Sequence record: NC_041874.1
Strand: one strand, 5' to 3'
Source of the DNA: Escherichia phage JMPW1
DNA length: 49,628 nucleotides
Shown here: one piece after another, positions 1 through 49,628 of the stretch
Layout of the letters: every line of letters starts with the position of its first letter
How positions within the stretch are numbered: position 1 is the stretch's first letter
Program-made: the position numbers and the translations under genes
The notes under the pieces: generated by a model
Told to the model about the DNA's origin: nothing
The model's input: the letters and a program-made list of their open reading frames with translations, nothing else
Databases searched by the model: none

Positions 1-60
1 ATTGCATGGTTTGCAACAGTTGGTTGATTTGTTGCTTAGATTGCAATGATTGTGAGAGGG
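1..60. repeat. GATTGCA/TTTGCAA repeat tract (continues at 49590-49628 if the ends are joined)
   Basis: attgcatgg, tttgcaac, gattgcaatgattg at the left end; ctgattgcgattgattgcaaatgatg at the right end. Confidence 0.55.
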
Positions 61-105
61 GGGGATCTAGTGTTGCCCGGTTCGCCTGGTAGTCATCTCC
101 ATTTT

Positions 106-120
106 TAGCAAAAAGTGCTA
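106..120. promoter_or_regulatory. palindrome TAGCAaaaagTGCTA (operator-like, no -10 at the usual distance)
   Basis: Perfect 5+5 inverted repeat. Flanks match the consensus ATAGCACTTTTTGCTAAAA on the minus strand. Lies in the large divergent control region. Confidence 0.5.
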
Positions 121-136
121 TCGATTACACTTTACC

Positions 137-165
137 TTGTCACAGATGTAATATTTGTCTAGAAT
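137..165 (+). promoter_or_regulatory. sigma70-type early promoter candidate
   Basis: TTGTCA (137-142), 17-nt spacer, TAGAAT (160-165); overlaps iteron 147-162. Confidence 0.5.
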
Positions 166-437
166 CGCACTTGTGACAAAATTACACACTGTGACGCCTC
201 TAAATATACATATAGATATATGTATCTATATAATATATATAGTGTTTTCTTTATTTATATATATAGATAATTATATTGTAATAGTTGTGTATAGTTGTCT
301 TACATTGTCTAGCGTACTGTTGGCATATTTCTATCTGCATGTTTATATATACAGTACTTTTTTGAGAGCTATATATTTCTATAGTGACTCTAGACAGCTA
401 GACAAATGTTACACAGCTTAATATCGGCTCGCAGTCA

Positions 438-466
438 TTGACAGCTCTGTATCGCACTGTCACAAT
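438..466 (+). promoter_or_regulatory. sigma70-type early promoter candidate
   Basis: TTGACA (438-443), 17-nt spacer, CACAAT (461-466); 59 nt upstream of the first gene. Confidence 0.4.
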
Positions 467-524
467 GTCAATTGTTGACACATTATGACGCCATTTACAC
501 ACGAATAGACAAAGAGGATATATT

Positions 525-1040
525 ATGAGCAATACCAATCAGGAATTAAAAATCACCGATATGATTCGACTAACCTGCGATGCAATGTATCGCGACAAAG
601 GCATGAATGAGTTCTCTTTCGTGGCTGATGATATGGCCCTCGAGGCCGCGCGATTCTACTTCCGTGACCAGGAGGTAAGTGATAGCGATCTTGAATCTGC
701 CGCTGCCGGATGGGTGGACCAGAACCAGGGTGAGGTGGAGAAGCGATTCAAGTCTGCTTTCATTACGCCAATCATTACCCGGCACTTTTGCAAGTATGGC
801 AAGGTGGCAAAGGTGAAGGTAGGCCGGAATGACGCTGCAATCACAATGATAACGGTTATCGTTACCGACGAAGAGATTCCCGTGAAGAAGCGCCGCAGTC
901 GGAAGAAAGTTAGCCTGGCCGATTGCCTGGATTCGTTTGTGGTTGATGTGGGTAAACTGGCTGATAGCGAATTGATGACTCGTGACGTAAACGAGATCGT
1001 TCGCCAGATGAAGGCGCATATCGAAAAGTGTGGACTGTAA
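525..1040 (+). CDS. hypothetical early protein (171 aa)
   Basis: ATG 7 nt after AAAGAGGA SD; first ORF after control region A; no recognisable motif. Confidence 0.6.
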   Translation: MSNTNQELKITDMIRLTCDAMYRDKGMNEFSFVADDMALEAARFYFRDQEVSDSDLESAAAGWVDQNQGEVEKRFKSAFITPIITRHFCKYGKVAKVKVGRNDAAITMITVIVTDEEIPVKKRRSRKKVSLADCLDSFVVDVGKLADSELMTRDVNEIVRQMKAHIEKCGL

Positions 1041-1055
1041 GCACTGAGCGGTAAA

Positions 1056-1098
1056 TAGCACTTTTTGTTAAAACCGGATCGGGATAACGCGGTATAGT
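1056..1098 (+). promoter_or_regulatory. palindrome-promoter cassette
   Basis: TAGCActtttTGTTA, 22-nt spacer, TATAGT 1093-1098; hairpin GGGATAAC/GTTATCCC spans the -10. Confidence 0.55.
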
Positions 1099-1129
1099 TA
1101 TCCCATCAACAACGAATGAGAAAACGAAG

Positions 1130-1324
1130 ATGGAAACGCAAATTGACGTAGTGGTTGTTCAGCGAGACTCAACTCATGAAAAGGGTCTGTTTAAGAAGGG
1201 AACGGAAATCACGATCGACCTTGAGGATATGGTTGCTTATCACTCTGGACTTACCTGGAACGTGGTGCGCGTAGGCAGCGACTATAAACTCAAAGGCTTT
1301 AACACTTACTTTGCAGAGGCTTAA
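1130..1324 (+). CDS. hypothetical early protein (64 aa)
   Basis: ORF directly downstream of promoter cassette 1056-1098; GAGAAAACGAAG leader. Confidence 0.55.
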   Translation: METQIDVVVVQRDSTHEKGLFKKGTEITIDLEDMVAYHSGLTWNVVRVGSDYKLKGFNTYFAEA

Positions 1325-1326
1325 TC

Positions 1327-1797
1327 ATGACAACCATTACCGTATTTCTGGCTAAAGATGAGATTGATGGCGAAATGTCATTCTTCGCATTTGAGCACAA
1401 AACCGGATCGCACTGGCATATGTATAGCCGCTACACGGTTATCGATATCAACTCATACCGCGCAGGCTCACTTACTGAAAAGCTGGGTTGCTTCATTGGA
1501 GCTATCAAGGTGAACAATGGCTGCGAGTGGGCAGATGAGCACGAAGAGCGCCGCATGTGCAATATGATTAACCCGGTCTATCTTGAGTCGTTCGAGCTTG
1601 ATGCTGATGTGAACATTAAGGTGAGAAAGTCTGGTGAGTTATTGCCAGGGATGCGTGTGCTGACTGGTTACTCGGGCCGTAAGGTGTGGCGCACCGTATC
1701 GAAGATTCGCCAGCGTTCTGCAACATGCTACAGCGTATTCTTTGAAGATGGCTGGAATATGATGTCCGGTAGTGAGGTGAAGTATCTCACCAAATAG
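1327..1797 (+). CDS. hypothetical early protein (156 aa)
   Basis: Starts 3 nt after upstream stop; its TAG stop is the TAG of the next palindrome. Confidence 0.6.
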   Translation: MTTITVFLAKDEIDGEMSFFAFEHKTGSHWHMYSRYTVIDINSYRAGSLTEKLGCFIGAIKVNNGCEWADEHEERRMCNMINPVYLESFELDADVNIKVRKSGELLPGMRVLTGYSGRKVWRTVSKIRQRSATCYSVFFEDGWNMMSGSEVKYLTK

Positions 1798-1837
1798 CAC
1801 GAATTGTTAAAACCGGATCGGGGTATCTTGCTATAGT
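1795..1837 (+). promoter_or_regulatory. palindrome-promoter cassette
   Basis: TAGCAcgaatTGTTA, 22 nt, TGcTATAGT 1832-1837; hairpin GGGGTA/TACCCC. Confidence 0.55.
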
Positions 1838-1875
1838 TACCCCATCGAAACGAGATACCAATCAGAGGAATAACC

Positions 1876-2106
1876 ATGTCAATCGTCAAGAACCAGCAAG
1901 CAATCGATTAAACCAATAACAACCGCTTTGCTATTTTCATCACATCGATAGGTCGCCGATTTGCAGTCAAAGCCGTTCCGGGTGGATACAAAACCTACAT
2001 GGAAGATAAAGGAAAGTGGGTGTGGTGCGAAAACCTTGCAAACTTCCTAGTCTGGAATGCAGACCTCCAGGGCTTTGATGATATCAGCACCTTAATTGAG
2101 GAATAA
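1876..2106 (+). pseudogene. early gene interrupted by in-frame TAA (codon 12, 1909-1911)
   Basis: Canonical cassette leader ACCAATCAGAGGAATAACC-ATG. After an 11-aa ORF the same frame stays open for 64 more codons (TNNNRFAIF...STLIEE) to TAA 2104-2106. Confidence 0.45.
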
Positions 2107-2112
2107 ATAATT

Positions 2113-2340
2113 ATGCCACGTTACAATAAACAGACTAAACTCACCCGCGTAAACGGGCACATGATTCCGGCTGAATCCACTCACTACGCAATGGGCGCAA
2201 AGCACGGAGTCTATTTCAAGTGGCGCGGTCAATGGAACTTCACGGCGGTTAGTAATTTCTACATGCGCGTCCCAGGTATTGACCCGCAGACGGTCGTAGA
2301 GGACTCAATCGGCAACAACAAGATCGAGGTGCTAAAATGA
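2113..2340 (+). CDS. hypothetical early protein (75 aa)
   Basis: ORF track; ATG 7 nt after preceding stop. Confidence 0.55.
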   Translation: MPRYNKQTKLTRVNGHMIPAESTHYAMGAKHGVYFKWRGQWNFTAVSNFYMRVPGIDPQTVVEDSIGNNKIEVLK

Positions 2341-2447
2341 ACTTCAATACAATTGCTTTATGGTCTGCCGTCTGGTTCTTCTGTATGGGTCATGTCATGG
2401 TTGGAATCGTAGTTATGCTGCTACTGTGTGCGGGAGCGTTCGAATGA
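2337..2447 (+). CDS. putative 36-aa single-pass membrane peptide
   Basis: ATGA start/stop overlap with upstream gene; MNFNTIALWSAVWFFCMGHVMVGIVVMLLLCAGAFE is almost entirely hydrophobic. Confidence 0.3.
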   Translation: MNFNTIALWSAVWFFCMGHVMVGIVVMLLLCAGAFE

Positions 2448-2617
2448 TGCGCATTCTGATTTGCATGATGGCGGCGGTCGCACTGGCTATCCTGGTAGTG
2501 TCCGGCTGCGGAGAGGCCAAAGAGCGATGCCATGAAACCGGAAACCAGGTTACTACTTTCGTGATGGTTGGCAACGTATTGCTACCAATCACATCAAATG
2601 AAATCACTTGCGAATAG
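2444..2617 (+). CDS. small putative lipoprotein (57 aa)
   Basis: ATGATG overlaps upstream TGA; signal peptide MMRILICMMAAVALAILVVSG-C with lipobox VSGC. The longer 2360 start in the ORF track is less likely. Confidence 0.45.
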   Translation: MMRILICMMAAVALAILVVSGCGEAKERCHETGNQVTTFVMVGNVLLPITSNEITCE

Positions 2618-2626
2618 GATGTTAAA

Positions 2627-2818
2627 ATGGCTGATTTTATGCACCAAATGATTGCAGTATTCAAAGGTAGTGATGACCAGGAGGTGAAAGAGTGCTTTAC
2701 TGTAGACAAGCCTTATAGCGCATCGCTAACCAGCTTCGGGAATATCTCATTGCTTGATGATAACGGCGACCCCTGGGTATTCGACGAAGACACTGATTGC
2801 TTCGAAATTAAAGAATAG
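2627..2818 (+). CDS. hypothetical acidic protein (63 aa)
   Basis: ORF track; D/E-rich; TAG stop lies inside next palindrome. Confidence 0.5.
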   Translation: MADFMHQMIAVFKGSDDQEVKECFTVDKPYSASLTSFGNISLLDDNGDPWVFDEDTDCFEIKE

Positions 2819-2858
2819 CACTTTTTGTTAAAACTCAATATCGGGGTTGCGCTATAGT
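2816..2858 (+). promoter_or_regulatory. palindrome-promoter cassette
   Basis: TAGCActtttTGTTA, 22 nt, TATAGT 2853-2858; hairpin GGGGTT/AACCCC. Confidence 0.55.
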
Positions 2859-2889
2859 AACCCCATCGACAACAAACGAGGACACTAAC

Positions 2890-3378
2890 ATGAAAATCAA
2901 ATTGCTTTGCACTGGCGGTTACAAGGGCTTTACTCGCGACCTGGAAGCGGATCCTATCGTGATTGATGCGGTGAAGTGTGATGATAGCCTCGGCGGCTAC
3001 CGCGTGAAGGTTGACGACCTGGTGAAAGCTGGCGTGTACGATCTGGGCTATGGACTTTCGGTTAGCCCGGTAGTTGGTCCGGCAGACTTCAACGAGAAGG
3101 ATGGAACGATGTTCTTCTTCGAATGGGAAGTCCAGGCAAATCCTAAGCCGCGCAAGGTTCGTCTTCTCAGTAATGGCGGCTACCCGATGCGTCCAGGTTA
3201 TGAGAATCGCACATTCCCGGTTATCGTTGACTTTGAAGAAATCACCGCACACTTAGCTTATATCAACGGTGAACAGCTTCATGCTGTTGGATTCGTGGGA
3301 TGTATGAATCAAGAGGCGCTATGCTTCTTCCATTGTAAAGCCGAGCCGTTCGATATTGAGTGCGAGTTAGTATACTAA
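2890..3378 (+). CDS. hypothetical protein with internal tandem duplication (162 aa)
   Basis: Follows cassette 2816-2858. Repeats KIKLLCTGGYKGF...PIVIDAV and KVRLLSNGGYPMRPGY...PVIVDFE. Confidence 0.6.
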   Translation: MKIKLLCTGGYKGFTRDLEADPIVIDAVKCDDSLGGYRVKVDDLVKAGVYDLGYGLSVSPVVGPADFNEKDGTMFFFEWEVQANPKPRKVRLLSNGGYPMRPGYENRTFPVIVDFEEITAHLAYINGEQLHAVGFVGCMNQEALCFFHCKAEPFDIECELVY

Positions 3379-3419
3379 GCACGAATTGTTAAAAGGGGAT
3401 TTGGCCTGACTGGTATAAT
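3377..3419 (+). promoter_or_regulatory. palindrome-promoter cassette
   Basis: AAGCAcgaatTGTTA, 22 nt, TGgTATAAT 3414-3419; hairpin GGGGATT/AATCCCC. Confidence 0.55.
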
Positions 3420-3449
3420 CCCCGCATAAACCACTAAGAGGAAAGCATC

Positions 3450-3956
3450 ATGTTAAAATTAGAAGACGTAAAATTCCCGATTAAATTTATCAGCCTAGGT
3501 TGCGGTGAAATTACATTCACCAGTGAAGATAAAGGCAAGTGGGACAATGATAAAATGTCTCAGCTTAAGTTGGATTGGTTTATCAATCGGCACAATGAAG
3601 TAAATCCTGAAAACTCAGCCAAGAAGGATTACCATTACATTATTAGTGGTAGTCAGGATGCGTACGAAAAGTATGATGGTTGGAAAATTGTTCGATCAAT
3701 CTTCCACCCCGCAAAGCCAGAAATTAAACCGATGTTACAATGCGCTCAGATCGAGAACATTCCATTGAGCGCGACGCTAAAAGGAGTGCAGCTTGATGAT
3801 AAATCCTGGCTTGAAATAACCGCCACGCCGAAAACTATTGAAGTGCACGACGATATCGTCACTCTTCTATTGCATTACGGCAGCTTTAAGCACAAAGCGG
3901 TATCAGGTGAAATCAGCATTAAGCGCGGAACACTTGTGCGCTATGAGGTGAAATAA
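3450..3956 (+). CDS. hypothetical early protein (168 aa)
   Basis: Follows cassette 3377-3419; AAGAGGAAAGCATC-ATG. Confidence 0.6.
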   Translation: MLKLEDVKFPIKFISLGCGEITFTSEDKGKWDNDKMSQLKLDWFINRHNEVNPENSAKKDYHYIISGSQDAYEKYDGWKIVRSIFHPAKPEIKPMLQCAQIENIPLSATLKGVQLDDKSWLEITATPKTIEVHDDIVTLLLHYGSFKHKAVSGEISIKRGTLVRYEVK

Positions 3957-4030
3957 TGGCTGCATGGGTTTTGATTATCTTAATGAGTACCGGGCCGGAT
4001 CACGTATACATGGAAAGTCAGCAATCATGA
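3956..4030 (+). CDS. possible 24-aa micro-ORF
   Basis: TAATG overlap with upstream stop; MAAWVLIILMSTGPDHVYMESQQS; very short, so weak. Confidence 0.2.
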   Translation: MAAWVLIILMSTGPDHVYMESQQS

Positions 4031-4102
4031 AACAAGGTACGGGAAGTAATTGCAGAGAATAAGCCGTTCGGATATGAAGTAAAAACGATGTGCGTTAAAC
4101 GA

Positions 4103-4145
4103 TAGCACGAATTGCTAAACCTTCCGCAAGGCCATTTGATATAGT
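4103..4145 (+). promoter_or_regulatory. palindrome-promoter cassette
   Basis: TAGCAcgaatTGCTA, 22 nt, TGaTATAGT 4140-4145; hairpin AAGGCCA/TGGCCTT. Confidence 0.6.
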
Positions 4146-4185
4146 GGCCTTATTGAAGCAAGGCAACCAATCAGAGGAATCAGCT

Positions 4186-4392
4186 ATGGCTACACGACTA
4201 ACTCAGTGGCAGATTTACGACAAGGCCTCACGCCTTCGTGAATCGCTTCGCGGACTGACGCCGAATGACCGAATGGAGATTATCGGGCACGCATTGCACG
4301 AACTAACATCTCAGGACGTAATCTATCATTCATGCGGCAATAAATTCTGGAACGTGACATTCGAGGTAAAGAAAGATGAGCAAAACTCATAA
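4186..4392 (+). CDS. hypothetical early protein (68 aa)
   Basis: ATG after conserved leader AACCAATCAGAGGAATCAGCT. The GTG 4144 start in the ORF track lies inside the -10 element. Confidence 0.5.
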   Translation: MATRLTQWQIYDKASRLRESLRGLTPNDRMEIIGHALHELTSQDVIYHSCGNKFWNVTFEVKKDEQNS

Positions 4393-4663
4393 GTTAAAAA
4401 TCGCCCCGATACATTTCATTGGTGTAATGAACGGAACCAAAACGGCAGAGTTCCGCATCAATGACCGCAACTTCCAGGTTGGTGATATCCTTGAGCTACG
4501 CGAGTTCGATCGTGACGACTTTACCGGGTGGGAAGTTCACGCCAGGGTGTCCGATGTTACAGACGTGACGCCATACATCAATCGCGGTTATGACGAGCAA
4601 GAATGCGACTTCACGCAATACGTGATGTTATCAATCAAGCCTTACAGGAAGGTTAGACCATGA
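4376..4663 (+). CDS. DUF3850 / ASCH (PUA-like) domain protein
   Basis: HKLKIAPIHFIGVMNGTKTAEFRINDRNFQVGDILELREF matches my memory of the DUF3850 N-terminal signature. Confidence 0.6.
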   Translation: MSKTHKLKIAPIHFIGVMNGTKTAEFRINDRNFQVGDILELREFDRDDFTGWEVHARVSDVTDVTPYINRGYDEQECDFTQYVMLSIKPYRKVRP

Positions 4664-5298
4664 AATTTGAGTGCGTATCAAGTAGCGGATCTGGTTTTAA
4701 GTGGGGAAAAACTTACAAAGGTGTTCGCGTAAATGATGACAGCTTCATCATTACTGATGAGAACGGTTGCAACGTGAACGTTGTACGGCGTCACGAATAT
4801 CAGGAAATTTTCCTGCCTTATGGCGGTAGCTCAAAATATATCTTCCATCGAATCGTGGATGGTGTTAAATTTAACGACGTAATCGAAGCAATCAACCAAC
4901 TGCATAATAAAGAGGTAAAATTTATGAAATTCGAATGTATCAGCGACAACACTAAAAAATTTACCGTTGGAAAAATTTACAACGTTCCTTCTGAGCACGC
5001 TAAGCACACTTTAGCGCTGACCGACGACACAGGCTGCCAACGCATTGCAACCGTGACGCACAATGGCGAAGGTCTTCGCTGGAACAGCGGCGGCACTAAG
5101 TTCGCAACTTTCGGTAAGAAGCGCAAGCGCAATTTCCGCGTCAACGGCAAGATCAACACCAGCAAGATTAGCAACGTCAAGCCTATTAATGTTGACCACA
5201 AGCCAGAGCTTGATCTTAAAGGCAAGGTGGATATTCCTGATATGGCTTTAGCGATCCTTATTCTTGTTGCTCTAATTTCTATCATGCTCATCATGTAA
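4660..5298 (+). CDS. membrane-anchored protein with two tandem MKFEC mini-domains
   Basis: Repeat 1 starts MKFECVSSSGSGFKWGKTY and repeat 2 MKFECISDNTKKFTVGKIY. Repeat 2 keeps its own AAGAGG-ATG at 4909-4926. C-terminal TM helix MALAILILVALISIMLIM. Confidence 0.6.
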   Translation: MKFECVSSSGSGFKWGKTYKGVRVNDDSFIITDENGCNVNVVRRHEYQEIFLPYGGSSKYIFHRIVDGVKFNDVIEAINQLHNKEVKFMKFECISDNTKKFTVGKIYNVPSEHAKHTLALTDDTGCQRIATVTHNGEGLRWNSGGTKFATFGKKRKRNFRVNGKINTSKISNVKPINVDHKPELDLKGKVDIPDMALAILILVALISIMLIM

Positions 5299-5305
5299 TT
5301 TTAAC

Positions 5306-5339
5306 GGGGAATTGGCTCTGAGCGGTTCCCCTTTCTTTT
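5306..5339 (+). terminator. intrinsic terminator fused to SD
   Basis: GGGGAA...TTCCCC stem then TTTCTTTTGGAG. Confidence 0.55.
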
Positions 5340-5351
5340 GGAGAAAACACT

Positions 5352-5462
5352 ATGCCAGACTTTTCTAACTGGAATAACGAGCCGCCATCATTTCAGGAGT
5401 TGCTATTCTGCCTCCTGGTCCTGACATTATCTCTTAAGGGTGTTTTATGGCTACTATCATAA
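5352..5462 (+). CDS. possible 36-aa membrane peptide
   Basis: GGAG SD fused to terminator T-run; MPDFSNWNNEPPSFQELLFCLLVLTLSLKGVLWLLS; overlaps next gene by 16 nt. Confidence 0.3.
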   Translation: MPDFSNWNNEPPSFQELLFCLLVLTLSLKGVLWLLS

Positions 5463-5665
5463 CAGCAGAAGATGCAGCACGCGACGCAGTGGAAGGAATG
5501 CGCCCAAATACCTCCAGAATAGCACACTACTACAAATCTGAGGTGTCGGCAGTGCAATTGGTCAACGAAATTTTAAGGCTACCACAAGTCGATTCAGCGC
5601 GCGTGGTGACGTGCTTAAAAAATTATTTTTGCATCGCTATTAAAACGAATAGCACGAATTGCTAA
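5447..5665 (+). CDS. hypothetical early protein (72 aa)
   Basis: ORF track; stop lies in palindrome 5650-5664. Confidence 0.45.
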   Translation: MATIITAEDAARDAVEGMRPNTSRIAHYYKSEVSAVQLVNEILRLPQVDSARVVTCLKNYFCIAIKTNSTNC

Positions 5666-5692
5666 AACCTATCAAGGGGAATGCGCTATGAT
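5650..5692 (+). promoter_or_regulatory. palindrome-promoter cassette
   Basis: TAGCAcgaatTGCTA, 22 nt, TATGAT 5687-5692; hairpin GGGAAT/ATTCCC. Confidence 0.5.
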
Positions 5693-5722
5693 TCCCATGC
5701 ACCAACAAACGAGGAAGCACTC

Positions 5723-6169
5723 ATGAAACACTTAATTTGCATTGAAACGCCTAACGACCAGTACACCCTGCACGGCATTGGAATGTTCAAAGGTCACTAC
5801 ATGACAGCAAGTATTCATGATTCGCGTTGCGTCAATGGCGATCTGATGATTACGTCAAAAGAAGTAACTCCGTACATTATGCAGAATCTTGGCAATAACG
5901 AATATATGGCCTACGGATGCAATGCGGTGTACAAGCATATCAAGATCAGAAAACGCGTTGTTCGCGCATTCAAGAAAATTGCAATGAAACAATGGAAGAT
6001 GAGCAAGAAAGATGCTGGACGCTGGGCGCGTAACGTTGCAGATTCATACTTCTACCGTAACGGTGAGTCCTGCCACTTCCTTATCGATGAACTTATGGAA
6101 AACTACGGCGGCGACTTCAGTCAGGGTGGCTTTGACGCTTGGGCTGACTACGAGGTCGATTACTGGTAA
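5723..6169 (+). CDS. hypothetical early protein (148 aa)
   Basis: ATG after ACGAGGAAGCACTC. The 5681 start in the ORF track overlaps the -10 hexamer TATGAT 5687-5692. Confidence 0.55.
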   Translation: MKHLICIETPNDQYTLHGIGMFKGHYMTASIHDSRCVNGDLMITSKEVTPYIMQNLGNNEYMAYGCNAVYKHIKIRKRVVRAFKKIAMKQWKMSKKDAGRWARNVADSYFYRNGESCHFLIDELMENYGGDFSQGGFDAWADYEVDYW

Positions 6170-6212
6170 TAGCACGAATTGCTAAAACTTGCTCAAGGGC
6201 ATTTGATAGAAT
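6170..6212 (+). promoter_or_regulatory. palindrome-promoter cassette
   Basis: TAGCAcgaatTGCTA, 22 nt, TGaTAGAAT 6207-6212; hairpin AAGGGCAT/ATGCCCTT. Confidence 0.6.
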
Positions 6213-6252
6213 GCCCTTCGTTGAGTTAAGCAACCAATCAGAGGAATAAATC

Positions 6253-6864
6253 ATGGATAAAATTACCATTTGGGGCCAGACAATCAACCTGTTTCTCGGC
6301 ACGCGCCGCGTAGCAATCTTTGACTTTGATGGAACACTTAGCGATGGATCTGGTCGACTTCACCTGCTACCTACAAAGGATTTGCACTTAACTGAAAGCT
6401 GGTCCGAGTTTAACCGCGCGGCAATATTTGACAACCCTATCCAAAGCACGATCGATGTGATGAACTCTATGTATGCCGCTGGTCATCATGTGATCATTTT
6501 AACCGGGCGAAGTGATGAGGTGCGTTACGCATCTGAGTTGTGGCTTAAGCATCACGGCGCTCGATATGATTACCTGATTATGCGACCATACACCGATAAC
6601 CGGAAAGACACAGTAATGAAAGAAGAGGCGGTGCGCGCGATCGGCATTGATAACATTCTGGCGGCCTGGGATGACTCACCGCAAATTATTCCATTATTCC
6701 GCTCACTTGGAATAACCACTTACGCTGTAGTTGACTATGGCGATAAAGTTCACGATCATTTAAAATCTCACGGGGTAGATGAGGTTTGCAATCATGAACC
6801 ATCTGAGCCGCTACCGCCATTTGGTGAGAAAATTTGCATTAAGTGCAAGGAGTTATTGAAGTGA
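6253..6864 (+). CDS. HAD-family polynucleotide 3'-phosphatase-like protein (T4 Pnkp C-terminal-domain type)
   Basis: DFDGTL motif I, ILTGR motif, RKDTVMKEEAV and WDDSPQIIPLFRSLGI. These resemble T4 Pnkp phosphatase-domain blocks (RKDDVVKEE, IDDRTQVVEMW) as I remember them. Confidence 0.75.
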   Translation: MDKITIWGQTINLFLGTRRVAIFDFDGTLSDGSGRLHLLPTKDLHLTESWSEFNRAAIFDNPIQSTIDVMNSMYAAGHHVIILTGRSDEVRYASELWLKHHGARYDYLIMRPYTDNRKDTVMKEEAVRAIGIDNILAAWDDSPQIIPLFRSLGITTYAVVDYGDKVHDHLKSHGVDEVCNHEPSEPLPPFGEKICIKCKELLK

Positions 6865-6971
6865 ACCTATACGAATTTATTGCAGCACATCCGGTACTAA
6901 CAGTTATCATTCTGTTAATCATAAACTCCACCATCATCAATGTGGCGAAATTATTTTTAGGGAGATACTGA
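6861..6971 (+). CDS. possible 36-aa membrane peptide
   Basis: GTGA overlap with upstream stop; MNLYEFIAAHPVLTVIILLIINSTIINVAKLFLGRY; its stop lies 1 nt before the next ATG. Confidence 0.3.
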   Translation: MNLYEFIAAHPVLTVIILLIINSTIINVAKLFLGRY

Positions 6972-6972
6972 C

Positions 6973-7545
6973 ATGAAAACAGCTATCATTTTAAACGGTG
7001 CGCCTGGCGCGGGAAAAGACACTATAGGGTGCATCCTGGCTGACACTTACGATCATGTAGCGCTACGCAGCTTTAAAGCTCCAATGTTTGAGATTGCCCG
7101 AGCAATCCTGGGTGAGACTAATTTTGAGTATTTCATGTTCTTGTATGAGGACCGTCGCTATAAAGAAGAGCCAGCATCAATCCTGAACGGTAAAAGCCCG
7201 CGCCAGTTTATGATCTGGATTAGCGAGGAGGTTATCAAGCCGCAGTTCGGAAATCGCTTCTTCGGTATGCGAGCGGAAAGCAAGGTGAAAGAGTCTCACT
7301 CCCTTTCGGTATTTACTGACGGTGGATTCAAAGACGAAATCTTGCAGATGATTGAAGGTGAAATCCAGGTCAAGCTATGTCGAATCCATCGCAACGGTTG
7401 CAACTTTGACAACGACAGTCGCGACTACATCTATCTTGACGATATGATCGGGGTCAACGGTTATCAGGAATGTGACTTCTTCTCTGTCGAAGGTCATCCA
7501 GAAATTACCGCTCAGCACATAGCCGCCACGTTCATCAACAAATAG
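6973..7545 (+). CDS. P-loop kinase of the phage dNMP-kinase family
   Basis: Walker A GAPGAGKDT; LNGKSP and SPRQFMIWISEE blocks resemble T4 gp1 dNMP kinase (GKDT, LNGKSP). Confidence 0.7.
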   Translation: MKTAIILNGAPGAGKDTIGCILADTYDHVALRSFKAPMFEIARAILGETNFEYFMFLYEDRRYKEEPASILNGKSPRQFMIWISEEVIKPQFGNRFFGMRAESKVKESHSLSVFTDGGFKDEILQMIEGEIQVKLCRIHRNGCNFDNDSRDYIYLDDMIGVNGYQECDFFSVEGHPEITAQHIAATFINK

Positions 7546-7585
7546 CACGAATTGCTAAAACGTCGGTGGGGTGACTTGATATAGT
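7543..7585 (+). promoter_or_regulatory. palindrome-promoter cassette
   Basis: TAGCAcgaatTGCTA, 22 nt, TGaTATAGT 7580-7585; imperfect hairpin GGGGTGAC/GTTACCTC. Confidence 0.6.
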
Positions 7586-7617
7586 TACCTCATCGACAAC
7601 GAAGAGAGAAAATCGAA

Positions 7618-7827
7618 ATGATGGTATCAACTGATAAGTTTTTCACTTGCACTAAAACTTCTGAAGTATTCGAACTGGTTCATACTGATAATGGTGACTT
7701 CATGCATGACGGTTGCGACGTTTTCATTGAAGTGAAAGAAAGCGACTATGACTATGGGGTTTATTATAACCCGGCAGTGAACACTCAGTTTTTTACACCG
7801 ATCGAAGAGGAAGGAGAAGAAGCATGA
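7618..7827 (+). CDS. hypothetical acidic protein (69 aa)
   Basis: Follows cassette 7543-7585; acidic C-terminus EEEGEEA. Confidence 0.5.
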   Translation: MMVSTDKFFTCTKTSEVFELVHTDNGDFMHDGCDVFIEVKESDYDYGVYYNPAVNTQFFTPIEEEGEEA

Positions 7828-8168
7828 TCACGATTAACCTGTCAGATAAACAAGCGCGTGAAATCCTCGATACTATCGGCGAACAGCTTCACGTAAAAGT
7901 CGCTACCGCTGAGATTCTTAACCAGATCGAAAGACAGCTAACCCCGGTGTCGACGAATCAGGCTGAGTTCTCAATCTGGAAAAGCGAGCGAATCCTGCCA
8001 AATATCATCAAGGCATGGAAGCGCAAGAATAAAAAAGAAATCAATGTTGATGACTTATTTTCTGATGAATTAAGTCCTTCAAAGGTTGCTCAATATCAGT
8101 TGCGATACATGGAATCAGTTTGCAATCAGGTTTTAAATGTCAACTTTTCATTCGGGAGTGGTAAATAA
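7824..8168 (+). CDS. hypothetical protein (114 aa)
   Basis: ATGA overlap with upstream gene. Confidence 0.5.
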   Translation: MITINLSDKQAREILDTIGEQLHVKVATAEILNQIERQLTPVSTNQAEFSIWKSERILPNIIKAWKRKNKKEINVDDLFSDELSPSKVAQYQLRYMESVCNQVLNVNFSFGSGK

Positions 8169-8398
8169 TGTTTGGTTTAAGTGAAGCGGAATGGAACGTG
8201 GTAAAGCGCGCGGCGAAGGAATTGAATAAATTCGTTAGCGGAATGAAGAAAGAAGATCGCAAAAACGAAAAGATTATGATTGATGTGATCTCAACTCATC
8301 ACAAAAAGGTTGAGCTACTCATCGACCGCTACAAGTTTGTATGGACCGCCGGATATATTGCAGGGCGCGTAGGTAACAAAGAGGGTGATTACGAATAA
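8168..8398 (+). CDS. hypothetical protein (76 aa)
   Basis: TAATG overlap with upstream gene. Confidence 0.5.
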   Translation: MFGLSEAEWNVVKRAAKELNKFVSGMKKEDRKNEKIMIDVISTHHKKVELLIDRYKFVWTAGYIAGRVGNKEGDYE

Positions 8399-8601
8399 TG
8401 GCTAACTTACCGAAGAAAGGCGATCAGGTTCGATGTGTTACATCACGCAATGGTGATGCTTTCTCAGCGGGATGCTTGTATGACGTTGAAAAAGTAAGTA
8501 AAGCAAAGAGACTCGTATTTGTATACGGAGACGATGGAAATATTCATGAGATTGACTACCCGCAGGATATTACTAATGGCCAATTTGAAATTAATGATTG
8601 A
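8398..8601 (+). CDS. hypothetical small beta-rich protein (67 aa), mini-domain family member
   Basis: TAATG overlap; KKGDQVRCVTSRNGDAFSAGCLYDV...GDDGNIHEI resembles the MKFEC-type mini-domains. Confidence 0.5.
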   Translation: MANLPKKGDQVRCVTSRNGDAFSAGCLYDVEKVSKAKRLVFVYGDDGNIHEIDYPQDITNGQFEIND

Positions 8602-8627
8602 CCTGAATCTCTGAGCGGTGATAGTAT
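8598..8627 (+). promoter_or_regulatory. sigma70-type promoter candidate with extended -10
   Basis: TTGACC (8598-8603), 18-nt spacer, TGaTAGTAT (-10 at 8622-8627); heads a 140-nt hairpin-rich untranslated stretch. Confidence 0.4.
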
Positions 8628-8765
8628 TAATCCCGTAGACAGACGAGGCGCAAATAAGCGCAACGCGTGAGACGATTCTCACACTTCCAGCTAACAAGCT
8701 CGGTTGCATAGTGGTTAAGCAACGCCGCAGACCCGTAAGCGGCAACAATTCAAGAGGATTGCATA

Positions 8766-8927
8766 ATGCAAAAAACTAAAGACGAATCAGTCAAAATTGA
8801 AATTAAAGTAACTCGCAACGGTGAAACCACTAGTTATAAAAAACGATTAAATCCTGGCGAGGCTGTTATTGGTCGCATTGCTGGCGTTATGATTAAGGCG
8901 CAGGAAGATGAAGCGATTCAAAGTTAA
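8766..8927 (+). CDS. possible hypothetical protein (53 aa)
   Basis: AAGAGGATTGCATA-ATG; below the ORF-track length cut-off; MQKTKDESVKIEIKVTRNGETTSYKK... Confidence 0.35.
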   Translation: MQKTKDESVKIEIKVTRNGETTSYKKRLNPGEAVIGRIAGVMIKAQEDEAIQS

Positions 8928-9093
8928 ATTAATTATTCGAAAGATGGGAATGTTTTGCCAGTCGTGCAAGCAATCTTTCGAAACTGAATTATCAGCAACC
9001 AGTCAGGATGAAGCCATCACGAAAGCAAAAAAACTTTCCGGCGCTAACCTTGACACTCACAAAATAAATATTGAATTAATCAAGGAGATTTAA
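8908..9093 (+). CDS. hypothetical protein (61 aa; start uncertain)
   Basis: ORF track; contains CQSC; overlaps 8766-8927 by 20 nt. Confidence 0.4.
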   Translation: MKRFKVKLIIRKMGMFCQSCKQSFETELSATSQDEAITKAKKLSGANLDTHKINIELIKEI

Positions 9094-9094
9094 C

Positions 9095-9322
9095 ATGACA
9101 ATTTTTTTATTGATTATCGCTGGTGTCATTATTTTTGGTGCTGGTTTGTTTGCTGGCTTCGCACTTGTGGCGGCAGCAATTGCGATGGACGCGAAGGATA
9201 AAACTGGTGTATGGCTGACCTACTCGCCTAAGAAGGATCAATGGGAAATGACTGGCGACCTTGCTCACTGCTACTCTAAAGCTCAGACCCACCCTAAAGG
9301 CATTAAACGACGATTATCGTGA
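9095..9322 (+). CDS. membrane protein (75 aa)
   Basis: GGAG SD; N-terminal TM helix IFLLIIAGVIIFGAGLFAGFALVAAAIA; followed by terminator 9331-9354. Confidence 0.5.
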   Translation: MTIFLLIIAGVIIFGAGLFAGFALVAAAIAMDAKDKTGVWLTYSPKKDQWEMTGDLAHCYSKAQTHPKGIKRRLS

Positions 9323-9330
9323 TAAATACT

Positions 9331-9354
9331 AACCCGCTTCGGCGGGTTTTTTTA
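9331..9354 (+). terminator. intrinsic terminator (end of early region)
   Basis: ACCCGC ttcg GCGGGT followed by TTTTTTT. Confidence 0.8.
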
Positions 9355-9365
9355 TGCCTGCAATA

Positions 9366-9388
9366 TGGTAAAATAGCACTAAATGTTA
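9366..9388 (+). promoter_or_regulatory. extended -10 promoter overlapped by palindrome (terS)
   Basis: TGgTAAAAT (9366-9374); its last T is the first base of TAGCActaaaTGTTA (9374-9388), 18 nt before the terS ATG. Confidence 0.45.
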
Positions 9389-9406
9389 AACAAAGAGGAT
9401 GGATTT

Positions 9407-9931
9407 ATGAGTGAACCTAAGAACGCCCCCGTAGTCCAGGGAGGTAATTTCAAAGAGCTATACAAGAAAAAGTTCGGCACTGTTCTTGCTAAAAACCGGG
9501 CAATGACGCCTGAGCAACTATTCGATCTGTCAGTTAAGTATTTCGAATGGGCTGAGGACAACGCAATCAAGGCGTCAGAATCAGCCAGCTTTCAGGGTGG
9601 CGTTTATGAATCGCTAGTTCATAAGCCGCGAGTCTTCACCTGGACCGGATACCGACTATTCATCGGTGCAAGCGAGGCAGCAATCATTAAGTGGAAGCGA
9701 GAGGAAGAATACAGTGAGGTTATGGAGTTTGTGGAATCGGTAATCAACGAGCAAAAATTCCAGCTTGCCGCCAACGGTGTTATTAATGCCTCCTTTATCG
9801 GTAAGGATCTCGGAATCGATAAGCCAGCCTCAATCAATATCGAAAACTCGTCAGCTTCCGCATCGACAGTAGTCGCCACCACTGAGGATGCAATGAAAGA
9901 GGCAGTAAATAGCATTCTTGACATGCTTTAA
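9407..9931 (+). CDS. terS: terminase small subunit
   Basis: Immediately upstream of terL; GAGGATGG SD; FEWAEDNAIK...FTWTGYRLFIG resembles T1-type small-terminase proteins (from memory). Confidence 0.7.
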   Translation: MSEPKNAPVVQGGNFKELYKKKFGTVLAKNRAMTPEQLFDLSVKYFEWAEDNAIKASESASFQGGVYESLVHKPRVFTWTGYRLFIGASEAAIIKWKREEEYSEVMEFVESVINEQKFQLAANGVINASFIGKDLGIDKPASINIENSSASASTVVATTEDAMKEAVNSILDML

Positions 9932-9970
9932 CGTTACGGGCGCGCGAGCGCCCACATGGGAGACTTAATC

Positions 9971-11539
9971 ATGATTCAATGGGAAGACCTTAACGCAACG
10001 CAGAAGTTAGCGATCAAGAAAATGAGCGAGGCCAATTTCGAAAAAATGATTCGGATCTGGTTCCAGCTTATGCAGGCGCAGCAGTTCCAGCCTAACTGGC
10101 ATCACCTTTACCTATGTCACGAAGTGGAGGAAATAATTGCAGGCCGACGCGGCAACACTATCTTTAACGTCACGCCTGGTTCCGGTAAAACTGAAGTGTT
10201 CTCAATTCACCTTCCGGTATACGCAATGCTCAAGTGTAAAAAGGTGCGAAACCTTAACGTGTCGTTTGCCGACAGCTTGGTTAAGCGTAACAGTAAGCGT
10301 GTCCGTGAGATTATCAGCAGCAACGAATTTCAAGAGCTATGGCCTTGCAAGTTCGGCACATCGAAAGACGAGGAGATGCAGGTTCTTAACGAAGATGGAA
10401 AGGTTTGGTTTGAGTTGATATCCGCAGCGGCTGGAGGTCGTATTACAGGTTCGCGTGGTGGCTACATGACGCCGGGATTCTCCGGTATGGTAATGCTCGA
10501 CGATATCGACAAGCCTGATGATATGTTCTCAAAGGTTAAGCGTGAGCGTACGCATATGCTACTGAAGAACACCATTCGCTCGCGCCGTATGCACAACGAA
10601 ACGCCAATCATCGCAATTCAGCAGCGACTACACGCACAGGATTCAACATGGTTCATGATGAATGGCGGGATGGGGATCGAGTTTGATCAAATCTCAATTC
10701 CGGCACTGGTGACTGAAGAATACGGAAAGACGCTTCCTGACTGGTTACAACCATACTTCGAGCGCGACGTTTTGTCGTCTGAGTATGTAGAATTGGATGG
10801 AGTTAAGCATTACTCATTCTGGCCCAGCAAGGAAAGCGTTCACGACCTGTTAGCTCTTCGAGAAGCGGACCAGTATACCTTTGACTCTCAGTATCAGCAG
10901 AAGCCGATCGCGCTTGGTGGCTCCGTGTTCAATTCGGAGTGGTGGACTTATTACGGCAGCAGCCTTGACGCTGATGAGCCGGATCCTGGTAAATATGATT
11001 ACCGTTTTATCACCGCTGATACCGCTCAGAAGACAGGTGAGCTAAACGACTACACAGTCTTTTGTTTATGGGGTAAGAAAAACGATAAGGTTTACTTTAT
11101 CGACGGCATTCGCGGAAAGTGGGAAGCGCCGGATATGGAGAAGCAATTTACCGCTTTCGTCAACCAAGCATGGAGGCACAATAAATCAATGGGGGTGCTT
11201 CGTAAAATCTATGTGGAAGATAAGGCGAGTGGTACGGGCTTAATCCAGAATCTAAGGAAAAAGACTCCGATATCCATCACTCCATTGCAGCGTAACAAAG
11301 ACAAAGTTACCCGAGCTATGGATGCCCAGCCAGTTATTAAAGCCGGGCGCGTGGTTCTGCCAGAAGAGCACCCCATGCTTGCGGAAATTATCGCGGAACA
11401 TAGCGCGTTCACTTACGATGACACGCATCCGCACGACGATATTGTCGATAACTTCATGGACGCTGCAAACATTGAACTACTGACAATTGACGATCCTATC
11501 GAGAGAATGAAGCGACTCGCCGGGATGGTTAAGCGGTAA
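9971..11539 (+). CDS. terL: terminase large subunit
   Basis: Walker A VTPGSGKTE, Walker B-like MVMLDDID, C-terminal RNaseH-like nuclease region (ITADTAQK...FCLWG...DD); GGGAG SD before ATG 9971. Confidence 0.9.
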   Translation: MIQWEDLNATQKLAIKKMSEANFEKMIRIWFQLMQAQQFQPNWHHLYLCHEVEEIIAGRRGNTIFNVTPGSGKTEVFSIHLPVYAMLKCKKVRNLNVSFADSLVKRNSKRVREIISSNEFQELWPCKFGTSKDEEMQVLNEDGKVWFELISAAAGGRITGSRGGYMTPGFSGMVMLDDIDKPDDMFSKVKRERTHMLLKNTIRSRRMHNETPIIAIQQRLHAQDSTWFMMNGGMGIEFDQISIPALVTEEYGKTLPDWLQPYFERDVLSSEYVELDGVKHYSFWPSKESVHDLLALREADQYTFDSQYQQKPIALGGSVFNSEWWTYYGSSLDADEPDPGKYDYRFITADTAQKTGELNDYTVFCLWGKKNDKVYFIDGIRGKWEAPDMEKQFTAFVNQAWRHNKSMGVLRKIYVEDKASGTGLIQNLRKKTPISITPLQRNKDKVTRAMDAQPVIKAGRVVLPEEHPMLAEIIAEHSAFTYDDTHPHDDIVDNFMDAANIELLTIDDPIERMKRLAGMVKR

Positions 11540-11555
11540 TAAATGAGATATAATC

Positions 11556-11583
11556 AGGGCTGTCAATTGACGGCCCTTTTTAT
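11556..11583 (+). terminator. terminator-like hairpin between terL and portal
   Basis: GGGCTGTCAATTGACGGCCC palindrome then TTTTTATTGGAGG. Confidence 0.55.
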
Positions 11584-11593
11584 TGGAGGAAAC

Positions 11594-12877
11594 ATGAAAA
11601 TTGTTAAGCATGATGGATATAACGATATTTTTAACGGCGGTGCAGACGGATCGCCTAAGCCATTCTTTATGTCTGATGCATCATATCACGTCGGTTCTTT
11701 CTACAACGACAACGCAACCGCGAAGCGAATTGTGGATGTTATCCCGGAAGAGATGGTGACGGCTGGTTTTAAAATGTCAGGCGTTAAGGATGAAAAAGAG
11801 TTCAAGTCTTTATGGGATAGCTACAAACTTGATTCAAGTCTGGTGGATCTTCTTTGTTGGGCGCGACTTTACGGTGGCGCGGCGATGGTGGCAATCATCA
11901 ACGACAACCGGATGTTAACCAGTCAGGCAAAGCCTGGAGCCAAACTTGAAGGCGTCCGAGTTTACGATCGATTTGCTATCACTGTTGAAAAGCGAGTCAC
12001 CAATGCAAGATCCCCTCGCTATGGTGAGCCTGAAATCTACAAGGTATCCCCTGGCGACAATATGCAGCCGTATCTGATTCATCACTCAAGAGTCTTTATT
12101 GCTGATGGTGAGCGAGTAACGCAACAGGCAAGAAAACAGAATCAAGGATGGGGAGCATCGGTATTGAACAAGTCACTGATTGATGCAATCTGTGACTATG
12201 ATTACTGTGAATCTCTGGCTACTCAGATCTTGAGACGTAAGCAACAGGCTGTATGGAAGGTCAAAGGTCTTGCCGAAATGTGTGATGATGATGATGCTCA
12301 GTACGCCGCGCGCCTGCGACTTGCTCAGGTTGATGATAACTCCGGCGTGGGCCGTGCGATCGGTATCGATGCTGAGACTGAGGAATATGACGTTCTCAAC
12401 TCTGATATCAGCGGAGTTCCTGAGTTCTTATCAAGCAAGATGGACCGCATCGTCTCCCTATCCGGGATCCATGAGATTATCATCAAGAATAAGAACGTAG
12501 GCGGCGTATCAGCGAGCCAAAACACAGCGCTTGAGACTTTCTATAAGCTAGTCGATCGCAAGCGCGAGGAAGATTACAGGCCGCTTCTTGAGTTCTTGTT
12601 GCCGTTCATTGTTGATGAGGAAGAGTGGTCGATCGAGTTTGAGCCTTTGTCTGTTCCGAGTAAGAAAGAGGAATCAGAGATCACGAAGAATAACGTTGAG
12701 TCAGTCACGAAGGCTATCACTGAGCAAATCATCGATCTGGAAGAAGCTCGCGACACGTTGCGATCCATTGCCCCTGAGTTCAAACTCAAGGATGGTAATA
12801 ACATCAACATTCGCGAACCGGAAGAAACAACCGAACCGGAGCCGGGATTAGGGGAGAAGTTAGAAGATGAAAATTAA
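11594..12877 (+). CDS. portal protein
   Basis: Position after terL, about 427 aa, acidic C-terminus; TTGGAGGAAAC-ATG. The 11543 start in the ORF track runs through the terminator hairpin. Confidence 0.85.
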   Translation: MKIVKHDGYNDIFNGGADGSPKPFFMSDASYHVGSFYNDNATAKRIVDVIPEEMVTAGFKMSGVKDEKEFKSLWDSYKLDSSLVDLLCWARLYGGAAMVAIINDNRMLTSQAKPGAKLEGVRVYDRFAITVEKRVTNARSPRYGEPEIYKVSPGDNMQPYLIHHSRVFIADGERVTQQARKQNQGWGASVLNKSLIDAICDYDYCESLATQILRRKQQAVWKVKGLAEMCDDDDAQYAARLRLAQVDDNSGVGRAIGIDAETEEYDVLNSDISGVPEFLSSKMDRIVSLSGIHEIIIKNKNVGGVSASQNTALETFYKLVDRKREEDYRPLLEFLLPFIVDEEEWSIEFEPLSVPSKKEESEITKNNVESVTKAITEQIIDLEEARDTLRSIAPEFKLKDGNNINIREPEETTEPEPGLGEKLEDEN

Positions 12878-13628
12878 TGGCGTTGCAACACAGTGGCGCT
12901 ATCCTGAAATGAGCGAGCGCGCAATGTCGCGCTCCCTACAGGATGTTGCAGCCAAACTAACTGAAAAAATGCGTGACGAATTAAAGCCGATGAAATTTGA
13001 CGCTACTGACGAAGAGATAGATCAGACAGAAAGGTCATTGCTTGATTACGTCGAATCACTCATCGCTCCGATTATTGGTTCTCTATCATCCGTTGCGCTC
13101 GCGATCTATAAATTCAACTCTAAGCAGTGGCTGCGCATCGCTCGCAATGCTGGAGGTAAGAAGAATCAAGCCGTGATGCTACTAGCCCTGATTGGTCCTA
13201 CCGCTGCCGAAAGCTGGTACTCAGGACAATATAATCTGTGGCGATCGCAGGTGACTACTTCTATCAGGAAATTTGCCGCCAACATGGTTACTGATTTCAC
13301 TGATAAACTTCGTGCGGCATCCGGTCAGGGTAAAAGCAAGGATTTTGTTGTTGAACTTGCTAAGGAGCGATTTGGTATTTACCGTAGCTGGGCCAAAAAT
13401 AGAGCGTCGGGAATTGTCGGAACCTGGAACAGTAGACTGATGCGGCAGCGCATAAAAGACGCTGGTGTATCTTACTATTTCTGGCGCGGGGTGATGGATT
13501 TACGCGAACGTGAAAAACATGTAAGATGGGAAGGTAAGCGCATAGCGGTAGATTCCGATCACGTATTCCCGGGTGAAGAATACAACTGCCGCTGTTGGGC
13601 TGTTCCAGACTTTTCTACAGGAGATTAA
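12867..13628 (+). CDS. head morphogenesis protein (SPP1 gp7 / Mu F-like)
   Basis: Follows portal; C-terminal HVFPGEEYNCRCWAVP matches the Mu-F-family NCRC signature. Confidence 0.8.
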   Translation: MKINGVATQWRYPEMSERAMSRSLQDVAAKLTEKMRDELKPMKFDATDEEIDQTERSLLDYVESLIAPIIGSLSSVALAIYKFNSKQWLRIARNAGGKKNQAVMLLALIGPTAAESWYSGQYNLWRSQVTTSIRKFAANMVTDFTDKLRAASGQGKSKDFVVELAKERFGIYRSWAKNRASGIVGTWNSRLMRQRIKDAGVSYYFWRGVMDLREREKHVRWEGKRIAVDSDHVFPGEEYNCRCWAVPDFSTGD

Positions 13629-13630
13629 AA

Positions 13631-14743
13631 ATGAAGGCAAAGCAAAGATTCGATTCAGTAAAAATCAAGGCTCACTTTGATGATAACGGTTTTTTAGTTG
13701 ACCGCCCAATCGTGGCGCGAATCGGCGCTCAGGTTTACAAAACGCCGCACGGCGATCGAGTTGAGTTCCGTCCGGCGTCCGAAGTTTTCAAGCAAGATTC
13801 CTTGCAAAGTTTTGCAGGCAAGCCGATAACAGTCGGTCACGTAACGGTGACACCCCAAAATGCTAAGGACGTTGTTGTCGGATCGTGTGCTGGCGCTGGT
13901 ATTGCTTCAGGGGTTGGCGTTGAAGTTCCTTTGAGTATTTACAGCGACTACGCGATCAGCAAAGCTAAAGCGAAGGAGGCCGGGGAATTATCTGTAGGGT
14001 ATACGTCGGTAGATATTGATAAGCCCGGCTGGGGTTCAAATGAGACTGGAGAATATATCTTCGAAGAGGATATGAAACAGGACGAAGCGCCGCCTGAAGG
14101 TTGGGTGAAATTCGACGCGGTACAAACTAATATCAAGGTCAACCATATTGCCCTAGTTTTTAAAGGTCGTGCGGGAATTGCTAAATTAAATCTTGATGCC
14201 GAACAGGAGTTCCCGTATGATAATAACGTTCAATTAACTAACGAGGACAAGCAAATGAAAAAAATTAAGATCGACTCAGTTGATGTGGAAGTAACCGAAG
14301 ACGTTGCGAACCATATCGAAAAATTAACCGCGCAGATTGCCACCATTCAGGGGAAAGCTGATGGCTTCGAAGCTGAGCGCGATGCGCTGAAGGTTAAGGT
14401 TGACTCTCTGCCGGAACTTGTGAAGGCCGAGGTAGAGAAGCAAAAAGCCGATGCCGCCGCACGCGCAGAAGTTACCGCAGTAGCAGAAACCGCAGGCGTC
14501 AAACATGATGGTCTTGATATCAAAGACGTCAAGATTGCCGTAGTTAAAGCCATGCTTGATAAAGATGTTAGTGAAAAATCAGACGCATATATCGACGCTA
14601 TGTTTGATGTTGCTAAAGATTCTGATATCATGGCTATTCAGCGTAAAGCAGTAAAAGGCGACTCTATCGAAGGCGGTAAGCCGGAAGAGAAAAACGACGC
14701 CGCGCCTGTTACGCCAAATTCACGTTTAAGCAAAGTAATGTAA
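13631..14743 (+). CDS. head scaffolding / prohead core protein (DUF2213-like)
   Basis: Position between Mu-F-like and capsid genes; coiled-coil A/E/K-rich C-terminal half; GGAG SD before ATG 13631. Confidence 0.6.
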   Translation: MKAKQRFDSVKIKAHFDDNGFLVDRPIVARIGAQVYKTPHGDRVEFRPASEVFKQDSLQSFAGKPITVGHVTVTPQNAKDVVVGSCAGAGIASGVGVEVPLSIYSDYAISKAKAKEAGELSVGYTSVDIDKPGWGSNETGEYIFEEDMKQDEAPPEGWVKFDAVQTNIKVNHIALVFKGRAGIAKLNLDAEQEFPYDNNVQLTNEDKQMKKIKIDSVDVEVTEDVANHIEKLTAQIATIQGKADGFEAERDALKVKVDSLPELVKAEVEKQKADAAARAEVTAVAETAGVKHDGLDIKDVKIAVVKAMLDKDVSEKSDAYIDAMFDVAKDSDIMAIQRKAVKGDSIEGGKPEEKNDAAPVTPNSRLSKVM

Positions 14744-14754
14744 GGGGAAATATC

Positions 14755-15231
14755 ATGGCACAAATTAATGCATCTTATCAGCGAGATATGGCGATTGCGC
14801 TTCCGGGTATGGTTGCGGATACTTCAAAGTACAATATTGACGGCGCTTGTGTCGTTAATGAAGGTGATGTTCTTGTTGGCGCTGCCGTACAAGTTGTTCA
14901 AGCTCAGGCGGTTGATGGTCATAAGTTGGTTAAGGCTCTTACTACCGGAACCACTCCTTACGGCGTGGCAATCCGATCTCACTGGCAGACTGTTAACGCT
15001 CAAAATCAGATGATTTACGAAGATGGCGGCGCTATCAACGTGATGACTTCAGGCCGAGTATGGATGCTTTCCAAATCCACCGAAGCACCAACTTTCGGCT
15101 CTGCCGTTAAACTTGATGTTGATGGTCAGGAAAAATCTGATGGCACGATCGAAACAACCTGGACCTACGCTGGCGGTTGGACTAAATACAAAGATATTCA
15201 GCTTGTTGAGGTTCAGTTGCATCAACTGTAA
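14755..15231 (+). CDS. capsid decoration / cement protein paralog 1
   Basis: Upstream of major capsid; N-terminus ALPGMVADTSKYNIDGACVV is paralogous to the next gene. Confidence 0.55.
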   Translation: MAQINASYQRDMAIALPGMVADTSKYNIDGACVVNEGDVLVGAAVQVVQAQAVDGHKLVKALTTGTTPYGVAIRSHWQTVNAQNQMIYEDGGAINVMTSGRVWMLSKSTEAPTFGSAVKLDVDGQEKSDGTIETTWTYAGGWTKYKDIQLVEVQLHQL

Positions 15232-15245
15232 TTAGCGTTTAATAT

Positions 15246-15280
15246 GGGGACTATCTTTTTTTTGGATAGTCCTTTTTTTA
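15246..15280 (+). terminator. terminator-like hairpin fused to SD
   Basis: GGACTATC ... GATAGTCC then TTTTTTTATGGAG. Confidence 0.6.
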
Positions 15281-15293
15281 TGGAGAAATCATT

Positions 15294-16061
15294 ATGGCTT
15301 ACGAAAATTTGTTCTTGCGCCCCGCGTGTCCGGGAAATATTTCTGATACTTCAACCTACAATATTGATGGAGCTTGTGTGGCTCAAGGTGACATTGGGTT
15401 CGGCTCAGCGGTTCAGGTTGTAGGCATCGTTGACGGTGTAAAAGTTGTGGCGGCGCTTCCTGATGGTGGAACTCCTTACGGTATCGCTTTCCGTTCCCAA
15501 TATGAACACCTGAGCGGTAAAATCCTTGACGGTGAAGTGTGCAACGTCGTTTCTCACGGTCGCGTATGGACTCTTACTTCTCTTGGTGAGGCTCCCAGCT
15601 TGTTCTCAAAGTTACAGTTTGGGTCTGGTGGAGTTGTTACTGGTGGATCTGGTTCCGCAGGTTGGACATTTGCGGGTGGCTTTGTTAAGCATGAAGATGG
15701 CTACATCATTGAGGTTCAGGTGAAACAAAATGCTTTCATCGCTCCACCGCCACCGCCCCCTGTCGTTCTTGTTGAATCTGCTACAATCGCCACTGACAAG
15801 GAAAGCCCTCAACCAAACAATGTTACGATCCAGTGTGTAGCTAATGCTCTTCCGGATAATGCAACCGATAAGACTGGTAAATGGTCAATCGACGCTACCA
15901 ATATCGCCACTGTCGATCCGGACTCAGGTCTTGTAACTCCTGTTGGTGGAGAGGTAGTCGGTGATTTCAATATTACCTGGACGGCTAACGATGCCAGCAA
16001 GACGACGGCAACTATTGCTTATCGCGTAGAAGCAGTGCCAACGCCAGAGGTTGATGCATAA
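15294..16061 (+). CDS. capsid decoration paralog 2 with poly-Pro linker and Ig-like C-terminal domain
   Basis: ACPGNISDTSTYNIDGACVA paralogous to 14755 gene; APPPPPPVV linker; Big_2-like C-terminus (NVTIQCVANALPDNATDKTGKWS). Confidence 0.6.
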   Translation: MAYENLFLRPACPGNISDTSTYNIDGACVAQGDIGFGSAVQVVGIVDGVKVVAALPDGGTPYGIAFRSQYEHLSGKILDGEVCNVVSHGRVWTLTSLGEAPSLFSKLQFGSGGVVTGGSGSAGWTFAGGFVKHEDGYIIEVQVKQNAFIAPPPPPPVVLVESATIATDKESPQPNNVTIQCVANALPDNATDKTGKWSIDATNIATVDPDSGLVTPVGGEVVGDFNITWTANDASKTTATIAYRVEAVPTPEVDA

Positions 16062-16073
16062 CATAAAAACACT

Positions 16074-16101
16074 TTGACGCTTTAACAAAAAGTGCTATTA
16101 T
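16074..16101 (+). promoter_or_regulatory. promoter candidate with palindrome in the spacer (capsid gene)
   Basis: TTGACG (16074-16079), 16 nt, TATTAT (16096-16101). TAACAaaaagTGCTA (16083-16097) fills the spacer and -10. A terminator-like hairpin follows, so function is uncertain. Confidence 0.3.
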
Positions 16102-16103
16102 TG

Positions 16104-16132
16104 AAGCCGTGAACATAATCACGGCTTTTTTA
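16104..16132 (+). terminator. terminator-like hairpin upstream of capsid gene
   Basis: GCCGTG aacataat CACGGC then TTTTTTATT. Confidence 0.6.
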
Positions 16133-16152
16133 TTAACTACGGAGAAGTAATC

Positions 16153-17112
16153 ATGACTACTAAAAAATTTGATGAAGCAGATAAAAGCAATGTTGAAATG
16201 TATCTGATCCAGGCTGGCGTAAAACAGGATGCAGCCGCAACGATGGGTATCTGGACCGCTCAGGAACTACACCGCATCAAGAGTCAGTCCTATGAAGAAG
16301 ACTACCCGGTCGGCTCCGCTCTACGAGTATTCCCGGTTACAACCGAACTCTCTCCGACCGACAAGACGTTTGAGTACATGACCTTTGATAAGGTTGGTAC
16401 TGCTCAGATTATCGCTGACTATACCGATGACCTGCCTCTGGTTGATGCACTTGGTACTTCTGAATTTGGTAAGGTGTTCCGTTTGGGTAACGCGTATCTG
16501 ATCTCAATCGACGAAATCAAAGCAGGTCAGGCAACTGGTCGCCCACTGTCAACCCGTAAGGCGAGCGCGTGCCAGTTGGCGCATGATCAGCTTGTTAACC
16601 GCCTGGTGTTCAAAGGTTCCGCACCGCACAAGATTGTGTCCGTGTTTAACCATCCGAACATCACTAAAATTACCTCCGGTAAGTGGATTGATGCATCTAC
16701 TATGAAGCCGGAAACTGCGGAAGCTGAGCTAACTCAAGCGATCGAAACCATCGAGACGATTACTCGGGGTCAGCACCGCGCAACCAACATCCTGATCCCG
16801 CCTTCCATGCGTAAGGTTTTGGCGATTCGTATGCCTGAGACAACCATGTCTTATCTGGACTATTTTAAGTCTCAGAACTCCGGTATCGAAATCGACTCTA
16901 TCGCAGAGCTTGAGGATATTGACGGCGCAGGCACCAAAGGCGTACTGGTGTACGAAAAGAATCCGATGAACATGTCCATCGAGATCCCGGAAGCATTTAA
17001 TATGCTGCCAGCACAACCGAAAGACTTGCACTTTAAAGTGCCTTGCACTTCTAAGTGTACTGGTCTTACAATTTATCGCCCGATGACTATTGTCTTAATC
17101 ACTGGCGTGTAA
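16153..17112 (+). CDS. major capsid protein
   Basis: 319 aa, strong SD, position; sequence resembles T1-family major capsid (DUF2184-type) from memory. Confidence 0.85.
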   Translation: MTTKKFDEADKSNVEMYLIQAGVKQDAAATMGIWTAQELHRIKSQSYEEDYPVGSALRVFPVTTELSPTDKTFEYMTFDKVGTAQIIADYTDDLPLVDALGTSEFGKVFRLGNAYLISIDEIKAGQATGRPLSTRKASACQLAHDQLVNRLVFKGSAPHKIVSVFNHPNITKITSGKWIDASTMKPETAEAELTQAIETIETITRGQHRATNILIPPSMRKVLAIRMPETTMSYLDYFKSQNSGIEIDSIAELEDIDGAGTKGVLVYEKNPMNMSIEIPEAFNMLPAQPKDLHFKVPCTSKCTGLTIYRPMTIVLITGV

Positions 17113-17119
17113 TATTATA

Positions 17120-17147
17120 GGGGCTAACTTAGTTAGTCCCTTTTTTA
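17120..17147 (+). terminator. terminator after capsid gene, fused to SD
   Basis: GGGGCTAAC tta GTTAGTCCC then TTTTTTATTGGAG. Confidence 0.65.
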
Positions 17148-17161
17148 TTGGAGAAATCAAA

Positions 17162-17449
17162 ATGGCTAAAGAAAAAACTGTTGTTATCGTAAACGTTGGT
17201 GTAGCTCTTCAGATGTTCCGTCTTGAAGATGGTTCCTTTGCTAAAGTTCTTCCAGATGAAGAGGTCACGCTTCCGGCGTCCGTTCTTGATTTGCCTGGCC
17301 TGCGTTGCTTAATTGCTCGCGAAGAAATCGAAGTTAAAGACGACAGTGCAACCAACCGCAAAATCCGCGCTGAAATGGCAAAGATCACTAAGCCAGATCC
17401 GTGGGATAGCAAAAGCGTTAAAGAGCTTGAGGACGGCGGCGAATATTAA
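17162..17449 (+). CDS. hypothetical head-associated protein (95 aa)
   Basis: Terminator-SD junction TTTTTTATTGGAGAAATCAAA-ATG; directly after capsid gene. Confidence 0.5.
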   Translation: MAKEKTVVIVNVGVALQMFRLEDGSFAKVLPDEEVTLPASVLDLPGLRCLIAREEIEVKDDSATNRKIRAEMAKITKPDPWDSKSVKELEDGGEY

Positions 17450-17456
17450 TCATCAA

Positions 17457-17481
17457 GGCGCTCATGTAGCGCCTTTTTTTA
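17457..17481 (+). terminator. terminator-like hairpin fused to SD
   Basis: GGCGCT catgt AGCGCC then TTTTTTTATGGGGG. Confidence 0.65.
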
Positions 17482-17492
17482 TGGGGGTAATT

Positions 17493-17903
17493 ATGAATCA
17501 AGAAACTTTAATTGCAGCTGTTGAGCAAATGCGAAAGCTGGTTCCGGCACTTCGTAAGGTTCCAGACGAAACGCTTTATGCGTGGGTAGAAATGGCTGAG
17601 CTTTTTGTATGCCAGAAGACCTTTAAAGACGCATACGTCAAAGCGATCGCTCTTTATGCATTACACCTTGCTTTCCTTGATGGGGCGCTAAAAGGTGAAG
17701 ATGAGGATCTGGAATCGTACTCACGCCGCGTTACGTCATTCTCACTGAGCGGTGAATTTAGCCAGACTTTCGGAGAGGTTACGAAGAACCAGTCAGGGAA
17801 CATGATGCTTTCTACGCCGTGGGGTAAGATGTTCGAACAGCTTAAAGCGAGACGCCGTGGTAGATTCGCATTAATGACAGGACTCCGTGGAGGATGCCAC
17901 TAA
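17493..17903 (+). CDS. head-tail connector (adaptor) protein
   Basis: GGGGG SD then ATG 17493 just after terminator 17457-17481. Position and size fit a gp6-type adaptor. The 17313 start in the ORF track crosses the terminator. Confidence 0.55.
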   Translation: MNQETLIAAVEQMRKLVPALRKVPDETLYAWVEMAELFVCQKTFKDAYVKAIALYALHLAFLDGALKGEDEDLESYSRRVTSFSLSGEFSQTFGEVTKNQSGNMMLSTPWGKMFEQLKARRRGRFALMTGLRGGCH

Positions 17904-18274
17904 TGAACTACTCACAGATTGAAAGAATGGCTCGCAAAGGCGTGGCTTTCTTCACCGATCCGTCAAGACCTATGAACCTGATAAAACAAGGTGAATACGG
18001 ATATGATGAAAACGGATTCGAGATCCCACCGATGGAACAGGTTATTCCAATATCCGGCGCGACGAGAAGACCGAACGCGCGTGAGATTGACGGGGAAACT
18101 ATCCGCGCCTCAGATATTTTGGGGATCTTCAATAATGATCATGAAATAAACGAAGGTGACTATATAGAGATTGATGGCATTCGTCATGTTGTCGTTGATG
18201 CTCGCCCGGTTCAGGCGTCACTGGAACCAGTTGCCTATCGTCCAGTGTTGCGGAGGGTATCAGTCGGTGGCTAA
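17903..18274 (+). CDS. head closure / head-tail joining protein
   Basis: TAATG overlap; GTGGAGG SD 9 nt upstream; position. Confidence 0.5.
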   Translation: MNYSQIERMARKGVAFFTDPSRPMNLIKQGEYGYDENGFEIPPMEQVIPISGATRRPNAREIDGETIRASDILGIFNNDHEINEGDYIEIDGIRHVVVDARPVQASLEPVAYRPVLRRVSVGG

Positions 18275-18710
18275 TTATCAGATTCGTAGATTTCAAGGCG
18301 AGATTGATGCGTGGATTAAGGCAGCTGAAAGCACGTTAGAACATGCCATTGAGATATTCGTAAGGGATGTTCACGACGCTCTTGTTAGCCGCTCCCCTGT
18401 TGATACAGGTCGATTCAAGGGTAACTGGCAGATAACTTTTAACGAAATCCCTAACCACGCATTAAACCGATACGATAAAACTGGCAGTGTCGTAAGAGGT
18501 GAGGAGCAGGCCAAAACTTATGGCATGTTCAGCCGTGGCGGCGCGATAACATCAGTTCACTTTTCAAACATGTTGATTTATGCAAACGCTCTTGAGTACG
18601 GTCATTCACAGCAAGCACCGAGCGGAGTTGTCGGTCTTGTGGCATTAAGGCTGAGATCATATATGGCTGACGCAATCAAGCAGGCAAGGAGACAGCAAAA
18701 TGCACTATGA
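18266..18710 (+). CDS. HK97 gp10-like neck/tail component
   Basis: GTG start with GGAGGG SD 8 nt upstream; SPVDTGRFKGNWQ motif typical of the HK97 gp10 family. Confidence 0.6.
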
Positions 18711-19098
18711 GTTATCAGCGGCGGCGCGAGCCGCTTTTCTATCAAAGTACAGAGACTTTCCTCACTACATGGAAAACAGAAATTTCACACCTCCTAAGGA
18801 TGGCGGCATGTGGCTGAGGTTCAACTACATTGAGGGGGATACGCTTTATCTATCCATTGACAGAAAGTGTAAATCTTACATCGCAATCGTTCAGATCGGC
18901 GTAGTGTTCCCTCCAGGCTCCGGCGTTGACGAAGCAAGATTGAAGGCAAAAGAGATTGCTGATTTTTTCAAAGATGGTAAAATGCTTAACGTTGGTTATA
19001 TTTTCGAGGGTGCAATCGTGCATCAAATTGTTAAACATGAAAGCGGGTGGATGATTCCGGTTCGCTTTACAGTACGAGTAGACACAAAGGAGACTTAA
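18700..19098 (+). CDS. tail completion / tail terminator protein
   Basis: Immediately precedes major tail gene; 132 aa. Confidence 0.5.
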   Translation: MHYELSAAARAAFLSKYRDFPHYMENRNFTPPKDGGMWLRFNYIEGDTLYLSIDRKCKSYIAIVQIGVVFPPGSGVDEARLKAKEIADFFKDGKMLNVGYIFEGAIVHQIVKHESGWMIPVRFTVRVDTKET

Positions 19099-19099
19099 T

Positions 19100-19768
19100 A
19101 TGCACTTACCAAATGGCGCGCAAATTTTCGTGGAAACCTCTCGCGGAGAAGAGATAGAGGCGACCGCTGTCACTAACGAAAAAAATCCTGTTGCTACAGT
19201 TGCATCTAAAGGTGACTTAGTAAAAGGTGATTACGTTATTGTAACTCAGTCAACTTGGGCTAAGATGGTTAGTCGAGTACTAATTGTTACTGACGCTCAG
19301 GAAACAAGTATTACTCTTGCTGGAATTGACACTACTGATACTCTTGTTTTCCCGGCTGGCGGTACAATGAGCTTTGCAAAAGTTACTGGTTGGACTGAGA
19401 TCCCTTGCGTACAGGAGATTGGTCAGGACGGCGGCGAGCAGCAGTATTACACTTATCAGTGTTTGTCCGACGATAAAGAACAGCAGATCCCTACGTTTAA
19501 ATCTGCAATCTCGCTAACGTACACCTTCGCGCACGAATTTGATAACCCTATCTATCCTATTCTGCGTAAGCTGGATTCTTCTGGTCAGGTAACTGCGGTT
19601 CGGATGTATGTTCCAAAAGCGAACGAGATGCGCATGTGGGCTGGTATCTTGTCTTTTAACGACATTCCGTCTACGCAAGTAAACGAAATGGAAACGGTAC
19701 AACTAGCCGTATCCCTGAAAGGTGACTTTACTTTCATCTCATCCACTCTGGCATCGCCTGGTGCTTAA
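19100..19768 (+). CDS. major tail (tube) protein
   Basis: 222 aa, position between terminator protein and G/GT chaperone, followed by hairpin 19781-19806. Confidence 0.8.
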   Translation: MHLPNGAQIFVETSRGEEIEATAVTNEKNPVATVASKGDLVKGDYVIVTQSTWAKMVSRVLIVTDAQETSITLAGIDTTDTLVFPAGGTMSFAKVTGWTEIPCVQEIGQDGGEQQYYTYQCLSDDKEQQIPTFKSAISLTYTFAHEFDNPIYPILRKLDSSGQVTAVRMYVPKANEMRMWAGILSFNDIPSTQVNEMETVQLAVSLKGDFTFISSTLASPGA

Positions 19769-19780
19769 ATACCATCCATA

Positions 19781-19806
19781 GGGGGCTTGCGCCCCCTTAT
19801 TCATTT
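19781..19806 (+). terminator. hairpin after major tail gene (weak T-run)
   Basis: GGGGGC ttgc GCCCCC then TTATTCATTT. Confidence 0.45.
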
Positions 19807-19844
19807 CTGTAAAATCATCCTATCAACTCTATTCACTTAACTTT

Positions 19845-19859
19845 TAACAAAAAGTGCTA
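19845..19859. promoter_or_regulatory. palindrome TAACAaaaagTGCTA upstream of tail chaperone gene
   Basis: Consensus flanks are in minus orientation, 22 nt from TGaTAGGAT on the minus strand. On the plus strand it abuts the leader CAACCAATCAGGAG. Confidence 0.4.
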
Positions 19860-19881
19860 TCAACCAATCAGGAGAAACATC

Positions 19882-20199
19882 ATGGCTAAATTCAATTTCG
19901 TGTTGGGCCAGCTTCCAGACTTCAAACTTCCGGTGACGTTCACCATGCCAAACGGCGAGGATGCAACTATTATTTTTACAGTGCGCCACCTTTCCAGTAA
20001 AGAAGTGCAAGATATGTATGCGAAGCAGGGCGAAATGAATGATAGCGATTTCATCACTAAGATCGCGTCAGGCTGGAATCTGGAAGAAGAATTTAACGAA
20101 GAGAATACGCGTAAACTGGTACAGTATTATCCTTCCGCAGCGTACAACCTGACGGCAACTTACATCAAGGCGCTTGCCGGACACCGCGCAAAAAACTAA
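19882..20199 (+). CDS. tail assembly chaperone (gpG analogue)
   Basis: Position before tape measure; ends ...GCA AAA AAC TAA with a slippery heptamer. Confidence 0.75.
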   Translation: MAKFNFVLGQLPDFKLPVTFTMPNGEDATIIFTVRHLSSKEVQDMYAKQGEMNDSDFITKIASGWNLEEEFNEENTRKLVQYYPSAAYNLTATYIKALAGHRAKN

Positions 20200-20516
20200 A
20201 AAGGGCGGTTTATCTGTTATATCAGAAACCGCCGACAGAAGAGCAATTACGATCGGTTGGCCTCAGTCTTTCTGACTATGAAGACGAGGAACCGGAAACG
20301 ATAATCGGCGATACTGAAATGGTGAAGGCGTGGAATGTTTTTACGTCAATGCTCACTCAGTGGAGAAGTTCAGGCGCTGGAGCTTATGGTCTTGACTATA
20401 ATGTTTTGCCTATGTTGTTCAAAATCTATAAAATAGAAGATGAAGAACTGGCATTGCAGGACGTTAGAATCATGGAAGCGAAAGCGCTTGAAATGGTTGC
20501 TAAGCAAAACAACTAA
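19882..20516 (+). CDS. tail assembly chaperone frameshift product (gpGT analogue, -1 shift at 20190-20196)
   Basis: The -1 frame is open from the slip site through the ORF-track ORF 20319-20516, which ends just before the tape measure gene. Confidence 0.6.
20190..20196 (+). other. -1 programmed ribosomal frameshift slippery heptamer A_AAA_AAC
   Basis: In phase (GCA AAA AAC TAA) one codon before the chaperone stop; the -1 frame stays open to 20516. Confidence 0.65.
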
Positions 20517-20538
20517 GCCGCCGTTTGGCGGTTTTTTC
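20517..20538 (+). terminator. terminator-like hairpin before tape measure
   Basis: GCCGCC gttt GGCGG then TTTTTTCG. Confidence 0.55.
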
Positions 20539-20554
20539 GTATATAGGGGGTTAT

Positions 20555-23428
20555 ATGGTTGATAAGGTAGCAGGTCTGTCGCTTGACGTTGATGTGTCAA
20601 CAGTGCAGCGCGCCGTCAAGTCACTGAAAGAGTTTTCAAAGGCCAACGACCAGGCCGCTGATTCTATGGGTTCTTTAATCAATGAGTCAGAGGTTGCAAA
20701 ACAGAAGGCCAAAGAACACGCTGAACAACTAAGGCGCCAGAGAAAAGAGTATGAGGCCGTGGAGAAGGCAATCGATCCTACAGTATCAAAAATGGAAAGG
20801 TTGAAGATTGCATCTCAGCAGCTTGATAAACTCTGGCAGCAGGGAGTCGTTCCAGATGAGACGTTTTTCCGTTTGGGTGAAATGCTGGATCTGCAAAACG
20901 CAAAACTTGCTCGCAGCCGGGCTATGCTTACGGAAGAAGGTCAGGCGGCATTGCAGGAAGCGAAAGCAAAAGAGCAGGCGGCAGCACGAAGCAAGGCGTT
21001 CATGGATGCCCTGAATGGTCAAGTTAACGCGATCGGCAAGACTCATGCTGAATTGATGGAACTGAAAGCGGCTGAGCTTGGTTTATCGAAAGAAGCAGCA
21101 CCACTAATCGCAAAACTTAAAGATCAAGGCCGAGCTATGAATGCAGCAGGTATTAGCGCCGGGGAATACAGGCAAGCAATGCGAATGCTTCCTGCACAGA
21201 TTACCGACGTCGTTACATCTCTTGCGTCCGGCATGCCAGTTTGGATGGTTGCCATCCAGCAAGGCGGTCAAATCAAGGACTCGTTCGGCGGGATTGGTAA
21301 TACGTTTAAAGTGTTGCTGAGTTATATTAATCCAGTCACAGCAGGTATTGGCGTTCTTGTTGGTTCGTTAGGTCTTCTGGCGAAAGCTGGTTATGACTCT
21401 TACAAGTCAATAACTGATATTCAGAATGCGCTTATTGAGACTGGCGGTTATGCAGGTGTTACGGCTGAAGATCTTGATTCAGTGTCTAAAAAGATCGCGC
21501 AGACAAGTAACTCAACCATTGGGAGTATTCGCGAGATTGTAACGGAGTTGGCAAGTTCTGGTAAGTACACCCGCGAGCAGATCCAGAACATCACTAAGGC
21601 TACCGCAGAGTGGTCAGCGTCAACAGGAAAATCAGCAAGTCAAATTATTTCTGAGTTCGACAAAATCGCAAGCGATCCGGTAAAAGGTCTGAAGAAGTTA
21701 AATGAGCAATATAATTTCCTTGAAAAAGGGCAGCTTACCTATATCGATACATTAAGCCGGACGAAAGGAGAAACTGAGGCAGTATCTGAAGCAACGAAAT
21801 TATTCGCCGACGTAATGGAAAAGCGAATGAAGTCAATAGCGGATAATGCTACCCCTCTGGAAAAAATGTGGAACGATATTAAACAATGGGCTTCGGACGC
21901 GTGGGGATGGGTGGGTGATCATACACTTGGGGCGCTAAACCTGATTATTGATGTGGTTCAGGGTACAGTGATTCAGGTAAAAATGATTCTTGCGAAAGGT
22001 GACGAATACATCTCAAACTTTATTGCCTCTGCGATTAAGGCTACACAGTCTCTTCCTGGTATGAGTGATTTCGGCGCTGATGTACTGAAGGAGCAGGAGA
22101 ATATTGTAAAAAGTTCTCGCGACAACTACGATCAGTTATCTTCAGAGCTTGACGCTATTAACGCTCGTGTAGAAAAAGGAGAGATGGGATACATTGAAGC
22201 AATGAGGCAGCGTCGCACTCTTGAAAAGCAGTACAGCGAGGAAACTAAGGAGGCAATAAGGAAAGAAGCAGAAGAGATCGAGAAGCGAAACCGAGAACGA
22301 AATAAGCAGTCGAAAATTGTACGCTCACCGACAGAGCAATTCGACAAGGAGTTAATTTCACTCAAGGCTCAACTTAAGGTATTGCAGGAGCACAAGGAGA
22401 TCGGGCAAAAACTTTCCGCACAGAGAAAGGCGTTGTTTACAACTGAGGCTACGATCGCTGTTCTTCGCGAAGCCAGCTCTAAGCGTCAGTTGTCTGCGGA
22501 AGAAAAAGCGTTGCTGGCAAGTCAGGAGAGAGTTATTGAGCTTGCAAAACAGAAGGCCGAGATTGGCGATCAGATTGTTAAGCAACAACAGTTGAATGAT
22601 CTTACCGATAAATCTCTGAAGTTTGTCAATGAGATGACGGCGGCGACAGAACAGCTTAACGCGTCACGCGGTCTTAGCACGCGCGAAATGGAACGACAAG
22701 CGGAACTGGCTAAAATAACCACTGATTACATCAACTCTGGAGGTAGTGAGGGAGACGAAAAACTCCAGAACATGATTAAGGCGCAAAATGATTACTACGC
22801 TGCGGAAGATGCCAAGCGTGCTGACTGGTTAGCTGGTGCTGAAAGTGCTTTTGCTGATTACGGTGATGCAGCAATGGATATGTACGGCAATGTTAACGAT
22901 ATCGCGTCAAGTGCACTTAACGGAATGTCAGATATGATGGTTCAATTTCTGACCACAGGAAAAGCGAACTTTGAGGACTTTGCGAAAAATATCATCGGCA
23001 TGATTATAAAGATGATTGCTCAGATGGTAATCTTCAATACGATCTCAGGCATGATGGGCGGTAAGACGTGGAGCTTTGCTGGAGGGGCGTCGTCTGGTGC
23101 TTCTGCGGCATCACAGGCAACCCCTACACCTGCCGCTTCTGTTTTTAGATCTGCATCATCCGGCGGGGCCGCTGTATCACTTGCTGCCGCAGCGGGTAGC
23201 GTGGCAACCTCTGGATTCAACGCATCAAACTCGGCGCCAAAGGCGATAAACCATTCAGGAGGTGGAACGGTAGTTGATGTTAGTGGAATGGAGGTGAGAG
23301 TTGACAACGGCTCAGATCCGAGGGGGATTTCTCAGGGTGTAGAAATGATGTTCAAAAAGATGATTCGCGAGTCTTGTTCGCAGGGCGGCGAGGTTTATAA
23401 TTACATTCAGGAAAAAACAGGAGGCTAA
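20555..23428 (+). CDS. tape measure protein
   Basis: About 957 aa, coiled-coil rich, hydrophobic Gly/Ala segments; AGGGGG SD before ATG 20555. The 20525 start in the ORF track lies in a terminator. Confidence 0.9.
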
Positions 23429-23430
23429 TA

Positions 23431-23784
23431 ATGGCTGCACTTGACACTTTCGGTTGGTGTACGCAGGTTCAAGGGGGCGGCGGCTCCCTTACCACTACCA
23501 ATAACGACCGCTCCATCCAGTTTGGTAACGGCTACATGCAGCTTGCATCGTCTGGATTTAACACCACTCGACGCGAGTATTCAGTCGTCTATGCCGGGGA
23601 AGATTTCATGGCTGTTTACGACTTCTGCAACTCTCACCGCATAAAGCCGTTCGCATGGACGCCGCCGGACGGGAAGATCGGAATATGGGTTGTAAAGCCT
23701 AACAGCTTGGGAGCTAAGCCAGTATCACGCGACGTGATGGAAATTAACGTAACGTTTATGGAGCAGTTTACATCTATGGAATAG
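23431..23784 (+). CDS. minor tail protein (lambda gpM-like)
   Basis: 117 aa directly after tape measure; order M-L-K-I-J. Confidence 0.8.
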   Translation: MAALDTFGWCTQVQGGGGSLTTTNNDRSIQFGNGYMQLASSGFNTTRREYSVVYAGEDFMAVYDFCNSHRIKPFAWTPPDGKIGIWVVKPNSLGAKPVSRDVMEINVTFMEQFTSME

Positions 23785-23873
23785 CACCTCATGACAAAAG
23801 CCCGCCTTGCGCGGGTGGCGCTCAGGTTTACAGATTTCACGGAGAGAATATCCAGTACACTCCAGAAGAAATA

Positions 23874-24479
23874 ATGCAGGCCCAGCAAACCGGAACACTA
23901 CCGCCGAAAGAAATTACATTCCGTGGTGAGCAATACGGAGCGCGCCCGTTCGGTATATCCGGGATCTCGTTTGATAGTTCCGGCAAGGCAACAAAACCAC
24001 AATTAACAGTGGCAAATATTGATAGCAGAGTGTCGGCAATGATTCGCGCATATAACGGATTGATGCAGGCGAAGGTGACAATCTGGATCACTCAAAAGGA
24101 CTTAATTCAACCTGACGGCTCAATCGCTGATGGAGCTTACCGTAAACTGGTATACTATATCGAACGCCCGAGCTATGTCGATAAGAGTGTTGCGTGGTTC
24201 GATCTCACATCACCGTATGATATGGATGGCATCATGATCCCATCTCGACTCACACAAAGCGTATGCTATTGGGCGCAGCGTGGATGGTATAAAACCGGGA
24301 AGGGCTGCGGATATAACGGGCAAAACGGTTACTTTGATAAAGACAATAACCCGGTAGATGATCCTTCACTGGACTTTTGCCCAGGAACGGTAACGGCCTG
24401 CCGCCTGCGATTCGGCGCAAACAATGAATTGGATTTTGGCGGTTGCGCTGTCGCTTCACTACAGAGGAAAAATCAATGA
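23874..24479 (+). CDS. minor tail protein (lambda gpL-like); N-terminus may be incomplete
   Basis: ITFRGEQYGARPFGISGISFDSSGKATKPQLTVANI aligns with lambda L VTWQGRQYQPYPIQGSGFELNGKGTSTRPTLTVSNL (from memory). Cys-rich C-terminus. Confidence 0.8.
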   Translation: MQAQQTGTLPPKEITFRGEQYGARPFGISGISFDSSGKATKPQLTVANIDSRVSAMIRAYNGLMQAKVTIWITQKDLIQPDGSIADGAYRKLVYYIERPSYVDKSVAWFDLTSPYDMDGIMIPSRLTQSVCYWAQRGWYKTGKGCGYNGQNGYFDKDNNPVDDPSLDFCPGTVTACRLRFGANNELDFGGCAVASLQRKNQ

Positions 24480-25210
24480 TTAGTGCAAAAATTAAACTTG
24501 AAATTATGACTCACGCTCAAGAAGAATACCCACGCGAATGCTGCGGGGTAGTCACCCAAAAGGGCCGATTGCAAAAATACCATCGCGTTGATAATGTACA
24601 TCGCGATCCTGAGAATCACTTCATGATGGACGCAGTGCAATACGCATGTATTGAGGACGACGCAGACTCAACCACGATCGCAATTGTCCACAGCCACACC
24701 GGTGACGGAGCTACAACTCTTCCCAGCGCTCACGATACGTGCATGTGTAATGAGATGGAAGTGACCTGGATTATTGTTAGCGTGCCGGAAGGAGATATGC
24801 GCTTTGTGAAGCCTGAGAAATTGCCCCTGATTGGTCGCCCGTGGTCGTTAGGCTCCTTTGATTGTTACGGCCTTGTGATGGCGTGGCATAAAGAGCATGG
24901 CGTAGAGTTGCGCGATCGCCGATTGAATTTTGAATGGTGGAAGCCTGAGCACGGACTTAATCTCTATCAGGATTATTACAAGCAAGATGGATTCGTAGAG
25001 ATTCCAGATCAGAATAACCCGTCATTCGGTGATATGGTAATCATGCAGATAGGGCAAAACGTTCCGGTATGGAACCATGCAGGGATTTACCTGGGAGATA
25101 ATCAGATCTTGCATCATGCCTTCGGCAAGCTATCTCGTCGTGATATTTATTCCGGATGGTATCAGGATCACACTGTTTTAATTGTTCGCCATAAGGATCT
25201 CAAATTATGA
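24476..25210 (+). CDS. tail assembly protein (lambda gpK-like; JAB/MPN + NlpC/P60)
   Basis: ATGA overlap with L; EYPRECCG and HSH..D JAB motifs; C-terminal NlpC/P60-like DCYGLV...H. Confidence 0.85.
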   Translation: MISAKIKLEIMTHAQEEYPRECCGVVTQKGRLQKYHRVDNVHRDPENHFMMDAVQYACIEDDADSTTIAIVHSHTGDGATTLPSAHDTCMCNEMEVTWIIVSVPEGDMRFVKPEKLPLIGRPWSLGSFDCYGLVMAWHKEHGVELRDRRLNFEWWKPEHGLNLYQDYYKQDGFVEIPDQNNPSFGDMVIMQIGQNVPVWNHAGIYLGDNQILHHAFGKLSRRDIYSGWYQDHTVLIVRHKDLKL

Positions 25211-25806
25211 ATGATGTAAAAGTAATCAAATTATCAGGTTCACTTGGAAGGCGCTTTGGCGTCTTTCACCGATTTGCTGTTGACTCTTACCCGGAAGCTA
25301 TCCGGGCGCTATCTAGTCAGGTAGACGGATTTAAAGAATACATGCAAAGTGAGGTAGGTTCGCGTAGCAAGTTTGCAATATTTGTGGACGGCGTTAACGT
25401 AGGCCACCATGAAGAGGAGAAATTCAAGTGCGCAAAAGAGATAAGAATTGTGCCGATCCCAACTGGTTCTAAGTCCGGCGGTCTATTCCAGGTGGTATTG
25501 GGAGCGGCAATAATGGTTGCGGCATTCTATACTGGAGGCGCATCTCTGGCGTTAATGGGTACAATGTCCTCATCACTGTTTATGATGGGCGGCGCTATGG
25601 TGTTGGGTGGAGTGATGCAGATGATTTCACCGCAGCCGGGAGGCGCAAACTTTGAAGTTCAATCAAGCAAGAATAAACCTTCTTACGCGTTCGGCGGTGC
25701 TGTCAATACGACGGCGGCTGGATACCCTCTCCCGGTCCCGTATGGATATCGCGCCGGAGGTGGCGCAACTTTCTCAGCAGGTTCTTATGCCGAGGATATG
25801 AGTTAA
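25207..25806 (+). CDS. tail assembly protein (lambda gpI-like)
   Basis: ATGA overlap with K; Gly/Ala-rich hydrophobic middle segment; position. Confidence 0.8.
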   Translation: MNDVKVIKLSGSLGRRFGVFHRFAVDSYPEAIRALSSQVDGFKEYMQSEVGSRSKFAIFVDGVNVGHHEEEKFKCAKEIRIVPIPTGSKSGGLFQVVLGAAIMVAAFYTGGASLALMGTMSSSLFMMGGAMVLGGVMQMISPQPGGANFEVQSSKNKPSYAFGGAVNTTAAGYPLPVPYGYRAGGGATFSAGSYAEDMS

Positions 25807-25810
25807 AATT

Positions 25811-25836
25811 AACCCGCCTTGCGCGGGTTTTTTTTC
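25811..25836 (+). terminator. intrinsic terminator after gpI-like gene
   Basis: ACCCGC cttgc GCGGGT then TTTTTTTT; its 16-mer CCCGCCTTGCGCGGGT recurs at 23801-23816. Confidence 0.75.
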
Positions 25837-25883
25837 GCCTGTATAATGAGTCCACCGATAAATAGCACAAAAAGGTAAACATC

Positions 25884-28800
25884 ATGATTCAAAAAGTGAT
25901 AAGTGGATCTAAAGGCGGCTCGCCTAAGCCTCATAATCCAGTTGAGATGGAAGACAATCTAATCTCAATCAACAAAATCAAGATCCTGTTAGCTGTATCT
26001 GATGGTGAAATTGACGAAACATTCAGCCTGAAGCAGTTGATGTTTAACTCAGTCCCGGTGCAAAACGAGGATGGATCGTTCAACTTCGAAGGGGTAAAGG
26101 CTGAGTTCAGGCCGGGAACTCAGACGCAGGAATACATCAAGGGCATGGAGGATAGTTCCAGCGAGGTAACTGTAAATCGTGAGGTTACTACCGATAACCC
26201 ATACACGATCTCAGTGACCAATAAAACACTATCGGCAATACGCATCAAAATGTTCATGCCTCGCGGTGTACGAATTGAAAGTAACGGTGATAAAAATGGC
26301 GTAAGAGTTGAGTATGAGGTGCAACAAGCTGTTGATGGCGGTTCGTTTGAGACTGTTCTTACTGACGTAATTGAAGGCAAAACAATGTCAGGTTACGACA
26401 GAAGTCGACGTGTAAACCTGCCTAGCTTTAACAACCAGGTAATATTCAGAGTTGTTCGAAAGACTCCAGACTCTAACGACTCTAACGTTGTTGATGCGAT
26501 CCAGGTAAAGAGCTATGCCGAGGTGATTGATGCCAAATTCCGTTACCCTCTGACAGGTCTTCTTTTCGTCGAGTTCGACTCGAAGATGTTCCCAAACCAG
26601 TTACCTACGATCTCAATTCGTAAGCGCTGGAAGATTGTAAACGTTCCATCAAACTACGATCCGGAATCACGAACCTACAACGGCAATTGGGATGGGACTT
26701 TCAAGAAGGCGTGGACTAACAACCCGGCATGGGTTCTATACGATCTGATGATTAATCAGCGCTACGGTCTGGATCAGAAGGAGCTTGGAATCTCCGTCGA
26801 TAAATGGGCGCTCTACGAGGCCGCGCAATATTGCGATCAGATGGTTCCTGATGGGAAGGGCGGGACGGAGCCTAGATACCTTTGCGACGTGATAATTCAG
26901 TCACAGACTGATGCGTACAAGGTGATTCGAGATATTTGCTCAATATTCCGTGGCATGAGCTTCTGGAATGGTGAAAGCATCTCGGTAATCATCGACAGAC
27001 CGCGTGAGCCTGCGTACATCTTCACTAACGACAACGTTGTTAATGGTGACTTCTCCTATACGTTCGCAAGCGAAAAGAGTATGTACACGACGTGTAACGT
27101 GATGTTTGACGATGAACAAAACATGTATCAACAGGACGTTGAGCCAGTATTCGATCGCGAGGCGACTCTGCGGTTCGGTAATAACGTAACCAGCATTACA
27201 GCGATAGGTTGCACGCGTCGAAGCGAGGCTAACCGACGAGGGCGATGGATTCTGAAGACCAACCTTCGCAGCACTACGGTAAACTTCGCGACCGGACTGG
27301 AAGGGATGATCCCGACAATCGGAGATGTTGTGGCAATAGCTGATAACTTCTGGTCAAGTAACTTGACGATGAACCTATCAGGGCGCTTGCTCGAAGTGTC
27401 TGGAAGTCAGATTTTCTTGCCGTTCCGTGTGGATGCACGCGCGGGTGACTTTATTATCGTAAATAAGCCAGATGGCAAGCCCGTGAAGCGCACAATCTCA
27501 AGCGTTAGTGCGGATGGCAAGACTATAGAGATTAACATCGGCTTTGGCTTTCCTGTAAAGCCTAACACGGTATTCGCTATCGACAGAACCGACATTGCGT
27601 TACAGCAGTACGTCGTGACAAAAATCGATAAGGGCGATGATGACGAGGAATTTACCTACAAAATCACGGCGGTGGAGTACGATCCTAACAAGTACGATGA
27701 GATTGATTACGGAGTTAACATCGACGACAGGCCGACGAGCATCGTTGAACCAGATCAGATCCCTAGACCGGAAAACGTGCAAGTGTCCTCAGAGTCGAGA
27801 ATCGTCCAGGGGATGAGCGTAGAAACGATGATTGTTAGCTGGGATAAAGTGCCGTACGCAGTTTTCTATGACGTACAGTGGAGAAAGGATAACGGCAACT
27901 GGCAAAACGTTCCGCAGACAGCAAACAAAGAGGTTTATGTTGAAGGGATTTACGCTGGCAACTATCAGGTTCGCGTTCGCTCCGTAGCTGGTTCCGGTAC
28001 GACTTCAGGATGGTCAAATGTCGTAGCTGCGACGCTGACGGGCAAACAAGGTGAGCCGGGTGGACCGATTAACCTTACAGCTACGGATGATGTTGTTTTT
28101 GGTATCCGTACAAAATGGGGGTTCTCTGATGGTTCTGGAGATACGGCCTATACAGAGTTGCAACAGTCACCAGATGGAACAGTGGATAACGCAAGTTTGC
28201 TTTCTTTGATTCCGTACCCGCAGCATGAGTATTATCACTCACCGATGCCTGGAGGGAATATTGTTTGGTATCGTGTAAGGACGGTTGATAGGATCGGTAA
28301 CGTGTCTCAGTGGACTGATTTTGTCAGAGGTATGGCATCAACAAACGTTGACGATATCATTGGGGAGATTTCTGTCGATATCGAAAACTCGCCGGGTTAC
28401 GAGTGGCTTGTTGATAACGCAACCGACAACGCGGCGCAGAACGCAGCTAACGCAGAGGCAGCAATAGAAAACGCGCTCGCCAATGACAAAGACGCGATCT
28501 ACATGAAGAAGGAGAACGGAAAACGAAAAGCTGAGTACACGAAATCACTGAAACTTATTGCTGATGAGACGCAGGCGCGAGTGACGGCGATCGAGCAATT
28601 GAAGGCAAGTTTTGGCGATCAGATTAGCGCTAGCAACAGCGAATTGCGTGAAGTTATCGCAACTGAGACTGGAGCGCTATCGCGTGAAATTGACCAACTC
28701 AGGGCAGAGATTGGTGATGATATCCAGGCAAGTTTGACCGATATCAGAGAGGCTATAGCAAACGAGACTGAGGCGAGAACGCAAGCTGACTTGTCGTTAA

Positions 28801-29303
28801 GCGCGAGGCTTGGGAATAATGAGGCAGCACTTTCTCAAAAACTTGATTCGTGGAGCAATGCAGATTCGACTGGTGCAATGTACGGCGTCAAGCTCGGTCT
28901 GAAGTATAACGGCCAAGAATACAGTGCAGGCATGGCTATGTCTCTGATTGGTTCCGGAGCTGCGGTTAAGGCGCAGATTTTGTTTGAGGCATCACGATTT
29001 GCCATCATGAATGGAATGAATGGTCAGACTCAGTACCCATTCGTTGTTGAGAATGGCCAGGTTATTTTAAGTAGCGCGATTATCAAGAACGGATTCATCA
29101 CTAACGCAATGATTGGAAACTTCATCCAGTCGAATAACTATGTATTTAACCAGTCCGGATGGAGGCTTGACAAGGGTGGAACATTCGAAAACTACGGAAG
29201 TGACGGTGAGGGTGCAATGAAGCAAACTAATACCACAATATCTGTTAGGGATGCGAGTGGTCGCCTGAGGGTTCAGATTGGCAGGTTGACTGGTTCATGG
29301 TAA
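25884..29303 (+). CDS. host-specificity / tail tip protein (lambda gpJ-like)
   Basis: 1139 aa; WTNNPAWVLYDL block typical of J; FN3-like domain (VSWDKVPYAVFYDVQWRKDNGNWQ); C-terminal coiled coil. Confidence 0.9.
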   Translation: MIQKVISGSKGGSPKPHNPVEMEDNLISINKIKILLAVSDGEIDETFSLKQLMFNSVPVQNEDGSFNFEGVKAEFRPGTQTQEYIKGMEDSSSEVTVNREVTTDNPYTISVTNKTLSAIRIKMFMPRGVRIESNGDKNGVRVEYEVQQAVDGGSFETVLTDVIEGKTMSGYDRSRRVNLPSFNNQVIFRVVRKTPDSNDSNVVDAIQVKSYAEVIDAKFRYPLTGLLFVEFDSKMFPNQLPTISIRKRWKIVNVPSNYDPESRTYNGNWDGTFKKAWTNNPAWVLYDLMINQRYGLDQKELGISVDKWALYEAAQYCDQMVPDGKGGTEPRYLCDVIIQSQTDAYKVIRDICSIFRGMSFWNGESISVIIDRPREPAYIFTNDNVVNGDFSYTFASEKSMYTTCNVMFDDEQNMYQQDVEPVFDREATLRFGNNVTSITAIGCTRRSEANRRGRWILKTNLRSTTVNFATGLEGMIPTIGDVVAIADNFWSSNLTMNLSGRLLEVSGSQIFLPFRVDARAGDFIIVNKPDGKPVKRTISSVSADGKTIEINIGFGFPVKPNTVFAIDRTDIALQQYVVTKIDKGDDDEEFTYKITAVEYDPNKYDEIDYGVNIDDRPTSIVEPDQIPRPENVQVSSESRIVQGMSVETMIVSWDKVPYAVFYDVQWRKDNGNWQNVPQTANKEVYVEGIYAGNYQVRVRSVAGSGTTSGWSNVVAATLTGKQGEPGGPINLTATDDVVFGIRTKWGFSDGSGDTAYTELQQSPDGTVDNASLLSLIPYPQHEYYHSPMPGGNIVWYRVRTVDRIGNVSQWTDFVRGMASTNVDDIIGEISVDIENSPGYEWLVDNATDNAAQNAANAEAAIENALANDKDAIYMKKENGKRKAEYTKSLKLIADETQARVTAIEQLKASFGDQISASNSELREVIATETGALSREIDQLRAEIGDDIQASLTDIREAIANETEARTQADLSLSARLGNNEAALSQKLDSWSNADSTGAMYGVKLGLKYNGQEYSAGMAMSLIGSGAAVKAQILFEASRFAIMNGMNGQTQYPFVVENGQVILSSAIIKNGFITNAMIGNFIQSNNYVFNQSGWRLDKGGTFENYGSDGEGAMKQTNTTISVRDASGRLRVQIGRLTGSW

Positions 29304-29310
29304 TATCAAG

Positions 29311-29336
29311 GGCATCGAGAGATGCCATTTTCTTTT
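29311..29336 (+). terminator. terminator-like hairpin after J, fused to SD
   Basis: GGCATC gaga GATGCC then ATTTTCTTTTGGAGG. Confidence 0.55.
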
Positions 29337-29348
29337 GGAGGATTTATT

Positions 29349-29654
29349 ATGGCGTACGGTATATCAACTTGGGACGCAAATGGCGTTTATAATAACTATG
29401 GAATTAAGCCTGTTACGGTTGTTGGTTGGAACTTTTTGTCAGCAGGACAGAATTCAGCATCGTTCAGCTATCAAGTTCCTCCTGGTATGCATGTGAACTA
29501 CGTTATAAGCCTTGACGATGGCGCCATTAGTGGGCCTGGCAGGAAAATTATTGCTAGCGGTAATACGATAACAGTAACGCCAACAAACTCACCTGGGCCA
29601 AACGTGTACCCATCATCAAACTGTTACTTAATAGCATATCTGGAGAATGATTAA
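29349..29654 (+). CDS. post-J tail-associated protein, YG-x3-WD-x-NG domain (101 aa)
   Basis: TTGGAGG SD fused to terminator; MAYGISTWDANGV is paralogous to repeats in the next gene. Confidence 0.5.
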   Translation: MAYGISTWDANGVYNNYGIKPVTVVGWNFLSAGQNSASFSYQVPPGMHVNYVISLDDGAISGPGRKIIASGNTITVTPTNSPGPNVYPSSNCYLIAYLEND

Positions 29655-30343
29655 TGTCATACGGTGCTTTTATAGATGTAAACGGAAACCCATTCATAAC
29701 CCCGTTATCCACGCCATTCGCCTTATATGAGAGAGGGGAAATTCAATCAGTAAATGTTAGTGGTTCACAGGTTGCGGAGAGATATGTTCGGATACCTACA
29801 GGTGTTCCGGTTATAGCTTTTTGCAAAACAACAAACACGCAGCAGGGGACCGCGCTTTCAGCCTTTACTTTCAGAAGCGGACCCAATGTTGGAACTGTTT
29901 ATATAAGGGGGACAAATCCAGCAAACCAATCATACACGCTAACATACTACATATTTGCCATATTTGAGCAGTCACTACCGAGCTGGGGTATGGCAATATG
30001 GGATTCGTCAGGAAAGCTAGTGCTGACAAATGAGACAAAAGTCCTTAGTGATTTGGTTACAATCGGCACTCCTGGATACGCTGGAGGTGGATTAAACATA
30101 GACACAACACTCAGCGGAAGCTACGCAGTTGTTCCAACTATACTTGGCAACTATCAAATTGTTATTGGCAGGCTGCCAACTGGGCAACCCATAATAGGAA
30201 ACTCAACAGCAGGCAGCTCATGCAGGTACAACGGGAGCGCAACTAGGATAAATGCAGCAGCAACCACAGCGGCAGGTCAGATAATGAACACCACGAATAA
30301 TGGAAATATCATAACAGCAATCAACACAGCAGCGTATGACTAA
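29654..30343 (+). CDS. post-J tail-associated protein with two copies of the same domain (229 aa)
   Basis: TAATG overlap; MSYGAFIDVNGNP and SWGMAIWDSSGKLVL repeats. Confidence 0.55.
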   Translation: MSYGAFIDVNGNPFITPLSTPFALYERGEIQSVNVSGSQVAERYVRIPTGVPVIAFCKTTNTQQGTALSAFTFRSGPNVGTVYIRGTNPANQSYTLTYYIFAIFEQSLPSWGMAIWDSSGKLVLTNETKVLSDLVTIGTPGYAGGGLNIDTTLSGSYAVVPTILGNYQIVIGRLPTGQPIIGNSTAGSSCRYNGSATRINAAATTAAGQIMNTTNNGNIITAINTAAYD

Positions 30344-30366
30344 GCCCCTTGCGGGGCTTTTCTTTT
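30343..30366 (+). terminator. intrinsic terminator (end of late operon)
   Basis: GCCCC ttgc GGGGC then TTTTCTTTT. Confidence 0.7.
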
Positions 30367-30592
30367 ATATCGAGCAATCGTGAGACTTGAAGTTTTTCTC
30401 TGATACGTAGTTGAATGAGAATGGGTATCCAGCACGCAATAGCATCTCCTCTCCGCGCATCTTAGATCCAAAAACGTAAACCGAGTACTCTGCGCCTCCT
30501 GATTCATAAATTGCCGTACAAGTGCGCTCAGGCATCGATGAGCAACCAGTCAGGATGAATGCCGCAGCGATAATGGTGATTAACTTTTTCAT
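30365..30592 (-). CDS. outer-membrane lipoprotein, Cor/Llp-type superinfection-exclusion candidate
   Basis: Signal peptide MKKLITIIAAAFILTG-C with lipobox LTGC; lone reverse gene after the tail genes, as for cor in T1/phi80-type phages. Confidence 0.6.
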   Translation of the reverse strand: MKKLITIIAAAFILTGCSSMPERTCTAIYESGGAEYSVYVFGSKMRGEEMLLRAGYPFSFNYVSEKNFKSHDCSI

Positions 30593-30599
30593 TTGTATG

Positions 30600-31116
30600 T
30601 CCTCGTCGTTAGTGTGATTGCATTGTATGTCGCATTTACTTTTATTGCAATAGCACTATTACAATTTTTTCGTGTAACAGGTGTCTATTTTTGTAACCGG
30701 AGCGGGTGTTACAAAATCCACCCCATCCGACCGCAGAGGGATATGATAAAAACTCTATATAATATATATAGATAGATAATATTTAATTTTAGCTTTATAT
30801 ATAATTATTGTTGTGTAACAGTTGTCTATTGTGTAACTGGTGATTTGATTGATTCGTCAAATTTCTATCATATATGTTCAAAATTTAATCAATATGGATT
30901 CTACTTGTAGCTATCTCTGTATTTCTAAGAAAAAGCGGTTACAAGTATTACACAGTAGACATCACATAAAAATAGACTTAAGCCATTGATTCCGTTAATG
31001 CTGGTTGTAACTTGAGCGATATAGACACGCTATTACACACCAATTACATGTATCCGATTGACTAAACGCTGTTAATGGCTATAATGGATTCATCGTAAAC
31101 GAAGGAGATAAACGCA
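30600..31116. repeat. control region B: paralog of region A
   Basis: GTGTAACAGGTGTCTAT 30672-30688; GTGTAACAGTTGTCTATTGTGTAAC 30813-30838; inverted copies 30938-30962 and 31021-31040; 17-mer at 30755-30771; GATTGCA repeats 30613-30650. Confidence 0.7.
31058..31085 (+). promoter_or_regulatory. near-consensus sigma70 promoter of recombination operon
   Basis: TTGACT (31058-31063), 16-nt spacer, TATAAT (31080-31085); 31 nt upstream of ATG 31117. Confidence 0.6.
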
Positions 31117-32181
31117 ATGTTCCAAGTATTCACATCAAGTCAGCTTTCTAATGACGAGTATCATAGCAACGAAGGTTGGGCGGCAGAGTATGTAAGCGGT
31201 TCGAGCCTTGCAGAAATTTATCAGACTTGCCCGGCTAACTGGCGATTCAAGAAGAACGAGACGACTAAAGCGCTGGAGTTTGGTACTCAGTCGCACACCA
31301 ACTTTGAGAGCCGAGATCTGTTTACTGCATCGTATGCGCGTTGTCCGGCTCCGGCAGAGTTTAAAGATCTCATTACTTCGCAGGCGGCGCTGGCAGCAAA
31401 ATTAAAATCTTTTGGCCTGAAAGGTACATCCGGTAAGCAGTACCCGGACCTCATCAAAATGATGGTTGATTGTGGCGAAGACCTTAACGTTCAATACCTG
31501 ATTGAACTGATCGCAGAGGCTGAGGCGCGCGCTGAAGGAAAGAAACTCGTCGACGCTGATAAATACGACGCCTGCATGAAGATGAGAGCTATACTTGAAC
31601 AGAACCCCGATCATGAAGCGTGCATCAACAGCGAAACAGCGCAGCGTGAAATCTCAATATTCGGTGAAATATCCGGCGTCAAGGTTAAGGTTCGACTAGA
31701 TCATCTTGACTACAAAGAGAATGTACCAGGTCGTGTACTGACTGGTTATGATGAGAATGGTGATCCGGTATTTGAAGACGTAATTTTCCCGGAAGCACTG
31801 ATTATCACAGATTTCAAAACTACGATGAGCGCCAACCCGTTAGAGTTCCCGAGACTGGCATACAATCACGGTTATTACCTGAAGATGGCATTGCAGCATG
31901 ACCTGCTACGTCGCGCAATCCAGGCTGGCGCTTTTGAAGGAAACTTCCCGGAAGATATTCCGATCGTAGTTCGATTGCTTGCGCAGGAGAAAAAAGAGCC
32001 TTATATCGCACTGGCTTACCGTATGACTATGGAGCAAATCAGGATCGGTCGTAACCAGTACATTAGCGTAGTCCACACTTACAAGGCTTGCTCTGAAATG
32101 GATGTTTGGCCTGGGTACGCTGGCGACGCAAGCGAGATCGAACTTGAAACGCCATCATGGGTGCGTTACCAAAATAAGTAA
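31117..32181 (+). CDS. RecE-like PD-(D/E)XK exonuclease
   Basis: N-terminal DEYHS...VSGSSL...EFGTQSHT block (DUF3799/RecE-type, from memory); sits upstream of erf and ssb. Confidence 0.65.
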   Translation: MFQVFTSSQLSNDEYHSNEGWAAEYVSGSSLAEIYQTCPANWRFKKNETTKALEFGTQSHTNFESRDLFTASYARCPAPAEFKDLITSQAALAAKLKSFGLKGTSGKQYPDLIKMMVDCGEDLNVQYLIELIAEAEARAEGKKLVDADKYDACMKMRAILEQNPDHEACINSETAQREISIFGEISGVKVKVRLDHLDYKENVPGRVLTGYDENGDPVFEDVIFPEALIITDFKTTMSANPLEFPRLAYNHGYYLKMALQHDLLRRAIQAGAFEGNFPEDIPIVVRLLAQEKKEPYIALAYRMTMEQIRIGRNQYISVVHTYKACSEMDVWPGYAGDASEIELETPSWVRYQNK

Positions 32182-32182
32182 A

Positions 32183-32224
32183 CGGCACAAATAGCTAAAC
32201 AAATAATTAATGAGGTGTTATAAT
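32183..32224 (+). promoter_or_regulatory. degenerate palindrome-promoter cassette
   Basis: CGGCAcaaatAGCTA, 21 nt, TGtTATAAT 32219-32224; hairpin GAGGTG/CACCTC; leader ACCAATCAGGAG. Confidence 0.45.
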
Positions 32225-32255
32225 GCACCTCATACACCAATCAGGAGAAGTTAAG

Positions 32256-32903
32256 ATGCAATTATCACCAGAAACAAACGAAATCCTTCCTGCACTGTTC
32301 AATGCTCGCAACAAATTCGCGAAAGCAAAGAAGGACGCTAAAAACAATCACCTGAAAAACTCATACGCAACTCTTGATGCAATGATGGCGGCAGTAAGCC
32401 CAGCACTAACCGATAACGATATTATGATCCTGCAATCAATGCTGGATACCAGCACTGAAACAACTTTCCATCTTGAAACTATGCTTATTCACAAATCCGG
32501 GCAGTGGGCCAAATTCTTCATGATGATGCCGATTGCAAAGCGCGATCCGCAAGGCGTAGGTTCCGCAATGACGTATGCTCGACGTTACTCATTAGCCGCA
32601 GCGCTGGGGATTAGCCAGAGTGATGACGATGCTCAGCTTGCAGTGAAATCTGTCAAGGACTGGAAAAAAGAACTTGATGCGTGTGAAGATATCGAATCAC
32701 TGAAAGAGGCATGGGCTAACGCTTACCGCCAGACGGACACGGCAAGCAAGTCAATCATTCAGGATCACTACAACGCACTTAAGGCTAAGTTTGAGATCGG
32801 TAAAGCTCGTGGCATTCGCCCGGCGCAACCGGAACAGAAAAAACAGGTTGAAGCAACGAGCGCGAAGCCTGTACAATCTCAATCAATCACCAACTTCGAA
32901 TAA
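32256..32903 (+). CDS. erf: Erf-family single-strand annealing protein
   Basis: ILPALFNARNKFAKAKKDAKN..LKNSYATLDAMMAAVSPALTDNDIMILQS matches the ERF N-terminal signature; AATCAGGAG leader. Confidence 0.75.
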   Translation: MQLSPETNEILPALFNARNKFAKAKKDAKNNHLKNSYATLDAMMAAVSPALTDNDIMILQSMLDTSTETTFHLETMLIHKSGQWAKFFMMMPIAKRDPQGVGSAMTYARRYSLAAALGISQSDDDAQLAVKSVKDWKKELDACEDIESLKEAWANAYRQTDTASKSIIQDHYNALKAKFEIGKARGIRPAQPEQKKQVEATSAKPVQSQSITNFE

Positions 32904-32948
32904 CCATCAGGGCGGCTTCGGTCGCCCATAAATTTTAGGAGAGAAATA

Positions 32949-33365
32949 ATGCATATTATCACTGGCGAGATCCGCAAAGAACCTAAGATTCTTGAACGTA
33001 ACGGCGGCAATACTTATATCATCGAACTGGCAGAAAGCTATAAGCCTCGCGATGGCGATCGTGAATACACCAACTACACATTCTTTTTTAGCGATGGTGG
33101 AAAGCCTGGCCTTGCTGACTGGTATCGTGAAGCGTTCCAGGTTGGTCGCGTAGTATCAGTGTCGTGCGAAACTCTGAAAATCTCATCCCGTGAGCACAAC
33201 GGAACTGTTTACAATTCATTGCAGGCCGCTGATTTTCCTAAGCTGGTATTCAGTCAGCGAGGACAAAGCAATCAACAACAGCGATCGCCTCAGCAACAAC
33301 AGCGAACTCAACAACAACCACAACCGAACCATCAGTCAACATTTGACGATGATATCCCATTCTAA
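32949..33365 (+). CDS. ssb: single-stranded DNA-binding protein
   Basis: OB-fold-sized N-terminus, Q/P-rich linker, C-terminal tip TFDDDIPF (SSB hallmark). Confidence 0.85.
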   Translation: MHIITGEIRKEPKILERNGGNTYIIELAESYKPRDGDREYTNYTFFFSDGGKPGLADWYREAFQVGRVVSVSCETLKISSREHNGTVYNSLQAADFPKLVFSQRGQSNQQQRSPQQQQRTQQQPQPNHQSTFDDDIPF

Positions 33366-33366
33366 T

Positions 33367-33398
33367 AAGAAAGCCCCGCATTGCGGGGCTTTTCTTTA
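33367..33398. terminator. bidirectional terminator between ssb (+) and tail fibre (-)
   Basis: AGAAA GCCCCGCA TTGCGGGGC TTTTCTTT. Confidence 0.75.
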
Positions 33399-35243
33399 TG
33401 ATTGTTTAAGTGATTTTATTTCTTCTTTTAGAGAAGATACTTGCTTTGAAAGCTCCTGTATCGCAGCTATAGCGTCAAGCAAAAGAACGTTCTCATCCAG
33501 TGATAGCGTGTAATCTTCTCCATTCATATTTCCGTACTTTCTAACGTACTGACTATCTATGCTCATAAGTTGTTGAGCTATGAACCCTCTCCTTACAGTT
33601 TTCTCCTTGTCATAATTGTATGTGAATGATCGGTATTTCATTTTCATCAAATTATCAAGCGCCAATCTTGTTTCAATATCATTTATGTCGCTTTTAAGTC
33701 TCTCATCTGACACTGGAGACTTTGAAAATATATAGTTGACAGTACCTGAGTTATTCCCAAACGTTATGTCGTAACTCTCAGCGTTGAACGATGTATTCCT
33801 TACAATGTTACCGTTTGGCTGATTACCTGAAGCTATATCATAATCGTACACCTGAGATATTACCGCGTGGGGGTGAGAACCATTTGGAAAAATAAGCGAA
33901 CCAAGAGAGATAAAATTCCTCCAACCGCCGTTGGATACACCAACGCCGCCACCAACTAAACCAATATAACCGCTGTACTGAGAACTCATCCATGTGTTAG
34001 CCAATGTCAAATAGGTATTACCTGGAGCATATCCAGTTCCATTTGGTACTAGACCCTTGTTAAAAATCAACTTTCCGTCCAGTTTGAAATCCCACGTTGC
34101 CGCGCCCTGCTTATATCTGTCATTGATTGTTGTTATCCTTGTCCATATATCTATTTCATTACCTCCCTGCAATTCGAAAGAGGATCTGTACTTATCAACT
34201 TCACCAACCTTGAATTTTGAATCAATCCTGCCGCCTGAAGAATCGGAACCGCTTGGCGGCTCAGAGTCTACATTTTTATAAATAGACCAGTCGTTTACTT
34301 TTAGGCCTTTCTCAACCCAACCCTTAGTAGTTGCGTCCATATTGCCTTCAGGATCTTTAAGTAACTCTAATGGGGCGTCTGGCCTCAAGTTTTTCCATGA
34401 TTCTAATTTATCCTCAAGACCAGCTAAATTACCGTCCTTAGTTAAAAGATTGTCAGCATTAACGCTATTTGCTGCGTCTTTCGCTTCCTGAGCACTTACT
34501 GCCGCCGCGTCTTTTGAACTAACCGCATCATCACGCGCCGATTGAGCATCGTTCTTTGCAGAGGTTGCAGTTTGTGCTGCCGTTTGAGCGTCATTAACGT
34601 AACCTGATAAATCACCTTTCGCCTCATTAATGGCCTGAATCGCTGCCGCCTCTTCAGTGTCAATGTGAGTGATGACAGATGATTCCTTAGATCCGATATC
34701 AGTAATAGCCTGTTCCTTTGCTGCATTAATACTACCTACAGCACCGTCAACAATTTGTTGAGTCTGGTTCTTGATTGAGTTAGTTTCATCGCGTGCAGCG
34801 TTGGCTGCGTCACGCGCTAATTCAGCCTGATTTTGCGCAGCTTGAGAATCAGGTTTCGCCTTATTCACCTCAGTAACTATTTGCTCAAGTTTATCCATAT
34901 CAAGCTGATTGATGATATCAAGAGCCGCAGCAATCTCAGTTTCTTTGCTCTGGTAGTATCGCAGCGTTTCAGCAACGTTTTGAGCTAAGCCGTTTACAGT
35001 CAGTGAATCGTTAAGCAGGATCACATACTTACCGTCAGCGGCAGTCTGACCATCCGTAGAGATAGCCTTTAACTCAGTGTCGCTCACGATATCGCTGATT
35101 ACAGCCAGCTTAATTGGTTGCTCCAGGAATACGATAGTTGCACCTACTCGAATCAGAGCAAGCTGATCCTTCCATTTTGTATCGGTTCCGCGAACCGTTC
35201 CATCTGCATCCATTGATGCTGTACCGCGTCTATATAAAGCCAT
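33396..35243 (-). CDS. tail fibre with C-terminal intramolecular chaperone (peptidase S74) domain
   Basis: Ala/Gln/Asp coiled-coil shaft; C-terminus SDERLKSDINDI...RSFTYN...RRGFIAQQL...LSLDENVLLLDAIAAIQELSKQ typical of S74 chaperone domains. Confidence 0.85.
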   Translation of the reverse strand: MALYRRGTASMDADGTVRGTDTKWKDQLALIRVGATIVFLEQPIKLAVISDIVSDTELKAISTDGQTAADGKYVILLNDSLTVNGLAQNVAETLRYYQSKETEIAAALDIINQLDMDKLEQIVTEVNKAKPDSQAAQNQAELARDAANAARDETNSIKNQTQQIVDGAVGSINAAKEQAITDIGSKESSVITHIDTEEAAAIQAINEAKGDLSGYVNDAQTAAQTATSAKNDAQSARDDAVSSKDAAAVSAQEAKDAANSVNADNLLTKDGNLAGLEDKLESWKNLRPDAPLELLKDPEGNMDATTKGWVEKGLKVNDWSIYKNVDSEPPSGSDSSGGRIDSKFKVGEVDKYRSSFELQGGNEIDIWTRITTINDRYKQGAATWDFKLDGKLIFNKGLVPNGTGYAPGNTYLTLANTWMSSQYSGYIGLVGGGVGVSNGGWRNFISLGSLIFPNGSHPHAVISQVYDYDIASGNQPNGNIVRNTSFNAESYDITFGNNSGTVNYIFSKSPVSDERLKSDINDIETRLALDNLMKMKYRSFTYNYDKEKTVRRGFIAQQLMSIDSQYVRKYGNMNGEDYTLSLDENVLLLDAIAAIQELSKQVSSLKEEIKSLKQS

Positions 35244-35264
35244 AGTATAAACTCCTTAAGTAAA

Positions 35265-35295
35265 TAGCACTAATTGCTAAACGCTGATTTTATCA
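35265..35295 (-). promoter_or_regulatory. extended -10 promoter followed by palindrome (tail fibre)
   Basis: Minus strand reads TGaTAAAAT (35295-35287), 7 nt, TAGCAattagTGCTA (35279-35265), then AAGGAG and the fibre ATG. Confidence 0.45.
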
Positions 35296-35320
35296 TTGTG
35301 CTATCCGACTTGCAATGGAC

Positions 35321-35344
35321 AATAAAAAACCGCCAGAAGGCGGT
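35321..35344 (-). terminator. intrinsic terminator after primase gene
   Basis: Minus strand: ACCGCC ttct GGCGGT then TTTTTTATT. Confidence 0.75.
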
Positions 35345-36279
35345 CAGAGTAGGTCACTTGCTGAGAATAACTTGGCTTGCATTCCTGAGCGGTATCCTCC
35401 AGGATTTGGGATGATTATTTTTAATTGTCGGTCGTCTGCCATGTATAAAGTCTCCTTGTCTGAAGGTTCGCACGCAACCCTTACTTCTCGATCCCCTTTA
35501 TATCTGTATGCAACCATTTCCAGATTCTCAGGAGTGAAGCAGGCCCATACCTCTTGCTTTGTGTGAAATGCAATATGCTGAGCATCAATCCAATTAAGGC
35601 ATAAGTAGATCGCTTTTTCTGTTTTACCAGTCACGGCAACCGAGCAACTTGTGTATTTCTTAGCGTAAAATGACTCCCTACCCTCCTCATCAATAATCAA
35701 AATATTACAAAACTCATCATCAAGACCGTCCTCGTGTACAAGTTGACATGGTATGGTGTGAAATACGCTCTCGCCGCCATCCTCGCGACGTTTTACGCCA
35801 ACGTCGAATGATTCAGTAGGTAGAGATTCAAACATGCTTAGAGGTGTGTTTACGCGCTTCTCTGTGCGCTCCATGACTTTCATCACCGCTTCATGATCTG
35901 CCATCATGACATTGACACCAGATACCGGAGTTCGGCGCGCTTTCTTGTTTGCCTTGACGATGTATTCCTGCGGAACTTTTCCGAGAAATCTTCCCAGGAT
36001 ATTTATGCATTCGCTATACGGCATACCAGTTAATTTCATTAGCCACCCGATCCCGGAGTCGTTACCGCATGAGTTGCAGATCGCACCTCCGTCGCCCGGA
36101 GTGTTCAGGTTATCAGTCCAGCGAAAGCGGTCTTTACCTCCGCAGTTAGGGCAAGGTTGGTGCTTCTTATTAAAAACATCATTCGGCAATCCGCAGATTG
36201 ATTGGAAAGCCTCGCGCCATAACCCCTTCATGTACGGCAAAACGTCCTCTTTCTGAAACATCATAAATTCTTCGTTCAC
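35344..36279 (-). CDS. DNA primase (Zn-ribbon + Toprim type)
   Basis: HQPCPNCGGKDRFRWTD...GGAICNSCG matches the primase Zn-ribbon of T7 gp4 / P4 alpha type. Confidence 0.8.
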   Translation of the reverse strand: MNEEFMMFQKEDVLPYMKGLWREAFQSICGLPNDVFNKKHQPCPNCGGKDRFRWTDNLNTPGDGGAICNSCGNDSGIGWLMKLTGMPYSECINILGRFLGKVPQEYIVKANKKARRTPVSGVNVMMADHEAVMKVMERTEKRVNTPLSMFESLPTESFDVGVKRREDGGESVFHTIPCQLVHEDGLDDEFCNILIIDEEGRESFYAKKYTSCSVAVTGKTEKAIYLCLNWIDAQHIAFHTKQEVWACFTPENLEMVAYRYKGDREVRVACEPSDKETLYMADDRQLKIIIPNPGGYRSGMQAKLFSASDLL

Positions 36280-36291
36280 TTCCAGATCTCC

Positions 36292-36332
36292 AAAATAAAA
36301 AACGCGTAGAAGGATGTTAACCCGCTACGCGT
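36292..36332 (-). terminator. intrinsic terminator after HTH gene
   Basis: Minus strand: ACGCGTAG ...15 nt... CTACGCGT then TTTTTATTTT. Confidence 0.6.
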
Positions 36333-36340
36333 CGTTTGTT

Positions 36341-36793
36341 TTAACTAAAAATGCTATTGGTCGTTCCGATATCTTCCTTCTTCACGACGCGCATAAATTT
36401 CTTGTTCTTGCATCGCTTCTCAAGGCACTTGCCGTTACCGTCAAACTTCAGGTCGAATCGCAACCATGCGGCACGAAATCCTTTGCACCCCTGTCGGCGG
36501 TAAGCGCGATGCGCAGCTTCAGCGCCTTGCCATGAAATCATATTTCGATCTTTCCAGCCTTGCACCGTCTGATTGCTAACTTTTAGAGCCTTTGCGCAGG
36601 CCGCAGGGCCGCCGTAATATTCGATAAGAGCATCAAGTCGCGCTCGCAGTCCGGCGCGTGTTTCTTCTTTATGAATATAGAACCCGCAACGCTGTCGAGG
36701 CTTTTTATCTTTACCGCGCCGTGTTCCGTTGTTACCATTGATGTGACGTTTATCGATTTTACCAGTTGATTCTGCGATACGTTGAATACTCAT
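36341..36793 (-). CDS. HTH DNA-binding protein (Cro/YdaS-like) with basic N-terminus
   Basis: ACAKALKVSNQTVQGWKDRNMIS helix-turn-helix; divergent from helicase gene across palindrome 36807-36821; followed by terminator. Confidence 0.6.
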   Translation of the reverse strand: MSIQRIAESTGKIDKRHINGNNGTRRGKDKKPRQRCGFYIHKEETRAGLRARLDALIEYYGGPAACAKALKVSNQTVQGWKDRNMISWQGAEAAHRAYRRQGCKGFRAAWLRFDLKFDGNGKCLEKRCKNKKFMRVVKKEDIGTTNSIFS

Positions 36794-36806
36794 CTTGATT
36801 CTCCTA

Positions 36807-36849
36807 TAGCACTTTTTGCTAAAAACGTTTACTTTATGCCGTGTATTAT
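36807..36849 (+). promoter_or_regulatory. palindrome-promoter cassette (helicase); shared divergent region with HTH gene
   Basis: TAGCActtttTGCTA, 22 nt, TATTAT 36844-36849. Confidence 0.5.
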
Positions 36850-36886
36850 AGCGTAAACGTTACAACGATTCAAAGGATTAATAGCC

Positions 36887-38905
36887 GTGACAATGAACAT
36901 TAAAAAACAGATTGCGTTACTTGGAGAGGACTACATAAAGCGAACTCAGGAGCGATTCACTGTAGGTGAGGTAGTTCCTTATCCGTATCAGGTTGTTGCT
37001 TACGCCGAGATCGCGAAGCGCTTGTCAAATTATGAGCACCCATTCTTCGTTAAAGCGTCTGTATCCGCAGGCAAGACAATTATTTTCGCTATGGTGGCAA
37101 AGCAGTGTCAGAAAATGGGCTTAAAAATGCTTGTCCTGGCTCGACAGGGTGAGATTGTCGATCAGGATAGCGAAGAGATCGACAACTTCGGGGTAACGAA
37201 CTCCATCTTCTCAGCATCGCTTGGAATCAAGTCCTGCTACTTCCCGATCGTGGTTGGCTCTGAGGGTACGGTTGCAAATGGCCTCGACAATGAGTTGGCT
37301 GATTTTGTCCCGCATGTAATTGGGATCGACGAATGTCACCAGGTGGATTGGGAAGACCTTGCGCAAGCCATCGAGGGTAAGGAAACAATGGAACAGATGA
37401 GGGGCGAGAAAGGGAAAATTATCATGGACGGAGATATTCCCCTGATTGGTAATGATGGAAAACCTTTGCTTGGAACTAAGCGTAGTCAGTACACGATCGT
37501 AATCATGGAAATGATGCGGCGCTGTAAAAAGGTTCACGGGCACGATCTTAGAATATTCGGCATGACGGGATCTGAATTTCGTGGCGTAGTTCCTATTCTG
37601 GTAGAGAATCCGAAAGCATTGGGATTCTGGCGTGAGCGAGTAACTGATATCGACACAAACTATCTGATTGAGTTCGGCTCTGTCGTTCCGACTATATTCG
37701 GATCAACAGACGGAGTTCATTACGATCTGGATAAGTTCAAGGCGTCTAGCGAGGACGGAGTGCAGGACTTTACAGAGAAAGACATGAAGGCTATGGAAGA
37801 TGAGATCCTTCATGATAAATCTCTGACTCAGCGAATCATGCAAATGGTCGCCAAAAAGGCAGAAGAACGCAATGCGGTCTTGATTACATGTGCTGGTGTG
37901 CGCCACTGCAAAGAGGCAGCGGCAGCACTTCCTCCGGGAAGCACCTATGCAATTATTACTGGCGACACAGACAACAAATCGCGCAAGAAGATTCTGGACG
38001 ATGTAAGGGCTGGGAAAATTAAATACACCTTTCAGGTTATGGCGCTCACTACTGGCGTTAACGTTCCAAATTGGGATTTCAGTGTCATACTCCGCAAGAT
38101 AGGGTCGCTCACACTATTGATTCAACTTTTGGGTAGGGGTATGCGTCTGCTTAAATCCTGGCAGGTTGCTGAGGGAATGGTTAAGCAGGACCATCTGGTA
38201 TGGGATTTCGCAGGTACGATGGATGAGTTGGGTCAGCTTTATTTCGATCCGATACTTGAGCAGGCGCAATTCCAAAATCGTTTTGAAAACGGCAAAGATC
38301 CGAAAACATGTCCGAAATGCGGTTGCGTAAATAGCTTCTATGCTCGACGATGCGTTAATGTCATTGATGGTGAACGTTGCGATCATTTCTGGACTTCTCA
38401 AATTTGTGAGGACCAGGTTGACGAGCGCACCGGAAAAATCCTTGTTAAAGGATGCGGTGCAGAGAATGACGTTGTGGCCCGAGTCTGTCGCTGTTGCGAT
38501 GTTTCTCTTGTTGATCCTAACCTTAAGTTATCCGGTAAGGCGTACACTAAGAATGACTGGTACGAGGTCAAGAATTTTGAAGTTACGTTAACCAAAAACC
38601 AAAAGGGTGTGATATACAAATACACACTTATTAATGATGAGGGTGACGAGTTCAAGGCGTATGAAAAATTCTTCCCTGAGTCAGACTCTAAGATTTGCGG
38701 TACGCTATGGAAAACGAAAGGAGTATTACCTCACGTATCAGATCCTAAAATGCGCCGCTACTTTATCGGAATGAAGAACGCCATCAAGATCGTGCAGTAC
38801 GCACATCATATTGCTCACCCGGTGCGCGTAACTCATCGTCGCAACCAGAAGAAAGAAGATATTATCTCACGCAAAGACTTCGGTATGGAGGATATCCCGG
38901 AATGA
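36887..38905 (+). CDS. SF2 (DEAH-type) ATP-dependent DNA helicase with C-terminal Zn-fingers
   Basis: Walker A SVSAGKT, DEAH box GIDECH, motif VI LLGRGMR; CPKCGC...RRC and CRCC clusters; GTG start 9 nt after AAGGA. Confidence 0.85.
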   Translation: MTMNIKKQIALLGEDYIKRTQERFTVGEVVPYPYQVVAYAEIAKRLSNYEHPFFVKASVSAGKTIIFAMVAKQCQKMGLKMLVLARQGEIVDQDSEEIDNFGVTNSIFSASLGIKSCYFPIVVGSEGTVANGLDNELADFVPHVIGIDECHQVDWEDLAQAIEGKETMEQMRGEKGKIIMDGDIPLIGNDGKPLLGTKRSQYTIVIMEMMRRCKKVHGHDLRIFGMTGSEFRGVVPILVENPKALGFWRERVTDIDTNYLIEFGSVVPTIFGSTDGVHYDLDKFKASSEDGVQDFTEKDMKAMEDEILHDKSLTQRIMQMVAKKAEERNAVLITCAGVRHCKEAAAALPPGSTYAIITGDTDNKSRKKILDDVRAGKIKYTFQVMALTTGVNVPNWDFSVILRKIGSLTLLIQLLGRGMRLLKSWQVAEGMVKQDHLVWDFAGTMDELGQLYFDPILEQAQFQNRFENGKDPKTCPKCGCVNSFYARRCVNVIDGERCDHFWTSQICEDQVDERTGKILVKGCGAENDVVARVCRCCDVSLVDPNLKLSGKAYTKNDWYEVKNFEVTLTKNQKGVIYKYTLINDEGDEFKAYEKFFPESDSKICGTLWKTKGVLPHVSDPKMRRYFIGMKNAIKIVQYAHHIAHPVRVTHRRNQKKEDIISRKDFGMEDIPE

Positions 38906-39318
38906 TTACAGACAAAGGTGATTATTTAGAGTTTTACGAGCGAGATCCCAGCGACACTCGAAAGGAGGACGCTCATCAGGTGGATTGTGTGTCCTGGCTG
39001 AAATACAATTTCCCTCACCTTCTATTTTGGCACACTGTCAATGAAGGTGAAAAAACAATCACATCAGCGCTCAGGGATGAGCAGGCCGGATTACTTAAAG
39101 GAGTGTCGGACTTCGTTATCCTGATTGGTGTTAACTCAAGATACCCGTTTGCAGCAATCGAACTTAAGCGGGTTAATAAGTCAGGCAAAGGAAAGGCGTC
39201 ACCAGTCAGCGACAAGCAAAGGGAATTTCTCAGAAAGGTCATGGAGCGTGGCGGCTTCTCTGCCGTCGCATACGGATTTGAGCAATTCAAGATCGCAATT
39301 TACGAAATGATGAAATAG
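38902..39318 (+). CDS. VRR-NUC domain nuclease
   Basis: GVSDFVIL...AAIELKR...SDKQREFL matches the D..ExK..Q VRR-NUC pattern; ATGA overlap with helicase. Confidence 0.8.
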   Translation: MITDKGDYLEFYERDPSDTRKEDAHQVDCVSWLKYNFPHLLFWHTVNEGEKTITSALRDEQAGLLKGVSDFVILIGVNSRYPFAAIELKRVNKSGKGKASPVSDKQREFLRKVMERGGFSAVAYGFEQFKIAIYEMMK

Positions 39319-39358
39319 CACTTTTTGTTAAAACTGCCGGAATGGAATCTGGCATTAT
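39316..39358 (+). promoter_or_regulatory. palindrome-promoter cassette (dam)
   Basis: TAGCActtttTGTTA, 22 nt, TGgCATTAT 39353-39358. Confidence 0.5.
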
Positions 39359-39385
39359 TATCTCACCAACACTAGAGGACTAAAA

Positions 39386-40099
39386 ATGAAAGACTTTAAT
39401 GATATCGAAACTATCGACTTTGCTGAAACTGGTTGCTCATTCACTCGCGAAGCAATAGCGTTTGGCGGTTATTATCAGGCACTAAAAACTCCAACATGCA
39501 AAGAGATTTCAGGCCGTCGATATAAGGGAACCAATACGCCGGATGTTGTTCGTGATTTATGGTCAACCCCGCGCGAGGTTATTGCGTACCTTGAGGGGCG
39601 TTATGGAAAATACGATCTCGACGCTGCGGCAAGCGAAGAAAATAAAGTTTGCGAGAAGTTTTATTCTCAGGAAACAAACTGCTTAAAACGTTGGTGGGGT
39701 AAAAACAAGCATGTATGGTTAAACCCTCCTTATAGTCGACCTGATATATTCGTCAAGAAGGCGATCGAGCAAATGGAGCACAATAATCAGATTGATATTC
39801 TGTTGCCTGCCGATAATTCTACAGCGTGGTTTACTGAGGCGCGACAGCACGCGGCTGAAATCATCTGGATTGAAGCTGACTTGACTGAGGATATTGACGG
39901 CAACAAGTATGCTCGATCCGGACGACTGGCGTTTATATCCGGTGAAACCGGAAAGGCCGTAGATGGTAATAACAAAGGTTCGGTAATTTTTATCATGCGC
40001 GAACTTAAAGATGGTGAGACGCAGCAAACTCACTATATCCCAATCACAAGCATTTTCCCTTCGGTGAAAAACAAGCGCGCAAAAGTGAGGAAAGTATGA
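39386..40099 (+). CDS. dam: DNA N6-adenine methyltransferase (phage Dam family)
   Basis: WSTPREV...DLDAAAS...WLNPPYS (NPPY catalytic motif). Confidence 0.85.
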   Translation: MKDFNDIETIDFAETGCSFTREAIAFGGYYQALKTPTCKEISGRRYKGTNTPDVVRDLWSTPREVIAYLEGRYGKYDLDAAASEENKVCEKFYSQETNCLKRWWGKNKHVWLNPPYSRPDIFVKKAIEQMEHNNQIDILLPADNSTAWFTEARQHAAEIIWIEADLTEDIDGNKYARSGRLAFISGETGKAVDGNNKGSVIFIMRELKDGETQQTHYIPITSIFPSVKNKRAKVRKV

Positions 40100-40347
40100 T
40101 GAACGAGAAAATGATTCCGGTTAAGTTAACTGATCAAGGTTTATGGCTGCTTTATCGAGCTACCTGCTGCGAAATTATGGAGCGAAACGGATTGACTCAG
40201 GATGTTATTGGTTGCGATCTGTGGGAGTTCACTAGTTCTCTTGATATGTCTTTCGATGAGATAAAAAATGAATACATAGAGAATTGGCCTTCAATCATAC
40301 AGAAAGACGTGGAAGAACTTAAAGCTGATACAATCGTACAGCACTAA
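40096..40347 (+). CDS. hypothetical protein (83 aa)
   Basis: ATGA overlap with dam. Confidence 0.5.
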   Translation: MMNEKMIPVKLTDQGLWLLYRATCCEIMERNGLTQDVIGCDLWEFTSSLDMSFDEIKNEYIENWPSIIQKDVEELKADTIVQH

Positions 40348-40381
40348 TTGCTAAAAATACCCGACGAAAGTCGGGTATAGT
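40339..40381 (+). promoter_or_regulatory. palindrome-promoter cassette
   Basis: CAGCActaatTGCTA, 22 nt, TATAGT 40376-40381; hairpin CCCGAC/GTCGGG in the spacer. Confidence 0.5.
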
Positions 40382-40413
40382 TATTTCATAGAAACGAAAT
40401 GAGGAATCAGAAG

Positions 40414-40623
40414 ATGGCACGCATTAATGCAAACTTTTTCAATATCGCTCAACAGTCCGCAAAAATGGCTGTTCATATCACTGACAAGAAAGGCGGCAAC
40501 TTTGATTGGGATATTGCTATGAACTTCCTAAAAATGGCTTATTACCTCTGCTCAGTCAAAGAGGTTGAGTGTTTTATTGAAAGCGTGGAGAAACTAACTA
40601 ATGCTGATAAAAAAACAAGGTAA
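40414..40623 (+). CDS. hypothetical protein (69 aa)
   Basis: GAGGAATCAGAAG-ATG after cassette 40339-40381. Confidence 0.5.
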   Translation: MARINANFFNIAQQSAKMAVHITDKKGGNFDWDIAMNFLKMAYYLCSVKEVECFIESVEKLTNADKKTR

Positions 40624-40873
40624 ACGCGAGGTTTGGGAACACGCGAAGGAATGTGGGATCTCAGACGATATAGCGCTAATAGCGAAATATTTCGATATAA
40701 AGGATGTTAGCATTATCTCAAACGGCAAGATTTCATTTATGGAAGATATGCCGAGAAAAATGCATAGAGTTCCAGCAACTCCATCACTTGAGTTTTACCG
40801 CGAAGAGGGAAAGAGAATTGAGCGAGAAAGAAAATCCACAAAAAACGGCAAGTCTTCCCGGCTTAAATATTAA
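40601..40873 (+). CDS. hypothetical protein (90 aa)
   Basis: ORF track; basic C-terminus; contains A_AAA_AAC at 40840-40846. Confidence 0.45.
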   Translation: MLIKKQGKREVWEHAKECGISDDIALIAKYFDIKDVSIISNGKISFMEDMPRKMHRVPATPSLEFYREEGKRIERERKSTKNGKSSRLKY

Positions 40874-41105
40874 TGCGGACGAATACCAGGCAATATGGAT
40901 CGGTAAAAAGCAGGTTAAGCAAATTCATTTCTCTGACTGGTTGCCACCTGACTTTGTTAACGTGCTTTGCACTATCGGTATTGAGCAGGAGTTGCATATA
41001 GGTTACTACTCACCTGGCCGAAACAGTATGATGCTTGAGGTTGACGGAAAACTCGTTGAGTTTAAATCTTCAGATCTAGGATTCTGGTTGAAGGCTGTGG
41101 CATGA
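40818..41105 (+). CDS. hypothetical protein (start uncertain; TTG 40818 proposed)
   Basis: Frame open from 40704. GAGGGA SD 7 nt before TTG 40818. Overlaps 40601-40873 in the +1 frame. Confidence 0.35.
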   Translation: MSEKENPQKTASLPGLNINADEYQAIWIGKKQVKQIHFSDWLPPDFVNVLCTIGIEQELHIGYYSPGRNSMMLEVDGKLVEFKSSDLGFWLKAVA

Positions 41106-41173
41106 AACTTTATTTTGCTGTAGTATTAACACCGCTAATTTCATTTTCAGTAATGTATTTCATTATCATGTAA
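41102..41173 (+). CDS. possible 23-aa hydrophobic peptide
   Basis: ATGA overlap with upstream stop; MKLYFAVVLTPLISFSVMYFIIM. Confidence 0.25.
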   Translation: MKLYFAVVLTPLISFSVMYFIIM

Positions 41174-41183
41174 GGATTAAAAT

Positions 41184-42335
41184 ATGTCACAAGCTAAAAT
41201 CACTACCGAGCAACTTGTCGAAGAGCGCATGAACGGCCTTACACTTCGCGAGATCGCGGAAAAGTACGGTATGCATATTCGAACTGTTGAGGCTCGACAC
41301 GCAAAATTGGCAAAAGAAGGCCACTTTCACGGCAATGAGCATGTTGCTAAAAACGTTCCTGAAGGCTTCATGGTAAAAGGCACATCAACAATGATTCGCG
41401 GTGATGGGACTGAGGTCGTGCGATGGGTTAAGACCGATCAGGACCGTGAGAAGATTGCAGCTATGATGGAAGCTGCACGCATTGCATTTTGTGAAGACTT
41501 GCCGCGAGCAAAGCCAACTGAGCTGCTCACATCGCAAGGTCTTACAACCTCTATTGGAAAGCTGGCACTATACCCGGTGTTCGATCTTCACATTGGCGCG
41601 CTTGCTCATAAGCATGAATGTGGAGAGAACTACTCTACCGACGTAGCGGAAAAAGTGCTTAGCGACTTCTTTAATTACGCGATCGATATTGCTCCGAACG
41701 CAGAGAAGGCCGTTCTTTTAATCGGCGGTGACTTCCTTCACTCGGACGGTCTTGATGCTGTTACCCCGGCAAGTGGTCACGTTCTGGATCAGGATTCACG
41801 ATATGCAAAATTGGTGCATGTAGCTATTAGATCTGTTCGTCGCGCTATCGACAAAATGCTACTGAAACACAAAGAAGTCGAGGTCCAGGTTATCGAAGGG
41901 AACCACGATCAGTCTGGGATGATTTGGCTGCGCGCTGCAATGTCGGCATATTATGAAGACGAGCCGCGAGTATTCGTTGACGTTAGTCCTATGATTCTGC
42001 ATAAGACTCGTTGGGGAAATACCTTGTTGGGATACACTCACGGGCACACTATGAAAAAGGCAGAGACTCGACTCGCAGCTATGGCAGCAGATTTCCGCGC
42101 AGATTTTGGTGAAAGCAAATACGTGTACACGCATAGCGGTCACTGGCATCACCAGACAATCACTGAGCACTCACTCGGTATTGATGAGGTTCACGGCCAG
42201 TTAGGCGCGAAAGACGCATACGCAGCACGAGGAGGGTGGCGCTCGTATCGCCAGGCGGCTGTAATTGTTTACGATAAGCAATTTGGGGAAATCGGTCGTT
42301 TCATCTATCGTCCAGAAATGACAGGATCGCACTAA
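41184..42335 (+). CDS. HTH domain fused to calcineurin-like metallophosphoesterase
   Basis: N-terminal LTLREIAEKYGMHIRTVEARH HTH; phosphoesterase motifs DLHIG, GGDFLH, EGNHD, GHTH, SGHWHH. Confidence 0.7.
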   Translation: MSQAKITTEQLVEERMNGLTLREIAEKYGMHIRTVEARHAKLAKEGHFHGNEHVAKNVPEGFMVKGTSTMIRGDGTEVVRWVKTDQDREKIAAMMEAARIAFCEDLPRAKPTELLTSQGLTTSIGKLALYPVFDLHIGALAHKHECGENYSTDVAEKVLSDFFNYAIDIAPNAEKAVLLIGGDFLHSDGLDAVTPASGHVLDQDSRYAKLVHVAIRSVRRAIDKMLLKHKEVEVQVIEGNHDQSGMIWLRAAMSAYYEDEPRVFVDVSPMILHKTRWGNTLLGYTHGHTMKKAETRLAAMAADFRADFGESKYVYTHSGHWHHQTITEHSLGIDEVHGQLGAKDAYAARGGWRSYRQAAVIVYDKQFGEIGRFIYRPEMTGSH

Positions 42336-42369
42336 TTGATAAAAACTCCCGAAGGGATTCGGGCATAGT
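42327..42369 (+). promoter_or_regulatory. palindrome-promoter cassette (degenerate)
   Basis: TCGCActaatTGATA, 22 nt, CATAGT 42364-42369; hairpin CCCGAA/TTCGGG in the spacer. Confidence 0.45.
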
Positions 42370-42398
42370 AACCACATCGAAAACAAAGAGGCTATATC

Positions 42399-42575
42399 AT
42401 GAAGCTAGTTAAGTGCATCCGAAATGATTCCAAAACGCTTCCATTCCGCGTAAATCAGATCTATAGTGTTGGTTATGATTTCGGTGGTGGATTATTTGAG
42501 GTTTACGACGGGAGAGGCTCGGCAATCCATGTTCCTCTGAACGGTCACTACCTGGAATTTATTGAGATAGATTAA
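42399..42575 (+). CDS. hypothetical 58-aa mini-domain protein
   Basis: Below the ORF-track cut-off; follows cassette 42327-42369; MKLVKCIRNDSKTLPFRVNQIYSV... resembles MKFEC repeats; followed by terminator. Confidence 0.45.
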   Translation: MKLVKCIRNDSKTLPFRVNQIYSVGYDFGGGLFEVYDGRGSAIHVPLNGHYLEFIEID

Positions 42576-42596
42576 CAATAGCATTCATCACCTTAC

Positions 42597-42628
42597 AGGC
42601 TGGCATGATTTAGATGCTGGCCTTTTTG
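42597..42628 (+). terminator. intrinsic terminator before lysis cassette
   Basis: AGGCTGGCAT ... ATGCTGGCCT imperfect stem then TTTTT. Confidence 0.5.
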
Positions 42629-42693
42629 CGTTGTGTCAAATAAATTTGAAGGTTAAAATCAACTCACTTGTTCAAAAAATATATGGTGAGATT

Positions 42694-42909
42694 ATGAAAG
42701 AATTTTTAACCGCAGCTACGTCTAGCACGGGCGGGGCTTCATTAGTGGGGGCGGCGACCGGGCAGCTTTATATTGCTGGCGCTACATTCATTTGCTTTCT
42801 GCTTTTTGGTGCTTGGGGCGCATACTGGAAGTATCGTGATAGCAAGGCGATTCAGGAAGCGTTAAACGATGGCGATCTAAATAAGGCACTTAAGATCAGG
42901 GGGAGATAA
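42694..42909 (+). CDS. holin (small, possibly pinholin-like)
   Basis: 71 aa, two hydrophobic segments, charged C-terminus; immediately upstream of endolysin; GGTGAG SD. Confidence 0.65.
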
Positions 42910-43397
42910 TGAGCTTAAAAAATAACGTTATAGGCGCATCGATCGGGGCTGCTTTGACGTTGACGCCTACCCTGCTGGAACGAATCGAAGGGATAGAATA
43001 CGAGGTGTATTACGATATAGCCGGAGTCCCTACCGTATGCAGCGGAATAACCGGGCCGGACGTCATACCTGGTAAGAAATACACTAAGCGAGAATGCGAT
43101 GCATTGCTGATAAAACATATCGGCGTCGCTCAGCGATACGTTGACAAAAAGGTGAATGTTGATATTCCGGTAACGATGCGCGCGTCACTGTACAGCTTCA
43201 CTTTCAACGTCGGTACTGGCGCGTTCGGATCTTCTACAATGCTTAAGCTAATAAATCAGAGTAAGCACAAGGAAGCGTGCAATCAGTTATGGCGATGGGT
43301 ATACTACTACAACCCAAAAACCAAAAAGCGCGAAGTGTCTAGAGGACTAAAGAACCGACGCGCTGAAGAATACGCGTATTGCGTTAAGGAATTATGA
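42909..43397 (+). CDS. endolysin, GH24 lysozyme with SAR-like N-terminus
   Basis: E-x8-D-x5-T triad in [21 protein letters not shown]; strong resemblance to P21 R21 (from memory); N-terminal [17 protein letters not shown] is Gly/Ala/Thr-rich. Confidence 0.85.
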
Positions 43398-43798
43398 TGA
43401 AACTGAAGAAAACGTGCATTGCGATTGCAGTGGCTGTTGGCGTTATTTCCCTATCCGGTTGTTCGACGGCATCTGCCCTGAGCGGTTTAATCGGATCTAA
43501 ACCGGAAGTTACAGCACAAATCGGAGAGGAGAACACAAAGCAATTAGCAGGAGTAACCGCAAAATCCGAAGATAAGCGAGATGTTAAAGTTGAGAAGTCC
43601 AATGTAGGAAAGATTGACTCTTCCTTGAAGAAGTCAATTGAAGTGTCAACCATTAAGGCTAACACGGTTAACGCTGAAAGCATCACAGTAACAAAACCGG
43701 AAAACTGGTACGATGCTATCGTTGGCTGGATTCTCGTTTTTATCGGTCTATTGCTGGTTTATTTTTCACTTCGTAAGGACGAAAAAAAGGAGGCTTAG
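43394..43798 (+). CDS. unimolecular spanin (T1 gp11-type)
   Basis: N-terminal lipoprotein signal (ISLSG-C) plus C-terminal TM helix ([16 protein letters not shown]) in one 134-aa chain; last gene of lysis cassette. Confidence 0.8.
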
Positions 43799-43812
43799 CC
43801 TCCTTTGTTATT
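43782..43812. terminator. bidirectional terminator between spanin (+) and leftward operon (-)
   Basis: AAAAAAA GGAGGC tta GCCTCC TTTGTTATTT. Confidence 0.7.
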
Positions 43813-44011
43813 TGTACCTTTTTACGTTAAGTAGTAACTCCCCATCCTGGTCGCAAAGATTATGCTCGCTTTCGTTACTGGCCCTCATTGAAGTGAGCAA
43901 CAGACTCAACAACCCTTGCTCAAATTCTTCTTTCGTAAGCTGGAGCCTTGCGCACAATTCGACGTTCCGATCTATCAATGTTTCTACGTTCTCCAAACAA
44001 ATCCTCATCAC
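43808..44011 (-). CDS. hypothetical protein (67 aa)
   Basis: GGAGAG SD 8 nt before ATGATG; helical-looking sequence; overlaps 3' end of 43920-44327 by 92 nt. Confidence 0.4.
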   Translation of the reverse strand: MMRICLENVETLIDRNVELCARLQLTKEEFEQGLLSLLLTSMRASNESEHNLCDQDGELLLNVKRYK

Positions 44012-44327
44012 TCATCTCTCCAATGTGCATCATTTCCCACGTATACCGATTGTTGTAGCCATCAATACACATCAGCTTCATCATTACCGGGCGCTTAATC
44101 TTTCCCTTGCACCAGTAAAACCCATCCCTGCAATCAAGATAACCCTCAGTTACACAGCGTGAGCAAAACTCCTTAGATAGCGCGCTTGTAAATTCACGGC
44201 GAGTCATTCCTGCGGCCTTAGCAAATCGCTCACTTTCCTTGTGGGCGTATATAAATTTCGCTATGTGCTGTCGAGTGTATTTGTCGTAACCTTCGCAGAA
44301 CCTGAACAGATCTAAAAGAAGAAGCAT
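43920..44327 (-). CDS. hypothetical Cys-rich protein (135 aa)
   Basis: ORF track; starts 4 nt after upstream stop; C-terminal 30 aa are low-complexity R/E-rich. Confidence 0.5.
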   Translation of the reverse strand: MLLLLDLFRFCEGYDKYTRQHIAKFIYAHKESERFAKAAGMTRREFTSALSKEFCSRCVTEGYLDCRDGFYWCKGKIKRPVMMKLMCIDGYNNRYTWEMMHIGEMSDEDLFGERRNIDRSERRIVRKAPAYERRI

Positions 44328-44331
44328 ATTA

Positions 44332-45900
44332 TTAACCCATCAGTCGAGGGTTGATGAAAACAATATCATCAATCCGGCAAGTGTAGTTCATCTCTTCGAG
44401 CGTGATCAGCAGGCTGTCGATTCGCTCAGATACTTTCTGTTGACCGTTGAACGGCGTAACGTTCCGGCACTTTGCAACGATGCTATGAATAGGTGCGCGG
44501 CCTTTGTTCTTCTTCGCGATCTCAGTGATAACATCAATCAGCTTACGAGATTCAGCCTCATCACCTGCATACCCGGCAGCGCTGGCAGATGACAGGTAAG
44601 TCCTGGAAAGCTCATTGAAGATCATGATCGCTTCCTGCATTGTTTCAAGGTCAATCTCACGATTAGATCGGTTCGGTGATTCACCCTCCCAATTCTTGAT
44701 CGTGTGAAGAACTGAAGCAATGCGCAAAGCGTGCTTATCGAACTTACCGAGATGACCGCGTAGCATTGAGTGAGAGTATTTGCCCCCGGCGGCGAAATCA
44801 GGCTCCATCGCCTGGCGAGCAAGGTTTAATTCACGCATAGCGTTACGGCTTACAGAGAGAACGACGTTGTCCTCCTTCATAATGTTGTGCACGAGTCTGT
44901 AATATTTGCTAACCAGTCCGCGATCTACTTCCTTATACAGCGCATCACCATTTTCATCGCAAAGAATACGAGTACCTAAAAGCGGTTCCTCTCGAACCAG
45001 GAGGAAACGCTCAGATACACCGATACCGCGCTGGCCTGCGTCCATGATACCCTTGATTGTTTCATCCTGCGCAATGACGCAGATCGAACCGACCGGGCAA
45101 AGAGATAAGTTGTTGTCCTGATTTGAACGCGCGACCTCCATATGGTTTTTATCCCACGCCTTAAGAATAAGCTCGCTGTTTGATTTCTTATCAGAACCGC
45201 CATAAGTCAGACCAAGCAATGTATTGATTGCCGTTGCTTCATCAGATATTACGGAAAAGTGGCCTTGAACAGCCGCAACTTTCGCAAGACCTTCAGGTGT
45301 AGGATCTGATACCGCGAAAACAATATCAGCCATCTTCTTGATCTTTTCTTCCAGTTTTTCCTTGTCTTCGTACAGAGCCGCCGTCGTGTTACCCTTTGGA
45401 TCGTTTTTTATTTCTTTCTCGACCTGACGTAGCTGACTGGTTAAACGTATGCGCTCCTTTTTGCGCTCTTCATTCAGTCGCTGAATCTCCGCACGCATAG
45501 GTGTAATCGCCGCTGAGTTAATAGCGGACTTACCTGTTGATGGTGGCTGGCTGATTACCATGTAAAGCGCGGTCGGCTGTTCTTCGCCGTGATATTGCAC
45601 CCAAAACTTCCCGAGCATAGCGGCTGAGATGCACCCAATGAAATGAGCGTACGCAGACGAAACAGGGAACTGTACAGACTCAGCCTTTGCCTTTGCATAT
45701 TCGAATACCAGGTTATCGCCACCTAACGAAATCAGCGGGAACTTATCGTTTCCACTGTTGATATCGATCGGATCTTGCCAAAACGAAACTGAATCCCCAT
45801 AGCTGTTTTCACGAATTGCGATCGACACCGGATTAACTCCAGTGCTATTTGCGATCTCAATAATCTGTTGGTAATTCAATTTTGGCTTAATATTAAACAT
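44332..45900 (-). CDS. DUF3987-type replicative helicase-like P-loop protein
   Basis: P-loop-like SQPPSTGKSA; overall YfjI/DUF3987 look; AAGGAG SD before ATG 45900. The longer 45963 start in the ORF track runs into the promoter cassette. Confidence 0.7.
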   Translation of the reverse strand: MFNIKPKLNYQQIIEIANSTGVNPVSIAIRENSYGDSVSFWQDPIDINSGNDKFPLISLGGDNLVFEYAKAKAESVQFPVSSAYAHFIGCISAAMLGKFWVQYHGEEQPTALYMVISQPPSTGKSAINSAAITPMRAEIQRLNEERKKERIRLTSQLRQVEKEIKNDPKGNTTAALYEDKEKLEEKIKKMADIVFAVSDPTPEGLAKVAAVQGHFSVISDEATAINTLLGLTYGGSDKKSNSELILKAWDKNHMEVARSNQDNNLSLCPVGSICVIAQDETIKGIMDAGQRGIGVSERFLLVREEPLLGTRILCDENGDALYKEVDRGLVSKYYRLVHNIMKEDNVVLSVSRNAMRELNLARQAMEPDFAAGGKYSHSMLRGHLGKFDKHALRIASVLHTIKNWEGESPNRSNREIDLETMQEAIMIFNELSRTYLSSASAAGYAGDEAESRKLIDVITEIAKKNKGRAPIHSIVAKCRNVTPFNGQQKVSERIDSLLITLEEMNYTCRIDDIVFINPRLMG

Positions 45901-45929
45901 CACAATAAACTCCTTAGTTGACGGTGTGA

Positions 45930-45972
45930 ATGATACACCGCCAATGGTACACGCGTTTTGCAAAAAGTGCTA
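45930..45972 (-). promoter_or_regulatory. palindrome-promoter cassette
   Basis: Minus strand: TAGCActtttTGCAA, 22 nt, TATCAT (45935-45930); hairpin GGTGT/ACACC around the -10. Confidence 0.5.
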
Positions 45973-45976
45973 TTGG

Positions 45977-46393
45977 TTATAAGTATTTGGCCTCAAAGGT
46001 TGTGCCATCTGCGATACTAAAACCGATCTCTTCGCGAAATAATGTCCAACGGCATCCGTCCTCATCAAAGATGTAACCAGCTACGCCGCCGAGAGCGCGA
46101 CCGCTTTCTACCTGGTAACGCTTTCCAACTTTGAATGATTTTTTCATCGGGTTGCGATGGTCAAGTCCGGTGCACTTTAGCGTCTTTGTTTTCAACTCGG
46201 TGAATTTCGCGAAGAAGATTTCATCAGTTCCGTGAATCTGTAATTCATCATGCTTTTCAAGTTTTAAATACTTCCCGCATTTTAGTTTTACTTCGCGAGT
46301 ACCATCATAGCGCTCACGACCTTTATACAAATTGTTTACTTCGAATCCTGTGATCTTGTCTGCGGAAGTGCATTTCAGTTTGATGGATTTCAT
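45977..46393 (-). CDS. hypothetical protein with two K-x-KC mini-domains (138 aa)
   Basis: MKSIKLKCTSADKITGFEVNNLYKG and KTKTLKCTGLD...FKVGKRYQV...DEDGC repeats; AACCAATCAGGAG leader. Confidence 0.55.
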   Translation of the reverse strand: MKSIKLKCTSADKITGFEVNNLYKGRERYDGTREVKLKCGKYLKLEKHDELQIHGTDEIFFAKFTELKTKTLKCTGLDHRNPMKKSFKVGKRYQVESGRALGGVAGYIFDEDGCRWTLFREEIGFSIADGTTFEAKYL

Positions 46394-46429
46394 GGCGCTA
46401 GCTCCTGATTGGTTATCTTGAATAAGGCC

Positions 46430-46472
46430 ACTTTATCAAATGACCTTACGGCAATATTAACAAATCGTGCTA
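46430..46472 (-). promoter_or_regulatory. palindrome-promoter cassette
   Basis: Minus strand: TAGCAcgattTGTTA, 22 nt, TGaTAAAGT (46435-46430); hairpin AAGGTCA/TGGCCTT; AACCAATCAGGAG leader. Confidence 0.55.
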
Positions 46473-46473
46473 T

Positions 46474-46683
46474 TTACCAGGGAATATAATTGTCGTCGTC
46501 CTCATCAATATCATCACCAGGTAACTCGAAGTCTGGATTATATTCGCTTTCTGCGTCCATATCCATATTCCCTAGAGCGTCATCAAGCGTAATTTCTTTA
46601 TACGCAACCTTTATACACCATTCCGCACTAAGCCCAGCATCAAGAGCGGCAAAATAACGAGTCCAGAAATTATCCTGCTCCAT
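46474..46683 (-). CDS. small acidic protein with SSB-like C-terminal tip (69 aa)
   Basis: ATG 46683; the TTG at 46686 abuts the upstream TGA. C-terminus PGDDIDEDDDNYIPW. Confidence 0.55.
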   Translation of the reverse strand: MEQDNFWTRYFAALDAGLSAEWCIKVAYKEITLDDALGNMDMDAESEYNPDFELPGDDIDEDDDNYIPW

Positions 46684-46686
46684 CAA

Positions 46687-46911
46687 TCAACCCCATGAAT
46701 TAATGTAAATTGAGTTAGCCTCAAGCGTAGCGCGCACATCCGCATCTGTTGCATTTACTAAGCGCGAGCCTGGCGTGCTGCCGATAACGTTATTACCGTT
46801 ACGAGCCTTAGTTACCGTCATTGAAATAAAACCGGAAGACTTATCCATTTTGATAACTACACGGCCTTTAGCGTTCAGGTGCGTGATGATATTCTCAACT
46901 TTAATGCTCAT
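46687..46911 (-). CDS. hypothetical protein (74 aa)
   Basis: Follows cassette 46945-46988; AAAGGAATTAAAA-ATG. Confidence 0.55.
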   Translation of the reverse strand: MSIKVENIITHLNAKGRVVIKMDKSSGFISMTVTKARNGNNVIGSTPGSRLVNATDADVRATLEANSIYINSWG

Positions 46912-46944
46912 TTTTAATTCCTTTGTTTCGTTTGGTGTGGGAGT

Positions 46945-46988
46945 AATATACCTTACCCCCTATTGTATGTCTTTAGCAATTCGTGCTA
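46945..46988 (-). promoter_or_regulatory. palindrome-promoter cassette
   Basis: Minus strand: TAGCAcgaatTGCTA, 23 nt, TATATT (46950-46945). Confidence 0.5.
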
Positions 46989-47132
46989 TCAGTACTCAGA
47001 AATTACTTTGCACTCTTTGATTGTTCCACCCAAAACTACTTTCTGCATCATTGCTTTTTGTTGGCTATCGTAAACGCGAACATTTTTTACTCTGTTAAAT
47101 TTGCCAGTATAGAAGGTGTGAATATAAATCAT
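46989..47132 (-). CDS. possible hypothetical protein (47 aa)
   Basis: ATGA overlap with upstream stop; fills an otherwise empty 140-nt gap; its TGA abuts palindrome 46974-46988. Confidence 0.35.
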   Translation of the reverse strand: MIYIHTFYTGKFNRVKNVRVYDSQQKAMMQKVVLGGTIKECKVISEY

Positions 47133-47452
47133 TTTTTACCGTCCCACGTTTGATATGCCGTAACCAGGTTAATGCTGTGGTCGAACTCGTCAACGCTAAG
47201 CGATCCGATTCTAACAAGCTCTTTGTCGTGCTTAATATCAATCATCCGGCTATATGGATGGCCTGGCACATACTTGAACAGTCGTTTGCTGTCGGCAATG
47301 TCTGCGTTGATTCCGTAGAATCGGCCTACCGCCGCCTTAACGCGCTCCATGATGTTTTTTTCGTGGATTGCCGCCGCGTTATTTAGTGCCGCAACCGTGC
47401 TTCCGTTAATCTTCGGTGACTTCGTTGTGATTTTGTAAGTGTGGTTCATCAT
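47129..47452 (-). CDS. hypothetical protein (about 107 aa), paralog of 47659-48030
   Basis: AGGGGG SD before ATGATG at 47452/47449; ERVKAAVGRFYGINAD block shared with EKAVRAALTAYYGVSD. Confidence 0.5.
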   Translation of the reverse strand: MMNHTYKITTKSPKINGSTVAALNNAAAIHEKNIMERVKAAVGRFYGINADIADSKRLFKYVPGHPYSRMIDIKHDKELVRIGSLSVDEFDHSINLVTAYQTWDGKK

Positions 47453-47465
47453 TCCCCCTAACCAG

Positions 47466-47684
47466 TCAGGATAGCTTTCGCGCTTCATCAATGATAACAG
47501 GCTCAAGGCGTTCAAGTCGAACGCGGAACGAGTTCATAAATCCTTCGTTGTTCTTCAGTAGTTCGAATGCGTCTGTAGCTTCAATGGCGCTATTCCCCAT
47601 GTAGGCAATTACTTTTTTCTGAGTCTTACGTGAGATCGCCACTACGCGGTAAATATTATCACTCATACAATGCCTCTTTAACAC
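47466..47684 (-). CDS. hypothetical protein (72 aa)
   Basis: ORF track; overlaps upstream gene end by 26 nt. Confidence 0.45.
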   Translation of the reverse strand: MLKRHCMSDNIYRVVAISRKTQKKVIAYMGNSAIEATDAFELLKNNEGFMNSFRVRLERLEPVIIDEARKLS

Positions 47685-48030
47685 GATCCGCTACACATGA
47701 GTTAACGGTGATTGAATAGTTAGCCACGCCCCATAATGCAATATTGCCAAGCTCGGTACGCATTGATGGATTGTTTAGCTGAATGATTGTCTCGCCAGTA
47801 TCTTTATCGACGAAGCGAGACACGCCAGAATGGTCCACCACGCGCGTTACTCGGTTCACGCACTCCATTGCATCACTTACACCATAATAGGCGGTTAGGG
47901 CGGCTCTCACGGCCTTCTCTTGCTTGTTGTAAATCTTGCGAGCGATGTTCTCGATCGCTACGCTTTCTTTCTCGTCAGTCTGGATTGCCGTGCTGGCTGA
48001 GAAGTCCAGATCTGTGAACTGCTTAAACAT
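47659..48030 (-). CDS. hypothetical protein (123 aa), paralog of 47129-47452
   Basis: ACGAGGAAATAATC-ATG after cassette 48062-48104. Confidence 0.5.
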   Translation of the reverse strand: MFKQFTDLDFSASTAIQTDEKESVAIENIARKIYNKQEKAVRAALTAYYGVSDAMECVNRVTRVVDHSGVSRFVDKDTGETIIQLNNPSMRTELGNIALWGVANYSITVNSCVADRVKEALYE

Positions 48031-48061
48031 GATTATTTCCTCGTTTGCTGCTGATGGGATG

Positions 48062-48104
48062 ACTATACCAGCCATCCCGGATGCGCGTTTAGCAAAAAGT
48101 GCTA
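48062..48104 (-). promoter_or_regulatory. palindrome-promoter cassette
   Basis: Minus strand: TAGCActtttTGCTA, 22 nt, TGgTATAGT (48067-48062); hairpin GGGATG/CATCCC. Confidence 0.6.
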
Positions 48105-48105
48105 T

Positions 48106-48291
48106 TTAGAATTTTACTTCCTCAACAAGCTCAACCATTTTATAACCCAGGCGATATGAGTCGCCGAACAACAACAGACCCATAAATTCATCGTTGGTTA
48201 TCGACTCCTTACCAACAGTTTTAAGTTCTCCGTTGTGAATCACAGTATCGCCGATCTTGATTTCTGATTTATGCACTAATTTCGTTTTCAT
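48106..48291 (-). CDS. hypothetical protein (61 aa)
   Basis: ORF track; its stop lies next to palindrome 48090-48104. Confidence 0.5.
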   Translation of the reverse strand: MKTKLVHKSEIKIGDTVIHNGELKTVGKESITNDEFMGLLLFGDSYRLGYKMVELVEEVKF

Positions 48292-48306
48292 TTGTTAGCC
48301 TGTTAA

Positions 48307-48492
48307 TTAAAAGAACGCTACATAGTTTGCAATACCTTTTGCATCGTCGTTAGGCATCGCCTTGACAGCCAGGTCATAACCAGCCTCTACCTTCTGCTTT
48401 GCTGATTCTTCGTTGTATCCCCAAATAACCAGGATTTTAACTACGTTTTCTTTGTTCAGAACTTTAAGGTATTTAGTGATGCGACGTGCCAT
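48307..48492 (-). CDS. hypothetical protein (61 aa)
   Basis: GAGGAAAAACAAA-ATG after cassette 48526-48568. Confidence 0.5.
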   Translation of the reverse strand: MARRITKYLKVLNKENVVKILVIWGYNEESAKQKVEAGYDLAVKAMPNDDAKGIANYVAFF

Positions 48493-48525
48493 TTTGTTTT
48501 TCCTCAATCTCGTTTCGATGAGGTA

Positions 48526-48568
48526 ATTATGCCAAATCGCACCGATCGAGTTTTAACAAAAAGTGCTA
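48526..48568 (-). promoter_or_regulatory. palindrome-promoter cassette
   Basis: Minus strand: TAGCActtttTGTTA, 22 nt, TGgCATAAT (48531-48526). The palindrome lies inside the last codons of the C5-MTase gene. Confidence 0.55.
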
Positions 48569-49257
48569 TTTGCGATCGCTTTGAAAAATCCACGAGGAGA
48601 TAAGGAACGTATCAGCTTCGTTTTGGCAGACTTGCCGCCCAGCTTGTTTTGCTGTGCAGAGTACCCGTCATGCAGGTTTACAGGCTTCCTTTCTGGCATG
48701 ACAAAGTCGTCCGAAGTCCAAAGACAAGTTTTCTTCGGGTAAGCATCGCGCGGCGCAATATACATCGGGAACCAGGGGTGTGCGTCATTCTCAGGAAGAT
48801 AGCCGCCATACTCCCAGGGATTGAAAGTGTGGTCAGCCTTTCGCCAGGCTGATGACAGGACGCTAACCGGATTCTCAATGATGTAAGTCACACCCAGGCT
48901 ATCACCGATGTTCGCGGCAATCCGGGCGGTGGCAACAGCTTTCTCCTGGAATAGCGGATCACGTTTACGCTTGCTGGCAAAGTGTCGAGCACCACTAACG
49001 GCCAGGTCAGTGCACGGCGGGAAGGCCATAATGAAATCCGGCTTGCCATACACACCCGCGATCGCATCACGTTCGAACGTTTCATCAATGAACACGTTCA
49101 CATACTCAATGTTGGGATGCTCTACCCGGGCATTGTACTTTGCATAATCTCCGTGATCGGCTCCGTCAAAGTTGAAGCACATCACTTTATGACCTTGCTT
49201 TGCCAGTTCATGACCAGCCAGGCCCGAGCCGTCGAATAGTGACCAGATTAATTTCAT
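48553..49257 (-). CDS. DNA (cytosine-5)-methyltransferase, compact form
   Basis: Motif I LFDGSG, motif IV FPPCTDLAVSG (PC), motif VI IIENPV. The 3' end encodes palindrome 48554-48568. Confidence 0.8.
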   Translation of the reverse strand: MKLIWSLFDGSGLAGHELAKQGHKVMCFNFDGADHGDYAKYNARVEHPNIEYVNVFIDETFERDAIAGVYGKPDFIMAFPPCTDLAVSGARHFASKRKRDPLFQEKAVATARIAANIGDSLGVTYIIENPVSVLSSAWRKADHTFNPWEYGGYLPENDAHPWFPMYIAPRDAYPKKTCLWTSDDFVMPERKPVNLHDGYSAQQNKLGGKSAKTKLIRSLSPRGFFKAIANSTFC

Positions 49258-49466
49258 TTCGTTACCTCCTGGAAAACAGTTTGTCCGCTATTGGTCAGGA
49301 AGCGCCCGATCTTATTCATTGACCGGAACACGCCGATCTGATTCTGATGATTGTCAGTCGCGAAGTAACCGCCATCAATAAGGTAGATTTCATACACTGA
49401 TTGATTCGTGAAGCTGTCAGTGCTGACGCTAACACATCGTACGGTACATTCAAATTCTGGTTCCAT
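49254..49466 (-). CDS. hypothetical protein (70 aa), first gene of leftward early operon
   Basis: AACCAATCAGAGGACTCAGGCA-ATG after cassette 49499-49542. Confidence 0.5.
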   Translation of the reverse strand: MEPEFECTVRCVSVSTDSFTNQSVYEIYLIDGGYFATDNHQNQIGVFRSMNKIGRFLTNSGQTVFQEVTK

Positions 49467-49498
49467 TGCCTGAGTCCTCTGATTGGTTGATGTGATGA

Positions 49499-49542
49499 AT
49501 CATACCCTGCCGACCTGGCTGAGTCGTTAGCAAAAAATGCTA
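49499..49542 (-). promoter_or_regulatory. palindrome-promoter cassette (first of leftward operon)
   Basis: Minus strand: TAGCAtttttTGCTA, 23 nt, TATGAT (49504-49499); AACCAATCAGAGGA leader. Confidence 0.5.
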
Positions 49543-49628
49543 TTCCAATAATTGCTCATTATTCCATCAATAGCGGAATAGGTGGAATAATTCTGATTGC
49601 GATTGATTGCAAATGATGAAACGTGATT

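Follow-up and report, generated by a model that had tools for sequence, protein, structure and literature searches.

Phased TGAT(T) repeats across the record junction of the T1-like Escherichia phage JMPW1 form a candidate pac region conserved in related genera

The window analyzed here is the whole of sequence record NC_041874.1, Escherichia phage JMPW1 (49,628 nt), to which all coordinates refer, and it spans the whole of a T1-like phage genome (Tunavirus, Drexlerviridae) at unit length. The junction between the last and the first base of the record lies inside an intergenic region of ~690 bp, the largest of the genome, which separates a leftward from a rightward block of early genes. Within this region, two copies of the T1-like intergenic repeat, both directed leftward, bound a non-coding core of ~240 bp, and the features from one flanking gene to the other are the following.

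49254-49466, minus strand: last gene, left block
49528-49542, minus strand: leftward T1-like intergenic repeat, TAGCATTTTTTGCTA on the minus strand, with TATGAT 23 nt downstream
49541-49591: four TATTCC(A) boxes, direct at 49541 and 49560, inverted at 49575 (GGAATA) and 49583 (TGGAATA), adjoining the left of the tract
49594-49628, plus strand: left part of the phased tract, four TGAT(T) at exact 10-nt spacing (49594, 49604, 49614, 49624)
1-52, plus strand: right part of the tract, with TATTGCA over the junction, palindrome TTGCATGGTTTGCAA (2-16) and GATTGCAATGATTG (39-52)
53-90, plus strand: conserved GAGAGGG block, with a G7 run (58-64), GATC (64-67) and the hairpin GCCCGG-TTCG-CCTGGT (75-90)
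106-120, minus strand: second leftward T1-like repeat, which closes the core on the right and reads TAGCACTTTTTGCTA followed by AAAA on its own strand
525-1040, plus strand: first gene, right block

The join of the two record ends is biologically real, because relatives carry the region unbroken. Phage IME167 was identical to JMPW1 (100%) over 2.9-3 kb at each record end and phi2013 (MT427400.3) was identical over the last 3 kb; a 1000-nt sequence made by joining the ends matched phi2013 at 100% in a single unbroken piece, and the join was also unbroken in phiD2-2, EF3-1, Sfin-1/2/4/5/6, IME18, pSf-2 and others. The original prediction that an array of (G/T)ATTGC units continues across the joined ends was thus borne out, with both terminal strings present as written, and so was its statement that no gene is cut at either end. 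The sole open reading frame that crosses the junction encodes 37 amino acids from a TTG start; it was rejected as a hidden gene, as it is not conserved and the T1 sequence has an in-frame stop. A search of the junction core against Rfam gave no match at E values up to 1.

Base 1 of JMPW1 and base 1 of the T1 reference record are homologous positions (in the alignment, query position 402 corresponds to T1 position 2), the T1 record beginning with GTTGCATGGTGTGCAAC and the JMPW1 record with ATTGCATGGTTTGCAAC. It has been reported that T1-like assemblies are routinely rotated by their authors to the T1 reference, because headful genomes have no fixed ends (PMC13164509). Since base 1 of JMPW1 is the homolog of base 1 of T1, its linearization was inherited from the T1 record, and the split of the tract at the record ends is a database convention that says nothing about physical ends. 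The T1 reference record labels positions 1-2800 as a repeat_region, which is most simply read as the terminal redundancy. No terminal redundancy was found within the JMPW1 record, in which suffix and prefix overlap by just 3 nt. The phages of the T1-like family are known to package DNA by pac-initiated headfuls, which yields terminally redundant, partly permuted molecules (PMC11447400, PMC5238451). The earlier conclusion that the genome is T1-like and opened within its main control region holds, the opening being in the largest intergenic region, but the step from split ends to physical ends does not, since this unit-length record simply opens where T1 does.

For the 95 nt obtained by joining 49589-49628 to 1-55, with expectations taken from the genome-wide rate, four exact copies of [GT]ATTGC were counted (49595, 49605, 49628 across the junction, and 39; 0.10 expected) and eight copies with at most one mismatch (1.11 expected), so that the predicted count of at least seven units is fair if degenerate copies are allowed. 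Both counts were the genome maxima for any 95-nt window and were reached at the junction only. The heptamer KATTGCR was not enriched genome-wide (47 copies, 39.7 expected). When the region was aligned across the junction for 14 Tunavirus genomes, the ~240-bp core (49525 to about 125) was far more conserved than its flanks, and the GATTGC(A) heptamers within it were not: in most relatives, GATCCC/GATCTC or GATCAT/GATCTC (T1 included) is found in place of the units at 49595 and 49605, GAATGCA in place of the unit at 39, and AATGCAAT in place of the palindrome ATTGCAAT at 40-47. GATTGCA was accordingly dropped as the functional unit; it is lineage-specific, and what the relatives share is TGAT(T) at a 10-nt phase, accompanied by TTGCA-type elements.

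Across the 14 Tunavirus genomes, it is the TGAT columns that are kept, whereas the bases between the columns vary. The left part of the tract, which includes both left-side GATTGC units, contains the only occurrence in the genome of four TGAT separated by six nucleotides each (0.02 expected), and a chain of four TGAT was found in none of 200 shuffles. Weaker TGAT units follow at 25 and 47, giving offsets from the first TGAT of 0, 10, 20, 30, 59, and 81, and the right part has TGAT at 25-28 and 47-50 as well as TGGT at 7-10, which is TGAT in several relatives. The palindrome at 2-16 has arms TTGCA and TGCAA around a spacer TGRTK, and its arms are invariant in the 14 Tunavirus genomes; it is absent from the Badaguanvirus IME347 and from Webervirus. 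A recurrence of the tract at the edge of region B (30613-30650) had also been proposed. The copies are literally there, and are identical in T1, but they are two unphased copies with no TGAT array, and the site was rejected as a second copy of the tract.

Together with its flanks the tract forms a conserved layout, which consists of four TATTCCA boxes, then the phased tract of ~90 bp, whose TGATT/TTGCA-type repeats share one helix face, and then the G-run and the hairpin. The TATTCC-box element (~80 nt) was matched at 75-84% identity in 223 Klebsiella phage records, the sampled ones being Webervirus, and was present in 38 IMG/VR contigs by an exact-pattern scan. The boxes are invariant in most of the Tunavirus and Webervirus sequences examined and in IME347, and the 223 matched records are mostly unannotated at this element. 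The element might be bound by a protein or fold as a nested hairpin; covariation of the boxes is not possible because they do not vary. On the other side of the tract, the G7 run at 58-64 is G6 in T1 and GGGAGG in most relatives, and the hairpin at 75-90 is a perfect ACCAGG-TTCG-CCTGGT in T1. The position of this hairpin relative to the repeat at 120-106 matches that of the hairpins of other repeat modules of the genome, but its loop is of 4 nt and there is no -10-like hexamer. For the repeat copy at 106-120 itself, no -10-like hexamer was found at 22 nt and no gene lies downstream.

The same architecture was found outside Tunavirus. In the Badaguanvirus IME347, seven TGA[TC] units occur at 5, 15, 25, 35, 46, 56, and 65, and in Webervirus, six to eight units occur at 5, 15, 26, 36, 46, 56, 77, and 97. 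The Webervirus units, from Klebsiella phages and IMG/VR contigs, are TGATTGCACC, TGATTCCCTGG, TGATTAGTTT, TGACGAATCA, TGATTGCTTT, TGATTGTTTC and two more in phase. Pooling of the units gave the consensus TGATT-R-Y, with the rest of each turn free in sequence. The phased TGAT array together with the TATTCC boxes is thus common to Tunavirus, Badaguanvirus and Webervirus, with two exceptions. In Solomon-type Webervirus (L018, L038 and L049), the ~10-bp phase is kept, but TGATT alternates with AATCA (TGATTgcactcAATCAcgatcTGATTaatc...), and in contig L029 the TATTCC boxes are kept but the direct TGATT repeats are absent. At the equivalent position of more distant phages, TLS (Tempevirinae) has nine TGAT in about 65 nt, and SU57 (Braunvirinae) has TATTGTTGCA, TATTGCAATGATT, TGATTATTGCA and others. 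Since SU57 carries such units, ATTGC(A) does recur at a distance, as part of a composite TGATT/TTGCA unit.

With the repeat at 49528-49542 (TAGCAAAAARTGCTA) as a shared landmark, the positions at which related records open can be compared. The distance from the landmark to the record junction is 86 nt in T1 and JMPW1, 121 in TLS, 140 in Shfl1 and 155 in SH2, and further right 168 in SU57, 170 in IME347 and 175 in IME167 and Henu5_2, so that record ends lie 86-175 nt to the right of the landmark, in or just after the tract. In JMPW1 coordinates, the junction of Shfl1 falls at 55, that of SH2 at 70, and those of IME167 and Henu5_2 at 90, the last base of the hairpin; the ends of IME347 and SU57 are at a distance homologous to the 53-90 zone (168-175 nt from the landmark). 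Webervirus record starts were left out of this comparison; they are scattered, at 69-280 nt to the right of the element and at 53 nt to its left. A stated experimental basis for the ends is confined to TLS and SU57. Base 1 of TLS is the pac site that its authors mapped by restriction, with a HindIII figure of "5,882 bp" (PMC11447400), and a HindIII site at 5876 of the TLS record agrees with that value. The start of SU57 was placed at an end called by PhageTerm where read frequency also changed abruptly, within the equivalent untranslated region (PMC7718038). For IME167, IME347, Shfl1 and SH2, the ends may reflect choices of the authors or breaks in the assembly at the G-run or hairpin; such breaks are possible for Shfl1 and SH2 because their junctions flank the G7 run at 58-64. 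In all, the ends are spread over ~90 nt, with base 1 of T1 ~85 nt to the left of the SU57/IME cluster. Taken together, these positions suggest that physical ends in the T1-like family fall in or just to the right of the tract, and by homology the physical end of JMPW1 would lie somewhere in 1-90, perhaps near the hairpin at 75-90.

Both subunits of a headful-type terminase are encoded in JMPW1, with terS 9.4 kb from the tract.

9383-9931, plus strand: TerS, small terminase and presumed reader of the tract (PHROG 606, E 8e-61; Pfam GP3_package, PF16677)
9956-11539, plus strand: TerL, large terminase, presumed nuclease and motor (PHROG 38, E 6e-117; Pfam Terminase_6C)

JMPW1 TerS matched PDB entry 3p9a (P22 gp3, deposited with nine chains) with an E value of 1.2e-15 and is 50% identical to TLS TerS; across Tunavirus, Webervirus and TLS, the TerS proteins compared are ~50% identical with many invariant residues. 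It is already established that pac-initiated headful packaging of T1-like phages starts from the junction region. The tract had been offered earlier as either a pac/terminase array or a set of operators, and the first of these is the reading with the best support: we hold with moderate confidence, from comparative sequence evidence, that it is the pac recognition region, that it would be read by the P22-gp3-like TerS encoded 9.4 kb away, and that it would be a counterpart of P1 pac by analogy. What was observed is a phased tract that several genera share and next to which record ends cluster; from this we infer terminase binding, wrapping and the cut position in the following scheme. A ring-shaped TerS would bind concatemeric DNA at the phased repeats, with the DNA probably wrapped around it; the bound TerS would place TerL, and the first cut would be made in or just to the right of the tract, around 1-90; headfuls would then be packaged rightwards, giving terminally redundant, partly permuted molecules as for T1.

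A more specific form of this scheme is proposed only tentatively. The array would suit a ring terminase that touches a single short motif in every helical turn for ~90 bp, and it is possible, if rather doubtful, that a nonameric gp3-type TerS reads pac with one subunit per helical turn, so that about eight TGATT at a 10-10.5-bp phase (~90 bp) would make up one wrap of the ring, while polarity and the place of the first cut would depend on the TATTCCA boxes and the hairpin.

Several observations stand against the tract as pac. The homologous TerS of P22 reads a site within its own gene. PhageTerm gave no obvious termini in KanT1, a close relative (PMC13164509). In Solomon-type Webervirus, a rearranged array goes with a TerS that hardly differs from the TerS of other Webervirus, and for this reason co-variation of TerS and array is uninformative; contig L029 lacks the direct TGATT repeats, and the JMPW1 array has no significant similarity to P1 pac. 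Finally, the tract lies just upstream of a promoter-like module, and regulatory sites would therefore also be expected there.

Among described pac sites, that of P1 is the closest precedent for the JMPW1 tract, as a functional analogy and not as a sign of membership of one family. The pac site of P1 is described as having "seven hexanucleotide repeats" (PMC11260489), and in its record, from annotation and sequence, TGATCA/G hexamers are found on either side of the cut within about 160 bp. Like P1 pac, the JMPW1 tract consists of clustered short repeats that contain TGAT, and the T1 and TLS arrays even have literal TGATC units. The T1 array (CGATCATGATTGATCTCTAATGATG) scored against the P1 left hexamer set above all 300 shuffles, and the score of the TLS array against the right hexamer set was reached by one of 300, whereas the alignment of the JMPW1 array with P1 pac was not significant against shuffles. 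The likeness of the T1 and TLS arrays to P1 could have arisen by convergence on TGATC repeats or could go back to an old common origin of the site; an alignment of T1 ATCATGATTGATCTCTAATGAT with P1 pac-left ATGATCATTGATCACTCTAATGAT (L061, 4720-4765) was also noted. T1-like phages share GATC methylation with P1 (PMC11447400). In contrast to P1, with its TGATC(A/G) units, the JMPW1 units are TGATTG, TGATGA and TGATTA without TGATC, and no GATC occurs within 49594-52, the nearest being at 64-67; Dam control therefore cannot apply to the JMPW1 units. The spacing is strictly 10 nt in JMPW1 and 7-15 nt in P1 pac, the JMPW1 tract lies between genes, 9.4 kb away from those for terminase, while P1 pac is inside pacA, and no IHF site was identified in the JMPW1 tract, unlike in P1. 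Homology between TerS and PacA was rejected (BLASTP E 5.8, no similarity).

The JMPW1 tract is also like the mapped pac of T1 and TLS, which has the same intergenic region, the same flanking family repeat and a homologous TerS. In TLS, only the hexamer AGATTT was named, by its likeness to P22 pac (PMC11447400). The papers covered by our search do not mention phased repeats for T1 or TLS pac or for other T1-like phages, and among them we found neither a T1 pac sequence beyond such a P22-like hexamer nor read-based Tunavirus termini. JMPW1 also resembles P22 in headful packaging and in its gp3-homologous TerS, but in P22 the pac site is one asymmetric sequence of 22 bp (GAAGATTTATCTGAAGTCGTTA) that lies within gene 3 (PMC11447400). 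The corresponding stretch of JMPW1 terS (9697-9720) has, by eye, only a loose resemblance to P22 pac. In TLS, terS is at 8792-9316 and pac is at base 1, and thus pac is outside terS; given the weak likeness and this mapping, a P22-like pac inside terS is unlikely.

A composite arrangement is known from the pac site of SPP1 (pacL-pacC-pacR), in which boxes bound by TerS lie on the unpackaged side, the cut is adjacent to them, and conserved DNA lies on the packaged side. The layout in JMPW1 would be composite in a similar way, although the TerS family is unrelated and the box sequences differ, and SPP1 pac adjoins its terminase genes, unlike the JMPW1 tract.

The set of operators remains a live rival to pac, although we consider it unlikely. 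Here, the repeats would be sites for a phage or host regulator of the leftward early promoter, and perhaps of divergent rightward ones, bound as cooperative dimers on one face of the helix. The landmark repeat belongs to the T1-like intergenic repeat, a 21-nt family (aaATAGCACnnnTTGnTAAAA) that is found in TLS, T1, Rtp and Rogue1 and whose function is an open question (PMC11447400). The pattern TWGCA-N5-TGCWA occurs 13 times in the JMPW1 genome (0.22 expected), and copies of the repeat are located as follows.

Plus strand: 1056, 1795, 2816, 4103, 5650, 6170, 7543, 35265, 36807, 39316
Minus strand: 16097, 19859, 46472, 46988, 48104, 48568, 49542

The copy read from 49542 to 49528 is gaaTAGCATTTTTTGCTAac and fits the 21-nt repeat in sequence, in its orientation with transcription, and in its distance to a start codon, its first base preceding the leftward ATG at 49466 by 76 nt; the copy read from 120 to 106 is cgaTAGCACTTTTTGCTAaaaa. 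In most copies, a -10-like hexamer (TATAGT, TATGAT, TAGAAT, TATTAT, or CATAAT) comes exactly 22 nt after TAGCAC-N3-TTGYTA-AAA, and in most plus-strand copies the hexamer is in, or overlaps, a GC-rich hairpin, for example GGCCAtttgatatagTGGCC. This suggests that the copies are promoter modules, and the copy at 49528-49542 is likely to be the promoter module of the leftward early operon. The center of the repeat palindrome would then be near -42, as for class II activator sites.

The tract is located ~50-170 nt upstream of this leftward module, whose TATGAT is at a -10-like distance, and promoter-like sites for the rightward genes were found at 137-165 and 438-466. The palindrome at 2-16 (TTGCA-N5-TGCAA) has half-sites that are one base off the repeat core TAGCA-N5-TGCTA and shares its 5-N5-5 geometry, and many TTGC/GCAA half-site-like elements occur in the tract of both JMPW1 and SU57. 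The palindrome is without the ATAGCAC and the TAAAA tail of the 21-nt repeat, and the GATTGCA units do not match that repeat. However, the palindrome is missing from IME347 and Webervirus, and the unit that is shared across genera is TGATT, not TAGCA or TTGCA. In addition, the other ~20 repeat modules of the genome have no such tract, no regulator gene was identified, and the genome ends of TLS (mapped) and SU57 (read-based) fall in the tract region. It is also possible that the tract has a dual role, since those of pac and operator are not mutually exclusive.

A role of the tract as part of a T1-like replication origin, with phased initiator repeats beside the AT-rich stretch at ~200-380, is very unlikely. 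An AT-rich, repeat-laden region does follow directly after the tract, the location of the origin in T1-like phages is an open question (PMC11447400), and the cumulative GC skew turns at the junction. However, divergent transcription fully accounts for the turn in skew, no DnaA box lies near the junction, units of five nucleotides at a 10-nt phase are unlike the typical iterons of 18-22 nt, a similar AT-rich region at 30750-30810 belongs to a region (B, 30593-31116) that has no phased TGAT array, and it is at the tract that the genome ends cluster. Across the genome, the DnaA box TTWTNCACA had one match (32485) where 4.9 were expected from shuffles, a mild depletion. Least credible of all is a small leftward non-coding RNA encoded by the core, with incidental repeats: although the nucleotide conservation is strong without an open reading frame, the four TATTCC/GGAATA boxes can pair as nested hairpins, and a leftward repeat module lies upstream at 120-106, this module is without a -10-like hexamer, no terminator-like site was found, the Rfam search was negative as noted above, the invariance of the paired boxes leaves no covariation, and the exact 10-nt phasing with free intervening sequence is a property of DNA and not of RNA.

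Packaging by pac-initiated headfuls was demonstrated in T1 earlier than in most phages. The TGATT array across three genera, which has counterparts in the repeat-rich tracts of TLS and SU57, is a concrete target for mutation tests of packaging, and also for generalized transduction and for the engineering of T1-like phages or Klebsiella therapy phages, and it is a natural substrate on which DNA reading by ring-shaped small terminases can be studied. If one TerS subunit does read each helical turn, the array would provide the first sequence-level picture of a ring terminase recognizing an extended pac site, and the pac site of T1 would be defined and shared by at least three genera of Drexlerviridae. 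For annotators, these results are a warning that T1-like records take their ends over from the T1 reference, so that the ends of a record are no evidence of where the physical ends lie.

The long intergenic regions A (121-524) and B (30593-31116) have extremely AT-rich cores of the TATATAGATA type, which are flanked by the short repeats TGTCACA, TTGTCTA and TGTAACA. Region B is almost identical in T1, and region A has diverged, T1 having there three copies of GATTAAC and four of ATTACG. Co-varying operator sets in the two regions were considered and rejected, as the three GATTAAC copies of T1 region A are absent from T1 region B. It is possible that regions A and B are strong promoters or origin-like.

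Follow-up and report, generated by a model that had tools for sequence, protein, structure and literature searches.

Two co-evolving iteron-flanked AT-rich modules as candidate replication origins of T1-like phages

Results

Two large non-coding regions

The window analysed here, 49,628 bp in full, is the complete genome of a T1-like phage (Tunavirus, Drexlerviridae). Over the stretches tested, vB_EcoS_IME167 and phi2013 are 100% identical to the window, and T1 itself is 78-95% identical. Position 1 of the T1 records is position 1 of the window, so region A straddles the conventional genome end; in one of these records the first 2,800 bp are annotated as a terminal repeat. Regions A and B (Table 1) are the two largest gaps in the gene table of the nearly identical phi2013, in which the third-largest gap is 315 bp, in agreement with an earlier note on this DNA that singled them out as the only large non-coding tracts. 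They lie 19-30 kb apart. The first gene to the right of A encodes a genus-specific protein of 171 aa, and B precedes the exoVIII-erf-ssb operon. The replication genes of the phage encode a primase, a Cro-like helix-turn-helix (HTH) protein, an SF2 helicase, a VRR-NUC nuclease, Dam, and a DUF3987 protein.

The open reading frames at 155-421 and 30593-30775, as well as the 46-aa gene annotated within region B of T1, are not conserved in the relatives compared, and a coding role for the two regions was rejected on this basis. Scanning the whole window against Rfam at gathering thresholds returned no RNA family. The minimum of the cumulative GC skew falls at region A; the skew merely tracks gene orientation and is therefore uninformative for origin mapping.

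When A was compared directly with B, as the earlier note had proposed, the order of elements was found to be kept: positions 124-295 of A and 30657-30831 of B are collinear, with 65% identity over the 184 columns of a gapped alignment. The word shared by the AT-rich cores, first reported as a 17-mer, is an identical 18-mer, TCTATATAATATATATAG (225-242 in A and 30754-30771 in B). The two regions are best read as co-evolving copies of a single cis-acting module, approximately 400-450 bp each.

Table 1. Features in and around regions A and B, and candidate proteins
Feature	Position	Strand	Description
Region A	49467-49628 + 1-524		686 bp non-coding; largest gap in the gene table of phi2013
21-nt repeat copy	103-121	-	"TAGCA palindrome"; exact copy (0 mismatches) of ATAGCACnnnTTGnTAAAA
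Sigma70-like site	137-165	+	TTGTCA-17-TAGAAT; 10/12; faces the AT core, 40 bp downstream
Array A1	138-161	+	TGTCAC, TGTAAT, TGTCTA, 9 bp apart; ~100 bp left of core centre; in promoter-like spacer
AT core A	204-283		89% AT; -72.2 kcal/mol, least stable 80-bp duplex of the genome
Array A2	277-311	+	TGTAAT, TGTGTA, TGTCTT, TGTCTA, 9-10 bp apart; abuts core
Array A3	391-413	-	Three inverted hexamers: TAGACA, TAGACA, GTTACA
Sigma70-like site	438-466	+	TTGACA-17-CACAAT with TG; 10/12; upstream of the first rightward gene
Array A4	496-511	-	Two inverted hexamers: TACACA, TAGACA; directly before the RBS of gene 525-1040
171-aa protein gene	525-1040		Genus-specific; first gene right of A
Region B	30593-31116		524 bp non-coding; second-largest gap in the gene table of phi2013
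Array B1	30673-30697	+	TGTAAC, TGTCTA, TGTAAC, 9-10 bp apart; core offset as in A1
AT core B	30741-30820		86% AT; -76.7 kcal/mol, second least stable 80-bp duplex
Array B2	30812-30837	+	TGTAAC, TGTCTA, TGTAAC; abuts core
Array B3	30938-30961	-	Three inverted hexamers: GTTACA, ATTACA/TACACA, TAGACA
Array B4	31022-31048	-	Three inverted hexamers; end 10 bp upstream of the exoVIII promoter -35
Promoter-like site	31058-31085	+	TTGACT-16-TATAAT; 11/12; exoVIII-erf-ssb operon; family-conserved
Primase gene	35344-36279	-	Zinc ribbon of primase-helicase type
Cro-like HTH gene	36341-36793	-	150 aa; between the primase and SF2 helicase genes
SF2 helicase gene	36887-38905
DUF3987 gene	44335-45900	-	522-aa form; predicted MCM-like AAA+ helicase with C-terminal winged helix (PMC4889955)

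Hexamer arrays and AT-rich cores

The 17-bp iteron described earlier resolves into two adjacent members of a hexamer family that includes TGTAAC, TGTAAT, TGTTAC, TGTCTA, TGTGTA, and others. Each region contains four arrays of two to four co-oriented hexamers at a spacing of 8-11 bp, equivalent to one helical turn; over both regions, six arrays have three hexamers, one has four, and one has two. The iteron coordinates given in the earlier note were correct, and are matched by these phased arrays in A and B. In T1 proper, three tandem CGATTAACA units occupy the place of array A3. A scan of the whole 49.6 kb found no array of at least three phased hexamers outside A and B. The words themselves are enriched 15-40-fold in the two regions: TGTCTA/TAGACA occurs nine times in A and B and six times in the rest of the genome (48.4 kb; Poisson P = 2e-13), and TGTGTAA/TTACACA seven times compared to two elsewhere (P = 7e-13), P values that are indicative only, as the words tested and the hexamer set were chosen after inspection of the data. 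The heptamer TGTNACA, for which more than 14 accompanying copies had been counted, has only seven exact copies in A and B, out of 11 genome-wide.

The anatomy is the same in each copy. A phased triplet lies approximately 100 bp to the left of an 80-bp core, a second array of the same orientation abuts the right edge of the core, and two inverted arrays follow 150-270 bp further right. Relative to the core centre, the arrays of the window lie at -107/-98/-89, +32 to +61, and +146 to +165 in A, and at -102/-93/-83, +37 to +57, and +163 to +181 in B; the corresponding offsets in phage TLS are -124/-114/-104, +20/+30/+39, and +168 to +187 (A), and -103/-93/-83, +30/+41/+50, and +146 to +162 (B). 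The offsets of A nearly coincide with those of B, and those of the window with those of TLS. The arrays keep no comparable register with promoters: array 4 is on the downstream side of the promoter-like site in A, and on the upstream side in B.

When all 80-bp duplexes of the genome are ranked by stability, the cores come lowest, at 6.1 (A) and 5.3 (B) standard deviations less stable than the genome mean of -108.1 kcal/mol (sd 5.9), and far below the third-ranked window at -89.0 kcal/mol. Core A is nearly invariant across Tunavirus, even in T1, ISF002, and ADB-2, in which the flanks have diverged, and core B has 98-99% identity across the genus. Core A is a candidate DNA-unwinding element.

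Promoter-like sites were present at all three positions where the earlier note had placed them (Table 1). In T1, ISF002, and ADB-2 a promoter-like pair is retained at the place of the 137-165 site although the sequence differs. A scan of region B found no promoter-like site near array B1, and none upstream of the core that points into it.

Conservation and co-variation in Drexlerviridae

Conservation in related genomes was among the checks proposed for the module, and the architecture is kept across the family. It was found in four other Drexlerviridae genomes, each with a genus-specific repeat that is common to both regions; in other genera the module matching A is located at the genome end. 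In Ec_L1 (Eclunavirus) the iteron is CGGAGGAT, with 16 copies of GGAGGAT in A and B compared to three in the 42.8 kb elsewhere (P = 3e-30), while in F20 (Webervirus) it is GTAAGAT, with 14 copies compared to five in 44.6 kb elsewhere (P = 1e-24). The words TGTTCAC and TGTTCC/TGTTCCA are common to A and B of TLS, as are TGTAAT/TGTCTA to those of SRT8. The repeat word therefore switches from genus to genus, and does so in both regions together. Alignment scores between A and B of the same genome are 57 for the window, 69 for TLS, and 85 for F20; all cross-genus scores of A with A or B with B (23-48) are below these. Since A and B are closer to each other within a genome than either is to its counterpart across genera, the two copies evolve in concert.

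Eleven Drexlerviridae loci were profiled upstream of exoVIII. In ten of them a non-coding stretch of approximately 450-520 bp reaches an AT content of 82-88% at its peak, which is similarly placed relative to the gene, and the AT peak of the eleventh (L047) reaches just 76%; exoVIII identity among these loci ranges from 42% upward. When ten of the eleven were aligned with the window, the TTGACT…TATAAT promoter beside exoVIII was found to be conserved, together with invariant TGT triplets approximately 10 bp apart. The setting of B is less uniform. The earlier note described divergent transcription around both regions, but the family as a whole does not keep this arrangement around B. The neighbours of B are exoVIII and primase in both Ec_L1, where the two genes run leftward, and F20, where they are co-oriented. 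In both of these phages the exoVIII-erf-ssb operon is inverted and B has moved along with it, so as to lie beside the primase gene. B therefore belongs to the 5' end of exoVIII-erf-ssb, and divergent transcription does not define the module.

Region B is under purifying selection. It has 93-98% identity among Tunavirus and is far more conserved than the adjacent silent sites, as four-fold degenerate sites of exoVIII have 66-97% identity over 12 loci and fall below 89% in 11 of them. The mutual likeness of A and B, together with conservation of B beyond that of silent sites, makes a phage-encoded, sequence-specific binder very likely. A host reader is unlikely, since T1 and TLS both infect E. 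coli and yet differ in their words. These comparisons give high confidence that each region is a set of binding sites, grouped in arrays around a conserved core prone to unwinding, for a sequence-specific protein that the phage encodes. The earlier description of a duplicated module with iterons around an AT-rich core is borne out, and is strengthened by the family-wide conservation and by the genus-specific co-variation of both regions.

Candidate DNA-binding proteins and helicase

The Cro-like HTH protein has a conserved scaffold and a hypervariable recognition helix, and is the best candidate for a genus-specific reader of the iterons. Among 50 distinct sequences, residues 73-80, at the start of the recognition helix, form the entropy maximum at 1.46 bits, compared to 0.75-0.93 bits for the flanks (1-50 and 81-135), and W80, R83, and M85-I86-S87 are invariant, as would be expected if the specificity of such a reader diverges. 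PHROGs places the protein in the category of transcriptional regulators, and a search of its sequence against the PDB gave no matches. The correspondence of helix and iteron class is not clean: SIQVVQQW of Webervirus occurs with ATCTTAC iterons, and SQQVVNQW of some TLS-like phages with iterons of the GAGAACA type. The HTH protein as reader is therefore no more than a lead. The binder cannot be singled out by co-variation, as iteron class is confounded with phylogeny and all of the candidate proteins co-vary with phylogeny too.

A fold search showed that the DUF3987 protein has an MCM-like core, while its sequence had no matches in the PDB. It is a candidate for the helicase loaded at the modules, and was also considered as the reader of the iterons, following the simple model of the Rep protein of Staphylococcus aureus pathogenicity islands (SaPI). 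The latter role is unsupported. Among genera with unrelated iterons, the winged helix and the N-terminus are moderately variable and neither is hypervariable; with a putative recognition helix that is acidic in addition, the helicase is unlikely to read the iterons. No initiator gene adjoins A or B, the distance to the DUF3987 gene being 3.5 kb for A and 13 kb for B. The model of the 171-aa protein encoded to the right of A (pLDDT 82.5) has weak structural matches to R3H (6.4), Alba (5.6), and RepE (5.2). Pfam and PHROGs scans found no DNA-binding domain in 20 flanking early proteins, and no protein resembling P4 alpha (D5/SF3) was detected, the helicases present being SF2 and DUF3987.

Discussion

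Replication origins as the favoured function

To our knowledge, the replication origin of T1, one of the seven classical T phages, has never been located. Published work on T1-like phages found no origin or iterons (PMC11447400, PMC7718038), and in the literature searched there was no mapped origin or transcriptome for the T1 family. The earlier note left the choice between an origin and an operator array; both alternatives stay live, and the evidence leans towards the former. With a probability of roughly one half, A and B are iteron-type replication origins, or an origin and an auxiliary cis site comparable to ori and crr of phage P4. Four considerations favour an origin: the geometry of the arrays is tied to the core and not to promoters, the architecture resembles that of SaPI and P4 origins, an MCM-like helicase and a primase are encoded by the phage, and no origin has been described for the family. 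As in other iteron origins, the repeats are short, clustered, and rare elsewhere, and they flank an AT-rich region that is easily melted; as in P4, the same iteron is present in two separated regions.

The arrays would be binding sites for a phage-encoded, genus-specific DNA-binding protein, for which the Cro-like HTH protein is the best candidate. By binding cooperatively to a single helix face to the left and right of the core, this protein would distort and melt the AT-rich DNA, onto which the MCM-like DUF3987 helicase could be loaded, and the phage primase would then start DNA synthesis. A and B might be two independent origins, or one origin with an auxiliary cis site. A narrower version of the origin reading is clearly less likely than not, namely that one module beside pac in the terminal redundancy and another hitched to exoVIII-erf-ssb form an unrecognised origin system, either bipartite or stage-specific (early theta as opposed to recombination-coupled replication). 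In this version the HTH protein, small and unrelated to known initiators, would read the iterons and recruit an MCM-like SF6 helicase that does not itself recognise the origin.

Comparison with known origins

Origins that combine iterons with a DNA-unwinding element are a known kind, and there is precedent for duplicated iteron regions. In P4, ori and crr are separated cis regions approximately 4.5 kb apart, each with copies of one short iteron and each with a role in replication; they are bound by alpha, an SF3 primase-helicase with its own origin-binding domain. A and B are alike in having one short iteron in two separated regions. The TLS-group word TGTTCAC resembles what we take to be the P4 type I iteron, TGTTCACC, a likeness that may be due to chance. 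The view that the module cannot be assigned to any known element was therefore too strong, as P4 ori/crr and the SaPI ori are both close precedents.

The SaPI ori has 6-12 penta- or hexameric iterons split by a central AT-rich region, and a self-loading, MCM-like helicase uses its winged helix to bind it (PMC9371898). Like the T1-type modules, it places short iterons on both sides of AT-rich DNA, its iteron sequence differs between related elements, and the helicase encoded with it is MCM-like and has a winged helix at the C-terminus (here predicted, of MCM-like/SF6 type). However, the SaPI ori is present in a single copy directly downstream of rep, while the T1-like phage has a pair of modules, neither of them closer than 3.5 kb to the helicase gene. 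The iterons flanking the AT-rich region of SaPI are opposed, whereas the core-flanking arrays 1 and 2 point the same way and the inverted arrays 3 and 4 lie 150-270 bp to the right, a difference that may count against the origin reading. The lack of an initiator gene beside either module also counts against it. The T1-type modules also differ in having hexamers in helically phased triplets, and in a helicase winged helix that is not hypervariable, which leaves the separate HTH protein as the better candidate reader.

In lambda, ori consists of four 19-bp iterons and an AT-rich tract bound by the O protein. It resembles the T1-type modules in its iterons beside an AT-rich unwinding region and in a specificity that varies among related phages, but it lies inside the O gene and its iterons form a single block to one side of the AT-rich DNA, while in the T1-like phage an O-like gene is absent and the modules are non-coding (PMC11447400). 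A lambda-type origin within an initiator gene was rejected for this reason, no O-like domain having been found. Region A points a promoter-like site (137-165) into its core, and region B has no such site upstream of its core. The first arrangement is like, and the second unlike, the origins of T4 (oriF and oriG) and the T7 primary origin, which are promoter-plus-DUE origins without iteron arrays.

Several aspects of the modules appear to be undescribed: a family-wide pair that co-evolves, the fixed linkage of B to a recombination operon, and the geometry of the triplet arrays. On present comparisons no better candidates than these modules are available for the replication origins, as yet unmapped, of T1-type phages. 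They are precise candidates of approximately 450 bp, with defined words in at least four genera, and make the question directly testable. If confirmed, they would give Drexlerviridae their first defined origin system, and an instance in which the MCM-like helicase of a bacterial virus acts together with origin modules that are duplicated and co-evolve. Iterons that differ by genus would account for replication incompatibility and specificity among T1-like phages, and would help in engineering these phages, which are common contaminants as well as therapeutic phages.

Alternative functions

The main alternative, a serious one although at clearly less than even odds, is that the hexamer arrays are operators for a phage regulator, for example the Cro-like HTH protein, that shuts off or times the early operons. 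Such operons would start in A (in both directions) and in B, and the core might then be curved or UP-like DNA or the hub of divergent promoters. Consistent with operators, both regions head early operons and have sigma70-like sites (137-165, 438-466, and 31058-31085), array A1 fills a promoter-like spacer whose pair is kept in T1, ISF002, and ADB-2, array B4 abuts the -35 of the family-conserved exoVIII promoter, B always accompanies the exoVIII operon, and the HTH protein is classed with transcriptional regulators; the placement of A1 and B4 and the position of both modules at the head of early operons are also points against the origin reading. In lambda OR/OL and in the A2b-A2c-A3 region of phi29, with its p4 and p6 proteins, arrays overlap promoters in a fixed register and there is no large invariant AT core. 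The T1-type modules share with such phage switch regions multiple (here inferred) regulator sites in a divergent early control region, but their register is fixed to the core. Array positions appear not to follow promoters consistently: A1 and B4 adjoin promoter-like sites, B1 has no promoter-like site nearby, and A4 is downstream of its own. A set of 11-13 sites over approximately 400 bp, around an 80-bp block of 86-89% AT, would be unusual for operators, and the near-invariance of the core sequence likewise counts against them. Finally, there is no iteron in the divergent promoter region beside the HTH gene (36794-36886), where an autoregulating repressor should have a site. Origin and operator roles are not exclusive.

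Less probable is that A and B are dual-purpose nucleoprotein sites, at which one protein bound to both modules ties the recombination operon to concatemer formation or to replication that depends on recombination; they would then be loading or synapsis sites and not classical origins. T1 concatemer formation depends on phage recombination functions, B never parts from exoVIII-erf-ssb, A is within the terminal redundancy of 2.8 kb and next to the probable pac tract, and the two evolve in concert. However, A and B are in direct orientation to each other in T1 and TLS but in inverted orientation in Ec_L1 and F20, their longest identical stretch, at 18 bp, is too short for efficient homologous exchange, and no recombinase-type site architecture is visible.

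Binding of the repeats by a host protein such as DnaA is very improbable. The Tunavirus word TTACACA does correspond to positions 3-9 of the DnaA box TTWTNCACA, and there are eight one-mismatch boxes in A and B (2.3 expected by length), which follow from the iteron word itself. Against DnaA, there are no perfect boxes in either region, GATC is depleted (1 compared to 5.9 expected, the opposite of oriC), and the same architecture carries the unrelated words CGGAGGAT, GTAAGAT, and TGTTCAC, the last in TLS, which has the same host species. An oriC-type, DnaA-dependent origin was rejected on the first two of these counts, and beyond the one-mismatch boxes no meaningful enrichment of DnaA, IHF, or Chi sites was found in A and B.

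Neighbouring repeats

Two elements that the earlier note had included in the shared module belong elsewhere. The TAGCA palindrome is one copy of a dispersed, family-wide repeat unrelated to the iterons, the 21-nt ATAGCACnnnTTGnTAAAA, which has 26 copies genome-wide compared to 1.8 expected and only a partial copy in region B. This repeat is the published intergenic element of T1 and TLS, aaATAGCACnnnTTGnTAAAA (PMC11447400). The copy at 103-121 is atypical in being without the usual downstream -10-like hexamer and hairpin. The GATTGCA/ATTGCAAT repeats are indeed present in both regions, with three copies in A and two in B, but ten further copies elsewhere make them a weak and not module-specific likeness. 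Those in A are part of a separate tract at the genome terminus, which is probably the pac tract. The iteron module itself was rejected as a pac site, as the T1 terminus maps to this separate repeat tract to its left and region B is internal. The GATTGCA repeats in B coincide with a promoter-like site for cor.

Two elements in region A

The left part of region A, one of the two largest non-coding tracts, is an element separate from the iteron module, the phased hexamer arrays around an AT-rich core found in regions A and B. It has inverted repeats, with two copies of TATTCC and two of GGAATA, followed by approximately 100 bp rich in GATTG and TTGCA, and the same pattern is present in SRT8 (locus L073, 230-370) and F20 (L083, 590-760). 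This element, probably a pac or small-terminase recognition tract, includes the position at which the T1 records have their coordinate 1 and the 2.8-kb terminal repeat has its left end. The 65-bp block to its right is nearly unchanged across Tunavirus, even where the flanks have diverged, and within it is an orphan 21-nt repeat without the downstream hexamer and hairpin that usually accompany it.

Features of the JMPW1 genome discussed in this section
Feature	Coordinates	Strand
Putative pac tract	49540-49628 + 1-60	
Nearly invariant block	64-128	
Orphan 21-nt repeat copy	103-121	-
Array A3	391-413	-
21-nt repeat units (examples)	1055-1110, 1794-1850, 4102-4155, 6169-6220, 7542-7600	
21-nt repeat unit (example)	48500-48569	-
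Gp54-like gene	1130-1324	+
Third-largest gap	1798-2112	
Dam methylase gene	39386-40099	
DUF3987 helicase, longest ORF	44332-45963	-

Variation of the iteron module

In T1, ISF002, and ADB-2, array A3 (TAGACA, TAGACA, GTTACA) is replaced by three exact tandem 9-bp units, CGATTAACA, as read at the T1 positions (L060/L064) matching 386-415 of the window. Region A of these three phages also has TGTTAA in place of TGTCTA, and their region B retains TGTAAC-type hexamers; therefore, either the hexamer family is degenerate (TGTNW…) or regions A and B are able to drift apart within a genus. Compared with T1, the exoVIII-erf-ssb operon has the opposite orientation in Eclunavirus and Webervirus, and region B (Ec_L1, L089, 7249-7822; F20, L090, 272-766) has been relocated together with it, adjoining the primase gene in both Ec_L1 and F20. 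Region B of Ec_L1 opens with five tandem 10-11-bp units, which are ATCCTCCG-type iterons.

Regions A and B together contain one GATC in 1,210 bp, compared to 5.9 expected from the 243 sites genome-wide. The phage encodes a Dam methylase despite this scarcity.

The 21-nt repeat

The repeat ATAGCACnnnTTGnTAAAA, already published (PMC11447400), occurs at 26 sites in the whole window. In 17 of the 26 copies, a hexamer resembling a -10 element (TATAGT by consensus, in many cases preceded by TG) lies exactly 23 bp past TTGNTA, and in two more it lies at 24 bp, a distance exceeding that of a normal sigma70 -35 contact. In the typical copies that were folded, a hairpin forms with the hexamer in its loop or its 3' arm, and the stem varies in sequence from copy to copy with pairing maintained. 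The repeat and hexamer may constitute either a class of promoter that depends on an activator or an element acting as RNA.

Gene calls

The longest ORF for the DUF3987 protein, a predicted MCM-like helicase, has a TTG start and 543 aa. The homologues in databases all have the 522-aa form, which is 21 codons shorter, and translation probably begins at the ATG at 45900. The second of the rightward early genes has a match to Pfam PF25180, "phage antiviral trigger protein Gp54" (E 5e-36). Among the gaps that lack an annotated gene, the third largest measures 315 bp in the annotation of the near-identical phi2013, and T1 has an annotated 231-bp gene (1532-1762) between neighbours homologous to those flanking this gap.

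Follow-up and report, generated by a model that had tools for sequence, protein, structure and literature searches.

The DNA of 49,628 nucleotides analysed here (the window; Escherichia phage JMPW1, NC_041874.1) is that of a T1-like phage (Tunavirus). With a probability of about 60%, its intergenic repeats belong to a portable stop-promoter-hairpin-leader cassette in which a conserved direct repeat (DR) takes the place of the -35 box. The repeat itself is known: a 21-nt intergenic DR, aaATAGCACnnnTTGnTAAAA, was published for phage TLS, with T1, Rtp and Rogue1 also named, and its function was an open question as of 2024 (PMC11447400). The motif is this published DR of TLS, T1 and Rtp, and the claim of an earlier note on this DNA that it had not been described for T1-like phages is therefore wrong. 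What is new is that the DR forms the first part of a compact, fixed-length, promoter-like cassette that lacks a normal -35 box and contains a hairpin, most likely of RNA. The cassette reading offers a testable answer to the question of the DR's purpose. In the literature open to search, no mapped transcription start or 3' end was found for any T1-like phage.

All eight left-arm copies named in the earlier note were confirmed (cassettes 1 to 8 in the table). The gap of 22 nt between TGYTA and the hexamer is exact in each of them, TGn precedes the hexamer in five, as had been stated, and a G is found at -14 in all eight. The hexamer is TATAGT in five copies and TATAAT, TATGAT and TAGAAT in one copy each. 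A search of the window for the pattern AGCAC-N3-TTGYTA-N22-TAnnnT gave 13 exact matches, all eight copies among them, compared to 0.00 in 100 shuffles; the palindrome only, with at most one mismatch, gives 50 strand-hits in the window, where 5.8 are expected. The formula TAGCA-N5-TGYTA given for the module is correct, whereas its other version, TAGCAC-N4-TTG, is off by one: N3 is correct, and a search with N4 yielded no matches. The sequence CATCGA(A/C)AAC, said to be conserved downstream of the hexamers, is present in only four of the eight copies and absent from the rest. Genome-wide, 21 repeats were found, about 17 of them with a -10-like hexamer at 22–23 nt, which is close to the approximately 19 promoters proposed. 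The gene following cassette 2 (ATG 1876) contains a nonsense codon.

Table. Putative cassettes, lone repeats and the adjacent regulator in the window (nd, no -10 at 22 nt).
Feature	Position	Strand	DR	-10 region	Hairpin	Stop, start and context
Cassette 1	1056..1129	+	1056-1070	TATAGT 1093-1098	arms 1081-1088 / 1097-1104	predicted +1 A1105; ATG 1130
Cassette 2	1795..1875	+	1795-1809	TGcTATAGT, hexamer 1832-1837	GGGGTA/TACCCC	TAG of DR = stop of ORF 1327-1797; ATG 1876
Cassette 3	2816..2889	+	2816-2830	TATAGT 2853-2858	GGGGTT/AACCCC	TAG of DR = stop of ORF 2627-2818; ATG 2890
Cassette 4	3377..3449	+	3377-3391, variant AAGCAC...	TGgTATAAT, hexamer 3414-3419	GGGGATT/AATCCCC	TAA stop of ORF 2890-3378 overlaps DR; ATG 3450
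Cassette 5	4103..4185	+	4103-4117	TGaTATAGT, hexamer 4140-4145	AAGGCCA/TGGCCTT + outer helix	ATG 4186
Cassette 6	5650..5722	+	5650-5664	TATGAT 5687-5692	GGGAAT/ATTCCC	upstream stop TAA 5663-5665 within TGCTAAAA; ATG 5723
Cassette 7	6170..6252	+	6170-6184	TGaTAGAAT, hexamer 6207-6212	AAGGGCAT/ATGCCCTT + outer helix	upstream stop TAA directly 5' of DR; ATG 6253
Cassette 8	7543..7617	+	7543-7557	TGaTATAGT, hexamer 7580-7585	15 bp, 7562-7597 (z = -6.3)	TAG of DR = stop of ORF 6973-7545; predicted +1 A7592; ATG 7618
Helicase cassette	36807..36886	+	36807-36821	TATTAT 36844-36849	9 bp, AACGTTTAC/GTAAACGTT	overlaps divergent canonical promoter of Cro-like regulator
Dam methylase-gene cassette	39316..39385	+	39316-39330	TGgCATTAT at 22 nt		5' of gene
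Variant-DR cassette	40339..40398	+	CAGCAC	TATAGT at 22 nt	ACCCGAC/GTCGGGT, GAAA tetraloop, within spacer	
Right-arm cassette	46394..46472	-	46458-46472	TGaTAAAGT	AAGGTCA/TGGCCTT, U·G pair	
Right-arm cassette	46912..46988	-	46974-46988	TATATT at 23 nt	GGGGGTAA/TTACTCCC, G·U pair	
Right-arm cassette	48031..48104	-	48090-48104	TGgTATAGT	GGGATG/CATCCC	
Right-arm cassette	48493..48568	-	48554-48568	TGgCATAAT at 22 nt		
First right-arm cassette	49467..49542	-	49528-49542, TAGCAT...	TATGAT at 23 nt		ATG 49466
Lone DR	9374..9388	+	9374-9388	nd		begins at end of TGgTAAAAT (9367-9375); just 3' of terminator 9331-9353; 19 nt 5' of small-terminase start region
Late-region DR	16083..16097	-	16083-16097			inside spacer of + strand promoter TTGACG-16-TATTAT, 5' of major capsid gene
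Antisense-oriented cassette	19817..19859	-		TGaTAGGAT at 22 nt		between major tail gene and chaperone gene; faces bidirectional terminator
DR	35265..35279	+	35265-35279	TATCCG (poor) at 22 nt		antisense to both flanking minus-strand genes
DR	106..120	-	106-120	nd		near left end
Cro-like HTH regulator	36341..36793	-				150 aa; candidate DR-binding protein
Canonical sigma-70 promoter of regulator	36845..36873	-		TTGAAT-17-TATAAT		-10 shares bases with + strand -10 of helicase cassette

The same anatomy recurs family-wide, in a set of about 250 distinct cassettes; between subfamilies, proteins share only about 50% identity. Of 252 distinct cassettes, 193 (77%) have their best -10-like hexamer exactly 22 nt from the DR. 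Relative to the predicted start, the DR spans positions -52 to -31, with its dyad centre at -42, where class II activators bind, as had been noted. The position matrix of the 252 cassettes contains G-14 in 86%, A-11 in 91%, T-7 in 88%, C-1 in 72% and A+1 in 82%, with a conserved C-A at the predicted start. A -35 hexamer is missing from this matrix, its place being occupied by AAAACn; a scan for canonical sigma-70 promoters called no cassette, and no canonical promoter coincides with a cassette promoter. The earlier interpretation is thus supported in part: the elements are promoter-like and lack a usable -35 box, but their dependence on a dimeric activator is a deduction from the geometry only. 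Outside the 5-bp arms the DR is asymmetric, with same-strand A-runs on both sides, a C at position 6 and a T at position 10, and a symmetric dimer therefore fits poorly. Canonical -35/-10 promoters occur at chance level, without excess, in either early arm. None is intergenic in the right arm, and the cassettes are therefore the only promoter candidates there. Essentially, both early arms possess cassette promoters only; in TLS, just three canonical promoters were found.

The position of the cassettes relative to the flanking genes is equally regular. In 118 of 233 cassettes (51%), the upstream gene ends with the TAG of the DR; in 173 of them, its stop is located between -4 and +13 relative to the first base of the DR, and the next ATG follows 70–84 nt past the DR start in 195 of 219 cassettes. 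The DR carries stop codons in two frames. Comparison of this phage with its relatives revealed 11 early-region indels, six of which have a junction inside a cassette; three of these six have a DR at both ends. The enrichment of breakpoints deduced from raw blast ends is weak (14 versus 8.7 expected, p = 0.05).

Overlooked in the earlier note was a hairpin that overlaps the -10 element and the spacer. Requiring a fold of -5 kcal/mol or better and at least 5 bp, a hairpin lies between DR and +1 in 199 of 231 cassettes (86%; mean folding z = -3.1), and about 14% have no clear hairpin. Stems of at least 7 bp occur in 111 of 217 cassettes compared to about 20 after swapping arms between cassettes, and the stem sequence varies between copies. 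Among internal mismatches, G·T outnumbers A·C by 33 to six (p = 1.4e-5), which argues for a hairpin that functions in the sense strand, most likely as RNA. Tetraloops of the GNRA and UUCG types are frequent. The distance of the hexamer from the DR is fixed, but its position relative to the hairpin varies. In some subfamilies the hairpin is a true terminator: L136 and phage Chapo have terminators within the 22-nt spacer, that of Chapo being annotated by the depositors. The cassette hairpins of JMPW1 have no U-tract and none was called as a terminator, so that any role assigned to them is a guess.

In the reading we prefer, each copy of the repeat is the upstream half of a cassette of approximately 75–85 nt that fills the whole intergenic gap. 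The cassette begins with the repeat AAATAGCAC-N3-TTGYTAAAAC (21–22 bp, -52 to -31), whose TAG or TAA usually is the upstream stop. After a spacer of 22 bp, free in sequence, come the putative extended -10 element TGnTAnnnT and the predicted C-A start, and the cassette ends with a leader rich in A and C, a Shine-Dalgarno sequence and the ATG. The extended -10 element would serve the sigma-70 RNA polymerase of the host, the DR substituting for the absent -35 box. Since the distance between DR and -10 is fixed to the base pair, the DR most likely acts via a protein that touches the polymerase; this protein, of phage or host, would be located at -42 and most likely make contact like a class II activator. 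The hairpin, encoded in the free positions of spacer and discriminator, would form in the read-through RNA of the upstream gene and terminate or protect that transcript, as a true terminator in some subfamilies and in a U-tract-less form in this phage. Taken together, the parts of the cassette would supply stop, insulation, promoter and leader to any adjacent ORF, and the 21 identical bases of the DR would provide the recombination homology that makes gene modules portable.

Among the alternatives, we give the least weight to the notion of a repeat that has no direct role in expression and serves chiefly as a substrate of recombination or as a selfish element by which gene cassettes spread. 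The indel junctions inside DRs, the duplication of the DR at both ends and its stop codons in two frames would suit such an element, as would the T4-type PeSL cassettes, a parallel for which this kind of function has been proposed (PMC2839356, PMC4122927); however, homology-driven exchange does not explain an identical sequence across subfamilies, and the base-pair-exact distance from DR to -10, the orientation with transcription and the conserved start-site context would all be left unexplained. It is also very unlikely that the whole element works as RNA, with the 5-bp/5-nt DR hairpin, AAAAC and the second, variable hairpin forming a signal for processing, antitermination or termination in polycistronic early transcripts and the "-10" being a loop or tail motif. 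The sense-strand selection and the GNRA/UUCG loops of the variable hairpin point in this direction, as does the sole variable arm position of the DR (C/T, position 13), where pairing is kept as G-C or G·U. In its dimensions, moreover, the DR hairpin equals a lambda boxB. In contrast, the hexamer has the exact sigma-70 signature (A-11, T-7, G-14) and is fixed to the DR and not to the hairpin, a C or A at DR position 1 is not compensated by a change at position 15, no Rfam family matches in the window, and late-region DRs are found both along and against the direction of transcription. Rather unlikely is a DR that is read by the host alone, either by E. coli RNA polymerase itself, with its alpha C-terminal domains and sigma region 4, as an unusual upstream promoter element, or by a conserved enterobacterial protein; the cassettes would then be immediate-early promoters in need of no phage factor. 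This would agree with a DR that is invariant family-wide, whatever the divergence of the phage proteins, and with early arms that contain essentially cassette promoters alone. The DR centre (TTT, AAT) lies at the proximal UP-subsite position near -42, and the DR contains a TTG(C)TA hexamer. Furthermore, near-identical sites exist outside phages. Exact DR matches of 18–26 nt were found at at least six distinct loci of E. coli plasmids and islands, one of them, on a pO157-like plasmid, with TGcTATAGT at 23 nt; an AbiD locus of Xenorhabdus has the same DR followed after 21 nt by a TATAAT without a -35 box, at the right distance before a discrete small RNA with a terminator at its end. A toxin-antitoxin-like Abi locus would need such an RNA in uninfected cells; the Xenorhabdus site is also an independent case in favour of the reading we prefer. 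Yet a -10 at 22 nt is missing from most of the plasmid and island sites, sigma region 4 cannot extend to a hexamer 22 bp from the -10, and invariant G and C positions are atypical of alpha-CTD recognition. Moreover, no host factor is known to have a site of this kind; those of CRP, FNR, Fis, sigma-54 and SlyA, compared by eye, do not fit the DR.

It is likewise rather unlikely, though marginally less so, that the DR is an operator and not an activator site. Extended -10 promoters are able to function without any upstream factor, so the DR need not be a -35 substitute, and the G-14 of most cassettes suggests self-sufficient promoters of this kind. They would be constitutive with host polymerase, and a phage repressor, most plausibly the Cro-like regulator, would bind DRs over the -35 region and in leaders, turning down early and middle units as infection proceeds, in a manner comparable to lambda Cro or the stoperators of mycobacteriophage L5. 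The lone DR at 9374 looks like an operator; it and the DR at 16083 overlap the -10 and the spacer, respectively, of putative late promoters, which resembles repression, and the antitoxin-like RNA of the Xenorhabdus locus, with its DR promoter, would be a sensible detector of such a repressor. The Cro-like protein, the only recognisable regulator of the phage, is a candidate for the DR-binding protein. Its gene is served in every subfamily by one of the few canonical promoters and has a reverse-complement DR 5–15 nt upstream of the ATG (13 nt in JMPW1, in the leader), a typical autoregulatory layout. However, repression would not require a base-pair-exact spacing across a freely drifting spacer sequence, and one protein that both represses late promoters and shuts off early ones has no obvious temporal logic. 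Moreover, the regulator has a highly variable recognition helix, but the DR stays the same even between phages whose regulators share about 33% identity. In favour of an operator, the regulator core has an all-alpha Cro fold, with the Cro proteins of N15 and Xfaso1 as nearest structures (TM about 0.7). The N15 Cro operator, TTATAGCTAGCTATAA, has an ATAGC core in common with the DR half-site, but the half-sites of the DR are 5 bp further apart than those of the N15 operator.

Colinear with T1, the window comprises a T1-like genome that is complete or nearly so. Its left 7 kb are 99.9% identical to Enterobacteria phage vB_EcoS_IME167; other Tunavirus phages (family Drexlerviridae), among them SH6 and ADB-2, show about 88–91% identity in the same comparison. 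Relatives of T1, itself a classic phage, are common in therapy and as contaminants. The literature searched contained neither transcriptomes nor mapped 5' ends or start sites of T1-like phages.

A re-annotation of phage TLS published in 2024 lists 18–21 intergenic direct repeats of 21 nt (DR1–18, consensus aaATAGCACnnnTTGnTAAAA), which are oriented with transcription, are followed by a start codon about 76 nt on, and possess centre variants A, T and G (PMC11447400). Similar repeats were reported for T1, Rtp and Rogue1, and a stoperator, an enhancer site or an UP-like element was suggested as the role of the repeat, its function being left open; the supplementary table gives the 21-mers only and just three canonical sigma-70 promoters (PMC11447400). 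The DR of the window is the same element as the repeats of these four phages: it shares their consensus, copy number (about 18–21), orientation and start-codon distance of about 76 nt, and as in TLS its copies can be grouped by an A, T or G variant of the centre. All 21 copies in the window fit the published consensus with minor variants (AAGCAC, CAGCAC, TAGCAT), and they resemble the published repeats in intergenic placement, direction, distance to the start codon and number. Three of them (16097, 19859 and 35265) are antisense to their neighbour genes; the others read with their neighbours. The repeat is therefore not new, and the assertion of the earlier note that it had not been described for T1-like phages is wrong. 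The TLS paper (PMC11447400) does not contain the 22-nt distance to an extended -10, the absent -35, the hairpin or the fusion with a stop codon.

The motif itself is real. The palindrome TAGCA-N5-TGYTA was found at all eight left-arm positions (1056–7585) for which it had been claimed, each time at a distance of 22 nt from the hexamer. As had also been stated, TGn precedes the hexamer in five of the eight copies; a G at -14 is present in all of them. With one mismatch allowed, the palindrome gave 50 strand-hits in the window (5.8 expected), and the full module AGCAC-N3-TTGYTA-N22-TAnnnT gave 13 exact matches compared to 0.00 in shuffles. These 13 take in all eight copies, the last of which ends at 7585. 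One formula of the earlier note has to be corrected. Its title formula with N5 is right, whereas the written-out formula with N4 is off by one and matched nothing when used for a pattern search. The TAG of the DR serves as the upstream stop codon, as proposed, at 1795, 2816 and 7543; at 3377, 5650 and 6170 an overlapping or abutting TAA is found instead.

For a sample of the family, an exact-pattern scan of IMG/VR was performed, which yielded 120 loci. Those with multiple copies are T1-like, their proteins being about 50% identical to those of the window (median), and gave 252 distinct cassettes, i.e. units of DR, spacer, extended -10, predicted +1 and leader between two genes. Determination of the spacing in these relatives, as the earlier note had recommended, placed the best -10-like hexamer exactly 22 nt after TGYTA in 193 of the 252 cassettes and at 21–25 nt in most others. 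When +1 is set at a conserved A 7 nt past the hexamer, the DR extends from -52 to -31; the centre of the dyad is at -42, and the 22-bp element is centred at -41.5. The base frequencies are 86% for G-14, 49% for T-15, 68% for T-12, 91% for A-11, 77% for T-10 and 88% for T-7, and the predicted start is marked by C-1 (72%) and A+1 (82%). There is no -35 box, because positions -35 to -30 read AAAACn. The cassettes thus combine TGn with TAnnnT, an arrangement in which a -35 is dispensable, and judged by its base composition the matrix is the signature of a putative extended -10 sigma-70 promoter with a pyrimidine-purine start. The DR occupies a class II position near -41.5 and overlaps the -35 region. 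Within the DR, the 5-bp arms (TAGCA/TGCTA) show two-fold symmetry, whereas the flanks, with AAA...AAAA on one strand, and the inner positions C6 and T10 show conservation without symmetry. The promoter reading of the earlier note is largely right in its geometry, namely the 22-nt spacing, the extended -10, the lack of a -35 and the dyad centre at -42; the dimeric activator that it proposes is putative.

Other assignments of the DR were considered. TTGYTA does not qualify as a true -35: the 22 bp that separate it from the hexamer exceed the spacing of such a box, and nothing resembling a -10 is found 17 bp downstream of it. A sigma-54 promoter, whose blocks resemble those of the DR, has GG at -24 and GC at -12 within TGGCAC-N5-TTGCW; the DR reads TAGCAC-N3-TTGC and deviates by AG instead of GG and by N3 instead of N5, i.e. 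it is 2 bp short, and this identity was rejected. None of the sites of CRP, FNR, Fis, IHF, SlyA, KorA or lambda CII fits the DR in a comparison by eye. The SlyA, KorA and N15 Cro sites have just the TAGC core in common with it, and their spacing differs.

A scan for canonical -35/-10 promoters called none of the cassettes. It found no excess in the left arm (23 compared to 20 expected) or in the right arm (9 compared to 10), and no intergenic canonical promoter in the right arm. At 8599–8765, a canonical promoter TTGACC-18-TAGTAT (with TG) is followed by an untranslated stretch of 140 nt preceding the ORF at 8766; by eye, this stretch appears to contain three short hairpins (around 8650–8665, 8668–8685 and 8703–8725), and it has no Rfam match. 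Near the left end, the sequence 190–400 is very AT-rich and contains degenerate TATATA/GATATA repeats; it adjoins a promoter-like TTGTCA-17-TAGAAT at 137–165.

The position of the cassette between its two genes is equally regular. An upstream ORF of 50 codons or more uses the TAG of the DR as its stop in 118 of 233 cassettes. A TAA inside TGCTAAAA serves this purpose in 22 more, and in 33 the upstream stop lies 3–4 nt before the DR. The downstream ATG begins 70–84 nt past the start of the DR in 195 of 219 cassettes. The cassette, which supplies stop codons in two frames, is therefore the entire intergenic region. Compared to T1, JMPW1 has an extra module of one cassette plus two genes (1054–1793) that is flanked by two cassettes. 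When indels were chained against all relatives, the junction was located inside a cassette in six of 11 early-region indels, and in three of these six the module gained or lost had a DR at each end. Breakpoint enrichment calculated from raw BLAST HSP ends was weak (p = 0.05); the chained indels are clearer. The cassette model would also account for the shuffling of the many small early genes in self-contained units. The gene served by the second cassette (1876–2106) is an orthologue of T1 orf75 with an in-frame TAA at codon 12, which is a Ser in T1; it is either a pseudogene or the result of a sequencing error.

Missed in the earlier note was a hairpin that overlaps the promoter. In the cassettes of the window, the DR and +1 are separated by an inverted repeat, with arms that vary among the copies (GGGATAAC/GTTATCCC, AAGGCCA/TGGCCTT and AAGGGCAT/ATGCCCTT are examples); the copy at 7562–7597 forms a 15-bp stem with z = -6.3. 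Folding of the 42 nt following the DR resulted in a structure of at least 5 bp and -5 kcal/mol or lower for 199 of 231 distinct cassettes (86%; mean z -3.1). Stems of at least 7 bp occurred in 111 of 217 cassettes, compared to about 20 after exchange of 5' and 3' halves among cassettes; each copy therefore has its own specific complementarity. This comparison of cis and trans pairing per cassette is the informative test. When the register was fixed (i + j = 43), covariation exceeded that of permuted partners only modestly, as the register is not constant among the copies. A comparison of orthologous cassettes for compensatory changes yielded 6 double changes only, the relatives being too close. 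Among the internal mismatches of 113 distinct helices, G·T or T·G occurred 33 times and A·C or C·A six times (p = 1.4e-5). Since the wobbles would be A·C mismatches on the other strand, this bias points to selection of the sense strand in single-stranded form, most simply as read-through RNA.

The tetraloops GAAA, GAGA, GCAA and UUCG are frequent in these hairpins. Their position relative to the -10 is variable: the hairpin straddles the hexamer, as in JMPW1, or lies wholly within the 22-nt spacer. In L136, a locus from a distant relative, and in phage Chapo the spacer contains a true terminator, the U-tract of which is the T-rich -10 (cccgcTTCGgcggg followed by tttgcTATTAT); the depositors of Chapo annotated one spacer hairpin as a terminator. 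The eight window hairpins have no U-tract, their tails being CATCGAAAC, and none was called as an intrinsic terminator. No Rfam family was matched at or above its gathering threshold in the whole window. In our reading, the hairpin is written into those positions that the promoter leaves free, i.e. spacer and discriminator, where it would end or protect the upstream transcript.

Several repeats deviate from the standard arrangement or lie outside T1-like phages. Their locations are listed below, together with the two divergent promoters at the regulator gene.

Locations of non-standard repeats, of similar sites in bacterial genomes and of the promoters at the regulator gene (L numbers designate loci outside the window)
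Feature	Location	Strand	Source	Context
Lone DR	9374	+	window	begins at the end of TGgTAAAAT, just past a terminator, 19 nt before the small-terminase start region
Inverted DR	16083–16097	-	window	occupies the spacer of TTGACG-16-TATTAT, a + strand promoter preceding the major capsid gene
Full antisense cassette	19817–19859	-	window	points to a bidirectional terminator at a distance of about 25 nt
Regulator promoter	36845–36873	-	window	divergent from the helicase-cassette promoter; common -10 bases, TATAAT
Helicase-cassette promoter	36807–36849	+	window	divergent from the regulator promoter; common -10 bases, TATTAT
Xenorhabdus DR locus	L160 about 6846–7899; also L187, L195		L160: Xenorhabdus sp. 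Sc-CR9, NZ_VDBN01000043	downstream of ssb
F-like plasmid DR GAATAGCACTAATTGCTAAAAC	L220 2503–2526; L221 2470–2520		F-like plasmids	about 40 nt upstream of a gene for an uncharacterised 170-aa membrane protein
pO157-like plasmid DR	L225 3002–3045		pO157-like plasmid	TGcTATAGT at 23 nt as in phage, then a canonical TTGACA-17-TAACAT promoter
Vibrio site ATAGCACAGTTTGCTAAAC-N18-TAGAAT	L140, L150, L155, L161, L168, others		12 Vibrio species	conserved

Around the lone DR (9331–9410), the small-terminase gene with its Shine-Dalgarno sequence and ATG is preceded by a terminator, TGgTAAAAT and the DR, in this order. Should the promoter of the late operon lie here, the DR would cover its start site. The antisense cassette could give rise to a very short antisense RNA. 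This cassette and the DR at the capsid gene, which both lie in the late structural region and run opposite to its genes, are conserved in T1 (at 18849 and 15085, respectively), and the latter is also DR7 of TLS.

A pattern scan of bacterial genomes, for which a spacer of 21 nt (not 22) was used, resulted in 80 hits. Most of these appear to be chance matches in AT-rich genomes; a perfect repeat, aaATAGCACTTTTTGCTAAAAa, was present in three Xenorhabdus genomes. There it is located 21 nt upstream of a TATAAT without a -35, and it precedes a putative RNA of about 55 nt with a strong terminator at its end; next in order is a defence gene, Abi_2/AbiD (Pfam 1.7e-51; PADLOC AbiD 1.8e-67). E. coli genomes contain no homologue of the locus, and T1-like phages no counterpart. 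The Xenorhabdus site may act as a promoter that senses phage, or may indicate that the DR functions without phage proteins. In Vibrio, the site adjoins the start of a divergent gene that was read by eye as dinG-like, and about 450 nt separate it from a downstream porin gene. Its centre is non-canonical, which makes a relation to the phage DR improbable. Rfam gave no match at the Xenorhabdus or Vibrio loci.

Short BLAST queries against complete E. coli genomes gave, as raw matches, DRs of 21–26 nt in 316 F-like plasmids, where they adjoin ccdAB. The 170-aa membrane protein gene next to them is convergent with a DUF3800 gene, and its product has no phage homologue and belongs to no Pfam or PADLOC family. 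No -10 is present at 22 nt in L220 and L221, the two F-like loci tabulated, and in L221 a second, partial copy precedes GAATAGCACTAATTGCTAAAAC. Exact 18-nt matches (raw counts) occurred at several unrelated plasmid, island and chromosomal loci (L222, L223, L224, L225, L226). At most of the plasmid, island and chromosomal sites of E. coli, the DR is not 22 nt from a -10.

The best-supported interpretation is a composite cassette of stop codon, promoter, hairpin and leader, in which the known 21-nt repeat would replace the -35 box. According to this proposal, the DR would act as a class II-like -35 substitute coupled to RNA polymerase. A rival explanation is that it is an operator for a Cro-like shut-off repressor. 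The lone repeat at the small terminase and the inverted one at the capsid gene look like operators and keep this alternative alive. However, the spacing of the DR is maintained to the base pair while the spacer sequence drifts, which argues for direct coupling to RNA polymerase; the class II-like role is therefore favoured over a simple operator. The phage candidate for a reader is a regulator of 150 residues encoded at 36341–36793 (minus strand), which has a P22_Cro/YdaS-like helix-turn-helix and belongs to a family confined to T1-like phages. In the structure model, the core of the regulator adopts an all-alpha Cro fold, with the Cro proteins of Xfaso1 and N15 as the closest neighbours. The operator of N15 Cro is TTATAGCTAGCTATAA (PDB 6ON0; PMC6649833). 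Its half-site has an ATAGC core in common with the half-sites of the DR (AAATAGCA / TTTTAGCA), but the N15 half-sites are 5 bp closer together, and the T1-type regulator is twice as long as N15 Cro and has no conserved recognition helix. Canonical promoters are few, and TTGAAT-17-TATAAT of the regulator gene is one of them. As this promoter and that of the helicase cassette share -10 bases, they should exclude each other, and the layout, which is conserved in all subfamilies, looks like a switch. In every subfamily a reverse-complement DR is located 5–15 nt before the ATG of the regulator. Against the regulator as the reader speaks that its recognition helix is among the least conserved parts of the protein (SNQTVQGW, THGCIEQC, NGLRMVLW, KRHRVARW), whereas the DR is identical in the phages that carry these variants. 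The published "Cro evolutionary code", applied to this helix, predicted two of three positions at best. The invariant N-terminal motif NGNNGTRRGKDKKPR might matter instead. The most conserved parts of the regulator are not the helix-turn-helix but a basic N-terminal motif within residues 14–33, D(K/R)RxxNGNNGTRRGxDKxxR, and a C-terminal FxRPDLxFD motif; the N-terminal part was modelled with low confidence. The gene-1 product (525–1040), the sole left-arm protein with a canonical promoter, was considered as a further candidate binder; its AlphaFold model is confident (pLDDT 84) but has no significant fold match.

A further rival holds that the DR is an upstream element read by the host. The sites outside T1-like phages suggest that the reader may not be phage-specific; the alternative is a phage signal copied by mobile elements and by a defence locus. 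Other explanations are that the DR or the cassette is an RNA signal, or that the DR is a repeat for recombination only. An extension of the -35 substitute model, which we regard as unlikely, is that a DR so far unrecognised in this function at -42 is bound by one conserved reader, either of the host or a phage protein present across all Drexlerviridae, that each cassette is also an RNA 3'-end element in the free positions of its promoter, and that the DR, taken over by mobile elements and defence loci of bacteria, possibly acts there as a promoter or operator reporting T1-like infection. Candidates for such adopted sites are the sRNA promoter upstream of the Xenorhabdus AbiD gene, the F-like plasmid site by ccdAB, and the pO157-like plasmid. 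From the anatomy of the cassette, about 17 start sites would be expected in each genome, together with activity that depends strictly on the spacing and a partner that binds the 21-bp DR; the question of DR function that the TLS paper left open thereby becomes directly testable. If the DR is read by the host, or if plasmids and Abi loci use it as a sensor, the interest would reach beyond the T1-like family.

Among the closest known systems are the PeSL and PmSL elements of T4-type phages, which are composite promoter/terminator cassettes (PMC2839356, PMC4122927). Like the T1-like cassettes, they are short, repeated regulatory units between small, variable early genes, comprise a promoter plus a stem-loop and reach the Shine-Dalgarno sequence and ATG of the next gene; both also coincide with indel or replacement junctions. 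PmSL contains a Mot box and a -10, i.e. an activator box instead of a -35, whereas PeSL has a near-consensus -35 and -10 with a 17-bp spacer and carries its stem-loop upstream of the promoter (PMC2839356, PMC4122927). In contrast to PeSL, the T1-like cassette has no -35 and an invariant 21-bp element 22 bp from the -10; its hairpin lies within spacer, -10 and discriminator, and the phage family is a different one. Activators of class II promoters bind at comparable positions, namely CRP at -41.5, lambda cI at OR2 for PRM (-42), and Mor and C of phage Mu at about -43.5. These promoters and the cassettes share a dyad site of about 20 bp over the -35 position, centred at -42, and a poor -35 combined with a good or extended -10. 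The DR differs in that it matches no CRP, FNR or cI consensus and is asymmetrically conserved, and activation is here deduced from geometry. The stoperators of mycobacteriophage L5, as far as cited in PMC11447400, resemble the DRs in being short, asymmetric, present in many copies in short intergenic regions and oriented with transcription. They are bound by a phage repressor, block elongation in a temperate phage and have no fixed relation to a -10. The T1-like phages, in contrast, are virulent, and their DR is coupled to the -10 to the base pair.

Follow-up and report, generated by a model that had tools for sequence, protein, structure and literature searches.

The closest known systems appear to be the promoter-early stem-loop (PeSL) cassettes of the T4-like phages RB49/phi1, PST and nt-1 (Arbiol et al. 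2010, PMC2839356; Comeau et al. 2014, PMC4122927), and the T1-type cassettes described here seem to be of a similar kind. Two roles have been proposed for PeSL cassettes, as attenuator or terminator of upstream transcription and as linker for the shuffling of ORFs; one stem-loop of RB49/phi1 reduced the expression of a downstream lacZ as strongly as rrnB T1, and the crossovers of PeSL mini-circles lie in or near the stem-loop (PMC2839356; PMC4122927). In the T1 family itself, 21-nt direct repeats with the sequence aaATAGCACnnnTTGnTAAAA have been reported for TLS, T1, Rtp and Rogue1, which are co-oriented with transcription, lie about 76 nt before start codons and fall into T, G and A subtypes according to the central triplet (German, Kropinski et al. 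2024, PMC11447400). That re-annotation of TLS reports only three promoters and leaves the repeat unexplained: it is treated by itself, with a stoperator, an enhancer or a UP-like element as possible roles, and neither a -10 hexamer at fixed distance nor a covarying hairpin between the repeat and the start site is described. A paper on T1-like phages of E. coli O157:H7 gives just the counts of predicted promoters and terminators. A text search of the literature for the repeat sequence returned unrelated papers only, a search for transcriptome work on Drexlerviridae phages (TSS, Term-seq or RNA-seq) found none, and in the literature reached neither the 5' or 3' ends of transcripts nor their stability had been measured for a T1-like phage. 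These phages are common therapy candidates and laboratory contaminants, and their transcription signals are essentially unmapped.

The repeat box and the predicted promoter

The window, that is, the whole stretch of 49,628 nt analysed here, is from a T1-like coliphage (Tunavirus) and is identical to vB_EcoS_IME167 across the 6.5 kb compared. The known T1-family repeat aaATAGCACnnnTTGyTAAAA occurs in it 24 times, against 0.46 copies expected by chance, and a degenerate 25th copy of the box is found at 32180-32245; the same cassettes are present in phage T1 itself. The boxes fit the 21-nt repeat aaATAGCACnnnTTGnTAAAA of the family also in being co-oriented with the genes and in lying about 76 nt before the start codon. 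They are clustered at 1-9.4 kb on the plus strand and at 45.9-49.6 kb on the minus strand, with a sparser set at 35-43 kb, and the many copies are concentrated among small ORFs of unknown function.

In most window copies an extended -10 hexamer lies exactly 22 bp 3' of the box. The distance from TTGyTA to the hexamer is fixed at 22 bp in 215 of 237 unique cassettes, and the unique cassettes carry the features of an extended -10, G at -14 in 88% and T at -15 in 48%. With this fixed 22-bp distance, TTGyTA is not a -35 element at normal spacing. A pairing of TTGyTA with a -10 at 17 bp was tried and rejected, as positions 32-37 read TnTGgT, in which position 2 is not A; a standard sigma-70 scan with 17-bp spacing did not detect the cassettes as promoters. 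The predicted +1 lies 7 nt 3' of the hexamer and is A in 88% of the cassettes. Relative to it, the conserved 19-nt box spans about -49 to -31, and on its 3' side follows a short A/C-rich leader with a ribosome-binding site.

The box is also tied to the end of the upstream gene. Its TAG is the stop codon of that gene in 33 of 54 cases, the TAA within it serves as stop in 7/54, and in another 12/54 the stop lies 3-4 nt 5' of the box. Repeat, 22-bp spacing, extended -10 and start site read as one unit, a predicted promoter with an RNA hairpin embedded in it. Recognising this unit gives a testable promoter map for the whole T1 family, and explains the 'terminators' that automatic tools call inside promoters.

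Hairpins between the box and the start site

A stem of 6-15 bp is found between the box and +1 in 17-18 of the 25 window cassettes. In 13-14 of these cassettes it wraps the -10 hexamer (wrap class), and in three it lies inside the spacer, with the first hexamer bases as its 3' end (spacer class; 39335-39354, 40357-40378 and 42348-42363). A convincing hairpin is absent in seven cassettes (104-, 9374, 16081-, 19843-, 35265, 48552- and 49526-). The box and the hairpins of the window are as follows, with the MFE as RNA and the z-score against dinucleotide shuffles.

1056-1074 (+): conserved box of the first cassette, TAGCACnnnTTGyTAAAAC, a copy of the 21-nt direct repeat known from the T1 family
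1081-1104 (+): hairpin GGGATAAC / GTTATCCC with an 8-nt loop; MFE -14.5, z -3.33
1093-1098 (+): TATAGT of the first cassette, in the loop and the start of the 3' arm; predicted +1 is the A at 1105
1820-1843 (+): hairpin GGGGTA / TACCCC around TATAGT (1832-1837); MFE -13.6, z -2.66
2843-2864 (+): hairpin GGGGTTGC / GTAACCCC around TATAGT (2853-2858); MFE -14.9, z -5.24
3395-3423 (+): hairpin GGGGATT / AATCCCC, with TATAAT (3414-3419) in the loop and 3' arm; MFE -15.7, z -2.96
4128-4151 (+): hairpin AAGGCCATT / AGTGGCCTT around TATAGT (4140-4145); MFE -12.9, z -3.17
5677-5696 (+): weak hairpin GGGAAT / ATTCCC around TATGAT (5687-5692); MFE -8.4, z -1.24; the orthologues have a longer stem, AGGGGAAT / ATTCCCCT
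6195-6218 (+): hairpin AAGGGCATTT / GAATGCCCTT around TAGAAT (6207-6212), 5' of the polynucleotide kinase gene; MFE -13.8, z -3.49; compensatory changes in the orthologues
7562-7597 (+): long hairpin of 13-15 pairs, several of them G·U, around TATAGT (7580-7585); MFE -18.7, z -5.65; the 3' arm extends to about +6
32210-32233 (+): hairpin ATGAGGTG / CACCTCAT with TATAAT in the loop, 3' of the degenerate box GGCACAAATAGCTAAAC; MFE -13.8, z -5.22
36301-36333 (-): box-associated hairpin ACGCGTAG / CTACGCGT around TAACAT, then the T-run TTTTTTATTTT (cassette 36340(-)); different stems plus a T-run at the orthologous positions in L044 and L065
36824-36861 (+): hairpin AACGTTTAC / GTAAACGTT that wraps the hexamer, with TATTAT in a large 20-nt loop
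39335-39354 (+): spacer-class hairpin TGCCGGA / TCTGGCA, ending at the first base of CATTAT; z -2.53; tail TTATTATCTC
40357-40378 (+): spacer-class hairpin ATACCCGAC-GAAA-GTCGGGTAT, the 3' arm overlapping TAT of TATAGT; MFE -15.4, z -5.55; tail AGTTATTTCA
42348-42363 (+): spacer-class hairpin CCCGAA-GGGA-TTCGGG directly 5' of CATAGT; z -1.72
45918-45944 (-): hairpin GGCGGTGT / ACACCGTC around TATCAT; z -1.18
46422-46449 (-): hairpin GTAAGGTCATTT / AAGTGGCCTTAT around TAAAGT; MFE -14.0, z -4.78
46939-46960 (-): hairpin GGGGGTAA / TTACTCCC around TATATT; z -3.46
48056-48078 (-): hairpin GGGATGGCTG / TAGTCATCCC around TATAGT; MFE -14.9, z -2.60
48515-48568 (-): cassette with box and CATAAT and a decayed hairpin; z -0.03; the orthologues retain TGGGGTAGT / ATTACCCCA

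All eight stems that the first-pass annotation had listed are present, with coordinates shifted by 1-2 nt, and its statement that most cassettes carry a hairpin is borne out. Its description of the hairpins as wrapped around the -10 is right for the 13-14 window cassettes; family-wide, it applies to only about 55% of the hairpin-bearing cassettes.

The helices begin at -34 or later and end by +4 or earlier, with peaks of the end position at -1 and at -12/-10, and high pairing probabilities span -31 to -1, those in the leader being low. In the cassettes of related phages the stems are 5-13 bp long with a mode of 7-9, mostly 6-10 bp, and the loops have 4-14 nt. Helices that end at or before the hexamer make up 33 of 74. 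Where stem and hexamer overlap, bases -8 and -7 at the end of the hexamer form the first pairs of the 3' arm and are matched by T/A at -17/-18. The 3' arm often ends exactly at -1, which a function in RNA only does not explain.

In the window, 13 of the 18 folded cassettes have z <= -2.5. For a wider view, 98 non-redundant cassettes from related phages were used, selected solely by box and -10. Their mean MFE is -10.3 kcal/mol, compared with -7.06 ± 0.17 kcal/mol after an exchange of 3' arms among the cassettes (arm swap) and -5.0 ± 0.2 after shuffling within the region. Even in a structure of fixed register, these unselected cassettes are 51.9% paired versus 47.5 ± 1.2, and none of 500 shuffles reached as high. 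Moreover, in a sub-family of 32 cassettes picked solely by the loop motif ATTTG, 81.6% is paired versus 66.2 ± 1.6 in shuffles and 40-51% in slid controls, two-sided changes occur at 8 of 10 pairs, and the covariation score is 0.472 against 0.242 (0/500); the pair -17/-8 is U·G in 21/32 and U-A in 9/32. Close orthologues differ at 0.12 variants per column in paired and 0.27 in unpaired positions, and five double compensatory events were found among them. The fixed-register test was not significant for the spacer class on a mixed set (41.3% vs 41.1%) because the registers are heterogeneous; the register-free MFE of the spacer only (-5.28 vs -3.09 ± 0.2) is significant, as is the arm swap. The earlier claim that the stem sequences vary and the pairing is kept therefore stands, since arm swap, fixed register, ATTTG sub-family and orthologue changes agree and the covariation exceeds that of shuffled controls, with 0/500 in two tests. 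The stems are under purifying selection, and because the pairing is kept by compensatory change, it is a nucleic-acid structure that is selected. A dimeric protein site was rejected as an explanation, as the stems differ between copies.

Strand preference and terminator-likeness

Wobble positions inside the helices are strongly biased, with 61 G·T versus 10 A·C, compared with 27.8 versus 12.8 in the arm-swap controls (binomial p = 6e-4). Of the two strands, the sense one gives the better fold in 74 cassettes and the antisense one in 23 (p = 4e-9), with a mean of -10.3 versus -7.9, and the four-base loops of the spacer class are GNRA or UNCG in 8 of 15 (p = 1e-7). In Webervirus-like contigs a stop codon is followed by GGCCCC-GCGA-GGGGCC and then by the ribosome-binding site, with neither box, -10 nor U-tract. 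The direction of single substitutions among close orthologues, 19 to G·U and 15 to A·C, is uninformative. In addition, 53 of 59 hairpin cassettes follow a co-directional ORF, whose stop is placed within the box or shortly 5' of it; in no case does an upstream ORF end in a hairpin or extend into one. These features fit the option, already raised in the first-pass annotation, of a structure in read-through RNA, and they indicate that the hairpins most likely act as sense RNA in read-through from the upstream gene and not as DNA cruciform. That transcripts from the cassette's own promoter would lack the 5' arm, as was also claimed, is consistent with the position of the predicted +1.

The other option then put forward was that the inverted repeat extrudes as a cruciform or single-strand hairpin, which presents or hides the -10 in an N4-like or supercoil-sensing manner and so tunes initiation. 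The placement of the hexamer in the loop or 3' arm of about 55% of the hairpin cassettes, the frequent end of the 3' arm at -1 and the G+C-rich discriminator formed by the stems would suit this, yet we regard it as distinctly unlikely. The pairing is strand-asymmetric, so the complementary strand would have A·C mismatches, and the position of the stems relative to the hexamer is not fixed, nearly half of the helices (the 33/74 above) ending at or before it. Cruciform extrusion needs a stability well above that of the present stems, which with their 6-10 bp and loops of 4-14 nt come to about -5 kcal/mol per strand by DNA parameters. Furthermore, relatives have the hairpin without a promoter, and the phage encodes no RNA polymerase of its own: the window has six ORFs of at least 450 aa, and none of them is a polymerase.

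Likeness to terminators was scored by the d'Aubenton-Carafa rule (d > 0), which 1 of 38 wrap-class and 6 of 33 spacer-class hairpins pass; genuine terminators in the window score +17 to +34 by the same rule. Within 10 nt after the stem there are 4.3 T in the spacer class, compared with 1.3 in the wrap class; T-scores range from 4.3 to 4.9 for canonical terminators at other sites of the genome. A consensus scan flags as terminator-like only spacer-class stems, those at 39335, 40357 and 42363. The earlier remark that no U-run follows is thus correct for the wrap class; it fails for the spacer class, with its T-rich hexamer and discriminator, and for cassette 36340(-), which runs into TTTTTTATTTT and, with box, wrap hairpin and T-run, looks like a full-terminator variant.

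Were the hairpins efficient terminators of the ordinary Rho-independent type, the small early genes would be transcribed as separate units, one for each gene. GenBank OL960579 annotates the same hairpins as rho-independent terminators (WebGeSTer), three stems are flagged by the scan, and one PeSL stem-loop acted as a strong terminator. We nevertheless consider this unlikely, given the low T content of the wrap class beside the T-scores of canonical terminators in the same genome, the few copies that pass the rule, and the ARNold-based annotation of TLS and the curated one of T1, in which the hairpins are not called terminators. Since most copies are without a U-tract, they would be at best attenuators or 3'-end protectors and not efficient terminators, and with so few hairpins passing the rule, termination would be at most partial for most copies. 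Termination of antisense transcription, with the TTTTA complementary to the box as T-run, is very improbable. On the opposite strand of the spacer stems TTTTAGCAA does follow within 0-3 nt (40378-40357 and 42363-42348), but the antisense strand folds worse, its G·U pairs turning into A·C, the T-run of the wrap class is 5-10 nt away from the stem, and the rule is passed by 0/38 wrap and 4/33 spacer antisense copies.

Proposed working and comparison with known systems

With moderate confidence, we propose that these are composite gene-boundary cassettes, whose stem-loop is read as sense RNA of read-through transcripts and marks the 3' boundary of the upstream message. The 19-nt box, which usually supplies or abuts the upstream stop, the extended -10, the start site and the leader with its ribosome-binding site would be laid out in this order, with a G+C-rich stem-loop, free in sequence and kept in pairing, packed between box and +1. 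The stem-loop would be present only in transcripts that are initiated upstream and read through the cassette, and the cassette's own transcripts, starting just 3' of it, would be hairpin-free. Where U-rich sequence follows the stem, as in the T-run of 36340(-) or in the spacer class, whose tail would be the -10 hexamer plus the T-rich discriminator, read-through may be attenuated or terminated; in the wrap class, with no U-run, a 3'-terminal protective or processing hairpin, or else a weak pause, seems more likely. The overlap with the -10 may be the outcome of fitting two signals into about 35 bp. The structure, the covariation, the bias to the sense strand and the place of the stem relative to the predicted promoter are established by the comparisons above, whereas we infer the action on read-through RNA, and the division between attenuation and stabilisation, from sequence; the role as stabiliser is purely conjectural. 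The hairpin is absent in about 1/4 to 1/3 of the cassettes, most of which still follow a co-directional ORF (23/32, compared with the 53/59 of hairpin cassettes; p = 0.04, a weak difference).

A bolder version, which we hold to be doubtful, is that box and hairpin are a phage-wide RNA punctuation: in read-through RNA, the conserved box would be recognised by some factor of host or phage, which would then cleave or release the transcript at the hairpin without U-run. The 3' edge of this hairpin falls on -1 of the promoter within the cassette. The end of each early message would in that case meet the start of the next with no gap, one and the same stretch of 50 bp acting as promoter in DNA and as end-signal in RNA and the -10 doubling as loop, arm or U-rich tail. 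Unless U-less hairpins define RNA ends in some such unusual way, the cassettes open no new mechanism.

Some known elements can be set aside. Rfam gave no match at the gathering score in the whole window, and at E <= 1 a single chance snoRNA match in positions 1-8000. A T7-type RNase III site takes about 20 bp of double-stranded RNA, roughly two turns of the helix, for which stems of 5-13 bp are too short. Nut sites of the boxA/boxB kind were rejected too, as the hairpins differ among the copies of a single phage and the GAA-type box is unlike boxA. With REP-type and similar intercistronic or 3'-terminal mRNA-stabilising hairpins the cassettes share hairpins that are stable, have no U-run and lie untranslated between co-transcribed genes; in contrast to REP, each stem differs, there is no repeated sequence family, and the stem is embedded in a predicted promoter. 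The early promoters of N4, which have a conserved stem of 5-7 bp with a 3-nt loop and are read by the virion RNA polymerase on extruded DNA, likewise place a short inverted repeat at the promoter, whereas the T1-type stems vary, have loops of 4-14 nt and pair with a strand bias, in a phage that encodes no polymerase. Rho-independent terminators have in common with the cassettes a G+C-rich stem, frequent GNRA/UUCG loops, the position just after the stop and pairing in the sense-strand RNA; they differ in that the wrap class is without a U-tract, the U-rich tail of the spacer class is interrupted, and most copies fail the discriminant.

The likeness to PeSL cassettes goes further. Both are intergenic, are repeated many times among small non-essential early genes and begin at the upstream stop codon, and in both a host-type promoter (here a predicted one) and a G-rich/C-rich stem-loop are followed by SD and start codon, the stem-loop lying mostly between -35 and -10 or overlapping the -10. 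The sigma-70 promoter of PeSL, with -35 and -10 at 16-18 bp, has as its counterpart here an extended TG/G-14 -10 with a plausible +1 and with TTGyTA 22 bp away. Gene shuffling offers a further parallel: single-ORF indels relative to LeonhardEuler, SA30RD and Sfin-6 have their edges at the box or leader of a cassette in 3/3 cases, a small sample. These three indels, together with the PeSL mini-circle crossovers, could mean that the stem-loops are primarily recombination signals, the cassettes being linkers that shuffle single ORFs and the RNA effects secondary. This too is hardly probable, as only three indels were compared, covariation and G·U bias indicate selection on folding and not on sequence identity, and homology within the cassette is lowest in the variable stems, which would hinder and not help homologous exchange.

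There is no sequence homology between PeSL and the T1-type cassettes, and the latter belong to a different phage family, the Drexlerviridae siphoviruses. The T1-type has a strict 19-nt box at -49 to -31 where PeSL has a consensus -35 with an AT-rich tract, its extended -10 stands at the fixed 22-bp distance, most of its stems are without a U-tract, and its function is predicted from sequence. The idea of promoter, stem-loop and gene-shuffling linker in one is thereby extended from T4-like myoviruses to an unrelated siphovirus family, which suggests that this cassette design may have arisen by convergent evolution.

Box and promoter of the cassettes

The region 500-7000 of the window is 100% identical to Enterobacteria phage vB_EcoS_IME167 and matches 271 phage records, mostly of T1-like phages of Escherichia, Shigella and Klebsiella; the retrieved relatives are classified as Drexlerviridae, Tunavirinae, Tunavirus. 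None of the six window ORFs of at least 450 aa (terminase, tape measure, tail tip, tail fibre, helicase and a DUF3987 protein) is an RNA polymerase, so transcription should depend on the host enzyme, as is also stated for TLS in its re-annotation (PMC11447400). The cassettes at the gene boundaries consist of a 21-nt direct repeat (the box), a -10 hexamer, a predicted +1 and a leader with a ribosome-binding site (RBS). The box, TAGCACnnnTTGyTAAA, is present in 24 copies in the window against 0.46 expected, and every copy has the orientation of the local genes. It is an already published repeat and not a new one: TLS carries 21 copies of aaATAGCACnnnTTGnTAAAA about 76 nt upstream of start codons, the same repeat is found in T1, Rtp and Rogue1, and the roles suggested for it are those of a stoperator, an enhancer site or an UP-like element, while the supplementary table for TLS lists the repeats and canonical terminators and has no entry for the interval between repeat and gene (PMC11447400). 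Each box also contains an inverted repeat of its own, TAGCA-N5-TGyTA (1056-1070 and all copies), in which the C/T variation retains G-C or G·U in RNA, and the resulting mini-hairpin is predicted to pair with a probability of about 0.8. The TAG of the box terminates the upstream ORF in 33 of 54 cases (for example 1795-1797, 2816-2818 and 4103-4105), and the remaining frames are stopped by the TAA within the box (offset 13) or by a stop 3-4 nt upstream; thus, the box works as a near three-frame stop. No upstream ORF extends into the hairpin among the cassettes examined. In the stretch 9331-9392, one box copy lies 25 nt downstream of a canonical bidirectional terminator (AACCCGC-TTCG-GCGGGTT with a T-run); this copy has neither a -10 nor a hairpin and directly precedes an RBS.

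Scanning IMG/VR for the box gave 294 unique cassettes, 237 of them with a -10-like hexamer, which in 215 of the 237 lies at a single offset, 22 bp past TTGyTA. This fixed distance means that TTGyTA is not a -35 element at normal spacing. Moreover, G occupies -14 in 88% and T occupies -15 in 48% of these cassettes, and 88% have an A 7 nt past the hexamer, with a C before it in 76%. The sequence of the unit (1056-1105 in the first copy) suggests an extended -10 promoter that is preceded by a conserved box at about -49 to -31. A standard promoter scan at 16-18 bp spacing detected none of the cassettes, and this geometry may be the reason why only three sigma-70 promoters were reported for TLS (PMC11447400). 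The leaders that follow are A/C-rich, poor in G and T and predicted to be unstructured, with the recurrent motifs CAACCAATCAGAGGAAT ahead of start codons and CATCGAAACGA at the predicted start (for example 4166-4186, 6229-6249 and, on the minus strand, 49478-49492). In addition, a very AT-rich segment with short tatata/atagat-type repeats (190-400) separates the two divergent early regions, and the first gene is preceded by a consensus-like promoter, TTGACA-17-CACAAT, at 438-466.

Hairpins at the -10 hexamer

All eight stems listed by the first-pass annotation were found, with coordinates shifted by 1-2 nt. Its statement that a stem wraps the -10 hexamer in most cassettes holds for 13-14 of 25 (wrap class), where the stem encloses the hexamer or its 3' arm begins in the last bases of the hexamer and ends at about -1; it does not hold for three cassettes whose stem lies between box and hexamer (spacer class), nor for seven without a convincing hairpin. 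Cassettes that depart from the wrap arrangement or from the box pattern are as follows.

Cassettes with particular features in the window
39316, 40339 and 42327: compact spacer stem ending at the first bases of the hexamer
36807: large-loop stem
32180-32245: extra cassette with degenerate box GGCACAAATAGCTAAAC, missed by the box pattern search; hairpin ATGAGGTG/CACCTCAT with TATAAT in the loop
48515-48568, minus strand: hairpin lost from the cassette (GGTGCGAT..., z = -0.03); related cassettes of other phages retain TGGGGTAGT/ATTACCCCA

Against dinucleotide shuffles, z was -2.5 or lower in 13 of 18 folded cassettes, and the early region of phage T1 has the same seven hairpins. In the window, the wrap class is located in both terminal small-ORF regions and the spacer class in the 39-43 kb region. 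About one quarter to one third of cassettes lack a hairpin, and 23 of 32 of these come after a co-directional ORF, versus 53 of 59 with a hairpin (p = 0.04). The T1 orf75 orthologue (1877-2106), which lies downstream of cassette 1795, is interrupted in this phage by a TAA in frame at 1909-1911, at codon 12, where relatives have TCA.

The 215 cassettes, selected by box and hexamer and not by folding, were reduced to 98 representatives differing at more than 8 of 38 positions. Their mean MFE over the 38 nt past the box was -10.3 kcal/mol, compared with -7.06 ± 0.17 when 3' arms were swapped between cassettes, which keeps column composition, and -5.0 ± 0.2 when spacer and discriminator were shuffled internally. 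In a gapless alignment of the 98, the commonest register was paired at 51.9% versus 47.5 ± 1.2 in shuffles, with a covariation score of 0.244 versus 0.195; neither value was attained in 500 shuffles, and this structure outscored every slid version. The effect is modest, and the same fixed-register test was null for the spacer class, because registers differ among cassettes. A sub-family of 32 recognisably homologous sequences, chosen by the loop motif ATTTG alone, was paired at 81.6% versus 66.2 ± 1.6 (slid controls 40-51%); 8 of its 10 pairs changed on both sides (50 cells versus 19.8), and its covariation score was 0.472 versus 0.242 (0/500); its stems include AAGGCCA/TGGCCTT, AAGGGCA/TGCCCTT, GAGGGCA/TGTCCTC, AGGGGTA/TACCCCT and GAGTGCA/TGCACTC. 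Furthermore, close orthologues have 0.12 variants per paired column, less than half of the 0.27 per unpaired column. The compensatory covariation proposed from the JMPW1 copies is thus upheld, since folding and pairing exceed the arm-swap, shuffled and slid controls, and the hairpin observation is real and statistically solid.

Among 74 helices, 41 wrap the hexamer (3' arm beginning inside it in 32, hexamer entirely in the loop in 9) and 33 lie upstream, 21 of them ending within the hexamer and 12 ahead of it. The 3' ends are most frequent at -1 and at -12/-10. All helices lie between -34 and +4, which are the limits of the searched segment; independent support therefore comes from a pairing-probability profile over 122 nt, where, the box mini-hairpin aside, the maximum extends from -31 to -1 and the minimum from +6 to +10 of the leader.

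Strand and role of the hairpin

Two options had been left by the first-pass annotation, a structure in read-through RNA and a DNA cruciform or N4-like promoter. At helix positions flanked by Watson-Crick pairs, G·T occurred 61 times and A·C 10 times, compared with 27.8 and 12.8 in arm-swap controls (binomial p = 6e-4), and in 74 of 98 cassettes folding was better for the sense than for the antisense strand (-10.3 versus -7.9, p = 4e-9). Of the 32 sequences of the ATTTG sub-family, 21 have U·G and 9 have U-A at the pair that involves hexamer position -8. Spacer-class loops have 4-6 nt, and GNRA or UNCG sequences make up 8 of the 15 loops of four bases (p = 1e-7). Together with a stability as DNA of only about -5 kcal/mol, these features point to pairing in sense-strand RNA, favouring the read-through option; a cruciform, which needs both strands paired, is disfavoured by the sense bias and that low stability. 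Antisense RNA is argued against by the same folding and G·T bias.

The hairpin also occurs apart from the promoter. In about 25 Webervirus-like IMG/VR contigs (L138-L164 among the relatives compared), the hairpin GGCCCC-GCGA-GGGGCC is found between a stop codon and the RBS of the polynucleotide kinase gene (pnk), about 40 nt ahead of the pnk start, with no box, hexamer or U-run; one variant has the loop GCAA, still GNRA. At 36340 on the minus strand, a wrap-type hairpin around TAACAT comes after the box and continues into TTTTTTATTTT, and at orthologous sites in other phages the stems differ and the T-run is present, so that a continuum leads from the U-less hairpin to a full terminator. The promoter-less hairpin and this terminator variant separate the hairpin from the promoter.

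One GenBank record indeed labels cassette hairpins as terminators (WebGeSTer). However, the d'Aubenton-Carafa discriminant was positive in just 1 of the 38 wrap hairpins and 6 of the 33 spacer hairpins, while four canonical terminators of the same phage scored between +17 and +34 and had tail T-scores of 4.3-4.9; such terminators abound in the late region, so the phage employs a proper U-tract where needed, and neither the curated T1 record nor the TLS table calls the cassette hairpins terminators. It is thus unlikely that most copies are efficient intrinsic terminators. The spacer class has a tail of T-rich hexamer and T-rich discriminator (4.3 T per 10 nt versus 1.3 in the wrap class), and partial attenuation by these hairpins is plausible. 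A search of the literature yielded no transcript data for any T1-like phage. Most likely, the hairpin would be a sense-RNA element confined to read-through transcripts of the upstream gene, since transcripts from the cassette itself start at the 3' foot of the hairpin, and it would mark the end of the upstream message, acting as an attenuator where U-rich sequence follows and as a 3'-terminal barrier, a processing mark or a weak pause where no U-run follows. The overlap of -10 and hairpin would then be two signals packed into about 35 bp between box and +1.

Comparison with known systems

No Rfam family is matched by the cassettes, and they lack the defining features of an intrinsic terminator, an N4-type hairpin promoter or an RNase III site. 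The closest described system is the promoter-early stem-loop (PeSL) cassettes of the T4-like phages RB49 and phi1. These are intergenic, starting at the upstream stop codon, and combine a sigma-70-type promoter, a stem-loop, often GGGG...CCCC, that in most cases falls between -35 and -10 or overlaps -10, and a Shine-Dalgarno sequence and start codon at the 3' end; one such stem-loop cut lacZ as much as rrnB T1 did, the cassettes mediate single-ORF shuffling, and similar ones are found in the T4-like phages PST and nt-1 (PMC2839356, PMC4122927). The T1-type cassettes resemble them in layout, in genomic setting and in single-ORF indels: compared with LeonhardEuler, Sfin-6 and SA30RD (L193, L194 and L001), single small ORFs are gained or lost with edges exactly at the box or the conserved leader/RBS in all three comparisons, at the following sites.

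Single-ORF indel sites in the window
1041-1053
2875-2895
4182-4376

They differ in lacking sequence homology to PeSL, in the strictly conserved box, in the non-canonical 22-bp geometry with an extended -10, and in stems that are mostly U-less. This provides a coherent, testable transcription-signal map for T1-like phages, whose cassettes represent a PeSL-like composite design in an unrelated family of phages rather than a new principle.

Follow-up and report, generated by a model that had tools for sequence, protein, structure and literature searches.

A probable natural ochre allele of the T1 ORF75-family early gene in the JMPW1-type Tunavirus lineage

The genome of Escherichia phage JMPW1 (NC_041874.1), whose 49,628 nucleotides are the window analysed here, contains an early reading frame that opens with normal signals and stops almost at once. 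Reading and translating the window placed the start codon at ATG 1876-1878, followed by the peptide MSIVKNQQAID and a TAA at 1909-1911, after which 64 further sense codons in the same frame (TNNNRF...STLIEE) run to a second TAA at 2104-2106, and a 6-nt spacer (2107-2112) separates this stop from the ATG of the next gene at 2113. These observations bear out the preliminary description of the locus, which had reported an in-frame TAA at codon 12 with an open continuation. Its estimate that 64 stop-free codons would arise by chance with a probability of about 5% was also arithmetically right ((61/64)^64 = 0.046), and the value computed with the genome's own base composition was about 3%. The question that this locus raises is whether the frame is a gene at all and, if so, whether the TAA inactivates it, is bypassed during translation, divides it into two products, or is an artefact of sequencing.

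The reading frame and its ORF75-family relatives

Homology provides stronger evidence for a gene at this position than the probability of stop-free codons, judging from the match of the repaired 76-amino-acid product to a known phage protein family. When codon 12 was read as Ser, this protein matched phrog_11449 over positions 1-76 of 76 with E = 4.8e-50. Coliphage T1 has an annotated 231-nt CDS, 'Orf no. 75', in the syntenic slot, flanked by the left-end early genes and the DUF7274 gene, and the same gene order, with a repeat cassette upstream and the DUF7274 gene directly downstream, was found in T1, ISF002, Chapo and DELF2. By these comparisons the frame at 1876-2106 is the orthologue of T1 ORF75 (ST75, YP_003869 / AAP49925), phrog_11449, with which it shares its 231-nt length, its start context and its position in the early region. 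Most Tunavirus members of the family were 84-97% identical to the window's protein with codon 12 read as Ser. The downstream neighbour (2113..2340, + strand) encodes a 75-amino-acid DUF7274 protein (Pfam PF23939, E = 2.6e-41); the Shine-Dalgarno sequence of this gene, GAGGA at 2097-2101, is embedded in the 3' end of the interrupted frame and is intact.

In the window, the uninterrupted frame of about 76 codons that characterizes the family was not present because of the TAA at codon 12, which makes the locus, as read from its sequence, a nonsense allele or pseudogene in the ORF75 family rather than a functional member. It can be divided into a predicted translated stub (1876..1911, + strand), comprising the 11 codons of MSIVKNQQAID and the premature TAA, in which the mutated base is A1910 (C in the aligned intact relatives), and a gene remnant predicted to be untranslated (1912..2106, + strand), comprising codons 13-76 and the original TAA in a frame that is still open. 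The protein encoded by the remnant was 92-97% identical to its closest intact orthologues, and N45K was the sole amino acid change relative to the ISF002 protein. No paralogue or second copy of an ORF75-type gene was found within the window, whose first 3 kb showed no duplication elsewhere in it. The T1 RefSeq record (NC_005833.1, 1-2800) places the ORF75 orthologue inside an annotated 2.8-kb repeat_region (terminal redundancy); if it does belong to the terminal redundancy, it would be present twice in virion DNA.

A search of 5.8 billion proteins returned 44 clusters at 90% identity, which were 61-97% identical to the repaired query and included 40 of exactly 76 amino acids, three of 77-78 amino acids and one 53-amino-acid fragment. 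Only 16 clusters at 50% identity were recovered in an exhaustive profile search, indicating that the family is small and phage-restricted. It spans Tunavirus and also occurs in Warwickvirus, where the orthologue (SECphi27 gp21, atuna gp70; 68% identity) lies in the same early cluster but is followed by a 135-amino-acid gene. Nei-Gojobori estimates on 15 orthologous sequences gave a mean dN/dS of 0.09 over the 99 pairs with dS > 0.1, which places the family under strong purifying selection, and the window differed from Shfl1 by 16 synonymous changes and 1 non-synonymous change. An AlphaFold2 model built from the family alignment (pLDDT 92, pTM 0.81) was compact, with an alpha-beta4-alpha-beta topology in which a helix (residues 3-11) is followed by four strands, a second helix (55-61) and a last strand, so that the stop falls just past helix 1. 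Pfam has no family for the ORF75 product, and its matches in BFVD were uncharacterised phage proteins only. ORF75 is a true protein-coding gene, and the strong constraint on it extends to the part downstream of codon 12.

Two further kinds of sequence resembled part of this family. The proteins P0057 (1386 amino acids) and P0058 (809 amino acids) matched the 76-amino-acid profile in 9 and 11 separate stretches, respectively, with E about 1e-8 to 1e-9, and had only scattered sub-threshold matches in Pfam; these matches may come from a repetitive beta-hairpin motif that resembles the Gly-Lys-Trp region of the family. In SA30RD (OL960579.1, 687-950), as well as in IME18, UP30, AV106, phiL and XJA18, the ORF75 slot is occupied by a mosaic 87-amino-acid variant whose N-terminal two-thirds are unrelated but whose C-terminal approximately 20 residues (FLIWNGEFQGYDDISTLIEE) are those of the ORF75 family. 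This arrangement points to a C-terminus that is modular or, alternatively, to a recombination joint in the 3' end, where the Shine-Dalgarno sequence of the next gene lies.

Alignment to related phages, which the preliminary description had proposed as a check, was performed to examine codon 12. The intact relatives read GAT/GAC-TCA-ACC at this position where the window reads GAT-TAA-ACC. TCA was found in 12 genomes or UViGs (T1, ISF002, Shfl1, SH6, Sfin-3, pSf-2, ADB-2, DELF2, S2_02, Chapo and two IMG/VR UViGs), and Ser12 was nearly invariant across the family, the exceptions being one Ala and the Gln of Warwickvirus. The ancestral codon had been anticipated to be CAA, GAA or AAA, but the relatives instead carry TCA (Ser), which a single C>A transversion at 1910 converts to TAA. 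This TCA is among 23 codons of the ORF that a single substitution can turn into a stop, with 31 one-step nonsense changes among 684 possible single-base changes; the TCA>TAA event requires no special explanation. The proposal that a real gene has acquired a nonsense (ochre-type) mutation has thus held up, as the relatives have an intact 76-amino-acid orthologue with a sense codon 12 and a conserved downstream frame that is under purifying selection.

Upstream cassette and leader

The preliminary description had placed a canonical cassette and leader ahead of this gene. Both elements proved to be genuinely repeated, since TAGCACnnnTTGTTAAAA has 22 matches in the window at no more than 2 mismatches (0.19 expected by chance) and the leader ACCAATCAGAGGAAT has 7 (0.07 expected), but the cassette did not prove to be a canonical promoter. 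Its 5' part is the 21-nt direct repeat aaATAGCACgaaTTGTTAAAA (1792..1812, + strand), which overlaps the TAG stop (1795-1797) of the upstream 156-amino-acid gene. The stretch 1792-1812 exactly matches, in the orientation of transcription, the consensus aaATAGCACnnnTTGnTAAAA of the 21-nt intergenic direct repeat of Drexlerviridae. TLS is the phage for which this consensus was described, and it has also been noted in T1 and Rtp; it lies approximately 76 nt upstream of start codons (PMC11447400). In the window, TAGCAC at 1795 lies 81 nt upstream of ATG 1876.

Downstream of this repeat is an inverted repeat, GATcGGGGTA ... TACCCCATC (1816..1846, + strand; predicted fold -13.6 kcal/mol), and a -10-like TATAGT (1832-1837), preceded by TG at 1829-1830, is located within its loop and 3' arm. 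The distance from TTGTTA (1804-1809) to TATAGT is 22 nt, rather than the 16-18 nt of sigma-70 promoters, so the cassette is not a canonical sigma-70 promoter, and a consensus promoter scan did not call the site. It is possible that the TGn-extended -10 (1829-1837) confers promoter activity. The repeated leader (1857..1875, + strand) contains the Shine-Dalgarno sequence GAGGA (1865-1869), 6 nt before the ATG.

Most cassette copies have an inverted repeat a few bases 3' of the 21-nt repeat, with TATAGT or TATAAT in the loop and 3' arm; these inverted repeats were observed at 1075-1105, 1816-1846, 2840-2862, 4128-4152, 6195-6218, 7567-7600 and 48040-48070 (- strand), among others. The stem sequence varies among the copies while pairing is kept, with the pairs GGGATAAC/GTTATCCC (near 1080) and GGGGTT/AACCCC (near 2842), and, in other copies, GGGGTA/TACCCC, AAGGCCA/TGGCCTT, AAGGGCAT/ATGCCCTT and GGGATG/CATCCC. 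Because the stems differ in sequence and still pair, the inverted repeat suggests a selected DNA or RNA hairpin. The annotators of SA30RD labelled this hairpin a terminator, although it is not followed by a T-run.

Distribution of the TAA allele

JMPW1 is a T1-like siphovirus of the genus Tunavirus, family Drexlerviridae, and vB_EcoS_IME167 and phi2013 belong to the same species, Tunavirus JMPW1. Over the first 25 kb, IME167 and phi2013 were 100% identical to the window, Henu5_2 98.1% and JMPW2 95%. At the locus itself the window is not strictly identical to IME167, phi2013 and Henu5_2, as it carries a private synonymous change at 1902 (Ala9 GCA; GCC in all other sequences examined, TAA carriers included). 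Among 50,697 GenBank phage records, a 60-nt probe across the stop found a perfect match only in JMPW2 (two accessions), IME167, phi2013 and Henu5_2. The TAA-carrying phages were deposited by different groups and isolated on the hosts JM110, BL21(DE3), DH5a and BW25113. The source of JMPW1 and JMPW2 was 'contaminated experiment samples', and their Ion Torrent sequencing reached about 1,600-1,900x coverage (PMC4919409).

We extended this sample by means of the downstream neighbour, as the identical DUF7274 protein is recorded on at least 23 contigs in 32 index blocks. Among the 10 loci listed with this protein, all 9 that covered codon 12 had TAA. Two of these were IME167 and JMPW2 again, and the other seven were Logan or ENA contigs (SRR3470630, SRR3470635, SRR3470642, SRR12157854, ERZ23486431, ERZ23486263 and ERZ27292611); having been found through an identical neighbour protein, they sample one lineage and not independent mutational events. 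The allele was thus reproduced in independent data, comprising 4 GenBank phages and, among the loci listed, 7 further contigs, and is fixed in the JMPW1/JMPW2-type lineage (11 of 11 sampled members). A JGI metagenome scan for any allele of the codon-12 context gave 0 matches, IMG/VR returned known isolates only, and an exact look-up of the 35-amino-acid product of the remnant (described below) returned JMPW2 only, the remnant being rarely called by gene callers. The sequence downstream of the stop was essentially identical in all TAA carriers, so that decay of the remnant is not demonstrable and, set against the mutation rate, the allele is young.

A single laboratory mutant as the origin of the allele did not survive these comparisons, since the TAA is instead fixed in a lineage that occurs in more than one genome background. 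Up to 1872 JMPW2 resembles T1, with different upstream genes of the T1 ORF76/77 type, and from 1873 to at least 3603 differs from the window only at 1902 and 2551. Comparison of 1793-3603 of the window with JMPW2 therefore places a recombination junction between 1872 and 1902, to the right of which there are two differences over at least 1.7 kb. Since JMPW2 changes in this way from T1-like to near-identical with the window, the TAA allele sits on a block exchanged by recombination between genome backgrounds.

We conclude that the locus very probably carries a natural TCA>TAA null or near-null allele of a dispensable T1 ORF75-family early gene, fixed in one lineage. In the sequence of events that we propose, a C to A change at 1910 would have turned the Ser12 codon TCA into an ochre TAA in the JMPW1-type Tunavirus lineage. 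Ribosomes starting at ATG 1876 would then release an 11-residue peptide and the folded alpha/beta domain would not be made, and the allele, now fixed in a widespread lineage, has been carried by recombination into a second background, that of JMPW2.

Loss of ORF75 and alternative explanations

Loss of the gene accounts for these observations as ordinary biology, namely a classical ochre mutation, arisen naturally, in an accessory gene. As in classical ochre (UAA) mutants and in pseudogenised accessory genes of virulent phages, one base change converts a sense codon to UAA, the ORF is otherwise intact and was functional until recently, the phage is viable and the gene is non-essential; unlike the classical mutants, the window's allele was not made by experiment according to the records, and is fixed in a natural lineage, obtained mostly on laboratory hosts, and carried into JMPW2. 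The literature on pseudogenes in Drexlerviridae yielded nothing relevant. Ordinary K-12 and B strains support plaque formation and propagation of TAA carriers, so ORF75 is dispensable on these hosts. We infer that no functional full-length product is made and that the loss was neutral or nearly neutral. The genes downstream up to the cassette at 2816 share a transcription unit with ORF75, and any polar effect on these four or five genes is probably modest. The region left untranslated by the stop (1912-2112; 201 nt) is neither C-rich nor G-poor (C 42, G 45; best 78-nt window C/G = 1.3), so no strong Rho-dependent polarity is predicted.

An alternative that retains the null allele but not its neutrality is that the knockout was adaptive, with the ORF75 protein being sensed by a defence system or otherwise costly and the TAA being an escape allele that swept and spread by recombination. 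A precedent for selection of nonsense alleles in such genes is Bas11 Gp54 (Pfam PF25180), a small, non-essential early Drexlerviridae protein that triggers the CapRelSJ46 defence and whose spontaneous escape mutants include the premature stop W43* (PMC11578894). Gp54 resembles ORF75 in being a small early accessory protein of the same gene cluster in the same phage family, which makes adaptive loss of ORF75 conceivable by analogy. The two are nevertheless not homologous, as in SECphi27 the ORF75 orthologue is gp21 and the Gp54 homologue is gp19. The fixation of the TAA in 11 of 11 members, its transfer to JMPW2 and the presence of a Gp54-family gene two genes upstream all fit an adaptive loss, and the persistence of the allele in several backgrounds could mean that loss was favoured rather than neutral. 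However, T1, LeonhardEuler and SH2, for which K-12 and B strains served as hosts, also have intact alleles, and we know of no defence system that senses ORF75; we consider the adaptive explanation unlikely.

The Gp54-family gene of the window is a 64-amino-acid early gene at 1130-1324 (+ strand; PF25180 'Phage antiviral trigger protein Gp54', E = 5.3e-36). As this is a different gene, assignment of the ORF75 locus itself to the Gp54 (CapRel trigger) family was rejected, as was the 63-amino-acid gene at 2627-2818 as a Gp54 homologue, which is unrelated to SECphi27 gp19.

A second alternative is that the stop split the gene, with re-initiation at Met42 (ATG 1999) yielding a functional 35-amino-acid C-terminal fragment. 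The corresponding internal in-frame ORF (1999..2106, + strand) is called as a CDS in JMPW2 and Henu5_2 and is held in PHROGs as phrog_30837. Furthermore, the C-terminal 20-25 residues are the most conserved of the family and are common to the 87-amino-acid mosaic variant of the SA30RD/IME18 group, although the embedded Shine-Dalgarno sequence of the next gene also accounts for the conservation of the 3' end at the DNA level. Met42 is an ordinary internal residue in the intact family, its ATG lies 88 nt past the stop, and the only Shine-Dalgarno-like sequence, GGTGGA (1981-1986), is 13 nt upstream of this ATG and too far for the optimum. In the compact single-domain model, the fragment would also be missing over half of the fold, from helix 1 through strands 1 and 2 to most of strand 3. 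We therefore regard a functional fragment as improbable.

Programmed recoding, in which read-through, a suppressor tRNA, a frameshift or ribosomal bypass would yield the full-length 76-amino-acid protein, is less probable still. The 64 open codons after the stop and the persistence of the allele in a successful lineage would suit it, and an in-frame stop followed by a long open frame is also seen in Qbeta A1 read-through and the T4 gene 60 bypass. Those systems, however, require the extended product and conserve both the stop codon and its context, whereas the window's stop is lineage-specific, is an efficient UAA, and is without a stimulatory element or a take-off/landing pair. The TAA occurs only in the JMPW1/JMPW2-type lineage, the rest of the family having Ser, Ala or Gln. 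Within the window, TAA terminates 47 of 73 long ORFs, 13 of them as TAAA, so that UAA-A here is an ordinary terminator; ARAGORN found no tRNA gene; the RNA from 1840 to 2000 folds no better than shuffled sequence (z = +0.99); no slippery heptamer precedes the stop; and the next GAT that might serve as a landing codon (1947-1949) is out of frame and soon meets a stop. Beyond an amber suppressor (supE44 in DH5a and JM110), which does not read UAA, no suppressor is known in the recorded hosts. Stop-codon read-through, one of the explanations offered in the preliminary description, thus finds no support, given a stop that is not conserved in the family, a normal terminator, and the lack of a suppressor tRNA and of unusually stable structure. 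Some low-level read-through, or re-initiation at Met42, is possible within a near-null allele.

It is highly improbable that the TAA belongs to a region in decay or of low quality and is not a point knockout. Such a region was seen in Shigella phage vB_SsoS_008, where codon 12 is likewise a stop, in this case TGA, and codon 41 is another, but there the whole 1-kb region is scrambled and contains indels, including both neighbour genes and the cassette, whereas in the window every neighbouring gene is intact, no further frameshifts or stops were found in the remnant or its neighbours, and the remnant is one residue from the ISF002 protein. The vB_SsoS_008 record (MK335533.1, 675-905 and flanks) has the appearance of a poor assembly or a decaying early region. 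We did not accept its TGA as a sign of a codon-12 hotspot or signal, as the region is patchy and indel-ridden and TCA has two one-step routes to a stop.

The chance that the TAA is a sequencing or assembly error, with a sense codon 12 in reality, is likewise negligible: although TAA is one base from the intact allele of ISF002 and T1, and JMPW1 and JMPW2 were both Ion Torrent sequenced, the identical TAA in 4 phages from different groups and hosts and in contigs that represent at least 4 additional sequencing or assembly series, together with coverage of about 1,600x, excludes an artefact, and Ion Torrent errors are mostly homopolymer indels rather than substitutions.

With the TAA read as a natural null or near-null allele, the 230-nt 'hole' in the annotation of JMPW1-type genomes and the 35-amino-acid CDS of JMPW2 and Henu5_2 (phrog_30837) would both be remnants of ORF75, and the locus should be marked as a pseudogene. 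The allele is a convenient marker for the T1-like phage lineage of the JMPW1/JMPW2 type, which includes several isolates obtained on laboratory E. coli strains. It also amounts to a natural experiment in which a conserved early gene has proved dispensable on laboratory E. coli, and this points to an accessory role for ORF75, for example in host takeover or counter-defence.
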